Positions 1 through 32,000 of a DNA stretch of 32,000 nt are shown here, one piece after another; position 1 is the first letter of the stretch, and the number at the start of each line of letters is the position of its first letter. Source of the DNA: Pseudodesulfovibrio piezophilus C1TLV30 (GTDB taxonomy: Bacteria > Desulfobacterota > Desulfovibrionia > Desulfovibrionales > Desulfovibrionaceae); assembly GCF_000341895.1 (NCBI RefSeq), contig NC_020409.1, positions 1,620,001 to 1,652,000 on the forward strand, written 5' to 3'. A model generated the notes under the pieces. That model worked only from the letters and a program-made list of their open reading frames with translations, had not been told where the DNA came from and did no database searches. The position numbers were made by a program, and so were the translations under genes.

Positions 1-1946
1 GTTTCAGCTTTGACACCGGCGGCCTTCAAATTGGCGGCAGTGCCAGCCAACTCGCCCTGGTAACGCATGGCTGCGGGCAGGATGATGGTCTTGGCAATCT
101 TGACGACCAACTGGGATTCGGTCTGAATATGCTGATTGTACTGCTCATGGTAGATTTCACAACGGGAGTGCAGCTCGTCAGCAGACAGGACGCTGTATTT
201 CTCGAAGAGTTCGATGACGTCCTTTTCGATCATGGCGGGCAGCGCATCCGGGGTGGTCTTCAGGTTGGGCAGACCGCGCTTGGCAGCTTCTTTCTGCCAT
301 GCATCAGCATATCCATCGCCATTGAAGACAACATGTCCGTGCTTCTTCATGATACCCTGGATAACCTTCTGACACGCAGCGCTGAGTTTGGAAGCATCAC
401 CCTTGGTGATTTTTTCAATCTCATCGGCAACGAAATCGAGAGATTCGGCCATCATGGTATTCAGGGCTACCTGAGCACCGGCGATGGACTGATCAGAACC
501 GACAGCACGGAACTCGAAACGGTTGCCGGTGAAGGCGAACGGTGAAGTACGGTTACGGTCACCGGAATCCATTGGCAACGGAGGCAGTGTATCGACACCG
601 ACACGGAGCATGCCTTTGGCTTCGGTTCCTTTGAGATCACCCAACTCGATCTGGTTGAAGATCTCTGCCAATTCTCCACCCAGGAAGATGGAAATAATGG
701 CAGGAGGAGCTTCATTGGCACCCAGACGGTGATCGTTACCAGCGCTGGCAACAACGGAACGAAGCAACTTGCTGTATTTTTCCACAGCGCGGATAGTGGC
801 GGCGGTGATAGCCAGGAACTGCATGTTCTCAGCCGGAGTATCGCCCGGAGAGTACAAAGAACCCTGAGTCGGAGTGGACAGGGAATAGTTCAGGTGCTTC
901 CCGGAACCATTGATACCGGCGAACGGTTTTTCATGCAACAGACACGCCATGCCATGACGTTTGGCAACGGACTTCAGAGTGGTCATGATCATCTGATTGT
1001 GATCAGTGGCCAGGTTGGATTGCTCATAGAGCGGTGCGATTTCGAACTGGCCAGGAGCAACCTCGTTATGACGGGTTTTGACAGGCACGCCGAGTTTGTA
1101 GAGTTCCCGTTCGACTTCCAGCATGAAAGACAGAACGCGACGCGGGATGGCACCAAAGTAGTGGTCATCCAATTCCTGCCCCTTGGCAGGTTTGGCGCCA
1201 AACAGAGTCCGTCCGCAGACCATCAGGTCAGGGCGGGCAAAGTAGAAATTACGGTCAAGCAGAAAATACTCCTGCTCGGGACCGGCGTTGGAAACAACCA
1301 TGTTTCCATCATCGTTGCCAAAGAGAGACAGGAAGCGGCGTCCGGCTTTATTAATAGCCTGATTTGCGCGCAGCAGCGGAGTCTTTTTGTCCAGCGCATG
1401 TCCCTTCCAGGAAATGAAGGCAGTGGGAATGCACAGGAAGGTACCATTGGGATTTTCCAGAATGTAAGCCGGATTGGTCAAATCCCAGGCAGTATATCCA
1501 CGAGCCTCGAAAGTCGCGCGCAAACCGCCGGACGGGAAGCTGGAAGCATCAGGTTCGCCCTGGATGAGCAGCTTACCGTCAAATTCTGCAATAGCACCAC
1601 CTTGGCCGTCAGGGGACAGGAAACCATCATGCTTTTCAGCAGTCAGCCCAGTCAGAGGATAGAAAACGTGAGTGTAGTGGGTTGCACCTTTTGCGATGGC
1701 CCACTCTTTCATGGCGGCGGCAATGGGACCGGCGATGGTCGGGTCCATTTCTTCGCCAGCCTGTTTGGTGGCCATCAGAGATTTATATATCTCTTTGGGC
1801 AGCATTGCCTTCATGACCTTGTCACTGAAGACATTGGAACCAAAGACGTCCGTCGGGGATGTCTCTGCAAAATTCAGTGGTTTAACAGTCGGTTGGTAGT
1901 TGGTCACCGCAGCAATGGCGGTCTGACGAGTCTGGTATCCGCTCAT
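1..1946 (-). CDS. glnN: Glutamine synthetase type III (GlnN), first ~648 codons; the 3' end lies outside the window
   Basis: Missing from the ORF track because it runs off the window. My minus-strand translation from ATG 1946 (GGAG 7 nt upstream) stays open to position 1. It reads MSGYQTRQ...[21 protein letters not shown]...[30 protein letters not shown]...[16 protein letters not shown]...[19 protein letters not shown]. These are blocks I recognise from GSIII (Bacteroides GlnN type). Confidence 0.9.
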
Positions 1947-2035
1947 GTAAATACTCCTTCAGGCAAGTAAAAATGGATTTTCCGGCTCAATCCGGGCCAA
2001 AGGGCGCCTGACCCTTTATTATCTAGCCGAAGCTA

Positions 2036-2053
2036 TAACCAAGTTATGTGCCA
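2036..2053 (-). promoter_or_regulatory. Candidate sigma54 (-24/-12) promoter for glnN
   Basis: The minus strand reads TGGCAC-ATAAC-TTGGT. The -24 TGGCAC is perfect and the 12-nt register is correct, but the -12 element is TTGG rather than TTGC. It lies ~90 nt upstream of the glnN ATG. Nitrogen-assimilation genes are classic NtrC/sigma54 targets. Confidence 0.4.
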
Positions 2054-2384
2054 AATGATAATTAAGTAATCATAAAGGCATGTTATAGATTCAGACATCC
2101 TTTTGAAGCATGATAATCATACGAAATTGTAGTTTCCACCCCCTTTTTTCATGGTTTGGCATAACAATTTTGCAAAAAAAAACTTTTATTTCCTTAACTT
2201 GTTGAAATAAATAAGTTAAATAATAACATAAATGGGAACACATCTCTCCAAAAAAGGGAAAATACCCCCTGATATCCACGATTGACACTCTCATGAGGCA
2301 GAGTCTTCCTTGACGAAATGCCACTTTCGCTAAAAAAGGATCACTAAGAGAAGAACTCTTTGCTCTGATGAAGCACAAATCCGT

Positions 2385-3032
2385 CTAAAAAGGAGGTGGC
2401 GAGACAAATTCCATGGGTTGTCGTGTTTTCGGATGCCGAAAACGGAGAATTGAAGCATGTAATTTCAGCTGTCCTGGCGCTGTGCCGGTCCCGTAGAGAC
2501 GATCTCCTACGATGGGGACACCAAGCCCCTTCTTATGGGCAGCGTGGAGCCTGAGCTGATGGGTACGACCGGTCAAGGGCATAAATTCCACACGAGTCAT
2601 TCCATTCTCCACACCAAGCATGCGCCACCGGGTTGTTCCAAGCTTGCCCTTCTCGGGGTCATAAACCTGATATGGGCGATTGTCCGGATCCAGGCGGAAA
2701 GCCAATTCGATAAGACCGGCCTGTTCTTCGACAAGGCCTTCGAGAAGAGCTATATAACGCTTCCCTACCAGGCGGTCCATGAACTGCCCTGACAGTATCC
2801 TGTGCACAGCTTCAGTCCGAGCCATGACGATCAGCCCCGACGTATCCTGATCAAGCCGATGGACGGAAGGCTGATCAATACAATCGGGATACAGCTGTTT
2901 GAGTCGATTGACCACGCAGTCCTGATTGGCCTCCCCTTTTCCAGGAACGGAGAGCAGACCACTCGGTTTTTCGACAACAATAAATAACGGATCTTCGTGA
3001 TGAATATTCAGGCCTTCAGGGACAACAGTCAT
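2385..3032 (-). CDS. RluA-family pseudouridine synthase
   Basis: 215 aa. It has the catalytic HRLDQDTSGLIVMAR block, the GRTHQLRLH block and a C-terminal LHA...F.HP segment, with length and layout like E. coli RluA/TruC. The start ATG overlaps the upstream stop (ATGA). Confidence 0.9.
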   Translation of the reverse strand: MTVVPEGLNIHHEDPLFIVVEKPSGLLSVPGKGEANQDCVVNRLKQLYPDCIDQPSVHRLDQDTSGLIVMARTEAVHRILSGQFMDRLVGKRYIALLEGLVEEQAGLIELAFRLDPDNRPYQVYDPEKGKLGTTRWRMLGVENGMTRVEFMPLTGRTHQLRLHAAHKKGLGVPIVGDRLYGTGTAPGQLKLHASILRFRHPKTRQPMEFVSPPPF

Positions 3033-3811
3033 GTTTCACTCGTCCCGCAGAGCATATGCCCGAGAATCCGCTGGCATTTTTCAGAACAGGCTGAATACAT
3101 GCCGCCGTGCATCCGGCTTTTCGAACGATTTTCCCTGCCCACATAAAATTCGGCCAACCCAAGAGGCTTGAGAGAATGACGGGCGGCGTGGCCGAGAAGC
3201 TTCGGAGCACAACAATCACCCATGCCAGTGGGGATTCCCCCTTCCCCGACAACAACCTCTGACAAGGGCAGGTCTCTGCCGCCAAAGCTCGGAATGGAAT
3301 AGAGCATATGTATATCTTTCATTAAAGCCTGAGATACGCTTTTACGTTTATCAATGAGAGCCTTTCTTTCCGGTGAACCGGCGGGCAACGCCTCGATCAT
3401 CGCGCCGAGCCGTTTGATAAATCGCTCCACCCCGGAACTCATGGCAGCCAATCTGGAGACATCAATCAACGGAGGCACCCAGCCCTCAACATTCCAGATA
3501 CCATTGTACTGCCCTGAAAAAGCCTTGAGCAAACCATACTGCCCGTCCGCATCCCGGCACACGAGCACACCAAACATCTGGCCACGCGCCTCACCATAAA
3601 GGGTCTCCGTCGCCAGGCGAGGATCGGCATCGCTCTCCGGCACGGAAAAATCAATGCGCTTTTCCTTTTCAAGCCTGCGAAACAACTCCCCGGCATATTT
3701 CGCTCCATAGCCCACAACCGTGCTATGGACCGTATCGCACCGAGCACAATACCCCTTTGCCGAAGTGCGGGTGTCAAACACCCCTGCAATTTGAATTGGT
3801 TCCATATGCAT
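3029..3811 (-). CDS. Cys-rich hypothetical protein, possibly a deaminase-like module that is fused to RluA-type synthases in other bacteria
   Basis: The ORF track gives 3029..3853. I prefer ATG 3811 or 3805 (MHMEPIQ...) because the greA terminator hairpin occupies 3819..3844. Cys motifs are CARC, GDCCAPKLL and ACSEKCQRIL. The stop overlaps the RluA start by 4 nt. There is no clear SD. Confidence 0.6.
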   Translation of the reverse strand: MHMEPIQIAGVFDTRTSAKGYCARCDTVHSTVVGYGAKYAGELFRRLEKEKRIDFSVPESDADPRLATETLYGEARGQMFGVLVCRDADGQYGLLKAFSGQYNGIWNVEGWVPPLIDVSRLAAMSSGVERFIKRLGAMIEALPAGSPERKALIDKRKSVSQALMKDIHMLYSIPSFGGRDLPLSEVVVGEGGIPTGMGDCCAPKLLGHAARHSLKPLGLAEFYVGRENRSKSRMHGGMYSACSEKCQRILGHMLCGTSET

Positions 3812-3844
3812 AAAAAAAGACCTCACGAAATGTTCCGCGAGGTC
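3811..3844 (-). terminator. Rho-independent terminator of greA
   Basis: The minus strand reads GACCTCGCGG-loop-CGTGAGGTC followed by TTTTTTTT. It starts 36 nt after the greA stop. Confidence 0.75.
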
Positions 3845-3879
3845 TTTGTACATGGTTTCTTCTCTGAAAAAAAGTGAAA

Positions 3880-4374
3880 TTAATCGAGCTTCAACCCTTT
3901 GGAACCCAGGAATTCAACAGAGAGAATCTCATATTCAATACGCCCGCGAGGAGCCTCGACAATCACCTCTTCTCCCTCTTCCTTACCCAGAAGAGCCATT
4001 CCCATGGGGGACATGACCGATATCGAGCCATTCTTATGATTGGCATCATCCGGCCCGAGCAGCAGGAAGCGACGCTTCTCCTCCGTATCAATATCTTCGA
4101 CTTCGACTGTGGCACCAAAGATGGCCCGGTCACCGTTCAAGGTATCGAGATCAAGGACATCAAACAAAGGCATCCGCGAATTGATATAGGAAATGCGAGC
4201 TTCAAGCATGCCCTGCCGCTCTCGAGCGGCATCATACCCGGCGTTCTCACTCAGATCCCCTTCTTCGCGAGCTTCCTTGATTGCCTGGATGATTGCCGGA
4301 CGCTGCGCTTTGAGGTCCTCAAGCTCCTGCTTGATCTTTTCATACCCTTGCGTGGAGATGGGAATACGATCCAT
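3880..4374 (-). CDS. greA: Transcription elongation factor GreA
   Basis: MDRIPISTQGYEKIKQELEDLK...GDLSENAGYDAA...ISVMSPMGMALLGK matches the GreA coiled-coil and FKBP-like C-terminal domain. GAGG lies 9 nt upstream of ATG 4374. The ORF track's alternative start is 4389. Confidence 0.95.
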   Translation of the reverse strand: MDRIPISTQGYEKIKQELEDLKAQRPAIIQAIKEAREEGDLSENAGYDAARERQGMLEARISYINSRMPLFDVLDLDTLNGDRAIFGATVEVEDIDTEEKRRFLLLGPDDANHKNGSISVMSPMGMALLGKEEGEEVIVEAPRGRIEYEILSVEFLGSKGLKLD

Positions 4375-4575
4375 GTTTTCATACCTCATTTGTAAAAAAA
4401 TATAAAAAAAAGATGCAGATTGCGCGGTGTCTCGGGAAGGGACCGCGCCCCTGCAACCAGTGTCTTCACTCTCGACTCATTGACCGATAAAACATCAGCG
4501 GGCTGCGGTCAAGTCACGAAAGCCGGTCTGTAACATTGGGAAAGGATGTTCACAAGCATACCCCCTTGACGTATC

Positions 4576-4598
4576 TACCTGATTGATTTAGTCAGGTA
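4576..4598 (+). promoter_or_regulatory. Inverted repeat TACCTGA-N9-TCAGGTA, a candidate Rrf2 operator next to a TTGACG -35-like hexamer
   Basis: Perfect 7-bp arms at 4576..4582 and 4592..4598. TTGACG at 4566..4571 lies just upstream. The site is ~70 nt upstream of the Rrf2 ATG (4666), in the greA/Rrf2 divergent region. Confidence 0.4.
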
Positions 4599-4665
4599 AC
4601 CAATATGCATTGAGGGACGGGCGAAAGGGGAATTAACCCACTTCAATAACTAAGCGCAAAGAATC

Positions 4666-5091
4666 ATGAAACTATCTGCACGGTCACGCTATGCAACCAG
4701 ATTACTGCTTGATCTGGCATTGCATAATGACGACACACCGCTTCGGACAACTGTCCTTTCCGAATCTACCGGCATCACGGTCCAATTCATAGAACAGATT
4801 ATCCGGCCCCTGAAAAAAGCCGGGCTTATCAAATCAAAACGTGGAGCGACAGGCGGACACATTCTCGACAAAGATCCCAAAACAATCACCGTCGGAGAGA
4901 TCGTCCGAATCATGGAGGGAGGAATAACCCTCACTGACTGTGTTTCAGATGAGACCGCCTGTGAACGCTCTCCCACCTGCCGCACAAGACAGGTCTGGCA
5001 ACGGGCATCCGAAGTTTTGGAACAGGAATTAGACTCCATCTCCCTTGCAGACCTGATGACCCACCCTAACGACAGTATACTTCTAGATTAA
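4666..5091 (+). CDS. Rrf2-family transcriptional regulator (IscR/NsrR-like, three clustered Cys)
   Basis: MKLSARSRYATRLLLDLA..., a wHTH segment with IKSKRGATGGHIL, and a C-x6-C-x5-C cluster (DCVSDETACERSPTC). Confidence 0.9.
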   Translation: MKLSARSRYATRLLLDLALHNDDTPLRTTVLSESTGITVQFIEQIIRPLKKAGLIKSKRGATGGHILDKDPKTITVGEIVRIMEGGITLTDCVSDETACERSPTCRTRQVWQRASEVLEQELDSISLADLMTHPNDSILLD

Positions 5092-5123
5092 ACCCCACAC
5101 ATTTTCCTCCCTCTCCTGAAAGT

Positions 5124-5158
5124 CGATAATTTCATACTTGCCAAGTATGGAATTATCG
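5124..5158 (+). terminator. Long AT-rich hairpin after the Rrf2 gene (terminator-like)
   Basis: CGATAATTTCATACTT-GCC-AAGTATGGAATTATCG forms 16-bp arms with one G.U pair. It begins 33 nt after the stop, and a T-rich tract (CTTTTTCTTATTATTT) starts ~10 nt downstream. Confidence 0.5.
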
Positions 5159-5323
5159 TAATTACAGACTTTTTCTTATTATTTATGGTTTTAAAAAGAA
5201 GCTGCAGCCCTCACAACTGCGTCATATCTTTCTTGTATCTTCAATTCTCTTTTCTAATAAGCTCCCAATATACCAATTGATATTTTTTTGAAAGGCTCCT
5301 TGACACGTTCCTTGTTTTGGGGT

Positions 5324-5383
5324 TAATCCAGAGTCGCCTAATCCGAATTGATTTAATACGAATTGAGTTAATCCAGATTAATT
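5324..5383 (+). repeat. Four phased 15-bp degenerate direct repeats starting TAAT(C/A)C, just downstream of a consensus TTGACA (5300..5305)
   Basis: The units begin at 5324, 5339, 5354 and 5369: TAATCCAGAGTCGCC / TAATCCGAATTGATT / TAATACGAATTGAGT / TAATCCAGATTAATT. GTTAATCCAGA occurs twice (5322, 5367) and CGAATTGA occurs twice. Confidence 0.6.
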
Positions 5384-5818
5384 CAATTTAGACAAAATTA
5401 GTCTGAATAGGAAGAACGGAGGGCTGAACCTCCGAGTTCGTCGCGGAACTGGAGCGCACTGCTCCGAAACAACATGGCGGTAGCCAATGGCAAGCTCCAA
5501 GCTTCTCCAGCCTGTGACCGGCAGTCTGGACCACAAAGCCCACCAAAGGGTCGAAAGCGGACTCTCCGTTTTCACCCTCTCCAACCATACCGGTTCCCTT
5601 GAGAGTCTTCTCCAGCCCCTCAGCGAGACACTTCTCATGCCCCGAAAGCAGGGGATCGGGTTTTATGACGGAAATCGTGGAGGGTGCGCATCCCCTCGCT
5701 GCACCCTCCACGCCCGTCACATCGGCAGAGCTCCCTCTCCGGATGTTCCAACCAATTGCTGCACCCACACATGCAGTGATTCCCAATAGATCGTCCATAC
5801 GATTGCACAGGAAACTCC

Positions 5819-7438
5819 ATGTCCCACAAGATTATCCTCATAGGAGCGGACCAGCCCGCGCTTGACGCAGTGCTTTCCTACAAACGCACCACACCGGACG
5901 CTACGGCAACCGTCCTCTACCCGGAGTGCAATCCCCTGGCAGAATTTTCGTGCGTGACGCTCGATAGCTTCATGGGGAACGGAATCGACTTTCCCGAGAA
6001 CCTTCGCGCCTGTGCCATAGCCCCTGAAGACAAAACCGTCATGGTCCGAGACAACTTCACTGGCGAGGAATCTCATCTGGAATATGACACACTCATTTTC
6101 GCCACAGGTTCCGCCCCGGCTCCCCTTGATGTCCCTGGCAGTTTTCTCAGCGGGATTCGTCGAGTGGGAGACTATAACGATGCGACACGGCTGACAGCTG
6201 CCGAAGGAACCAACGTGGTTATTGGGGATGGCCTGAATCTGCTTCTCGCCATTGCGCGATTATTGGATGATGCGGTCGGCACCATAGAAGTCATTCCATC
6301 ATCCATTCCGCAAGCCTGCAAGCCTTTGGGCGACGCCATGACCGCCATGGTCCTGCATCATCTGACCCAAAAAGGTGTCATCATACACACCGGGGAAACC
6401 CTCAAGGCAATAGAAGGAACGAACCGGGCAAACCGTGTGTTGACCGACAAAAGAACCATTGAAGCCGCACGAATCATCAATGCGACATCCAATATTCCTG
6501 TCACCTGTATGGTTAAGGACGCGGGGCTCGACCTCGACACAACCGGCCATATTCTGGTGGACGATAACCTCAAGGCAGCCGATTCCATCTATGCCTGTGG
6601 CGGCTGTGCCTCTTTTATCAGCCCGGCCTGCGCCAAACCTATTCCCGGAGCCTCTGTCAAATCGACGGAACCAAGGCAGTCCCGCACCCTGGCAGCATCT
6701 TTGGCGGGCACGTCACAGCCCTTCCACGCGCCTGTCTGTGCTTACTCTATCCCGATGGGTGATATGACCGTCGCTGGCGCGGGGCTTTCCATGGAAGGCG
6801 CAAAAGAATGCGGGTTCACCCCCATGTCTGCCATGGTTGTTCAGTTTGACCGGGCCCATTTCATGCCCGAAGCGAGTCTGATGACTCTGGAACTGGTTTT
6901 TGATGCCCAAACCCGCCGCGTCGTCGGCATCCAGGGACTCGGGCAGTCAGGCGACGCCCTTGCCGGACGCATCAGCGCTGTTTCCGCCCTGCTCGCTTCA
7001 CACCCCACAGTGGAAGATATAGCCAATCTTGAAGTCGCATATTCGCCTCCATTCGCTTCAGCCATGGACATCCTGAATACCGCAGGCAACGTGGCCGAGA
7101 ACATCCTGTCCGGTTCCAACGAGGGCATCGACCCTCTCGAATTCGACACTCTTTGGCAAAACCGAGAATCCAACGAATATTTTTTTCTGGACTGCCGCGA
7201 ATTCGGCAATGCGGAACCCTTCCTGGAGCGGCACCCGCTGCACTGGAACACCATTCCGCAGGGTGAGATAGCCCGCCGTGTAGCCGAGGTTCCAAGAGAT
7301 AAAAAAGTCATCCTCATCTGCAACAGCGGTGCTCGCTCATACGAGGCTCAGGTGTGCCTCAAGGCTGCCGGAATAGAGGATGTCGTCAATGTTGACGGCG
7401 GTATGGTCGCCATCAAGCAATCCGGGGTCGAGATCTAA
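5819..7438 (+). CDS. CoA-disulfide reductase/NADH oxidase-fold protein with a C-terminal rhodanese domain; the dinucleotide-binding motifs are degenerate
   Basis: 539 aa with AGGAA 5 nt before the ATG. It keeps YDTLIFATGSAP and the dimerisation region of the pyridine nucleotide-disulfide oxidoreductase fold. The C-terminal rhodanese carries the active-site loop ILICNSGARS. The N-terminal GxGxxG is replaced by IGADQPA, the second Rossmann motif by IGDGLNL, and the YAxGD motif by YACGGC. Confidence 0.85.
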   Translation: MSHKIILIGADQPALDAVLSYKRTTPDATATVLYPECNPLAEFSCVTLDSFMGNGIDFPENLRACAIAPEDKTVMVRDNFTGEESHLEYDTLIFATGSAPAPLDVPGSFLSGIRRVGDYNDATRLTAAEGTNVVIGDGLNLLLAIARLLDDAVGTIEVIPSSIPQACKPLGDAMTAMVLHHLTQKGVIIHTGETLKAIEGTNRANRVLTDKRTIEAARIINATSNIPVTCMVKDAGLDLDTTGHILVDDNLKAADSIYACGGCASFISPACAKPIPGASVKSTEPRQSRTLAASLAGTSQPFHAPVCAYSIPMGDMTVAGAGLSMEGAKECGFTPMSAMVVQFDRAHFMPEASLMTLELVFDAQTRRVVGIQGLGQSGDALAGRISAVSALLASHPTVEDIANLEVAYSPPFASAMDILNTAGNVAENILSGSNEGIDPLEFDTLWQNRESNEYFFLDCREFGNAEPFLERHPLHWNTIPQGEIARRVAEVPRDKKVILICNSGARSYEAQVCLKAAGIEDVVNVDGGMVAIKQSGVEI

Positions 7439-7526
7439 TCTCCACCCACTCAGCACTGGTCATTATCCCTCTGCGGAGACAGGGGGTTGGAAAATGTATC
7501 TTTAATAACTTTTAAGGAGTCCTAGC

Positions 7527-8762
7527 ATGAAAAAACTGGTTATTCTCGGCGCTGGCGCCGGCGGAACCATGGTCGCGACCAAGATGCGCGAGAAACTGGA
7601 TCCGAAGGAATGGAAAATCACTGTCATCGACCGTGACTGGAAGCATCACTACCAGGCAGGTTGGCTGTTCGTTCCCTTCGGTATCTACAGCCTGGAAGAC
7701 TGCGAAAAACCCAAGGCCGATTTCCTGCACGGCGTCGATTTTGTCCAGGACACCATCGTCAATGTCGATCCCGAGAAGAAGCTCGTCACCTGCCAGGGCG
7801 GCAAGTACGATTACGACTGGATTGTCGTGGCAACTGGCTGTCGCATCATGCCCGACGAAATCGACGGTATGCTCGATGATTGGCGCGGCGATATCCATGA
7901 CTTCTATACCCCTGACGGAGCCATGGCCCTGTTCAAGAAATGGAAGTACATGAAAGAAGGCCGCATTGTTCTGAACATTGCCGAAATGCCCATCAAGTGC
8001 CCTGTGGCACCTTTGGAATTTGTCTACCTGGCCGACTGGTTCTTTACCGTCAACGGTGTGCGCGAAAACATCGAGATCGACCTGGTCACCCCGCTGACCG
8101 GAGCCTTCACCAAGCCTGTGGCCGCCGAGATTCTGGGCCGCGTTTGTGAAGAAAAGAATATCAACGTCATCCCGAACTTCACCATCGACAACGTCAATGT
8201 CGGCAAGAAAGTCATCGAGGACGTCATGGGAGAAGAAGTACCCTACGACCTGCTCGTCGCCATTCCGCCGAACTTCGGCGCCCAGTGCCTGATGGACTCC
8301 GAGATCACTGATCCCATGGGATACATGGCAACAGACAAGCACACCCTGAAGTCCTCCCAGTTCGAAAACATGTACATCATCGGTGACGCAACCAACTGCC
8401 CGACATCCAAAGCCGGTTCCGTCGCTCACTACGAAGCCGACATCGTCGTGGACAACATGCTTCGTGAGATGGACGGCGAAGAAGCCCGTCCCGAATTCGA
8501 CGGTCACTCCACCTGTTTCATCGTTTCCGGTTACGAAAAAGCCTACCTCATCGACTTCAACTACGATGTCGAGCCGCTGCCGGGTAAATACCCATTCCCC
8601 GGTCTCGGACCCTTTGCCCTGCTCGGTGAGAACCACCAGAACTACTGGGGCAAGATGATGTTCAAGTGGGCCTATTTCAACCTGATGCTGAAAGGTCACG
8701 AGCTGCCGCTGGAATCCCAGATGTTCATGGCTGGTAAGATGCGCCACGTGGCCGGAAAATAA
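7527..8762 (+). CDS. Sulfide:quinone oxidoreductase-like FAD-dependent oxidoreductase
   Basis: 411 aa with AAGGAG as RBS. It has an intact ILGAGAGG FAD motif, SQR-family-like Cys contexts (ATGC, IKCPVAPLEF, HSTCFIV) and IIGDATNCPTSKAG. Confidence 0.8.
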   Translation: MKKLVILGAGAGGTMVATKMREKLDPKEWKITVIDRDWKHHYQAGWLFVPFGIYSLEDCEKPKADFLHGVDFVQDTIVNVDPEKKLVTCQGGKYDYDWIVVATGCRIMPDEIDGMLDDWRGDIHDFYTPDGAMALFKKWKYMKEGRIVLNIAEMPIKCPVAPLEFVYLADWFFTVNGVRENIEIDLVTPLTGAFTKPVAAEILGRVCEEKNINVIPNFTIDNVNVGKKVIEDVMGEEVPYDLLVAIPPNFGAQCLMDSEITDPMGYMATDKHTLKSSQFENMYIIGDATNCPTSKAGSVAHYEADIVVDNMLREMDGEEARPEFDGHSTCFIVSGYEKAYLIDFNYDVEPLPGKYPFPGLGPFALLGENHQNYWGKMMFKWAYFNLMLKGHELPLESQMFMAGKMRHVAGK

Positions 8763-8780
8763 CCAGGCGGAGGCACTATC

Positions 8781-9488
8781 ATGAGTAATGAAGCAATAAT
8801 GGAACGCCTCGACAAGATCGAGGAAAATATCGCCTTCCTGACGGAACGGGCGAAAGCGACCGAAGAACTCAAGAATGACCTGACGCCGATCATGCATGAC
8901 GGTTTCAAGGTTCTCATGAGCGAATTCGGAAGCATCGAGCATGGCTTCCAGCTTGAAGATCTCACCGAGTTCATCAAGAAGATGATGGTCAGCATGAAAA
9001 ACATGACCTACATGCTCGACAAGATGGAAGACATCATCGACCTGTGGAAGACCATTGCTCCGCTGCTGCAGCACTCCGTGCCCCAGCTCATCGAGTACAT
9101 GGATACCCTGGAGCAGAAAGGCGTCTTTGACACCTACCGCGCCATGATCGAGATCCGTGCCAAAGTCGCTGAGACCTATGGCGTGGAAAACATTCGCAAC
9201 ATGGGAGACTCTTTTGTCTTCCTGGTCGGAATGCTCGAAAAGCTGGGCGATCCCAAAGTTCGCATGATGATCGAAGGCGCTGCCAATGCCTTCTCCGAAC
9301 TGGATCTGACCACGGTCAAACCCACCGGGCCTCTGGGCATGGTCGGCGGCATGGCATCCAAAGACGCCAAGCGTGGCCTGGGCATTATGCTCGAAATGAC
9401 CAAGACCCTCGGAAAAATTGGCCTGGAAGTCCCCAAAGTGGACGCTCTGGCCAATCAGAAAGCCGCAGCCAAAGCTGCCGCCAAATAG
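8781..9488 (+). CDS. DUF1641-type helical protein (the usual partner of SQR-like oxidoreductases)
   Basis: 235 aa with GGAGG as RBS, 18 nt after the SQR-like gene. It is helical and Met/Glu/Lys-rich, with a C-terminal region that matches my memory of DUF1641. The family assignment is from recollection. Confidence 0.6.
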   Translation: MSNEAIMERLDKIEENIAFLTERAKATEELKNDLTPIMHDGFKVLMSEFGSIEHGFQLEDLTEFIKKMMVSMKNMTYMLDKMEDIIDLWKTIAPLLQHSVPQLIEYMDTLEQKGVFDTYRAMIEIRAKVAETYGVENIRNMGDSFVFLVGMLEKLGDPKVRMMIEGAANAFSELDLTTVKPTGPLGMVGGMASKDAKRGLGIMLEMTKTLGKIGLEVPKVDALANQKAAAKAAAK

Positions 9489-9795
9489 CATCACTGACGT
9501 GGGCGGTCCTTCCAGGATCGCCCACGATATAAAAATACGCCCTTAATTGTTCTGGCTATTGCCAGGACTCCGCGACGGCCCGTGTCGCCCCTTGCTTGCA
9601 AGGCCCAAGGCATGGAGCTGGCCTTGGCGACACGGGCCCCTCACGGTGTATGGACACCATCGCAAAAAAGAACTGATACGAGGAAGTCCCAGGGCAAACT
9701 TCATCCCAGCTCCTTTCCATGAAAATCGAGTCACGGCCCGGTTCTCAAGGCTCAGTTGACCCCTCAGCCGAGGCTCCAAATATACGAGGTTTGAT

Positions 9796-10149
9796 ATGAC
9801 CAAGAAAATCCTGATTATCGATGATGATCCCGCTATCGTGGAGTTCCTGGAAGACCTTCTTCAAGACGCCGGTTTTGCCACGGTCACAGCCTTCAACGGC
9901 GGCGAAGGGCTGGATAAGCTCACCTCTGAATCACCCGACCTTATCACCCTGGATATGGATATGCCTGAAAAGGGAGGTGTCCTCTTCTATGCGACCCTGC
10001 GCAAGGACGAAGCCACCAGGGATATCCCGGTCGTGATCGTCAGCGGCGTCGGCCCGCGTCCTCCGGCTGTCGGCAAAGATGTCCCCGTCATCACCAAGCC
10101 CATTGATACCGATGCACTGATGGCCTGCATAACCACTCAGCTCGGCTAA
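9796..10149 (+). CDS. Single-domain response regulator (CheY-like receiver)
   Basis: 117 aa: KILIIDDD, phospho-acceptor context LITLDMDMP, VVIVSG and ITKP. Confidence 0.9.
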   Translation: MTKKILIIDDDPAIVEFLEDLLQDAGFATVTAFNGGEGLDKLTSESPDLITLDMDMPEKGGVLFYATLRKDEATRDIPVVIVSGVGPRPPAVGKDVPVITKPIDTDALMACITTQLG

Positions 10150-10254
10150 TGACTTTTCCCAGGGAAGGGGCAGGTTTCCTGCCTGAATAGGGTCTGCGCG
10201 CGGGGGGGGACGTCCTCCCGCGCGCGGTTCTCAAAACACACTCCAGGCTCTGCC

Positions 10255-12237
10255 ATGACTGAAGCTCCGCTCTATGCTGCCTCACACCCGTTTTCGGTCT
10301 TGCTCGTTGATGACGAGGAAGATATCCGCGAACTGCTTGGCATGCTCCTCAACGACCTCGGCTACACCGTTCAAACGGCGAAAAATGGTCAAGCTGCTCT
10401 CGAACTTTTCCGAACGGTCCAGACCACGGAAAGGCCGGATATCATCCTGACGGATATCAAGATGCCCGGCATGGACGGCATCGAACTCCTTCGCACCATC
10501 AAGGCTGAAGCACCCGAAATCGAAGTGATCATGATCTCCGGTCATGGTGACATGCAACTCGCCATCGAATCCCTCAAATTTCAAGCCGCTGACTTCATCA
10601 CCAAACCTATTGACGACGACATTCTGGCTATTGCCCTGAACAAAGTGACGGAAAAGCTCTCTCTACGCCGCCAGATCAAGGAACATACAGAAAATCTCGA
10701 ACGACTTGTCGAGGAAAAGTCCGCGCGCGTTGTGGAACTGGAACGTCAGACCGCGGCCGAACAGATTGTGGACGGATTATCCAGTGCCATGTCCATCATT
10801 TCCGATGACGTGGATGACTCCGGTGTTTTCAATGAGCTTCCCTGTTTCATTTCCATCCACTCCTCGGACCTCAAAGTCATCACAGCCAATGGTTTGTATG
10901 AACAACGCTTTGGCGACAGAACAGGCGAATCCAGCCGGTCCATATACACCTCTCATACAGGTCAGGGCAGTTGTCCTGCTTATGAAGCTGTCGCCACCCG
11001 CCTCGGCGGACGAAGCACAGCCACGCTCATGGGACTCGATGGCGCGGAAATTCCAGCCGTTGTTTATACCGCTCCCATTACCGGGAATGATGGCAAAGTC
11101 TCTTTGGTCCTGGAGGTGGCCGTGGATGTTTCCGAAGTCAATCGCCTCCAAACGGCTTTGACCGCTACCCAGCATAAATACGAACGCCTTTTTGATCAGG
11201 TCCCGTGCTACATAACAGTCCAGGATCAAAATATGCGCATTGTCGAAGCCAATGCCCGCTTTCGTGAAGACTTCGGTTTTGACCGCGGTCCCAATTGCCA
11301 CCATGCTTACAAGAATCTCAACGACGTGTGCGACGGATGCCCCGTGCAAAAGACTTTTTCCGACGGTCTCCCCCATCAACGGGAAACAGTGGTGACATCC
11401 AAAAACGGCACACAGATCGATATCCTGGTCTGGACAGCGCCCCTTCGCAATGAGCATGGGGAAATCGAACACGTCCTCGAAGTCTCGACCAATATTTCCA
11501 AAGTCCGGGCCTTGCAGAACCAATTAACCAGCCTCGGCATGATGCTTGGCTCCATGTCTCACGGCGTCAAAGGATTGCTGACTGCCATAGACGGTGGCAT
11601 CTATCGAGTCGAATCCGGCCTCAGCAAAAACGACATGGATCGCGTGGACAAAGGATGGAAGGTCGTCAAACACCGCATAGGCCATATGAAAAAAATGGTC
11701 ATGGATATCCTCTATTACGCCAAATCGCGCGAATTGGAATTGTCCCGGACGACACTGGGAGACTATGCCACGGATCTTGCGGACCTGATCGCGCCCAAAG
11801 CCGCAGACCATGACATTTCGTTTGTCCGTCGCTTTTCCCAGCCAACAGTCACATTCGAAGCTGACGTCGCTGCCCTTTCATCCGCATTGGTCAATTTCCT
11901 GGAGAATGCCATGGATGCCTGCGTCTTCGACCGCTCCACCACCCGACACTGTGTCACCTTCACCGTTTCCGCAGATTCCAAAACAGTCCACTTCGAAATC
12001 ACTGACAACGGCATAGGCATGGATCGCGAGACCCGCGAAAACATGTTTACCCTGTTCTTTTCCTCCAAGGGCGCAAACGGCACCGGTATAGGACTGTTCA
12101 TATCAAATCAGGTCATCGCCAGGCACAACGGGACCATTGATGTGGACTCCAGCGTGGGCAAAGGGACACATTTTCACATCCGCATTCCAATGACTCAAGC
12201 GGGCTGTGAGAACTGTATGGAGAGCGTGACCGGCTGA
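10255..12237 (+). CDS. Hybrid sensor kinase: N-terminal receiver, two PAS-like modules, HisKA and HATPase
   Basis: 660 aa. The REC domain has VLLVDDEEDIRE...ILTDIKMPGMDG. The H-box is GSMSHGVKGLL. N/G boxes are ENAMDA, DNGIGM and GTGIGL. The second PAS carries C-x10-C-x2-C. Confidence 0.9.
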   Translation: MTEAPLYAASHPFSVLLVDDEEDIRELLGMLLNDLGYTVQTAKNGQAALELFRTVQTTERPDIILTDIKMPGMDGIELLRTIKAEAPEIEVIMISGHGDMQLAIESLKFQAADFITKPIDDDILAIALNKVTEKLSLRRQIKEHTENLERLVEEKSARVVELERQTAAEQIVDGLSSAMSIISDDVDDSGVFNELPCFISIHSSDLKVITANGLYEQRFGDRTGESSRSIYTSHTGQGSCPAYEAVATRLGGRSTATLMGLDGAEIPAVVYTAPITGNDGKVSLVLEVAVDVSEVNRLQTALTATQHKYERLFDQVPCYITVQDQNMRIVEANARFREDFGFDRGPNCHHAYKNLNDVCDGCPVQKTFSDGLPHQRETVVTSKNGTQIDILVWTAPLRNEHGEIEHVLEVSTNISKVRALQNQLTSLGMMLGSMSHGVKGLLTAIDGGIYRVESGLSKNDMDRVDKGWKVVKHRIGHMKKMVMDILYYAKSRELELSRTTLGDYATDLADLIAPKAADHDISFVRRFSQPTVTFEADVAALSSALVNFLENAMDACVFDRSTTRHCVTFTVSADSKTVHFEITDNGIGMDRETRENMFTLFFSSKGANGTGIGLFISNQVIARHNGTIDVDSSVGKGTHFHIRIPMTQAGCENCMESVTG

Positions 12238-12282
12238 CATCCGAGGCTCGTCAGTCGGTCTGCTCCTCCACCGGAGAAAACC

Positions 12283-14604
12283 ATGTTCACCGCCTTCAGC
12301 GACTGTTTTGGGAAGCTGCAAAAGTCCCTCTCAATGAAACTTGTCATTCTGGTCATGTTTCTGACCACTCTCTCAATGACAGGCGTTTTCTTTGCCTATG
12401 CCGATAAAGAAAAAAACGATAATTTACGCAGGGCAGCCATGCGTGCCGAAGATCTCACCAAAGTCATACAAATCGGTCTTCGGTCTACCATGAACCAAAT
12501 TCCTCACAAGGCAACAGCCGAATTTCTCACCCAGATAGCCGATCTTGAGTGTATTCATTCAGTCTCCATCCACGATGCCTCGGGACTTCTGCTCTTTTCC
12601 GGGAATGACAGCAGCCCAACTCTCCTTGACTTCAAGGACATACTCACACTTTTCATTTCCCGAAATCAGATTTCTCAACCGGGACAGGAATCTCTCCAGC
12701 ATCAGGATTCTCTCATACCCAATGGAAATTCAGGGCGTTTTCTACGTCGAGTCAGTCTAATTCCCAATGAACAGGGATGTTCCACTCCCCTCTGTCATAC
12801 CGCTCAAAATGACGCCCCATTCCTTGGCTCGCTGGAACTGACCATTCCAGTCGAGAGCAATAAAAAAGTTTTCACCATACGAAAGACGCTTCCCCTCTTG
12901 GTCGCACTGATCTCGCTCACCGGTATGCTGCTGACTCTTCTCATGACAACCAAATACATGATTCACCGTCCAATGCAGCGAATACTCCGGGGCATCCGTC
13001 GAATCGCGCATGGCGACTACACCACCGTTGTTACCGTCAACCAGCATGACCAGTTCGGACTTCTTGCCGAAACCATCAACCGCATGGCTCGCAATGTCGA
13101 GACTCACCATGCGGAACTCTCCCGGCAGCGAGCACTCTACCAATCGCTCTTCGAAGGTGTTCCCTGCCTGATTACCGTTCAGGACCGGAACTATACACTC
13201 CTTCGTTTCAACCAGGCGTTTGCCGATCGATTTAACGCCCAACCGGGTGATCATTGTTACGAAGCGTACAAAGGAAGGAATCGCAAATGTGACGAATGCC
13301 CTGTCGAACGCACTTTTGCCGACGGGTTGTCACATACAACCGAAGAAATAGGCTCCTACAAGGATGGAACCCGAGCACACTGGATCGTCAACACGGCTCC
13401 CATCTATGACGAAAAGGGGACAGTCGTGGCCGCCATGGAAATGAGCCTCGACATCACACAACGAAAACGCCTCGAAGAAGACCTCAGGGCTTCGGAACAA
13501 AAATACTATGCCATCTTCAACACCATCCCCAGCGCGGTTCTCGCTATTGACGCTGCCACTCATCACATTATTGACTGCAATAAAACTGCAATATCTCTGT
13601 ATGGTTATACTAAGGGGAATTTAATCAGAAAGCCTTTTGAAAAATTGATTTCTCCTGACGAAATTGCCGCTCACAAAGATGCGTTTGCCACAACACTTTC
13701 GCTGCGCCGTACCAAGCACATTGACGCGAACAAAAAGGAATTCTGGGCCTCTGTGACTCTTTCGCGGACCCGTTTCCAGACACAAGATGTCCTTCTGACT
13801 GTGATTACCGATATCTCCGAACGAATCAGCTCAGAAGAACAACTGATCCAGGCCAGCAAAATGGCGACCCTTGGAGAAATGGCAACAGGTGTTGCCCATG
13901 AATTGAATCAACCCCTGGCTGTCCTTCAGATGATTGCCAATCTTTTTCGGCGCAAACTAAAGCACAACAAACCCATTGACGCTGAAACCGCCGGGAACAT
14001 GGCAGACAAGATTACCAACAACGTCAACCGAGCTACCAAGATAATCAACCACATGCGCGAGTTCGGGCGCAAGTCAAACCTTGAGACGGAAGAGGTCCGA
14101 CTTAACAGAGTCGTCCGCCGGGCTTTCGACCTTTTCAGCCAACAGCTCAAGCTCCATAATATCACCGTCGAATGGTATCTTGAGGAAGAGCAACCCATCA
14201 TTCATGCCGATTCCAACCGACTGGAGCAGGTCTTTATCAACATGCTGATCAATGCCCGAGATGCCATTGAAGAACGCTGCGCCAATGCCGAGTGCTCTGC
14301 TCCCGAACGCTTCATCGTCATCCGTACCCGATCCACCCGTCGTTCTGTCATAGCCGAAATCCACGATTCCGGAACCGGCATACCCAAAGAACTTCTGCCT
14401 CGTCTTTTCGAACCTTTCTTTACCACAAAAGAAGTCGGGCAAGGGACCGGCCTAGGCCTCTCCATCTCTTACGGTATCGTCACCGACTACGGTGGGACCA
14501 TTCATGTCACCTCCCCACGCTCCCATGGTTCTCGATTCACCATCACCTTTCCTCGCGCTGCCACAAGAAGCCAGAAGCAGTTAAAATCAAACACCTACCG
14601 ATAA
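12283..14604 (+). CDS. Membrane sensor histidine kinase (periplasmic domain, HAMP, two PAS, HisKA, HATPase)
   Basis: 773 aa with GGAGA as RBS. Two TM segments flank a ~170-aa periplasmic region. HAMP shows RIAHGDY. The H-box is VAHELNQPL. N/G boxes are NMLINARDA, DSGTGIP and GTGLGL. The first PAS is paralogous to the Cys-PAS of the preceding kinase. Confidence 0.9.
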   Translation: MFTAFSDCFGKLQKSLSMKLVILVMFLTTLSMTGVFFAYADKEKNDNLRRAAMRAEDLTKVIQIGLRSTMNQIPHKATAEFLTQIADLECIHSVSIHDASGLLLFSGNDSSPTLLDFKDILTLFISRNQISQPGQESLQHQDSLIPNGNSGRFLRRVSLIPNEQGCSTPLCHTAQNDAPFLGSLELTIPVESNKKVFTIRKTLPLLVALISLTGMLLTLLMTTKYMIHRPMQRILRGIRRIAHGDYTTVVTVNQHDQFGLLAETINRMARNVETHHAELSRQRALYQSLFEGVPCLITVQDRNYTLLRFNQAFADRFNAQPGDHCYEAYKGRNRKCDECPVERTFADGLSHTTEEIGSYKDGTRAHWIVNTAPIYDEKGTVVAAMEMSLDITQRKRLEEDLRASEQKYYAIFNTIPSAVLAIDAATHHIIDCNKTAISLYGYTKGNLIRKPFEKLISPDEIAAHKDAFATTLSLRRTKHIDANKKEFWASVTLSRTRFQTQDVLLTVITDISERISSEEQLIQASKMATLGEMATGVAHELNQPLAVLQMIANLFRRKLKHNKPIDAETAGNMADKITNNVNRATKIINHMREFGRKSNLETEEVRLNRVVRRAFDLFSQQLKLHNITVEWYLEEEQPIIHADSNRLEQVFINMLINARDAIEERCANAECSAPERFIVIRTRSTRRSVIAEIHDSGTGIPKELLPRLFEPFFTTKEVGQGTGLGLSISYGIVTDYGGTIHVTSPRSHGSRFTITFPRAATRSQKQLKSNTYR

Positions 14605-14843
14605 GCTCACAAAATATACATTGAAAGGTCTCTGAAAATGAACGAGAAGCTTTCGCTTGCCGCTACACACGCAACCGCTCTTTGGAAAAGGTTCACTGAA
14701 GCGAGAGAGAAGGCTCCAGAACATCCTCCACGGCCCCGCTCCTGAACAGACGATCATGCCCGCTCTTTGTCGGTTATACGGTAAACCGAGTCCCAACCTT
14801 GCAAGGATCACCCGATCCACTCAGGAAGAGTCCACTTAGCAAG

Positions 14844-14881
14844 TAAAAAAACAGACCCAAAGCATGCGAATGCAATGGGCC
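14844..14881 (-). terminator. Rho-independent terminator downstream of the extended rhodanese ORF
   Basis: The minus strand reads GGCCCA-TTGCATTCGCATGCTT-TGGGTC (with a nested GCAT/ATGC stem), followed by TGTTTTTTTA. It lies 52 nt after the TGA at 14933..14935. I saw no comparable terminator after the internal TGA at 15059. Confidence 0.65.
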
Positions 14882-14932
14882 TGAAAGAGTCGAAGGGGAG
14901 CAGGCGGAAAACCGCTTTCACGGACCTTCCGA

Positions 14933-15355
14933 TCATTTCATATCAGTGGGGTATCCTGCGTCCAACCAATCGTTCCATCCCCCCTTGAGAGCATAGACCT
15001 TGCTGAATCCCTTTTTCATGAGTGCCTGTGCCACCCGAGCACTGGTATACTCATTGGGTCAGGCGCAATACAGAACAAACGTCTTGTCCCGATCCATAGA
15101 GGTAGCCCATGCATCAACATCATTATACGGCTTTCTGACACTGTTCCTGATCATTTTTTCACTTCCGTCAAAATCCTTTCCACGGCGAACATCAATGATA
15201 ATGACTTCATCTGAATCCAGGCGTGACAACAACTCTGTTCCGGTCATACGCGGAACTCTATCCCCGACGAAACCAGGCCCAGCCGAAACCGAAATCCCCC
15301 ACACAAGACAAAGAAGGGCTGCTCCAATGGCTAACCCTCTTGTTATTCTTTTCAT
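14933..15355 (-). CDS. Periplasmic rhodanese-domain protein with an in-frame UGA (candidate selenocysteine) in the active-site loop
   Basis: ATG 15355 is preceded by GGAGG at a 5-nt spacing. The signal peptide is MKRITRGLAIGAALLCLVWGISVSA. The ORF track stops at TGA 15059..15061 after ...KTFVLYCA. The same frame continues PNEYTSARVAQALMKKGFSKVYALKGGWNDWLDAGYPTDMK to a stop at 14933. That is the expected second half of a rhodanese domain. Confidence 0.7.
15018..15054 (-). other. SECIS-like stem-loop immediately 3' of the in-frame UGA
   Basis: The RNA reads UGA-CCCA-[AUGAGU]-AUA-[CCAGUGCU]-CGGGU-[GGCACAGG]-C-[ACUCAU]. The lower stem is 6 bp and the upper stem 8 pairs (one A.A mismatch, one U.G). 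The apical loop is G-rich and begins 21 nt after the UGA. Confidence 0.55.
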
Positions 15356-15477
15356 CTCTCCCTCCAAAGTATACAGACTCTGCCCGCCTCAAACCAAAGA
15401 CGCGCACTCAAAGATATTAAACCTGAAACGGGATCATAGCTCAAGACAAGAAATTCTCTTGAACCCAGGCTTCCCCC

Positions 15478-15511
15478 CAAAAAAAGCTCCGCCTGCCAGA
15501 CAGACGGAGCT
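15478..15511 (-). terminator. Rho-independent terminator of purM
   Basis: The minus strand reads AGCTCCG-loop(13)-CGGAGCT followed by TTTTTTT, 24 nt after the purM stop. Confidence 0.75.
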
Positions 15512-15534
15512 TTACAGAAAAAAACAATGGGGAA

Positions 15535-16596
15535 TTAGGGAAAAACTATTTCCACCTGCTCAGCCGCAGGTTCGCGCTTGACGATCTCACCGATGCGATA
15601 TGCGTCCACATCATCACGAGCATCAAGTATCTCCAGCGCGGATTCGGCGGAGTCACAATCGCAAATCAGAATATACCCGATACCGCAGTTGAAGATCTGG
15701 AGCATTTCCGGCCAGGAGAGATCCCCTTCATTCTTGAGCCAGTCAAAAATGGGCAGCATCGGCCAAGAGCCGAACTCCACTGAAGCGGCTGTGTCTTCGG
15801 GCAGGATACGGGGAACGTTGTCGTAAAAACCACCTCCGGTCACATGAACCATGCCTTTAATGGGCAGGGTCTTCATAAGCTCAAGGACCGGTTTGACGTA
15901 TATTTTCGTGGGCTCGATAAGGACATCAGCCACGGTCGCATCCGTTCCGGGGAAAATATCATCATTCTTGAGACCGGATTGCGTCAGAATTTTGCGAATA
16001 AGCGACCAGCCGTTTGAATGCGCACCAGTTGAAGCAAGACCGATAAGGACATCGCCCGGAGAAACATCTTTACCCGAAACAAGCTTGGGGGAATCGACCA
16101 TCCCCACAGCAAACCCGGAAAGATCATATTCTCCATCGGGATAAAAACCTGGCATTTCTGCGGTTTCTCCTCCCAACAAGGCACAATCAGACTGGCGACA
16201 CCCTTCACAGACACCGGAGACAACCTGCTCGGCAACACCGGATTCGAGCTTTCCCGTGGCAAAATAATCGAGAAAGAAAAGAGGAGCCGCACCCTGCACC
16301 AAAACATCATTCACGGACATGGCAACCAGATCAATCCCCACAGTGTCATGCCGGTCAAACATGAAGGCCAACTTGAGCTTGGTCCCCACACCATCTGCCC
16401 CGGCCACCAGCATGGGAGCCTCCATTCCAGCCACATCAGGCTTGAACAGTCCTCCGAAGCCACCAATATCAGTCGCCACACCAGGCGTGAAGGTGGACTT
16501 CACCATATCCTTGATCCGACTGACGAATTGATTGCCAGCTTCGATATCCACACCAGCTGCGGTATATGCCTTGGAACGTTTGGCGCTGTCGCTCAT
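15535..16596 (-). CDS. purM: Phosphoribosylformylglycinamidine cyclo-ligase (AIR synthetase)
   Basis: 353 aa with GAGGAG as RBS: YTAAGVDIEAGN...DIGGFGGLF...GADGVGTKLK...DLVAMSVNDVLVQGAAPLFFLDY...HSNGWSL. Confidence 0.95.
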   Translation of the reverse strand: MSDSAKRSKAYTAAGVDIEAGNQFVSRIKDMVKSTFTPGVATDIGGFGGLFKPDVAGMEAPMLVAGADGVGTKLKLAFMFDRHDTVGIDLVAMSVNDVLVQGAAPLFFLDYFATGKLESGVAEQVVSGVCEGCRQSDCALLGGETAEMPGFYPDGEYDLSGFAVGMVDSPKLVSGKDVSPGDVLIGLASTGAHSNGWSLIRKILTQSGLKNDDIFPGTDATVADVLIEPTKIYVKPVLELMKTLPIKGMVHVTGGGFYDNVPRILPEDTAASVEFGSWPMLPIFDWLKNEGDLSWPEMLQIFNCGIGYILICDCDSAESALEILDARDDVDAYRIGEIVKREPAAEQVEIVFP

Positions 16597-16792
16597 CTCA
16601 CTCTCCTCAAAAAAATATTACTTTCAGGTCATGCCCGAATGGTGAACAGTGCGGAAAAACCGGAACCAGAGTCCTCGGCATACTCAAGAAGAGATTACCA
16701 AACCATATGCCCGGCGTCATCCCCTCAAACCTCTCATGAAGCCAGGGTGGGTTATAGATTGTTGGCGCACCAAGTTCAAGCGAAGACTTGTA

Positions 16793-16808
16793 CGGCGCAT
16801 CATTTGCA
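16793..16808 (+). promoter_or_regulatory. Weak candidate sigma54 promoter upstream of the Thr-rich protein / radical SAM pair
   Basis: CGGCGC-ATCAT-TTGCA has GG and GC in the correct 12-nt register and a good -12 TTGCA. The -24 element is imperfect (CGGCGC versus TGGCAC). It lies ~70 nt upstream of ATG 16878. Confidence 0.3.
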
Positions 16809-16877
16809 TTGTCATTTTCACAAGAGCCGCCTATTTTAAGGCAAACACGAGAAAAAGTGAGTACTCAGGAGGTAAGC

Positions 16878-17228
16878 ATGCGTCATCTTAACAAGATATA
16901 TATTACGGTTGTTACTGTTATTATTTTGACGTTCTCCCTTGCCTCTGCCGAATCAAAATTCAAGAATGAAGATACTGCCGCCAATCGGCAGGACAATGTC
17001 TTCGGCACCGATCAGGCCGAAGATACCAGCACAACCAAATTCGGCAAGGATGAAACAGGTAGCACCACCATCAAGACCAAGGCACGACCCAAGAAAGAGC
17101 CTGTGGACTGGTATGACAAGATAATTATCACAGTCAACCCGGAAACCAAGTGGCCCACGGACGGCACCACCACAACGACCACCTATGACAATGCCACCGA
17201 CACGCAGACAACAACGACGACACAATAA
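16878..17228 (+). CDS. Small secreted Thr-rich protein (hypothetical)
   Basis: GGAGG lies 6 nt upstream of ATG 16878, which is internal to track ORF 16788..17228. The signal peptide is MRHLNKIYITVVTVIILTFSLASA. The mature part is low-complexity and ends TTTTTTYDNATDTQTTTTTQ. Confidence 0.6.
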   Translation: MRHLNKIYITVVTVIILTFSLASAESKFKNEDTAANRQDNVFGTDQAEDTSTTKFGKDETGSTTIKTKARPKKEPVDWYDKIIITVNPETKWPTDGTTTTTTYDNATDTQTTTTTQ

Positions 17229-17262
17229 CCCCATTGATCAGGGAAATGAGGGAAATGCCTCC

Positions 17263-18279
17263 ATGCATGAAGCCCGGCTGTGGAAACCACTTCGAAAGCC
17301 CCTTGTCCAGTGTCAACTCTGCAATCATTTTTGTCTCATCAAACCAGACATGCGCGGTCGATGTGGAGTTCGGGAAAACATTGACGGCACTCTCTACACC
17401 TTGAATTATGGAAGAGTCGCGGCGGTGAATCTTGACCCGATCGAAAAAAAACCGCTCTATCATTTCCAGCCGGGTACACAAACCTATTCCTTTGCAACCA
17501 TGGGGTGCAATCTAAGCTGCTCATTCTGCCAGAACTGGTCCATTTCCCAACCTCCACGAGTTGATGGAACTCTTGAAGGTCAGCCAAGGAGTCCCGAGAT
17601 GCTGGTCAGGGAAGCTCTCCGCCTCAATGCATCATCCATTGCCTACACCTATACTGAGCCAACCGTATTTTTCGAATTGATGCACGATACTGCCCAGCTT
17701 GCTAGAAATAATAAATTAAAAAACGTTATGGTTTCAAATGGATACATGAGTCGCAAATGTCTTGATGCGCTCGGCCCTGATATAGATGCCATCAACGTGG
17801 ACCTCAAATGTTTTACAGAAGATTTTTATCAGGATCTTTCCGGCGCGGCCCTGGCTCCGGTTCTTGAAAATCTTCGGTATATCAAGAACGAATTGAAATG
17901 GTGGTTGGAAGTCACCACACTGCTTATCCCCGGAAAAAATGATTCAGCCCACGAACTCAATGCCCTGACGGACTTTCTTGTTTCGGAATTGGGACCGGAA
18001 ACACCCTGGCATATATCACGGTTTCACCCGGATTATAAGATGGGCCGAACACCGGCAACATCTCGCGACAGCCTGGACATGGCCTATGAAATTGGTTGTC
18101 AAAAAGGGCTCAAATATATCTATATCGGCAATATGCCGGGTCTCGACAGGCAGCACACGCACTGCCCCGGTTGCGGTCATCGGGTGATCACCCGCTCAGG
18201 CTTCGGTGTGGCCCTGACAGAACTGGAGCATGGGACGTGCTCTCAGTGCGGTAAAAAGATCCATGGTATAAATTTATGA
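17263..18279 (+). CDS. Radical SAM enzyme of the AmmeMemoRadiSam (PflA-like activase) type
   Basis: 338 aa from ATG 17263 (GAGGGA upstream); the track ORF starts at 17185. N-terminal Cys motif is CQLCNHFC..GRCGVR. The radical SAM motif is GCNLSCSFCQNW. A C-terminal zinc ribbon reads HCPGCGH...CSQCG. Confidence 0.8.
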   Translation: MHEARLWKPLRKPLVQCQLCNHFCLIKPDMRGRCGVRENIDGTLYTLNYGRVAAVNLDPIEKKPLYHFQPGTQTYSFATMGCNLSCSFCQNWSISQPPRVDGTLEGQPRSPEMLVREALRLNASSIAYTYTEPTVFFELMHDTAQLARNNKLKNVMVSNGYMSRKCLDALGPDIDAINVDLKCFTEDFYQDLSGAALAPVLENLRYIKNELKWWLEVTTLLIPGKNDSAHELNALTDFLVSELGPETPWHISRFHPDYKMGRTPATSRDSLDMAYEIGCQKGLKYIYIGNMPGLDRQHTHCPGCGHRVITRSGFGVALTELEHGTCSQCGKKIHGINL

Positions 18280-18425
18280 TGTTCGGACTTGCCAAGGGGA
18301 TTCTTTTTCAGTAGGTATTCACTCCCTTCGACGGAATATCAGCTTTTGGCTGGGACCGTCAGAGTCACCCGCCCACCAGAATACGGGCTTCTCCAGTTCA
18401 CTGGAAAACAAGGGTGCGAAACAGT

Positions 18426-18502
18426 CGGGGCATGGCGCAGTCTGGTAGCGCGCCTGCTTTGGGAGCAGGATGCCGGGAGTTCAAATCTCTCTGCCCCGAC
18501 CA
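18426..18502 (+). tRNA. tRNA-Pro: tRNA-Pro (anticodon UGG)
   Basis: I folded the cloverleaf by hand. The acceptor is CGGGGCA/TGCCCCG and the D stem is GCGC/GCGC. The anticodon stem CCTGC/GCAGG carries the loop TTTGGGA (UGG, G37). The T arm is GGGAG-TTCAAAT-CTCTC. The discriminator is A and the CCA is encoded. Total length 77 nt. Confidence 0.95.
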
Positions 18503-18512
18503 CGAAAATCAA

Positions 18513-18547
18513 GTGACTTCAGGTGATCACCTGAGGTCACTTTTTTT
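18513..18547 (+). terminator. Rho-independent terminator after tRNA-Pro
   Basis: GTGACTTCAGGTGA/TCACCTGAGGTCAC is a near-perfect palindrome followed by TTTTTTT. Confidence 0.85.
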
Positions 18548-18795
18548 CAATGGCGTCAACTTTCCTTGAAAAATCGGGAAGAGGGACTCCATGTATTGAG
18601 TCTCTCTTCCTGTTTATTTGCCAAGTGAATTACCGAGACTTCACTCCGTAGGCGACACTGGGCGATGAGTCTGGCACTACTTTTCCCTGCACCAATCATT
18701 TTCCAACCTGCGTCCGGCTTTGTTTGACTCTTTCCTTTGAAAAGGACAAAACATGGTAAGAAAACCACTTATGCCCGACTCCAGCAGGATGTGCC

Positions 18796-20172
18796 ATGTT
18801 ACGAAATATCTCCCGGCCCGCGATTTTTGCATTGTTGACACTTTGTCTGGGAATCCTGGCCGGGTACGCGACCAGAACAGCCGGGTCTCAAGTCCAATTG
18901 ACGGGCATCGCAGTGACTTTGTTGATCTGCTGCTGGGGGTTCCGACTGACGGCAGAAGGAACGGCAGCCATGCTCTTCTTCCTGTTTCTCGCAGTGGGCC
19001 ATGTCATTGAACCTCGCTCTATCTTCGGGGGCTTTTCCTCCCCTGCTTTCTGGTTGATCTTCTCGGGTCTGATCATAGGGAAAGCGATCAAGGTTTCCGG
19101 CTTGAGCGATCGGCTCGCTTACATATTTCAGGGGAAAGGCACAGGTTCATATGCTTCGGTCTTGGCTCGCGTGGTCATGGCCGCGGTCCTCTTCGCCTTC
19201 GTGGTCCCCTCTGCACTGGGGAGGATCATTATCCTCCTGCCTATGCTTGAAGCTGTAGCCCACAATTACGGATTCAAAAAAGAGGATACCGGATTCATCG
19301 GGATCATGCTGGCTGGTGTTCTCGGCACCTATTATCCGGGCTTCACCATCCTGCCGTCCAACCTCCCCAATATCATCATGGCCGGCTCTGCCGAAACCAT
19401 CTACGGCATCACCATCGGCTACATGGATTATTTCCTTTTACATTTCCCGATTCTGGGCGCGGGCAAGGCTCTTCTTCTGTGGCTGTTCATACTCAAGGCT
19501 TTCCCGGCCACATTGACAGCGCAGGGGCAGGAACGCCCCCCCCAAGCGTGGCAACCGGCTGAACGAATTGCCCTTGTTGTTCTGGCTGCCGCCCTGATTC
19601 TCTGGATGCTCGACTCTATCCATGGTATTTCACCGGGCTGGATCAGCCTTGGTGCGGCATTGATCTTCCTCCTCCTGCCCAAATGGTTCGGCACGGAACT
19701 GTTCTCGGGCGTCAAGTTTGACACTCTGCTTTTCGTTGCCTGCGCTATCGGCGTGGGAGAAATAATTGAGGTTTCCGGGCTTGGAGCCTTTGCTTCCACC
19801 AGCCTCCTGCACATTGTCCCGCTTGACGGAGCAGGACCGGCCAAATCAGTCCCGGTGATTCTGACCATGTTCATGGGAACAGGACTCATGACCCTGATGC
19901 CAAGCATTCCATCCGTCTTCGTCCCATTGGCAGACGGTATCGCACAGGCCAGCGGGCTGCCTTTGAAATCTCTCCTAATGCTACTCGTCCCTGCCTTTTC
20001 ATCCTTTCTTCTCCCATACCAAGCCCCTCCCCTCATCGTGACCATGCATTATGGCGGCATCACCTACCGAACCATGGCCAAGGTCACCCTCAGCATTTTC
20101 CTCTTCACTCTTCTGATCATCTTCCCCCTTGATCTGCTCTGGTGGAAACTGCTGGGCGTTCCTTTACACTAG
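18796..20172 (+). CDS. SLC13/DASS (ArsB/NhaD-superfamily) anion permease
   Basis: 458 aa, polytopic membrane protein. The N-terminal region ...FGGFSSPAFWLIFSGLIIGKAIKVSGLSDRLAY... is typical of DASS/CitT-like permeases. The substrate is unknown. Confidence 0.7.
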   Translation: MLRNISRPAIFALLTLCLGILAGYATRTAGSQVQLTGIAVTLLICCWGFRLTAEGTAAMLFFLFLAVGHVIEPRSIFGGFSSPAFWLIFSGLIIGKAIKVSGLSDRLAYIFQGKGTGSYASVLARVVMAAVLFAFVVPSALGRIIILLPMLEAVAHNYGFKKEDTGFIGIMLAGVLGTYYPGFTILPSNLPNIIMAGSAETIYGITIGYMDYFLLHFPILGAGKALLLWLFILKAFPATLTAQGQERPPQAWQPAERIALVVLAAALILWMLDSIHGISPGWISLGAALIFLLLPKWFGTELFSGVKFDTLLFVACAIGVGEIIEVSGLGAFASTSLLHIVPLDGAGPAKSVPVILTMFMGTGLMTLMPSIPSVFVPLADGIAQASGLPLKSLLMLLVPAFSSFLLPYQAPPLIVTMHYGGITYRTMAKVTLSIFLFTLLIIFPLDLLWWKLLGVPLH

Positions 20173-20291
20173 GAATCACGAAACCCCACCGGGGAAGTCT
20201 GAATATTGCGCATCGCGGTCAACCGGATATCCTTGCCAAAAGCAATACGGCATTGTGCCGACTGCAATAAAAACACAGATTGGAGAGAACC

Positions 20292-20633
20292 ATGTATTGC
20301 CTCTATGCGTTCAATGGAGACTTGATGTGCTTTGTCCATGTTCTGCTCAATGGGCTGGATATGCAGGAACGGGGGAAGGATGTCGCTATCGTCCTTGAGG
20401 GGGCTGCGGTCACTCTGGTCCCTGAACTGGAAAAAGTGAGCTGTCCTTTCCATGCTCTCTATAATAAGGCCAAAACAACGGGCCTGATTGACGGAGTCTG
20501 CAAAGCATGTTCGGCAAAACTCGGTGTGCTTGATGCAGTCAATGAAGCCGGGCTGGTCCTGCTTGATGACATGTCAGGGCACCCCTCCATGGCGGCTTAT
20601 ACCGAAAAGGGATACACAATCATCACCTTTTAA
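20292..20633 (+). CDS. DsrE-family small protein (short ~115-aa DsrE-like type)
   Basis: GGAGAG lies before ATG 20292; the track uses TTG 20280. The protein is 113 aa: MYCLYAFNGDLMCFVHVLLN...IVLEGAAV...GVCKACSAKLG...YTIITF. This resembles the short DsrE-like proteins as I remember them. Confidence 0.6.
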   Translation: MYCLYAFNGDLMCFVHVLLNGLDMQERGKDVAIVLEGAAVTLVPELEKVSCPFHALYNKAKTTGLIDGVCKACSAKLGVLDAVNEAGLVLLDDMSGHPSMAAYTEKGYTIITF

Positions 20634-21081
20634 CCCTCCTCGAAAACACCTCTTCCCTGGTAAGAGAGTGGAGACTCTCAGCTCTCTGGCCTTGCCATCA
20701 CCCTGAGTTGCATTCACTTTTCGATCGAAACAGGGTGCCTCCATGCTTTTGCATCAATCCATTTCATGCGTGGGAACGCCTGAGCATGAATGTTACGCCA
20801 TTTTATCCTGACTAAAAAAATCAACAATACAAGAGAATAAGAAGCGCATTGATGTGTCTTTTCGTGCAAAGGTATCTCAATTGGACATTTCGCAGAATAT
20901 TGCTTAGATATTGGCCGTTTTTTGGGGAGAAAAAACGGAAAAGACAAAGGGAGTTCGTACAAAGTACGAGACAGGAGTATCTTTTCCGCTTGCAGACAAA
21001 CGAGGCGGTCCCTCGTGTGTCTCTCTTCTTCATCCCGCGGACAAAGGCGGGGAGAATCTCAAACCATACAGGTGATAGATA

Positions 21082-22566
21082 ATGGCTCAACGTGAACAAT
21101 GGGGTTCCCGTGCCGGCTTTGTGCTGGCAGCGGTCGGCTCCGCCATCGGATTAGGAAACATCTGGCGTTTCCCATACATGGCCTATGAAAATGGCGGAGG
21201 CGCTTTTCTCATTCCTTACATTTTCGCCCTGCTCACAGCAGGCATTCCCTTCATGATCCTTGAATTCGGCATGGGGCACAAATTCCGTGGCTCCGCGCCC
21301 AAAGTTTTCAGTCGAATCGGCACCAAGTGGGAATGGCTTGGTTGGATGCAGGTTCTGGTGGCTCTGGTCATTTCCATATATTATGTGGCGGTTATCGGCT
21401 GGACCATCAACTACACCGGTTTTGCGGTCAACCAGGCATGGGGAAGTGATCCCAAGGGATTTTTCTTCGGTGAATATCTCGGTCTGACAGGTTCTCCGCT
21501 GGAATTGGGCGGCATCCGCTGGCCTATCCTCGGGGCATGCACCATGGCCTGGGCCATCACCTGGCTTGCATGTACTTCCGGTATACGCAAAGGCATTGAA
21601 CGAGCCTGCAAGGTGCTCATTCCATTGCTCTTCGTCCTCGTGCTGGTGCTCATATTCCGTGTCGTGAACCTGCCCGGCGCAGCCACTGGTCTCGACTATC
21701 TTTTCAACCCCGATTTCAGCAAGCTGGCTGACTTCTCTGTCTGGGCCGATGCCTATGGCCAGATATTCTTCTCCCTGTCGGTCGGATTCGCCATCATGCT
21801 GGCCTACTCCAGCTATCTGCCCAAGGAAGCGGATATCAACAACAACGCAGCCATTACCGTCTTCATGAACTGTGGTTTCTCCATGCTCGCAGGCATCATG
21901 ATCTTCGCGGTGCTCGGCAATATGGCCCACGCCACAGGACAGGCTGTCAATGACGTGGCCGGAGCCGGTGTCGGTCTTGCCTTCATTACCATTCCGGCAG
22001 CTATCAACACCATGCCCGCACCCGTATTCTTCGGCACTTTGTTCTTCGTTTGCCTGACCATGGCCGGCGTCAGCTCCCACATCTCCATTGTGGAAGCCGT
22101 CTGCTCTTCCTTTATCGACAAATTCGGCTGGAGCCGTAAAAAGACCACAACGCTGGTCTGTTCCTTCGGCTTTGCCATGACCGTCATTTTCACGACTGGC
22201 GGCGGCCTGCTCATTCTCGATATTGTTGACCACTTCATCAACAACCTCTGCATTCTGGGCCTGGCCTTGTTGGAAATCGTCCTGATGAGCTATATTGTCG
22301 GGCTTGAGGACATCCGTAACCATGTCAATGCATCTTCCGATTTCACGGTGGGCAATGCATGGATGCTCTGCCTCAAACTGGTGACCGTCGCCGTTCTCGG
22401 CTACACGTTCATCATGAATATAGTGACCGACTACGGCACTCCGTATGGCGGGTATGCCACCAAAGACCTTCTGGCCCTTGGCTGGTCCATCCTGCCCATT
22501 GCGTTTGTCATGTCCTTAGCCCTGAACAGGAAGCAGGCAGTACCCGGCTTCATCGGCAAAAAATAG
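21082..22566 (+). CDS. Sodium-dependent NSS/SNF-family (SLC6-like) transporter
   Basis: 494 aa with the signature N-terminus WGSRAGFVLAAVGSAIGLGNIWRFPYMAYENGGGAFLIPY and 11-12 TM segments. Confidence 0.95.
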   Translation: MAQREQWGSRAGFVLAAVGSAIGLGNIWRFPYMAYENGGGAFLIPYIFALLTAGIPFMILEFGMGHKFRGSAPKVFSRIGTKWEWLGWMQVLVALVISIYYVAVIGWTINYTGFAVNQAWGSDPKGFFFGEYLGLTGSPLELGGIRWPILGACTMAWAITWLACTSGIRKGIERACKVLIPLLFVLVLVLIFRVVNLPGAATGLDYLFNPDFSKLADFSVWADAYGQIFFSLSVGFAIMLAYSSYLPKEADINNNAAITVFMNCGFSMLAGIMIFAVLGNMAHATGQAVNDVAGAGVGLAFITIPAAINTMPAPVFFGTLFFVCLTMAGVSSHISIVEAVCSSFIDKFGWSRKKTTTLVCSFGFAMTVIFTTGGGLLILDIVDHFINNLCILGLALLEIVLMSYIVGLEDIRNHVNASSDFTVGNAWMLCLKLVTVAVLGYTFIMNIVTDYGTPYGGYATKDLLALGWSILPIAFVMSLALNRKQAVPGFIGKK

Positions 22567-22575
22567 GAGACTTCC

Positions 22576-22677
22576 ATGTCCACATCCGCAATCATCATGA
22601 TGGTCGTCGGTCTGGGTGTTACATGGGGAGGCGCAGCATTCTGCATTCGCCTCGCCATCAGCAAACAAAACGATTAA
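22576..22677 (+). CDS. MetS-like NSS transporter small subunit (33-aa single-TM micro-protein)
   Basis: Below the ORF-track size cutoff. AGGAGA lies 5 nt upstream of ATG 22576, 10 nt after the NSS stop. The sequence is MSTSAIIMMVVGLGVTWGGAAFCIRLAISKQND. It fits the M..GAI.MM..G...WGG.A pattern of small subunits encoded after MetP-type NSS genes. A strong terminator follows. Confidence 0.7.
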   Translation: MSTSAIIMMVVGLGVTWGGAAFCIRLAISKQND

Positions 22678-22753
22678 GACCAGACACCTTTGCTGAGCGG
22701 TCCGACGACGGTTCCTCACTTCCGGATTGACCGGAGTTGTCAAGACTCAAAAC

Positions 22754-22806
22754 AGGCAGGCCTGTTCCGTGTATAAGCGGAACAGGCCTGCCTCATTTCT
22801 TTTGTC
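22754..22806 (+). terminator. Rho-independent terminator of the NSS/MetS operon
   Basis: A perfect 16-bp stem AGGCAGGCCTGTTCCG / CGGAACAGGCCTGCCT with an 8-nt loop, followed by CATTTCTTTTG. Confidence 0.8.
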
Positions 22807-22911
22807 GTCAAAAGAACTCGAATTCATCCTTTTCAAGGCAGGAATTGCCAAGAACCAAAATTCCTTTTATCTTCTGAGAATGAGAGAAGACATGAAGCTT
22901 GGAGAATCCTG

Positions 22912-24063
22912 ATGCACCGACGACACCTCTTCCCGTTCCTGCTCCTCTGCACCATGATATCATGGAGAGGACAAGCTGCTGCTTTCCACCAATCCCCCCC
23001 ATTCATCACCGTGGATGAATTCGTTGCCCTGCATCCGGAACAGCACTCCCTGATGCAGACATTCAGTCAAATTGTCGCACAACCAGGAGTCAAGCAGGGG
23101 AAAATCCACAAGAAAAGAATCAAGATTGCTGTCATCTATCCGGATATTCAGGTTTCCGACTATTGGCGACGGAGCCTGCACTCATTTATTGAACGCCTGG
23201 ATGAAATCGGCATCAACCACTCTGTGACTGAATATTCTTCAAAAACTTCCAACGAATACAAGGCGCAATTCGGCCAGGTTCAGAATGCCCTTGAAGATGA
23301 CCCGGATTACCTTATTCTGACCTTTGATATTTTCCGACACAAAACTCTCGTTGAGAGACTTCTGAAAAGAAAACGTCCCAAGATAATCCTGCAAAACATC
23401 CTAACCCCGCTCAGGGATTGGGAAGGATTTCAACCGTTCATGTACGTCGCTTTTGACCACACCATCGGAGCCCGTCTTCTTGCTGATTATTTTACAATGA
23501 GAACCGGCGGAAAAGGGACATATGGATTGCTGTATTTTCCGACCGGGTATGTCAACACCATGCGCAGCGACACCTTCCGCAACCTGATGGAAAGGACATC
23601 GATAAAACTGGTCAAATCCGCCCATACAGACAGTACAGTGGCCGATGCAGCCAAAGCAGCCAGGGAGATCCTGTCCCACCAGACTGTGGACTTCATCTAC
23701 GCGACCTCCACCGACATCGCCCTTGGTGCAATCAAAGCCATAAAACAACGACATCAAAGCGGCAAAGTTCTGATCAACGGATGGGGAGGAGGCAGCGCAG
23801 AGTTGAAGGCACTCATGAAGGGAGACCTGGATGTAACCATCATGCGCATGAATGACGACAACGGGGTCGCCATGGCGGAAGGAATCCGCCTCGACCAGGA
23901 AGGACGTGGAGACACAGTCCCGACTATCTATTCCGGGGAAATGGTTCTGATCGAAAAAGGCATTGCCCCCCATGATCTCGAAATGCTGATCAAACGAGCC
24001 TTCCGCTACTCGGGGAAACCTTCCCTAGACATACCAATACATGACCACAAAGTGACAAAATGA
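22912..24063 (+). CDS. luxP: LuxP-like periplasmic autoinducer-2 (furanosyl borate diester) binding protein
   Basis: 383 aa with GGAGA as RBS and a signal peptide. Blocks are collinear with Vibrio harveyi LuxP as I recall it: IAVIYPDIQVSDYW, DYLILTFD, IILQNILTPLRDW, QPFMYVAFDH, DFIYATSTDIALGA, INGWGGGSAELKALMKGDLDVTIMRMNDDNGVAMAE and KRAFRYS. Confidence 0.8.
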   Translation: MHRRHLFPFLLLCTMISWRGQAAAFHQSPPFITVDEFVALHPEQHSLMQTFSQIVAQPGVKQGKIHKKRIKIAVIYPDIQVSDYWRRSLHSFIERLDEIGINHSVTEYSSKTSNEYKAQFGQVQNALEDDPDYLILTFDIFRHKTLVERLLKRKRPKIILQNILTPLRDWEGFQPFMYVAFDHTIGARLLADYFTMRTGGKGTYGLLYFPTGYVNTMRSDTFRNLMERTSIKLVKSAHTDSTVADAAKAAREILSHQTVDFIYATSTDIALGAIKAIKQRHQSGKVLINGWGGGSAELKALMKGDLDVTIMRMNDDNGVAMAEGIRLDQEGRGDTVPTIYSGEMVLIEKGIAPHDLEMLIKRAFRYSGKPSLDIPIHDHKVTK

Positions 24064-24666
24064 GCCACCAAGAACAAAAAGATGAAAAATTTCGTGAAAC
24101 CCAAGAATTCTCGGAATCGGATCTGGCCACTTAAACGCATAGATAATGGCCCCCAACGAGTAGACAACTCCACCGGCTACCAGCCAGAACAGCGCCCCGG
24201 CAGAGAGGGCCTGAACCAATGGGTAAATCCCCACAATGACAAGCCATCCCATGGCGAGATAGACAGCTGTCGACAGTCGGCGCGGTGCCTGAAGCCAGAA
24301 TATTTTCATCATGATTCCAGCCAGCGCCAGCCCCCAGATAATCCCGAAGAGAGACCACCCCCACGGTCCACGCAAGGGGATCAGACAAATGGGGGTATAG
24401 GTAGCGGCAATGTAGAAAAAGATCATGGAGTGATCAACACGTCGCAAAAACAATACTCCCTTCTCGGAAACGGGGAGCCAATGATACAGCGTACTCGCTG
24501 TATACAACAAGATCATCCCGCCGCCAAAAATGGAAAAAGTCACAATATGCCACGGCATGACAGGATTCACAGAACGAACGATAAGCAGCACGGTAGCCAA
24601 TACCGCCAGAAAGGCCCCGATAAGATGGGTCAATCCGCTGACCGGATCACGAAGATTCAGGATCAT
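24025..24666 (-). CDS. Hemolysin III / PAQR-family membrane protein
   Basis: Starts at ATG 24666 (GGGAG 7 nt upstream); the track start is 24732. Seven TM segments, with motifs LTHLIGA, YTASTLYH, RVDHSMIF and HEIFHLFVL. Confidence 0.9.
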   Translation of the reverse strand: MILNLRDPVSGLTHLIGAFLAVLATVLLIVRSVNPVMPWHIVTFSIFGGGMILLYTASTLYHWLPVSEKGVLFLRRVDHSMIFFYIAATYTPICLIPLRGPWGWSLFGIIWGLALAGIMMKIFWLQAPRRLSTAVYLAMGWLVIVGIYPLVQALSAGALFWLVAGGVVYSLGAIIYAFKWPDPIPRILGFHEIFHLFVLGGSFCHFVVMYWYV

Positions 24667-24822
24667 GGAAAACTCCCTGTATGGTGTCTCTATACCCCAT
24701 GAGTACACGCTTCCCCTCGCTTGAACAAGCACTTGCCATGCCTGTCGGACTCACTGAATGAGGATCGAAAGACACTGACGGGATTGTCCAATTTTCGAGC
24801 CTGAAATCGATTCCCCGAAAGA

Positions 24823-25269
24823 TCAATCCATAAGCATGGGGCGTGATTCGCTCTGGGCACATTGCTCCACATCGGCAAGCATATCTGCGAGGGTAAAGCT
24901 ATTCAACCGCTCATACATCGCTTCGGCCGCTTCACACCAGAGACGTCGCGTCAGGCAGACCTCAATCCGGTCACACCCGTCAAGACCGCTCCGGCACTCT
25001 ACCAAAGAATCGTCCCCTTCCAGGACTCGCACCACTTCGCCCATGGGAATTTCCGATGCGGGCCGAGCCAGGGCATGCCCCCCCCGCGGTCCACGCTTGC
25101 TTTTGATAAATCCCGCATCTTTGAGTTTACGAATCAATTTCTCCAGGTACTTAATGGAGACTCCCTGTCGCTCGGCAATGTCCTGAATGCGCACCAGACC
25201 ATTATCGCAATGTTGAGCGATATCGACCGCCATCCGTGTCCCATACCGACTCCGTGTCGTTAACCGCAT
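24823..25269 (-). CDS. Rrf2-family transcriptional regulator (second copy)
   Basis: 148 aa: MRLTTRSRYGTRMAVDIA..., IKSKRGPRGGHAL, and a C-x6-C-x5-C cluster (ECRSGLDGCDRIEVC). Confidence 0.9.
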   Translation of the reverse strand: MRLTTRSRYGTRMAVDIAQHCDNGLVRIQDIAERQGVSIKYLEKLIRKLKDAGFIKSKRGPRGGHALARPASEIPMGEVVRVLEGDDSLVECRSGLDGCDRIEVCLTRRLWCEAAEAMYERLNSFTLADMLADVEQCAQSESRPMLMD

Positions 25270-25581
25270 GCTTCCCCTCGCAATGTTATAATAAATTGAG
25301 CGTTGATCTCAGCTTCACACAAATTCAAAAAAGAGCGCACGCCCCCGAGAACCACCACCAGCTTGGCCAAAATTCCCCAAATTTTCGGCCCATCAAACAC
25401 ATTTGCGCTTCGCCAAAGAGCAACGCCAATACAAATCAAGTGTACCAAACTGATGAGAATAACCCCGAGAAAAACATACTCCCCCCCCCGCACCAAGCGA
25501 AAGGATAGGGAAAAGAACAAGCATTGTACTCACTATCACAAGCTTGATACCCACCCCATAAATCCAGAAAGTTTGCACCAA
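25260..25581 (-). pseudogene. Small (~107 aa, ~3 TM) membrane-protein ORF split into two frames at a C9/G9 homopolymer. This could be a frameshift, a sequencing error or a phase-variable tract
   Basis: GGAGAGG RBS lies 5-8 nt before TTG/GTG 25581/25578. Frame A reads VQTFWIYGVGIKLVIVSTMLVLFPILSLGAGGG. After the tract at 25481..25489, frame B reads EYVFLGVILISLVHLICIGVALWRSANVF...LAKLVVVLGG. One fewer G would fuse them. The 3' end overlaps the Rrf2 start by 10 nt. Confidence 0.45.
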
Positions 25582-25664
25582 GGGAACCTCTCCCCTTCAC
25601 AACATCTTTATTAAATTCATTAAATTATCACTATAAAACGATCTATTTTGGAGGGGAATTACCA

Positions 25665-25698
25665 TAAAAAAAGGGGCACGACAACACAGCGTGACCCC
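25665..25698 (-). terminator. Rho-independent terminator of the cbiM/nikL-like operon
   Basis: The minus strand reads GGGGTCACG-loop-CGTGCCCC (one bulged A) followed by TTTTTTTT, 33 nt after the stop at 25731. An A-run on the other side makes it potentially bidirectional. Confidence 0.8.
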
Positions 25699-25730
25699 TT
25701 TTCATGTATTATGGACAAAAAAAGTCGAAT

Positions 25731-26327
25731 TTAATTCGATTGTTTGCTCTTCATGTAAGCGACGATTCCAAAGAGCCCTATAATATATCCGATACCGCCA
25801 AGAATTTCTGTCATGCCCGGCCCGGAGTCATGCATTTCAGCCAACATTTGTTTGACCGGTCCCAGCTCTCGGCGAACGATTGCTTCAACGGCAGCAGTGT
25901 CGAGAGTCCCTGCAACAGGCGTAACCGAAGCAGGTATCTGAGCATCCATACCGATTTCCTCGGGAATAAAAGGCACCGGGCCTGCTCCGTATTCGGCATA
26001 ATGAATAACCCACTCGGCCTGATGCCCGCTTCCCGCCTTGAGGACAAGTCGAAGATCCATCCGCTTGGCCCTGGCTTCTTCCGGAATCTTGAAATCGAAC
26101 TTGCCGTTATCATCGGTTCTTCCGGTCAAAAGCTGTTTGCCAGAGGCCGCATCATACACTTCAATACTCCCGTTATGCACCCGCTTGCTCCGACTATAGC
26201 CACTATCTGTGGCAATGGAGTCGCCATCCACATAAGCGAACAAATTAACCTTGTGCGCACTCGAAACAGCAGCCATGCACAGTGTCGCCGCCATGGCAAT
26301 GCAGACCACAATTATCAATTGTCTCAT
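25731..26327 (-). CDS. Ni/Co ECF-type uptake accessory protein (NikL/CbiN-like), made of a signal peptide, a beta-sandwich domain and a C-terminal TM
   Basis: 198 aa, starting 2 nt after cbiM. The signal peptide is followed by a carboxypeptidase-regulatory-like segment (IEVYDAASGKQLLTGRTDDNGKFDF). The C-terminal TM ILGGIGYIIGLFG resembles the CbiN/NikN GIGY motif. Confidence 0.6.
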   Translation of the reverse strand: MRQLIIVVCIAMAATLCMAAVSSAHKVNLFAYVDGDSIATDSGYSRSKRVHNGSIEVYDAASGKQLLTGRTDDNGKFDFKIPEEARAKRMDLRLVLKAGSGHQAEWVIHYAEYGAGPVPFIPEEIGMDAQIPASVTPVAGTLDTAAVEAIVRRELGPVKQMLAEMHDSGPGMTEILGGIGYIIGLFGIVAYMKSKQSN

Positions 26328-26329
26328 GA

Positions 26330-26938
26330 TTATAATCCCGATGTTACGGCCAAGGCTTCCGGCTTGACCTTGGCAATGAATGTGTAAGTAAAGCCAGTAA
26401 TAACGCCTTCGACAAACATGACCGGCAGATGTGCTGCAAGGAGAACCTTGGCCGCTCCAACAAACGCATCACCCGAAAGAGCCAAAGCTCCGGCTGTCAG
26501 GAGGGCGCTCAAGAGCATGGCGATGAAACCACAGGCAAAAGCCGCAGCAAAACGACTCCCGCTTCCTCTCGTCAATAATGGACGAAAGAGAATGGAGCAG
26601 AGCACTGCCGGTGCGGCCATGGTAAAGGTATTCAACCCCAAGACAGTCAGCCCGCCGTACTGAAAGAGCACGGCCTGCAATAACAGCGCGACCAGAATGG
26701 AAGGAAATGCAGCCCACCCCAAAATAACACCGAGCAGTCCACCCAGAATGAGATGAGCATTTGCCGGACCTATGGGGACATGAACGAGAGAAGCGACAAA
26801 AAATGCTGCCGACAGTATCGACACCGTTATGATATGGTCATAGTCGAGCTTTCGCAGACCAATGGCAGTGCCTATGACAGTCAATCCCGCACCACCCAGC
26901 AAAACAGGCGCTGACAGAACCCCTTCGGAAATATGCAT
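26330..26938 (-). CDS. cbiM: CbiM/NikM substrate-capture component of a cobalt/nickel ECF transporter
   Basis: 202 aa. The invariant N-terminus MHISEGVL provides the metal ligands. The protein is polytopic with HVPIGPANAHLILG. Confidence 0.9.
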   Translation of the reverse strand: MHISEGVLSAPVLLGGAGLTVIGTAIGLRKLDYDHIITVSILSAAFFVASLVHVPIGPANAHLILGGLLGVILGWAAFPSILVALLLQAVLFQYGGLTVLGLNTFTMAAPAVLCSILFRPLLTRGSGSRFAAAFACGFIAMLLSALLTAGALALSGDAFVGAAKVLLAAHLPVMFVEGVITGFTYTFIAKVKPEALAVTSGL

Positions 26939-27172
26939 ATGAATCCACCCTGCTTCTCAGCCAAACCGGTTCGCTTCTCAAACAGTGCGGATCGACGGCT
27001 TCGTGTGATTAATCTCAATTCCGTATACACCCGGTAGTCACCTTTAACAAGATGTGTTTGTATACCTTGCCTGACACAAGAAACAAAACCATCCCGCCAC
27101 GATGGAGAAGCGGGTTTACTCTACGGGCTGGACTCGATGTTGAAGCACCCGCTCATAAGGCAGAAAAAAAAT

Positions 27173-28420
27173 CTAATCGAAATCGGCCAGCAAGGCACTG
27201 ACTTGCACCCCGGCAATAACCGGGGTCTCATTGTACCGATTACTGATACGGTACAATGCGTGATGCAACTGACCGGAAGAAATCCCGTTTTTGAGCGCTG
27301 TATGCGCCTCGATATAAGCCGCCAAAGAATCACTCACTTTCAGAAGAGGGCCATCTTTGGGATCGATGGTATCGATATTATACTCTCCGGCCATCTGCTC
27401 TTCCGTTGCTTCGACAATAGTTCCATCCATGTTCACCGAGGCCTTGAACTCGCTCCCTACTTCCAGCCCCAGCAGATACTCGAGTCGCTTGGCGATATCT
27501 TCGTACCCTCCTTCCTTGAGAGGGGCGAGGACCACCCGATTCAACTCTCGAATCTCATATTCATGGATCAGTTCGCCTATCTCCTGCGAAGACCCTTTGA
27601 CCGGTGAAATGATATCGCGGGTGAGCAACTCCGGCAGATCGTGAAACAGACCGGAAAAAAAATTATTCTGGCAGCGTGCACGACACGCACCGACTTCCAT
27701 GCTGAAAAACCAGGAATACGTTGCCACAATGAACATGTGACCAAGCACCGACGTCTCCGGCACACGCGGTGTCTGGGACCACCTTTTCTGAAAACGCAAC
27801 CGACCACACATGCGGGCAAATCCACCCAGCACATTGGAATCCTCATCCAGCAGTTCGGAGACGCCTACCAGATCTCGCATGGAATTGAGCCGCTCAATGA
27901 AACTCTCTTCGATTTCGATCAACTCATGATCCATACGATTGATGGATTTGAGCAGCTTGAATTCCGAATAACTGGCATAGAGGTGGGCAGCATGAAGTAT
28001 CCTGCGAGCCAACCCCTTATCTTCCGGCTGCATGAGATACGCTGTCATGCGATTCATGAAATCATCGCCCAGCGGCATGATGCGCGGGCGCAACTGCTTG
28101 ATAACCCAATTGGTCAGAGTACTGTAGTCATCAGGGTTTTCCTTGATCTTGTAGAACACCGGCGGCTTGATATCGGTGATGACCAGCCGGTAGAGGTAGT
28201 CGAACAGCCCACCCTCGATGAGAGACTCTCCAAGGGCGCGCTTCCGTACCACATCAAGGTCTCGCGAATTGAGCAGGAAAAGCAACCAGGCCACGATCAT
28301 CTTGTGTGCCTGCTTGTCTACCTCTACAAGCTCCATGGGCCGAAGCTTGTCGTTCCACCGCTTCATGAACGCACCGGAAAAGATGAGTTCCAGAAGACTT
28401 TTTCTGATTATGATGGACAT
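27173..28420 (-). CDS. Tandem HD-fold protein (degenerate N-terminal copy plus a YfbR-like HD phosphohydrolase copy)
   Basis: The C-terminal half has FQKRWSQTPRVPETSVLGHM...GLFHDLPELLTRDI (H...HD...D). The N-terminal half parallels it (FMKRWNDKLRPMELVEVDKQAHKM...GLFDYLYRLVITDI) but lacks the HD His. The start is uncertain: ATG 28420, or TTG 28456 in the track. Confidence 0.7.
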   Translation of the reverse strand: MSIIIRKSLLELIFSGAFMKRWNDKLRPMELVEVDKQAHKMIVAWLLFLLNSRDLDVVRKRALGESLIEGGLFDYLYRLVITDIKPPVFYKIKENPDDYSTLTNWVIKQLRPRIMPLGDDFMNRMTAYLMQPEDKGLARRILHAAHLYASYSEFKLLKSINRMDHELIEIEESFIERLNSMRDLVGVSELLDEDSNVLGGFARMCGRLRFQKRWSQTPRVPETSVLGHMFIVATYSWFFSMEVGACRARCQNNFFSGLFHDLPELLTRDIISPVKGSSQEIGELIHEYEIRELNRVVLAPLKEGGYEDIAKRLEYLLGLEVGSEFKASVNMDGTIVEATEEQMAGEYNIDTIDPKDGPLLKVSDSLAAYIEAHTALKNGISSGQLHHALYRISNRYNETPVIAGVQVSALLADFD

Positions 28421-28459
28421 GGTGTGAAGAGTGCCGAAAACGGTACGGAAAGGCAAAGG

Positions 28460-28491
28460 AAATCAGGTGGCCTCTTCCGGCCACCTGATTT
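28460..28491 (-). terminator. 13-bp hairpin after rlmD (terminator or attenuator)
   Basis: AAATCAGGTGGCC-loop(6)-GGCCACCTGATTT. On the minus strand it is followed by CCTTTGCCTTTCC (moderately T-rich). It lies 48 nt after the rlmD stop and immediately before the HD gene. Confidence 0.5.
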
Positions 28492-28538
28492 CACCTCCAG
28501 CAACTGGGCTGGAAAATATCCGAAAGTATGAACGCGGC

Positions 28539-29924
28539 CTATTTGCGTTCCAGAAGCGCGACAGTCTCAACATGATGCGTGTGTGGAAACATGTCAACGG
28601 CACGAGCACGCGTCAGGGTGTACTTTGAGGACAGCCGTTTCACATCACGAGCCAATGTTGTGGGGTCACAAGCCACAGCCACAATCTTGGCCGGAGCCAG
28701 GCGCAGAATGGAATACGCTGTTTTCTCCTGCATACCGGACCTCGGCGGATCAACAACGATCACGTCAGGAGTCGGCAGAGCATCGACATTTTCGATACCG
28801 CCATTCAAGCTCACGGCATGGAACTCACAATTATTGATGTGATTGAGCTTGGCGCTGGCCCATGCCTTGCCGATAGCCTCTTCATTGACTTCGTATCCGA
28901 TGACCCGACCGACCTCGTTCGCAAGATAGATACCGATGGCACCGGCTCCACAGTACAGGTCAAGGACGGTTTCATGTCCGGTAAAACCACCGAACTCGGA
29001 AATAGTGGCAAACAATTCGCTTGCGCCGCCACTATTGGTTTGAAAAAAAGTATTCGGGGCGAGATGATATCGAACACTCCCATCTCCCTTGGGCAGATGC
29101 TCTTCCACGAACTTATGCCCCAAGCGGTAGATGATCTCCTCGCCAAAGGCGATGGTGCTCCGCTTTCTGCGAATGGAATGAACAAAGGAGACGACCTCGG
29201 GGAATCTATCCATGAGTACTTCGGACAGTTCCTCCGGAAGATTGTACTTTCGCTCGTCAGCAGTCGTAATCAGATGAACCTGAACCTGGCCGATGGAAGT
29301 ATGACGCAAGACAAGATGCCGCCAGAAACCGGTATCGGTCTGGGGATGATACGCAACGACATTGGATTCGCGGCAGAAATCCCGCACACTGTGCATGATC
29401 GCCACATCACGCGAAGCGCACAAATGGCACTCTTCGATATCAATAACAGGACCAAGCCCTTTTTCCCCTCTGGGGAGGGTGGCTCTCAAGCCCAGATGCA
29501 GTTCGGCATCACGGTGCTCGAAAGCGAATTCCATCTTGTTTCGATAGCGCCAGATATCCGGGGACGGCACAGGGGCATCCATTTTCAGATTCTCAACGCC
29601 GCCGATGCGACTTAAGGCACTCGCAACCTGAGCACCTTTCTGTGCCAGTTGCTCAGCATAATCGAGATCCTGCACGGCGCACCCGCCACAAACACCGAAG
29701 TGCTGGCAGACTGGCTCAACCCTCAGCTTGGACGGCTCGACAATGGATTCGGCGACTGCTTCGGCAAACCGCTTCTTCGCCTTGAGAATTCGGGCAGACA
29801 CGGTGTCGCCAGGCAATCCTCCAGCGACAAAGACGGCCATACCGTCCACTTTGGCCACGCCGCGACCGCCGTAGGCCAGGGACTCAATCTCACACTCTAC
29901 GATGCTGTCTTTCACTATGGACAT
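28539..29924 (-). CDS. rlmD: 23S rRNA (uracil-C5)-methyltransferase RlmD/RumA
   Basis: 461 aa. It has an N-terminal TRAM domain (ECEIESLAYGGRGVAKVDG), the Fe-S Cys cluster CQHFGVCGGCAVQ, the SAM motif VLDLYCGAGAIG, and the catalytic DPPRSG...VACDP. Confidence 0.9.
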   Translation of the reverse strand: MSIVKDSIVECEIESLAYGGRGVAKVDGMAVFVAGGLPGDTVSARILKAKKRFAEAVAESIVEPSKLRVEPVCQHFGVCGGCAVQDLDYAEQLAQKGAQVASALSRIGGVENLKMDAPVPSPDIWRYRNKMEFAFEHRDAELHLGLRATLPRGEKGLGPVIDIEECHLCASRDVAIMHSVRDFCRESNVVAYHPQTDTGFWRHLVLRHTSIGQVQVHLITTADERKYNLPEELSEVLMDRFPEVVSFVHSIRRKRSTIAFGEEIIYRLGHKFVEEHLPKGDGSVRYHLAPNTFFQTNSGGASELFATISEFGGFTGHETVLDLYCGAGAIGIYLANEVGRVIGYEVNEEAIGKAWASAKLNHINNCEFHAVSLNGGIENVDALPTPDVIVVDPPRSGMQEKTAYSILRLAPAKIVAVACDPTTLARDVKRLSSKYTLTRARAVDMFPHTHHVETVALLERK

Positions 29925-29992
29925 GATGCTCTCCGGGATTTGATGAGGCGACTGTTTGACATGGATTCACGCGGCTGTCTATGGTTATATAC

Positions 29993-30298
29993 ATGATTGA
30001 CAAGGCAACAGCCATACCCACCCTCATAAACAGGCTCAAAAAACTTCCTGTGGGACATGCCATAGACCTGCGCACATATAAACGCAACCGTTCCGTCGTC
30101 ATCGCCCGCACCGGGGATGACGAATATGAAGTGGTGGAAAAAGGATTTGCCGATGAACGCTTTTCCACTTCCCTAGGCAGGATGAAGAAGCTCCTCGGAA
30201 TCCTTCTGAAAAGGGAATTTCCCAGATCAACAAAAATCCGGCTTTATGATCTCGGACACAGTGATGCCGATAACCATATAAACCGCAAAAAGATATGA
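29993..30298 (+). CDS. Small protein of unknown family, paralog 1 of a tandem pair
   Basis: MIDKATAIPTLINRLKKLPVGHAIDLRTYKRNRSVVI...EKGF...LLGILLKREFPRSTKIR. I chose the start by homology with paralog 2; the track start is 29981. TTGACA (29956) and TATGGT (29980) lie just upstream, and there is no SD. Confidence 0.65.
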   Translation: MIDKATAIPTLINRLKKLPVGHAIDLRTYKRNRSVVIARTGDDEYEVVEKGFADERFSTSLGRMKKLLGILLKREFPRSTKIRLYDLGHSDADNHINRKKI

Positions 30299-30570
30299 TC
30301 GACAAGGCCGGAGCCGTTCCTTCCATAGTCACCAGAGTCAAACAACTTCCCATAGGAAGTAGTCTTGACCTGCTCACCTTCAAGAGGGACCGATCCGTTG
30401 TCATTTTTCATGCAGAGGAAGACCGTTATTTGATAACGGAAAAAGGTTTCGAACGCCACACGTTCGAAACCGACATCAAGGGACTGCGTAAACTGCTCAA
30501 AACACTTTTGAAGCGGGAATTTCCACGGAGCAACAAGATTCGTGTCCGTGAAGTCCTGACCGGGCAATGA
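30295..30570 (+). CDS. Small protein of unknown family, paralog 2 of a tandem pair
   Basis: MIDKAGAVPSIVTRVKQLPIGSSLDLLTFKRDRSVVI...EKGF...LLKTLLKREFPRSNKIR. It is ~50% identical to paralog 1 over ~85 aa. The start overlaps the paralog 1 stop (ATGA). Confidence 0.7.
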   Translation: MIDKAGAVPSIVTRVKQLPIGSSLDLLTFKRDRSVVIFHAEEDRYLITEKGFERHTFETDIKGLRKLLKTLLKREFPRSNKIRVREVLTGQ

Positions 30571-30595
30571 AAGACAGGAGACAGAAACCCGTATC

Positions 30596-30961
30596 TCAGT
30601 CTTCTGCTACTTCCCGACCATTCTTGATCTGATTCAGCATTTCAATGACCCACTCAGGGTCCTGAAAAACTGCCCTTCTTACGGATTCAGAAACTTTTCC
30701 ACACATAGCCATCAACAGTTCCGGGTTATCACCCAATTCTTCTGCCAAAGCCACCATCTTCTTTTCTGACAACGATGCCGGTTCGCCGCGCTCGATCTTG
30801 CTCAGGTAGGAATGGTGAATGCCGATGCGTTGAGCAACTTTCCTTATTGAATATTCCGGGTCATTTTCACGCAGAGCCTCCCTCTTCGATCTTATATAGT
30901 CACCAAAAAGCTTGCTCACATTCTCCTCGCCAATTATGCTTAACGGTTTGATTTCCGTCAC
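30596..30961 (-). CDS. XRE/Cro-C1-family helix-turn-helix transcriptional regulator
   Basis: The HTH_3 core is YSIRKVAQRIGIHHSYLSKIERGE. The track start is GTG 30961. The internal GTG at codon 15 (MSKLFGDYIRSKR) follows GAGGAG, but with only a 3-nt spacer, so the start is uncertain. Confidence 0.85.
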   Translation of the reverse strand: MTEIKPLSIIGEENVSKLFGDYIRSKREALRENDPEYSIRKVAQRIGIHHSYLSKIERGEPASLSEKKMVALAEELGDNPELLMAMCGKVSESVRRAVFQDPEWVIEMLNQIKNGREVAED

Positions 30962-30969
30962 AATATTGT

Positions 30970-31001
30970 CTACTATACAGTAGCCAACAACCTACTGACA
31001 A
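30970..31001 (-). promoter_or_regulatory. Candidate sigma70 promoter for the XRE gene, with a palindrome overlapping the -10
   Basis: The minus strand reads TTGTCA-N18-TATAGT. The palindrome CTACT-GTAT-AGTAG (30970..30983) spans the -10 and sits ~10 nt before GTG 30961. This suggests autoregulation and a very short leader. Confidence 0.4.
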
Positions 31002-31134
31002 GATTGAACAAGTCACAACCTTTTATAAATTTCAGTTTCTCAACTTTTTACCAATTTCAGATCTATCCCTGGCAAGATTACTCACAGGTAAACTAGAAGG
31101 GATGATTGCCTTTTCCACAGGGGCACCCTAAAAA

Positions 31135-31902
31135 TCATTTCACCTCTGAAGGAGGACGATAATCCACAAGCTCAAGTGTGAAGTGTCCGACTTTGACCTT
31201 AGACCGAACTTTGACGGGAATACGTCGACTGTCAGCAGAAAACCAGACGACCAATTCCGCATCACGGCTTTTTTTAAACACCCCGGATAAATGTTTCACG
31301 TCGAGATTGACTTTGAAAGCCTGAATAATGCCCATAGGGGTCTTCACGTTTTCAACACCCTGAACAAAAGCTTCTCCCATTACGGTCTTCTTTCCATCTG
31401 AAACATCCATGCCAAAGCGCATGGTCTTGTAGAGGATCCGCTTGCGAAAGCTGAAGAGAATCGACAGGGGATCAAAGACATGCGCCGGTTGGTCAAGAGT
31501 ATGCTGCAAGAGCCCTTTCACATATCGCCGAGATTGATTCCTGTCCTTGTCAAAAATCAAATCCACCTTTTTATGGTAAGTCCCCTCGTTCTGATCTTTC
31601 TTGAAGCGCAGGGCATAGTTGACGTCTTTATCCGTCCAGGCCTCCATCGTGTCACGAACCTTGTAAATGGAATCCACCCACGGCACTGTGGATGCAGTTG
31701 CTTTAAAATGCCGGGCAGGCACTCCGTTCATTTCCGTATCTGGGAGCACTTCCAAAACAGCATCACCGGCATGGATGAAGGTCCAATGGATTTCATAGGT
31801 CAACCTTTCACCTGGACTAAAAGGGAGCACTGTCCCGGCGTAGGAGGTCCCTCCGAATATCAACAGGCCTATCAAGTTCAACATGAGTATTTGTTTTGTC
31901 AT
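31135..31902 (-). CDS. DUF3108-like exported protein
   Basis: 255 aa with a signal peptide. The beta-rich sequence begins FSPGERLTYEIHWTFIHAGDAVLEV, which matches my memory of the DUF3108 N-terminal pattern (GE.L.Y.I...G...G.A.L). Confidence 0.65.
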   Translation of the reverse strand: MTKQILMLNLIGLLIFGGTSYAGTVLPFSPGERLTYEIHWTFIHAGDAVLEVLPDTEMNGVPARHFKATASTVPWVDSIYKVRDTMEAWTDKDVNYALRFKKDQNEGTYHKKVDLIFDKDRNQSRRYVKGLLQHTLDQPAHVFDPLSILFSFRKRILYKTMRFGMDVSDGKKTVMGEAFVQGVENVKTPMGIIQAFKVNLDVKHLSGVFKKSRDAELVVWFSADSRRIPVKVRSKVKVGHFTLELVDYRPPSEVK

Positions 31903-31905
31903 ACC

Positions 31906-32000
31906 CTACTCATTCAGTCGCATTTCCCGGCAAGTCAAGCCATGGCATGGGTTCATACAAGAATGAAGCTTCACTTCAATGGGCACAGACCATGCTTCAT
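31906..32000 (-). CDS. 3' end of an unidentified CDS entering from beyond the window
   Basis: The minus frame is open from position 32000 to TAG at 31906..31908 (...EAWSVPIEVKLHSCMNPCHGLTCREMRLNE*). The stop is 3 nt before the DUF3108 ATG, which suggests an operon. It is too short to identify. Confidence 0.3.
   Translation of the reverse strand, partial: EAWSVPIEVKLHSCMNPCHGLTCREMRLNE

What the first reader, a model, noticed from the sequence alone, without database searches (positions are those of the whole stretch)
14933..15355. Candidate selenocysteine-containing periplasmic rhodanese (Cys-Ala-Sec active-site loop) truncated by ORF calling
- Seen: the 102-aa track ORF ends at TGA 15059..15061 directly after ...VLYCA. 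The same frame continues without a break as PNEYTSARVAQALMKKGFSKVYALKGGWNDWLDAGYPTDMK. That is the missing C-terminal half of a rhodanese domain.
- Seen: four nt after the TGA a two-tier hairpin begins (15018..15054). Its G-rich apical loop CGGGU lies 21 nt from the UGA, within the geometry described for bacterial SECIS elements.
- Seen: the only good terminator (14844..14881) follows the extended ORF, not the TGA.
- Knowledge: from memory, rhodanese relatives carry YC-x-C-P-N-E here, so the TGA would sit where homologues have Cys. Rhodanese-like sulfurtransferases have been listed among rare prokaryotic selenoprotein families. Sulfate reducers commonly use Sec.
- Inference: this is a C-x-U redox or selenotransfer centre in an exported sulfurtransferase.
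- Alternative: a TGC/TGT-to-TGA nonsense mutation, making this a pseudogene.
Basis: partly seen in the sequence, partly recalled or inferred. Interest (0 to 1): 0.85.

Follow-up and report, generated by a model that had tools for sequence, protein, structure and literature searches.

The report
Known CxU rhodanese selenoprotein, mis-annotated
The gene is a real selenocysteine-containing, exported rhodanese whose in-frame TGA was read as a stop in the deposited annotation, but it belongs to a selenoprotein family predicted in 2005 that already has a curated NCBI model, so it is a correct call and not a discovery.

Summary
On the minus strand an ORF starting at ATG 15355 runs to ...VLYCA, then TGA 15061..15059. 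The same frame continues for 41 codons to a second TGA at 14935..14933. The Pfam Rhodanese domain (aa 40-132) spans the internal TGA.

The selenoprotein reading is strongly supported.
- All 83 related loci examined carry TGA at this column: the window, 2 Logan contigs and the best 80 genome loci.
- The downstream frame shows coding periodicity.
- A 5-bp stem with a 5-nt loop lies 21 nt after the UGA. It is paired in 99.8% of cells, has compensatory changes, has an invariant loop G, and meets all four published bacterial SECIS criteria.
- Cys-containing relatives exist.
- Desulfovibrio (now Pseudodesulfovibrio) piezophilus C1TLV30 is listed as a Sec-utilizing organism.

It is not new. The protein scores 156.9 bits (cutoff 115) on NCBIfam NF041203 'rhodanese_LYCAU, rhodanese-related (seleno)protein'. 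Reviews list this as rhodanese form 3 with a CxU motif, first predicted by Zhang & Gladyshev in 2005.

- Only the upper tier of the hairpin is conserved.
- The hairpin is not thermodynamically exceptional on its own.
- The nearly invariant Cys97, not Sec99, is probably the canonical rhodanese cysteine.

Function remains untested.

The parts
14933..15355 (-). Complete selenoprotein CDS: 140 codons (ATG 15355 to Lys140) plus terminal TGA 14935..14933. Member of the rhodanese_LYCAU (CxU) family.
   Evidence: Sequence and ORFs. NCBIfam NF041203 156.9 bits against a cutoff of 115. Pfam Rhodanese aa 40-132.
15358..15365 (-). Shine-Dalgarno-like GGAGGGAG, ending 2 nt (AG) upstream of ATG 15355.
   Evidence: Read from the sequence. 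The database protein P0001 starts at this ATG.
15281..15355 (-). Probable Sec-type signal peptide: MKRITRGLAIGAALLCLVWGISVSA, with inferred cleavage after VSA. No twin-arginine motif and no lipobox.
   Evidence: Read from the translation. The deposited name is 'exported protein of unknown function'. Relatives also have hydrophobic N-termini. No signal-peptide predictor was run.
14960..15238 (-). Rhodanese domain (aa 40-132), interrupted by the Sec codon.
   Evidence: Pfam PF00581, E = 6.7e-14, profile positions 3-101 of 102. PDB relatives include 6mxv, YnjE and GlpE.
15065..15067 (-). TGC codon of Cys97, the nearly invariant Cys of the C-x-U motif and probably the canonical rhodanese catalytic Cys.
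   Evidence: TGC or TGT in 81 of 83 loci and TGA in 2. Cys in 88 of 95 representatives. Relatives with a 2-residue shorter loop keep this Cys at canonical spacing. In the AF2 model of P0004 it is the first residue after the strand.
15059..15061 (-). In-frame TGA, read as selenocysteine 99.
   Evidence: TGA in 83 of 83 loci at this column. Cys in homologues.
15028..15042 (-). Conserved SECIS core: 5-bp stem GUGCU/GGCAC with loop CGGGU. The invariant loop G is at 15036. The loop starts 21 nt after the UGA.
   Evidence: RNAalifold consensus. 99.8% of cells paired, 17 cells with compensatory change, 0 of 500 shuffles as good. All five pairs present in 81 of 82 Sec forms against 25 of 53 Cys forms. 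Third-codon-position entropy falls from 1.52 to 0.63 bits inside the hairpin.
15018..15054 (-). Extended hairpin in this sequence (6-bp lower stem, CC/GG, upper stem). The lower tier is not conserved across the family.
   Evidence: Fold at -14 kcal/mol. Lower helix paired in only 58% of cells.
14845..14883 (-). Intrinsic terminator (nested GC-rich hairpin plus U7) after the extended ORF.
   Evidence: Fold with z = -2.64.
15488..15504 (-). Terminator-like site after purM. It suggests the rhodanese gene is its own transcription unit.
   Evidence: Pattern scan. purM identified by AIRS and AIRS_C domains.

Best explanation
The gene at 15355..14933 (minus strand) encodes a 140-residue exported single-domain rhodanese of the 'LYCAU' family, in which UGA 15061..15059 is decoded as selenocysteine.

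Decoding (inferred from the standard bacterial mechanism). SelB carrying Sec-tRNA(Sec) binds the small stem-loop 15042..15028, which lies inside the coding sequence 21 nt downstream of the UGA, and delivers Sec to the ribosome. The stem is made from the codons for Ser-Ala and Val-Ala-Gln of the conserved TSARVAQ helix. The loop carries the invariant G.

Location (inferred). The product is exported through the Sec translocon via an N-terminal signal peptide.

Active site. The active-site loop C97-A-U99-P-N-E is two residues longer than in GlpE-type rhodaneses.

Chemistry (inferred, untested). Cys97 is the canonical persulfide-forming cysteine. Sec99, two residues on, acts as a neighbouring nucleophile or resolving residue and can form a Cys-S-Se-Sec bond. 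This would make the protein a redox-active carrier or reductase of sulfane sulfur (or selenium) in the periplasm, not a plain thiosulfate:cyanide sulfurtransferase.
For: Shown:
- TGA at the same column in 83 of 83 loci from at least six phyla or orders.
- 41 or 42 in-frame codons follow the TGA in 82 of 83 loci. Terminal stops are TAA 29, TAG 29 and TGA 25.
- Coding periodicity after the TGA: entropy 0.85, 0.79 and 1.52 bits at codon positions 1, 2 and 3.
- The Rhodanese domain spans the TGA.
- The protein passes NF041203 at 156.9 bits against a cutoff of 115.
- The SECIS core is conserved. Compensatory changes are U-A to C-G at pair 30-42 (14 sequences) and G-C to C-G at pair 29-43 (3 sequences, where Ser is TCN and the Gln codon becomes G-initial). 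Loop column 35 is G in 82 of 82 sequences although the amino acid there varies among R, S, G and W.
- All four published bSECIS criteria are met (criteria from PMC13188914). These are a 5-nt loop, a 5-bp stem, G then G/U at loop positions 2-3, 21-nt spacing, and MFE -14 kcal/mol.
- Cys-form relatives lack the constraint (25 of 53 against 81 of 82).
- The organism is listed as Sec-utilizing, with 7 selenoproteins.
- This gene's own terminal stop is also TGA, so TGA is an ordinary stop in this genome and only the SECIS-flanked one is recoded.

For Cys97 as the canonical Cys.
Against: - There is no experimental evidence for Sec insertion in any member of this family; reviews list it as 'predicted'.
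- The hairpin is not thermodynamically exceptional by itself.
- Three of the five stem pairs are largely fixed by the conserved amino acids S-A...A-Q, so only pairs 30-42, 33-39 and the rare 29-43 swaps are independent evidence.
- No Rfam family matched, so no curated RNA model was available to test the hairpin against.
- Loci were retrieved through the downstream peptide VYALKGGW. Conservation of that motif is therefore by construction, and the 276 lower-scoring relatives were not seen.
- HMMER's best PDB alignment (6mxv, gapless) puts Sec99, not Cys97, on the catalytic Cys, so the roles of the two residues are unresolved.
- The AF2 model was built from only 4 sequences and averages pLDDT about 73 over the residue block that contains the loop.
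Confidence: 0.93

Rival explanations
1. Pseudogene: a TGC/TGT-to-TGA nonsense mutation truncates a once Cys-containing rhodanese. The 98-residue product is non-functional and the downstream frame is decaying.
For: The deposited annotation calls a 98-aa protein. Cys-containing homologues exist. The hairpin is not exceptional thermodynamically.
Against: The same TGA is present in 83 of 83 loci across distant lineages. The downstream frame stays open for 41-42 codons in 82 of 83 and shows third-position periodicity. Synonymous sites in the hairpin are frozen and covary.
Confidence: 0.01
2. UGA is read through, but not as Sec. It could be read as Trp, Cys or Gly by near-cognate or suppressor decoding, or Cys could be inserted when selenium is limiting. 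The full-length protein would then exist without selenium.
For: A gene caller translated the same codon as Trp under genetic code 4 in P0003/L002. From general knowledge, Cys misincorporation at Sec codons is known when selenium is scarce.
Against: TGA also terminates this gene and 25 of 83 orthologues, so it is a normal stop in these genomes. The conserved hairpin fits the SelB-type SECIS model. The host is Sec-utilizing. The aligned residue in homologues is Cys or Ser, not Trp; of the 4 'W' representatives, the one checked at DNA level (P0003) is a code-4 artefact.
Confidence: 0.04
3. Two separate genes: a 98-aa exported protein, and a small downstream ORF starting at GTG 15034 (33 aa).
For: the ORF listing reports both pieces as ORFs.
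Against: Neither piece is a domain on its own. The single Rhodanese profile runs across the junction. The 33-aa ORF has no ribosome-binding site of its own that was noted, and its start is not conserved.
Confidence: 0.01
4. Same selenoprotein, different chemistry. Sec99 itself sits at the canonical catalytic position, forming a perselenide or Se-S adduct, and Cys97 is the auxiliary residue at the end of the beta-strand.
For: The gapless HMMER alignment to both domains of 6mxv puts residue 99 on the Cys of CGGGFRS and CGSGFRS. The spacing from U99 to the conserved G116 and G125-G126 equals that of 6mxv. By my recollection of its sequence it also equals GlpE.
Against: Cys97 is the conserved residue (88 of 95) while column 99 varies among U, C, S, T and D. 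Relatives lacking two loop residues keep Cys97 at C-x5-S spacing. The AF2 model ends the strand at Tyr, just before the first Cys. Alignments to 3gk5 and YnjE put the first Cys on the catalytic Cys.
Confidence: 0.3

Closest known systems
NCBIfam NF041203 'rhodanese_LYCAU', rhodanese-related (seleno)protein. [quoted passage not shown] First predicted by Zhang & Gladyshev 2005 (bSECISearch).
   Same: Passes the curated cutoff (156.9 against 115 bits). Has the eponymous L-Y-C-A-U motif, the single rhodanese domain, one Sec and an in-frame SECIS. Occurs in Deltaproteobacteria/Desulfobacterota.
   Different: Nothing of substance. The deposited P. piezophilus annotation truncates it at the UGA and calls it an 'exported protein of unknown function'.
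UxU double-Sec form of the rhodanese-related sulfurtransferase selenoprotein (Olavius algarvensis delta-symbionts; Zhang & Gladyshev 2007, PMC1976440).
   Same: Same family and same loop. Loci L025 and L040 here have TGA at both positions. L045 and L074 come from Olavius-associated Delta 3 and Delta 1.
   Different: The window gene has Cys (TGC) at the first position, so it carries a single Sec.
E. coli fdhF-type bacterial SECIS and the bSECIS consensus model.
   Same: The hairpin lies inside the ORF right after the UGA. It has a small apical loop with G then G/U, 16-37 nt spacing and a short upper stem sufficient as the conserved core (criteria in PMC13188914; met).
   Different: The sequence is unrelated. 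No conserved bulged U or conserved lower stem was detected. The stem is constrained by the codons of a conserved protein helix.
GlpE/PspE-type single-domain rhodaneses, and the Wolinella periplasmic polysulfide-sulfur transferase Sud (PDB 1gmx, 1qxn).
   Same: Rhodanese fold with an active-site Cys at the end of the central strand. Like PspE and Sud, it is probably periplasmic (weak sequence matches).
   Different: The active-site loop is two residues longer and carries a second chalcogen residue (Sec or Cys) two positions after the Cys. There is no loop Arg. The motif is C-A-U-P-N-E instead of C-x-x-G-x-R.
TsoB, rhodanese/DsbD fusion-like selenoprotein (NF045694).
   Same: A Sec-containing rhodanese-type domain (weak hit at 24.2 bits).
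   Different: Far below the cutoff of 805. TsoB is a 572-position, two-Sec (UxxxxU) fusion protein.

Membership tests
NCBIfam NF041203 rhodanese_LYCAU (CxU rhodanese selenoprotein) | Whole-protein HMM score at or above the curated cutoff (115 bits). | tested here: met
   156.9 bits, E = 1.8e-46, profile positions 16-126 of 126. Sec was entered as Cys.
NCBIfam NF041203 rhodanese_LYCAU (CxU rhodanese selenoprotein) | L-Y-C-A-U motif, with U encoded by in-frame TGA. | tested here: met
   ...FVLYCA-TGA-PNE at 15061..15059. Same column TGA in 83 of 83 loci.
NCBIfam NF041203 rhodanese_LYCAU (CxU rhodanese selenoprotein) | Rhodanese homology domain. | tested here: met
   PF00581 at 52.6 bits against a cutoff of 22.2. 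PDB rhodanese relatives found.
Bacterial selenoprotein gene (SelB/SECIS-dependent) | bSECIS model: 3-9 nt loop, 4-16 bp upper stem, G in the first two loop positions, 16-37 nt from UGA to loop, MFE <= -7.5 kcal/mol. | tested here: met
   Loop CGGGU (5 nt), 5-bp stem, 21-nt spacing, -14 kcal/mol. Criteria quoted from PMC13188914. The bSECISearch program itself was not run.
Bacterial selenoprotein gene (SelB/SECIS-dependent) | Hairpin conserved with covariation in orthologues. | tested here: met
   99.8% of cells paired; 2 pairs and 17 cells with double changes; 0 of 500 shuffles as good. Contrast with Cys forms.
Bacterial selenoprotein gene (SelB/SECIS-dependent) | Cys-containing homologues aligned at the Sec position. 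| tested here: met
   P0004 reads YCACPAE. 26 of 95 representatives have Cys. 53 distinct metagenomic YCACP forms found.
Bacterial selenoprotein gene (SelB/SECIS-dependent) | Host genome encodes selA, selB, selC and selD. | not testable with these tools
Literature only: D. piezophilus C1TLV30 is listed among Sec-utilizing organisms (SelD, SelA, SelB) with 7 selenoproteins. No sel gene or tRNA-Sec lies in the window.
Bacterial selenoprotein gene (SelB/SECIS-dependent) | Selenium actually incorporated (75Se labelling or mass spectrometry). | not testable with these tools
Reviews list the family as predicted only.
Rfam SECIS families | Covariance-model match. | tested here: not met
   No SECIS family hit even at E <= 10 on 14980..15080. 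Bacterial SECIS elements are not described by one sequence family, so this says little.
Classical thiosulfate sulfurtransferase (GlpE/PspE type) | Six-residue active-site loop C-x-x-x-x-x followed by [S/T/R]. | tested here: not met
   The loop counted from Cys97 is two residues longer: C-A-U-P-N-E-Y-T-S. It is canonical length only if counted from Sec99.

The most novel reading that the evidence does not exclude
The most novel reading still open has two parts.

(a) The family's SECIS may have arisen from a pre-existing 'proto-SECIS'. The codons of the conserved helix S-A-R-V-A-Q already fold into the same 5-bp hairpin, with a G at loop position 2, in about half of the Cys-containing relatives (25 of 53). 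A single TGY-to-TGA change 21 nt upstream could then have been decoded by SelB at once. That would be a concrete route for Cys-to-Sec conversion.

(b) The protein may be the periplasmic partner of an uncharacterised APC-type permease, which sits immediately upstream on the same strand in 29 of 80 family loci. That would point to a role in handling a sulfur or selenium compound for uptake, not in generic redox defence.
Probability: 0.25. Interest if true: 0.45.

Novelty: already known. Interest (0 to 1): 0.2.

Why it matters
For this genome it matters as an annotation fix. The deposited record shows a 98-aa 'exported protein of unknown function' where there is a 140-aa selenoprotein.

More broadly, the family is widespread in sulfate-reducing and sulfur-disproportionating Desulfobacterota, Nitrospirota and NC10. 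It appears to be exported, and it has never been characterised biochemically. An exported Sec-containing rhodanese with a C-x-U loop is a reasonable target for learning what selenium adds to sulfane-sulfur chemistry outside the cytoplasm.

None of this is new knowledge. The family, its motif and even the U-x-U variant are in the literature and in NCBIfam.

Tried and rejected
- Rfam at gathering threshold on the whole window, and at E <= 10 on the hairpin, gave nothing relevant.
- Single-sequence folding statistics do not single out the hairpin.
- The search for homologous proteins (word-indexed) was insensitive. It returned 4 hits for the window protein. It returned only self for P0004, because I set max_evalue to 1e-10 against a 5.8-billion-sequence database; that search was effectively wasted.
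I therefore could not check whether a full-length Sec-containing RefSeq protein is on record.
- I suspected that ORF 5819..7438 (Pyr_redox_2 + Rhodanese) was the C-terminal part of a second selenoprotein, because Pfam matched only from profile position 63. The upstream frame is closed and the ORF has its own N-terminus, so this was rejected.
- An attempt to build a canonical-rhodanese set from the representative hits for hhalign found none with a CxxxxR[ST] loop. I used the hmmalign view instead.
- The AF2 model of the Cys homologue was built from only 4 sequences. Its loop confidence is moderate, so it does not settle which residue is catalytic.
- Antisense and overlapping-frame ORF clusters in the neighbour analysis (16, 12 and 11 loci) are artefacts of the conserved rhodanese gene itself.

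Full report
**1. What is in the sequence**

On the minus strand an ORF begins at ATG 15355, preceded by GGAGGGAG at 15365..15358. The ORF listing extends it to a TTG at 15367. It reads MKRITRGLAIGAALLCLVWGISVSAGPG...DKTFVLYCA and meets TGA at 15061..15059. The same frame then continues as PNEYTSARVAQALMKKGFSKVYALKGGWNDWLDAGYPTDMK to a second TGA at 14935..14933.

With the internal TGA read as a sense codon, the 140-residue product matches Pfam Rhodanese over residues 40-132, covering profile positions 3-101 of 102 (E = 6.7e-14). The domain is therefore split by the TGA, and neither half is a domain on its own.

A nested GC-rich hairpin followed by U7 lies at about 14883..14845, after the extended ORF (z = -2.64). 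The pattern scanner found no terminator between the two TGAs. It found one at 15504..15488, after the upstream gene. That upstream gene is purM (AIRS and AIRS_C domains). Downstream lies a convergent PAS/HAMP histidine kinase.

The window comes from Pseudodesulfovibrio (formerly Desulfovibrio) piezophilus C1TLV30. The deposited 98-aa protein, 'exported protein of unknown function', is 100% identical to the N-terminal piece.

**2. Is the TGA conserved?**

- A word-indexed protein search found only four relatives. One (P0002) also ends at ...VLYCA. One (P0003) shows Trp at the site. One (P0004) has Cys, reading VVLYCACPAEATSARVAQ.
- The DNA behind P0002 (L001) has TGA followed by an open frame. 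The 'Trp' of P0003 (L002) is also a TGA that a gene caller had translated with another genetic code.
- A scan of one genome per species gave 356 relatives. In every one of the best 80 loci the aligned codon is TGA, which makes 83 of 83 with the window and the two contigs. These loci come from Desulfobacterota/Thermodesulfobacteriota, Nitrospirota, Methylomirabilota (NC10), Anaerolineales, Dehalococcoidales and Acidobacteriota. They include two Pseudodesulfovibrio MAGs.
- The preceding Cys codon is TGC in 56 loci, TGT in 25 and TGA in 2.
- The frame after the TGA stays open for 41 codons in 72 loci, 42 in 10 and 46 in 1. The final stops are TAA 29, TAG 29 and TGA 25.
- Outside the hairpin, column entropy after the TGA is 0.85, 0.79 and 1.52 bits at codon positions 1, 2 and 3. 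This is the signature of a translated sequence under purifying selection.
- One caveat applies. The loci were recovered through the downstream peptide VYALKGGW, so conservation of that motif is by construction. The TGA itself and the other 33 downstream codons were not selected for.
- An independent profile search of 1.84 billion representative proteins gave 95 single-domain relatives. Of these, 38 end exactly at ...LYCA (Sec forms truncated by gene callers), 26 have Cys at the column, 10 Ser, 4 'W', 3 Thr and 2 Asp.

**3. The SECIS element**

There is a 6-bp lower stem, CC/GG with a bulged A, a 5-bp upper stem GUGCU/GGCAC and the loop CGGGU, at -14 kcal/mol. That is unremarkable against shuffles (z = -1.10).

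The comparative evidence is what counts. In the ungapped alignment of 83 sequences, RNAalifold retains only the upper stem-loop. It spans alignment columns 29-33 and 39-43, which are window 15042..15028.
- 99.8% of cells are paired.
- Pair 30-42 switches U-A to C-G in 14 sequences. These are synonymous third positions of the Ser and Ala codons.
- Pair 29-43 flips G-C to C-G in the three sequences that use TCN for Ser. In those, the 'Gln' codon becomes G-initial (Glu, Val or Ala).
- 0 of 500 shuffles reach the observed pairing or covariation score.
- Loop column 35 (window 15036) is G in 82 of 82 distinct sequences, although the codon it sits in encodes Arg, Ser, Gly or Trp. Column 36 is G or U in all.
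- Third-position entropy drops from 1.52 bits outside the hairpin to 0.63 bits inside it.

As a control I fetched Cys-containing relatives from metagenomes using a YCACPxExTSA pattern. In 53 distinct sequences all five pairs form in only 25, against 81 of 82 for Sec forms. Pair 33-39 is paired in 58%, against 99%. TCN-Ser sequences keep C-C mismatches.

The element meets all four constraints of the published bacterial SECIS model (quoted): a 3-9 nt loop, a 4-16 bp upper stem, G in the first two loop positions usually followed by G or U, 16-37 nt spacing (here 21), and MFE <= -7.5 kcal/mol. Rfam has no matching family.

**4. Sec machinery**

No sel gene or tRNA-Sec lies in the window; the only tRNA is tRNA-Pro at 18426..18502. 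I could not read the rest of the genome.

Peng et al. 2016 define Sec-utilizing organisms by SelD, SelA and SelB. Their Table S2 lists 'Desulfovibrio piezophilus C1TLV30' with 7 known selenoproteins. This gene's own terminal stop is TGA, so TGA is an ordinary stop here and only the SECIS-flanked one would be recoded.

**5. What it is, compared with what is known**

The protein scores 156.9 bits (cutoff 115) on NCBIfam NF041203 'rhodanese_LYCAU', an equivalog model named 'rhodanese-related (seleno)protein'.
[quoted passage not shown] It credits Zhang & Gladyshev 2005, the bSECISearch paper.
- The 2007 Olavius symbiont paper counted 8 rhodanese-related sulfurtransferase selenoprotein genes. It already reported a U-x-U form. 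I saw that form again in L025 and L040.

The family, the motif and the variant are therefore all known. What is wrong is only the deposited annotation of this genome.

**6. How it probably works**

Decoding follows the standard bacterial route (inference from the established mechanism). SelB carrying Sec-tRNA(Sec) binds the stem-loop 21 nt downstream while the ribosome sits on the UGA.

The N-terminus has basic residues, a hydrophobic core and VSA before Gly26. It has no twin-arginine motif and no lipobox. It looks like a Sec-pathway signal peptide, which would make this an exported selenoprotein. This was read by eye and no predictor was available.

Which of the two loop residues occupies the canonical catalytic position is not settled.

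Evidence for Cys97:
- It is conserved in 88 of 95 representatives, while column 99 varies.
- Relatives whose loop is two residues shorter (LYC--QGEHTS, LYCA--KGLTS) keep this Cys at the canonical C-x5-S spacing.
- An AlphaFold model of the Cys homologue P0004 ends the central strand at Tyr, just before the first Cys. That model used only 4 sequences and averages pLDDT about 73 over the residue block that contains the loop.
- Alignments to 3gk5 and YnjE agree.

Evidence for Sec99:
- HMMER's best PDB alignment, to both domains of 6mxv, is gapless and puts residue 99 on the catalytic Cys.

I favour Cys97 as the persulfide-forming residue (about 0.65). On this view Sec99 sits at position 3 of an eight-residue loop. 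It would act as a neighbouring nucleophile that can resolve a Cys persulfide, or form a Cys-S-Se-Sec bond. That would make the protein a redox-active sulfane-sulfur (or selenium) carrier or reductase outside the cytoplasm. This chemistry is inference only.

One contextual hint comes from the related loci. In 29 of 80 of them an APC-type permease sits immediately upstream on the same strand (PF13520, 27.5 bits against a cutoff of 27; no NCBIfam hit). It is not present in this window.

**7. Rivals**

- A pseudogene is excluded by the 83 of 83 conservation and the coding signal downstream.
- Two separate genes are excluded because the domain spans the junction.
- Non-Sec read-through is unlikely. 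TGA is used as a stop in these genomes, the hairpin fits the SelB model, and homologues have Cys or Ser rather than Trp.

**8. Verdict**

The finding is already known. Interest is low. The value is an annotation correction, plus a clean comparative demonstration of a SECIS built from the codons of a conserved helix.

Noticed in passing
L025:3193-3267 and L040:3196-3270: In a Thermodesulfovibrionales MAG and a Thermodesulfobacteriota MAG the codon of the otherwise invariant Cys is also TGA (LY-TGA-A/T-TGA). This gives a U-x-U double-selenocysteine loop served by the same downstream hairpin. The variant was already reported for Olavius symbionts (PMC1976440).
   Followed up: partly
L079:1683-2933, with equivalents in 28 other loci (e.g. 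L005, L013, L036, L045, L072): A membrane protein of about 416 aa with a borderline AA_permease_2 (APC superfamily) match and no NCBIfam family. It sits immediately upstream of, and co-oriented with, the CxU rhodanese selenoprotein gene in 29 of 80 loci. It is absent next to the window gene. It may be a functional partner.
   Followed up: partly
L083-L162 (metagenome contigs, mostly soil): A Cys-containing sister group (YCACPNEATSARVALLLKRKGITRV...RPLEGG) forms the same 5-bp hairpin, with G at loop position 2, in 25 of 53 distinct sequences. This follows simply from the S-A-R-V-A codons in GC-rich genomes. It could be a proto-SECIS that eased Cys-to-Sec conversion.
   Followed up: partly
window 5819-7438 (+), with 4666-5091 (+): A 539-aa pyridine nucleotide-disulfide oxidoreductase (Pyr_redox_2 + Pyr_redox_dim) is fused to a C-terminal rhodanese with a canonical CNSGARS loop. 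It lies about 700 bp downstream of an Rrf2-family regulator. Its N-terminus reads IGADQPA where GxGxxG is expected. I checked for an upstream in-frame TGA and found none.
   Followed up: partly
L002:669-983 (protein P0003); also P0006, P0020, P0122: The database proteins show Trp at the Sec column. For P0003 the DNA has TGA and the stored protein does not match a table-11 translation. The gene caller evidently used a TGA=Trp code on a short contig. Such 'W' entries are hidden Sec forms.
   Followed up: partly
P0005 (2327 aa), P0007/P0008 (863 aa), P0046 (1197 aa): The top hits of the profile search include very long proteins with 6-15 tandem rhodanese-like stretches resembling this family.
   Followed up: no
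P0017, P0043, P0056, P0061: Close full-length relatives lack exactly two loop residues (LYC--QGEHTS). This restores the canonical six-residue rhodanese loop. The CxU/CxC forms therefore carry a two-residue loop insertion.
   Followed up: partly
window 7512-9494 (-), against 7527-8762 (+) and 8781-9488 (+): A 660-aa minus-strand ORF with no Pfam hit overlaps two long plus-strand ORFs. Which strand is coding was not resolved.
   Followed up: no
window 9796-14604 (+): A run of signalling genes sits just downstream of, and convergent with, the selenoprotein gene. It comprises a stand-alone response regulator, a hybrid receiver-PAS histidine kinase (660 aa) and a HAMP-PAS histidine kinase (773 aa).
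   Followed up: no

Follow-up and report, generated by a model that had tools for sequence, protein, structure and literature searches.

A LuxP-family protein with no adjacent LuxQ as a candidate AI-2 receptor in Pseudodesulfovibrio piezophilus

The 32-kb stretch of the Pseudodesulfovibrio piezophilus C1TLV30 chromosome analysed here (hereafter the window) encodes a bona fide LuxP-family binding protein that carries a complete predicted pocket for borated AI-2 (S-THMF-borate) and has no LuxQ-type sensor beside it. Given the lack of an adjacent LuxQ, the protein probably senses AI-2 from other bacteria by way of a partner whose gene lies elsewhere. At a probability of roughly 55%, our preferred explanation is an orphan AI-2/borate-sugar sensor with an unlinked LuxQ-periplasm partner, responding to AI-2 released by neighbouring bacteria. 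The gene clearly belongs to a known family; what is uncommon is its orphan arrangement.

Results

The window encodes a bona fide LuxP-family protein

An earlier note on this DNA had described a 383-residue reading frame as collinear with Vibrio harveyi LuxP, and its extent (Table 1) proved exact and the collinearity was confirmed, with residues 35–368 aligning at 45.9% identity over 327 columns. When PDB sequences were searched with phmmer, LuxP was the best match (E = 3.8e-85, 289 bits), while the top ribose-binding protein reached 41 bits, and no LsrB chain appeared among the 35 matches at E ≤ 0.01. The AlphaFold model of the protein (pLDDT 89.3, pTM 0.86) contains the LuxP-specific N-terminal helical extension, with helices at residues 34–40 and 43–56 ahead of the first strand. 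Its best eight Foldseek matches were all LuxP, headed by 1zhh_A (TM 0.94, r.m.s.d. 1.7 Å), whereas ribose-binding proteins ranked next (E about 1e-18, TM about 0.77) and aligned over about 290 columns rather than the roughly 340 shared with LuxP. Of the two comparisons that the earlier note had proposed, the pairwise alignment confirms the conservation of the pocket residues and that with LuxP crystal structures confirms the fold, and both place the protein with LuxP rather than with ribose/galactose-type binding proteins.

That the gene instead encodes an ordinary ribose/galactose-type ABC binding protein, or is a decaying remnant of a luxPQ pair, is barely credible. Such an origin would fit a protein whose sole Pfam match is the generic Peripla_BP_4 family (PF13407, 7.1e-23) and whose gene occupies a variable genomic slot, but no sugar-binding protein came near the LuxP score, and the NCBIfam models RbsB (34 bits, cut-off 337), AlsB (26 bits, cut-off 335) and XylF (25 bits, cut-off 390) all remained far below threshold, at about one-tenth of it. 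The model for TorT, the TMAO-binding partner of TorS, likewise gave 18.5 bits against a cut-off of 200. No ABC permease, ABC ATPase or lsr gene turned up in the scanned ORFs of the window. The frame is intact, its pocket is invariant across the clade described below, and two clade members compared with each other show purifying selection (dN/dS 0.115 at dS 0.33). Both a ribose-binding protein and a pseudogene are refuted by these scores and by this selection.

The AI-2–borate pocket is conserved in both shells

The LuxP pocket is formed by Q77, S79, W82, N159, R215, T266, W289 and R310 (PMC6452917, PMC3794749, PMC9920117). All eight of these first-shell AI-2–borate contacts are identical in the window protein, where, counting 1jx6 residues as chain index + 23, they correspond to Q80, S82, W85, N162, R218, T267, W291 and R312, respectively. 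The motifs named in the earlier note (QVSDYW, LQN, Y..T.R.DTF, STDIALGA, NGWGGG and MRMNDD) are all present, and the residue numbers given with them agree with the 1jx6 numbering. Around this shell, 12 of 16 second-shell positions match V. harveyi LuxP exactly, whereas the other four carry conservative changes. The first shell is also invariant in 12 of 12 members of the orphan clade, the LuxPs that like the window protein lack a neighbouring LuxQ, and by its pocket this clade is indistinguishable from LuxQ-paired homologues and Vibrio LuxP alike. From this conservation we infer that the window LuxP would bind S-THMF-borate; biochemical demonstrations of AI-2 binding by a LuxP outside Vibrio were not found in the literature searched.

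The same residues bear on whether the LuxP fold serves a ligand other than AI-2, such as another borate-diol or furanosyl compound of seawater or sediment, which we consider improbable. V. harveyi LuxP is known with borated xylulofuranose and a formose-derived analogue (PDB 4yr7, 4yp9), luxS is absent from the Desulfovibrio species examined (PMC2561040, PMC7845633), and the orphan clade has seven conserved positions of its own, including T216, two residues from R218; each of these would suit a changed ligand. The absence of luxS is, however, also compatible with eavesdropping on the AI-2 of other species, and the identity of the two shells, together with the sameness of the pocket in orphan, LuxQ-paired and Vibrio proteins, argues against a switch. 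Of the two readings that the earlier note had offered, the orphan sensor with a distant partner stands as the best explanation, while the other furanosyl ligand gained no positive support, both pocket shells being conserved. Relatives come from TARA and seawater assemblies and seawater holds borate at about 0.4 mM, a setting that fits a borated ligand.

luxP is probably a separate transcription unit with a predicted export signal

The features in and around luxP are listed in Table 1. The terminator-like hairpin closes the upstream NSS-transporter operon and sets luxP apart from the NSS genes and, taken with the promoter-like site that follows it, counts in favour of luxP as its own transcription unit. 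By inspection, the N-terminal segment MHRRHLFPFLLLCTMISWRGQAAA combines a basic n-region, a hydrophobic core and an AXA motif, as expected of a protein exported to the periplasm. Similar hydrophobic N-termini occur in those relatives with complete 5′ ends, alignments of homologues to the window LuxP begin at about residue 5, and the AlphaFold model places a separate N-terminal helix at residues 6–20. At the other end, relatives terminate at ...AFRYSG(x) and lack the tail KPSLDIPIHDHKVTK, in the region of which the 3′ ends of luxP and hlyIII overlap by 39 bp (24025–24063).

Table 1 Features of the luxP locus (window positions)
Feature	Position	Strand	Remarks
NSS/SNF transporter, 494 aa	21082–22566	+	Context only
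33-aa small subunit	22577–22678	+	MaAIMP_sms-like in relatives; context only
Intrinsic terminator-like hairpin	22754–22793	+	17-bp stem, 11 G-C pairs, T-rich tail
Sigma-70-like promoter candidate	22845–22873	+	TTGCCA, 17-nt spacer, TATCTT, 5′ of luxP; consensus match only
Shine-Dalgarno GGAG	22901–22904	+	7 nt before the luxP ATG; sequence reading
luxP-like CDS, 383 aa	22912–24063	+	Periplasmic type-I binding protein, LuxP family, complete predicted S-THMF-borate (AI-2) pocket
Predicted Sec signal peptide MHRRHLFPFLLLCTMISWRGQAAA	22912–22983	+	A-A-A cleavage motif; judged by inspection
C-terminal tail KPSLDIPIHDHKVTK, about 15 aa	24019–24063	+	Window protein only; pLDDT below 50
HlyIII/PAQR-family membrane protein	24025–24732	-	Convergent to luxP; context only

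LuxP proteins are almost always followed by a LuxQ-periplasm partner, which the window lacks

No LuxQ-periplasm domain was found in the 32-kb window when all ORFs and all six frames were searched with profile filters off: against a profile of 78 such domains, on which the weakest true partner scores 183 bits, the best window score was 2.8 bits, so the remark that no LuxQ adjoins the gene extends to the whole window. By Pfam, PF09308 is absent from both kinases in the window. One of these, the membrane kinase at 12283–14604, was rejected as a disguised LuxQ at −0.9 bits on the LuxQ-periplasm profile; the 160-residue periplasmic part matches no solved structure, with only the HAMP region finding matches, and the gene lies 8 kb from luxP across unrelated genes and is missing from the relatives' loci. 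Nor was a LuxQ-periplasm domain found near luxP in any orphan-clade locus within the DNA retrieved (up to 10 kb per side, often shorter at contig ends).

In the LuxP family at large, luxP is directly followed by a gene for a LuxQ-periplasm protein at 77 of 78 informative genome loci and at 73 of 76 informative metagenome loci (150 of 154 pooled), and Pfam confirmed PF09308 in all 78 partners. The outputs of these partners comprise 48 histidine kinases, 24 GGDEF-EAL proteins, two SpoIIE phosphatases and one MCP; at one locus (L099), a dCache_1-GGDEF protein, and not a LuxQ-periplasm protein, is the closest sensor. The genome scan relied on the patterns NDDNGVAM and YP[GA]xQxSDYW, of which the window LuxP matches NDDNGVAM only, and may under-sample the orphan clade; a metagenome scan with other patterns recovered two further orphan-clade loci. 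Two of these observations count against our preferred explanation, namely that no LuxQ-periplasm domain occurs in the window or around orphan-clade luxP genes and that unlinked partners are not the norm in the family.

The orphan state is shared by a clade of marine relatives

The earlier note had correctly named the neighbours of luxP as an NSS transporter operon and a convergent hemolysin III gene, and the order NSS transporter, 33-aa subunit, luxP and convergent hlyIII is common to at least seven distinct relatives with 50–59% LuxP identity. In Pseudodesulfovibrio zrk46 and P. sediminis the NSS/hlyIII backbone is kept with unrelated genes in place of luxP; the luxP slot is therefore variable, and its neighbours give no functional clue. 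A functional tie of luxP to HlyIII or to the NSS operon, which resembles a Met/Ala importer, was accordingly rejected, since the backbone persists without luxP and a strong terminator separates the NSS genes from it. The sulfate-reducer-like host suggested earlier is supported by the window RlmD, which is 78% identical to that of Pseudodesulfovibrio sp. zrk46 and P. cashew. As to the gene content then cited, a weak DsrE match, an SQR-like Pyr_redox_2 protein with DUF1641 and a SelD-like AIRS protein were seen, whereas GSIII was not seen among the ORFs scanned.

LuxP is the fastest-evolving protein of the syntenic block, its 51–59% identity comparing with 75–92% for most neighbours and 56–68% for an HI_1622_C-like protein, and its dN/dS is the highest in the block. 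This pace counts against our preferred explanation and may stem from an interaction surface that has changed or become relaxed. The orphan clade retains 89 of 93 positions whose conservation among LuxQ-paired LuxPs reaches 85% or more, a group comparison that does not tell the LuxP–LuxQ interface from the core.

These patterns bear on a different possibility, that LuxP binds AI-2 without a LuxQ-type sensor and either serves another receptor, such as a chemoreceptor or an unrelated kinase (for example, that at 12283–14604), or works with no transducer, as a sink or buffer for periplasmic AI-2. We hold this to be rather unlikely. It would account for an orphan state kept throughout a clade that has diverged to 50–59% identity and for a surface that evolves faster than neighbouring proteins around a fixed pocket, and partner type appears flexible in the family, given the single MCP partner and the dCache_1-GGDEF protein at L099. 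Binding proteins that serve chemoreceptors are established and provide a precedent (PMC8050422). Against it, the clade shows no conserved candidate receptor in the vicinity of luxP, the kinase at 12283–14604 is distant, missing at the relatives' loci and matchless in its periplasmic part, the 89 of 93 retained positions run contrary to a major functional shift, and no LuxP without a transducer has been documented.

LuxP occurs well beyond Vibrionales

The statement that LuxP receptors are confined to Vibrionales, made in the earlier note and still repeated in the literature (PMC7584622), does not hold. LuxP relatives are encoded in 451 species-level genomes from Desulfobacterota, Campylobacterota, Alpha- and Gammaproteobacteria and Bdellovibrionota, many of them already carrying the LuxP name from NCBI or JGI. 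In 2008, homologues were described in Oceanospirillales and Desulfuromonas along with an unpaired LuxP in Desulfovibrio G20 (PMC2561040), and luxP with luxQ was reported from Desulfobacterota MAGs in 2024; neither the family nor an unpaired LuxP in Desulfovibrio is therefore new. The unpaired protein, Dde_3311 of Desulfovibrio desulfuricans (now Oleidesulfovibrio alaskensis) G20, was reported by Rezzonico and Duffy as a LuxP homologue with neither an associated luxQ nor luxS (PMC2561040). A sulfate reducer of the Desulfovibrionaceae with an orphan LuxP had thereby already been reported, but its gene has another genomic location and belongs to another lineage than the window luxP. An Oleidesulfovibrio MAG (L010) has a LuxQ-periplasm kinase directly 3′ of luxP, which suggests that the 2008 orphan call for G20 may have overlooked a very divergent LuxQ domain.

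The LuxP of V. harveyi/V. campbellii, the LuxPQ AI-2 receptor (1JX6, 1ZHH, 2HJ9), shares with the window protein its fold, including the N-terminal helices, its pocket and predicted periplasmic export; the window gene differs in having no luxQ within 32 kb, in being probably monocistronic, in occupying a variable slot and in belonging to an anaerobe of the Desulfovibrionaceae. Closer in setting are the LuxP–LuxQ modules outside Vibrionales, for example in Desulfovibrio ferrophilus (L001), Pseudodesulfovibrio sp. MC-06 (L005), Arcobacter, Roseibium, Marinomonas and Neptuniibacter, whose LuxPs are 44–54% identical to the window protein, with invariant pocket residues and marine or sediment hosts. 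In these modules a PF09308 sensor (histidine kinase, GGDEF-EAL, SpoIIE or MCP) directly follows luxP, whereas the window clade has none. LsrB is likewise a periplasmic type-I AI-2 binding protein. It serves the Lsr ABC transporter and, in E. coli, also signals through Tsr, a precedent for the use of a non-adjacent chemoreceptor. It differs from the window LuxP in belonging to another family with other pocket residues, in binding the non-borated R-THMF and in being encoded inside an ABC-transporter operon.

Discussion

We propose that luxP is transcribed alone and that its product, exported through the Sec signal peptide, would bind S-THMF-borate or a near-identical borated furanosyl diester in the periplasm, in a pocket like that of V. 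harveyi LuxP, where the borate is held between two arginines. By itself, a LuxP protein gives no output. Ligand-induced closure of the window protein would most likely be read by a LuxQ-periplasm (dCache-like) membrane protein encoded elsewhere in the 3.65-Mb chromosome, a partner whose existence and nature we infer and which, by analogy with the family, may be a histidine kinase or a GGDEF-EAL enzyme. The host would thereby respond to the AI-2 of neighbouring bacteria.

For the family, our survey contradicts the common statement that LuxP is found in Vibrio only: modules of LuxP with a LuxQ-periplasm protein are widespread in marine bacteria, and in about one-third of them the output is a c-di-GMP enzyme instead of a kinase. 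For the organism, the question of how bacteria that lack luxS perceive AI-2 has been raised explicitly for Desulfovibrio, in which a receptor was not known (PMC7845633); judged by its sequence, the window LuxP is a strong candidate AI-2 receptor in this sulfate-reducing lineage. It is a doubtful but consequential proposition that, across a clade of marine Pseudodesulfovibrio-like sulfate reducers, a stand-alone LuxP senses foreign borated AI-2 through a non-LuxQ partner, perhaps a chemoreceptor or a membrane protein of some other class, or serves as a sink without a transducer. If true, it would represent a new mode of LuxP action and offer a first molecular entry point to how luxS-negative sulfate reducers eavesdrop on AI-2. 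The conserved orphan arrangement could reveal an unrecognised partner of LuxP-type receptors.

A LuxP-family protein with an intact AI-2 pocket

We confirmed that the open reading frame of luxP lies exactly where the earlier note had placed it, and compared its 383-aa product with all PDB sequences using phmmer. The top four distinct sequences were V. harveyi LuxP (E = 3.8e-85, 289 bits; window protein residues 35-368 against chain residues 9-341), and the next family, ribose-binding proteins, reached only 41 bits. Pairwise alignment with V. harveyi LuxP gave 45.9% identity over 327 columns. Pfam assigned only the generic Peripla_BP_4 family, and the NCBIfam models RbsB, AlsB, XylF and TorT each scored about one tenth of their cut-off. 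An AlphaFold2 model built from a 35-sequence alignment (mean pLDDT 89.3, pTM 0.86) was of low confidence only at the signal peptide and the 10 C-terminal residues. All of its top eight Foldseek matches in the PDB were V. harveyi LuxP entries, the best being 1zhh_A, apo LuxP from the LuxP–LuxQp complex (TM 0.94, rmsd 1.7 Å); AI-2-bound LuxP (1jx6) matched at TM 0.86, and ribose-binding proteins followed twenty orders of magnitude behind, with TM ~0.77 and 50 fewer aligned columns. The proposed placement in the LuxP group, as opposed to the ribose/galactose binders, is thus upheld by both sequence (289 versus 41 bits) and structure, including comparison with the LuxP–AI-2 crystal structure.

By inspection, the N-terminus (MHRRHLFPFLLLCTMISWRGQAAA) resembles a Sec signal peptide, and the protein therefore looks secreted. 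A metagenome contig with an identical luxP (JGI 3300009847; L003:3583-4635) carries a 350-aa call that begins at an internal GTG (V34) and drops this peptide; the 383-aa start is better because homologues align from about residue 5. At the other end, a tail of about 15 aa (pLDDT <50) is missing from relatives; because of it, luxP and hlyIII overlap by 39 bp at their 3' ends.

With V. harveyi LuxP numbered as chain numbering + 23, which reproduces the residue types at 8/8 published positions, all eight first-shell AI-2 contacts (Q77, S79, W82, N159, R215, T266, W289 and R310) are identical in the window protein (Q80, S82, W85, N162, R218, T267, W291 and R312, respectively), bearing out the earlier claim that the two arginines and the Gln/Ser/Trp group are conserved. 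N159, R215 and R310 hydrogen-bond the furanosyl-borate diester (PMC6452917), R215 and R310 contact the borate (PMC3794749), and the other listed contact residues line the same site (PMC9920117). Among 16 further pocket-lining residues given in PMC9920117, 12 are identical and four conservatively replaced (P109T, I211V, A239S and V268I). The first-shell residues are also invariant in 12/12 members of the protein's clade, and vary little or not at all across 78 LuxQ-paired homologues from outside Vibrio. With both borate contacts kept and the only pocket changes conservative, recognition of a different borated ligand seems improbable to us.

LuxP–LuxQ modules are widespread outside Vibrionales

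LuxP has been regarded as confined to Vibrionales, a premise of the earlier note that did not survive database comparison and that primary papers still repeat ('present only in Vibrio spp.'; PMC7584622). The window protein has 1021 database relatives at E <1e-10, of which the best 120 are all non-Vibrio, with several already carrying the NCBI or JGI name 'autoinducer 2-binding periplasmic protein LuxP', and the family forms 67 clusters at 50% clustering (E <=1e-30). With each GTDB species represented by a single genome, 451 genomes encode a relative; the best 80 span Desulfobacterota, Campylobacterota (Arcobacter and relatives), Bacteriovoracaceae, Alphaproteobacteria (Roseibium, Terasakiella) and Gammaproteobacteria (Oceanospirillales, Marinomonas, Neptuniibacter, Halomonas). 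A Vibrionales-only LuxP is thus the textbook view, not database reality. Rezzonico and Duffy (2008) had reported homologues in Oceanospirillales and Desulfuromonas, and Dde_3311 in Desulfovibrio G20, listed as having neither luxQ nor luxS (PMC2561040); a 2024 preprint describes luxP and luxQ in cold-seep Desulfobacterota MAGs.

In D. ferrophilus, a kinase with a LuxQ-periplasm domain (PF09308) begins 4 nt after the luxP homologue. An iterated profile search seeded with this domain, applied to every ORF of the 80 genome loci, found a LuxQ-periplasm protein directly downstream of luxP in 77; of the other three, two run into contig ends and the third (L024) is a true orphan. Pfam recognized PF09308 in 78/78 partners. 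Metagenomes added 73 paired, 4 cut and 3 unpaired loci, so that 150/154 informative loci are paired in total. Searching the window with a 78-sequence profile (filters off, every ORF and all six frames) gave at most 2.8 bits, compared with 183 bits for the weakest true partner, in line with the earlier observation that no LuxQ adjoins luxP. The family rule speaks for a LuxQ-periplasm or dCache-like partner encoded elsewhere; we consider a partner of another kind, or an AI-2 sink that works with no transducer, possible but rather unlikely.

These modules (genome loci L004-L083, around positions 11,000-14,500 of each; metagenome loci L093-L172) have varied outputs: the 76 partners long enough for an output scan include 48 HisKA/HATPase kinases (15 with a receiver domain), 24 GGDEF-EAL proteins, 2 SpoIIE phosphatases and 1 MCP, which suggests that in many marine bacteria AI-2-type sensing is wired into c-di-GMP signalling and chemotaxis. 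Our literature search found no paper describing such diverse-output modules outside Vibrionales.

Two other unpaired loci differ from the window. The 80 genome loci contain a single further clear orphan (L024:9869-11077; Psychromonadaceae MAG, 786-kb contig), which is flanked by Spo0M-like, LysR and SLAC1-like genes, and its LuxP groups with V. harveyi LuxP and Marinomonas homologues in the neighbour-joining tree. A high-GC metagenome contig (L099:2949-7146) has no LuxQ-periplasm gene downstream of luxP; about 1.5 kb upstream, past a divergently oriented PBP_like_2 gene, it encodes a dCache_1-GGDEF protein that may be an alternative partner type.

The orphan arrangement is a conserved clade character

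The neighbour-joining tree placed the window protein in a clade otherwise composed of metagenome proteins only (P0002-P0009, P0011, P0012 and P0020). For six of these (P0002, P0004, P0005, P0006, P0011 and P0012; 50-58% identity to the window protein in the clade alignment) we retrieved genomic context, and none has a LuxQ near luxP within the DNA retrieved. Gene order in five is SNF, small subunit, luxP, convergent hlyIII, Rrf2, (HI_1622_C), CbiM and HD; the P0012 contig begins at luxP and matches downstream. Window-type synteny recurs in L093 and L094, which account for two of the three metagenome loci that are unpaired. The orphan state is therefore a conserved character of this clade.

LuxP is the most diverged protein of the syntenic block: between the window and five orphan-clade relatives (L084, L086-L089), identity is 51-59% for LuxP, 56-68% for the HI_1622_C-like protein, 76-84% for RlmD, 79-82% for HlyIII, 82-92% for SNF, 83-90% for HD and 88-92% for Rrf2. 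It is nonetheless under purifying selection, with a dN/dS of 0.115 at dS 0.33 (P0004 versus P0006; neighbouring genes 0.005-0.106), and the clade keeps 89/93 positions that are >=85% conserved in paired LuxPs, the four exceptions being hydrophobic swaps. A pseudogene, or a sugar-transport binding protein of the kind that the generic Pfam assignment could accommodate, is effectively refuted.

Pseudodesulfovibrio sp. zrk46 and P. sediminis share the window's SNF-to-RlmD backbone and carry, between small subunit and hlyIII, a 440-aa (L090:961-2283) and a 276-aa protein (L091:16733-17563), respectively, neither with a significant Pfam family or LuxP similarity. The luxP slot is thus variable. The NSS operon and HlyIII stay put with or without luxP, which rules them out as clues to its function.

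Genomic setting

Features of the window
Feature	Coordinates	Strand	Remarks
Pyridine-nucleotide-disulphide oxidoreductase	5819-7438	+	rhodanese domain
Antisense ORF	7512-9494	-	660 aa
SQR-like Pyr_redox_2 and DUF1641 genes	7527-9488	+	7527-8762 and 8781-9488
REC-PAS-PAS kinase	10255-12237	+	cytoplasmic, HATPase
HAMP-PAS kinase	12283-14604	+	membrane
SelD-like AIRS protein	15535-16596	-	
DsrE-like gene	20280-20633	+	weak
NSS/SNF transporter	21082-22566	+	
Small subunit	22577-22678	+	33 aa; MaAIMP_sms-like in relatives
Terminator hairpin	22754-22793	+	strong
Promoter-like site	22845-22873	+	
luxP	22912-24063	+	383 aa; ATG start, GGAG 7 nt upstream
LuxP C-terminal tail	24019-24063	+	
luxP/hlyIII overlap	24025-24063		
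HlyIII gene	24025-24732	-	convergent to luxP
Rrf2 regulator	24823-25269	-	
HI_1622_C-like protein	25731-26327	-	name from relatives
CbiM	26330-26938	-	
HD-domain protein	27173-28456	-	
RlmD	28539-29924	-	

The terminator and promoter-like site upstream of luxP indicate that it is transcribed on its own. RlmD shares 78% identity with its counterparts in Pseudodesulfovibrio sp. zrk46 and P. cashew, pointing to a Pseudodesulfovibrio-like Desulfovibrionaceae host and agreeing with the initial guess of a sulfate reducer.

Several neighbouring features are recorded here in their own right. The two kinase genes adjoin each other; the membrane kinase (TM, ~160 aa periplasmic, TM, HAMP, PAS, PAS, HisKA, HATPase) has a periplasmic domain with a CxxxC motif and no match to a Pfam family, solved structure or the LuxQ profile. 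The 33-aa hydrophobic ORF (MSTSAIIMMVVGLGVTWGGAAFCIRLAISKQND) starts 10 nt after the transporter, the pair is kept in all examined relatives with the region recovered, and its counterparts weakly match the methionine/alanine-importer small subunit (PF16951). Two clade loci (L086:164-886 and L088:4706-5431) have an AhpC-TSA peroxiredoxin that the gene calls split into neighbouring pieces of 83 aa and 133/134 aa, as expected of an in-frame TGA selenocysteine codon, which fits the window's SelD-like gene. The 660-aa ORF opposite the SQR-like Pyr_redox_2 and DUF1641 genes, without a Pfam match, is almost certainly a shadow ORF.

Implications

The product of the window gene is a secreted protein of the LuxP family; its AI-2–borate pocket is intact and selectively maintained, and no transducer is linked to it in the 32-kb window. 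We infer that it binds S-THMF-borate, a ligand that would suit a marine organism, given the abundance of borate in seawater, and that a membrane protein whose gene lies elsewhere would sense the closed form; by the family rule, this partner most likely has a LuxQ-periplasm or dCache-like domain. In published work, the Desulfovibrio species examined have no luxS (PMC2561040, PMC7845633), so sensing by this LuxP would be eavesdropping on the AI-2 of other bacteria.

The original observation holds and its identification is right, but its headline novelty was overstated, because an unpaired Desulfovibrio LuxP has published precedent and the gene adds one more member to a known family, itself far more widely distributed than the literature says. 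The residual interest lies in the orphan arrangement, which is conserved, selectively maintained and rare (~3% of surveyed loci, mostly this one clade). As a candidate AI-2 receptor of sulfate reducers, this LuxP also lends itself readily to testing.
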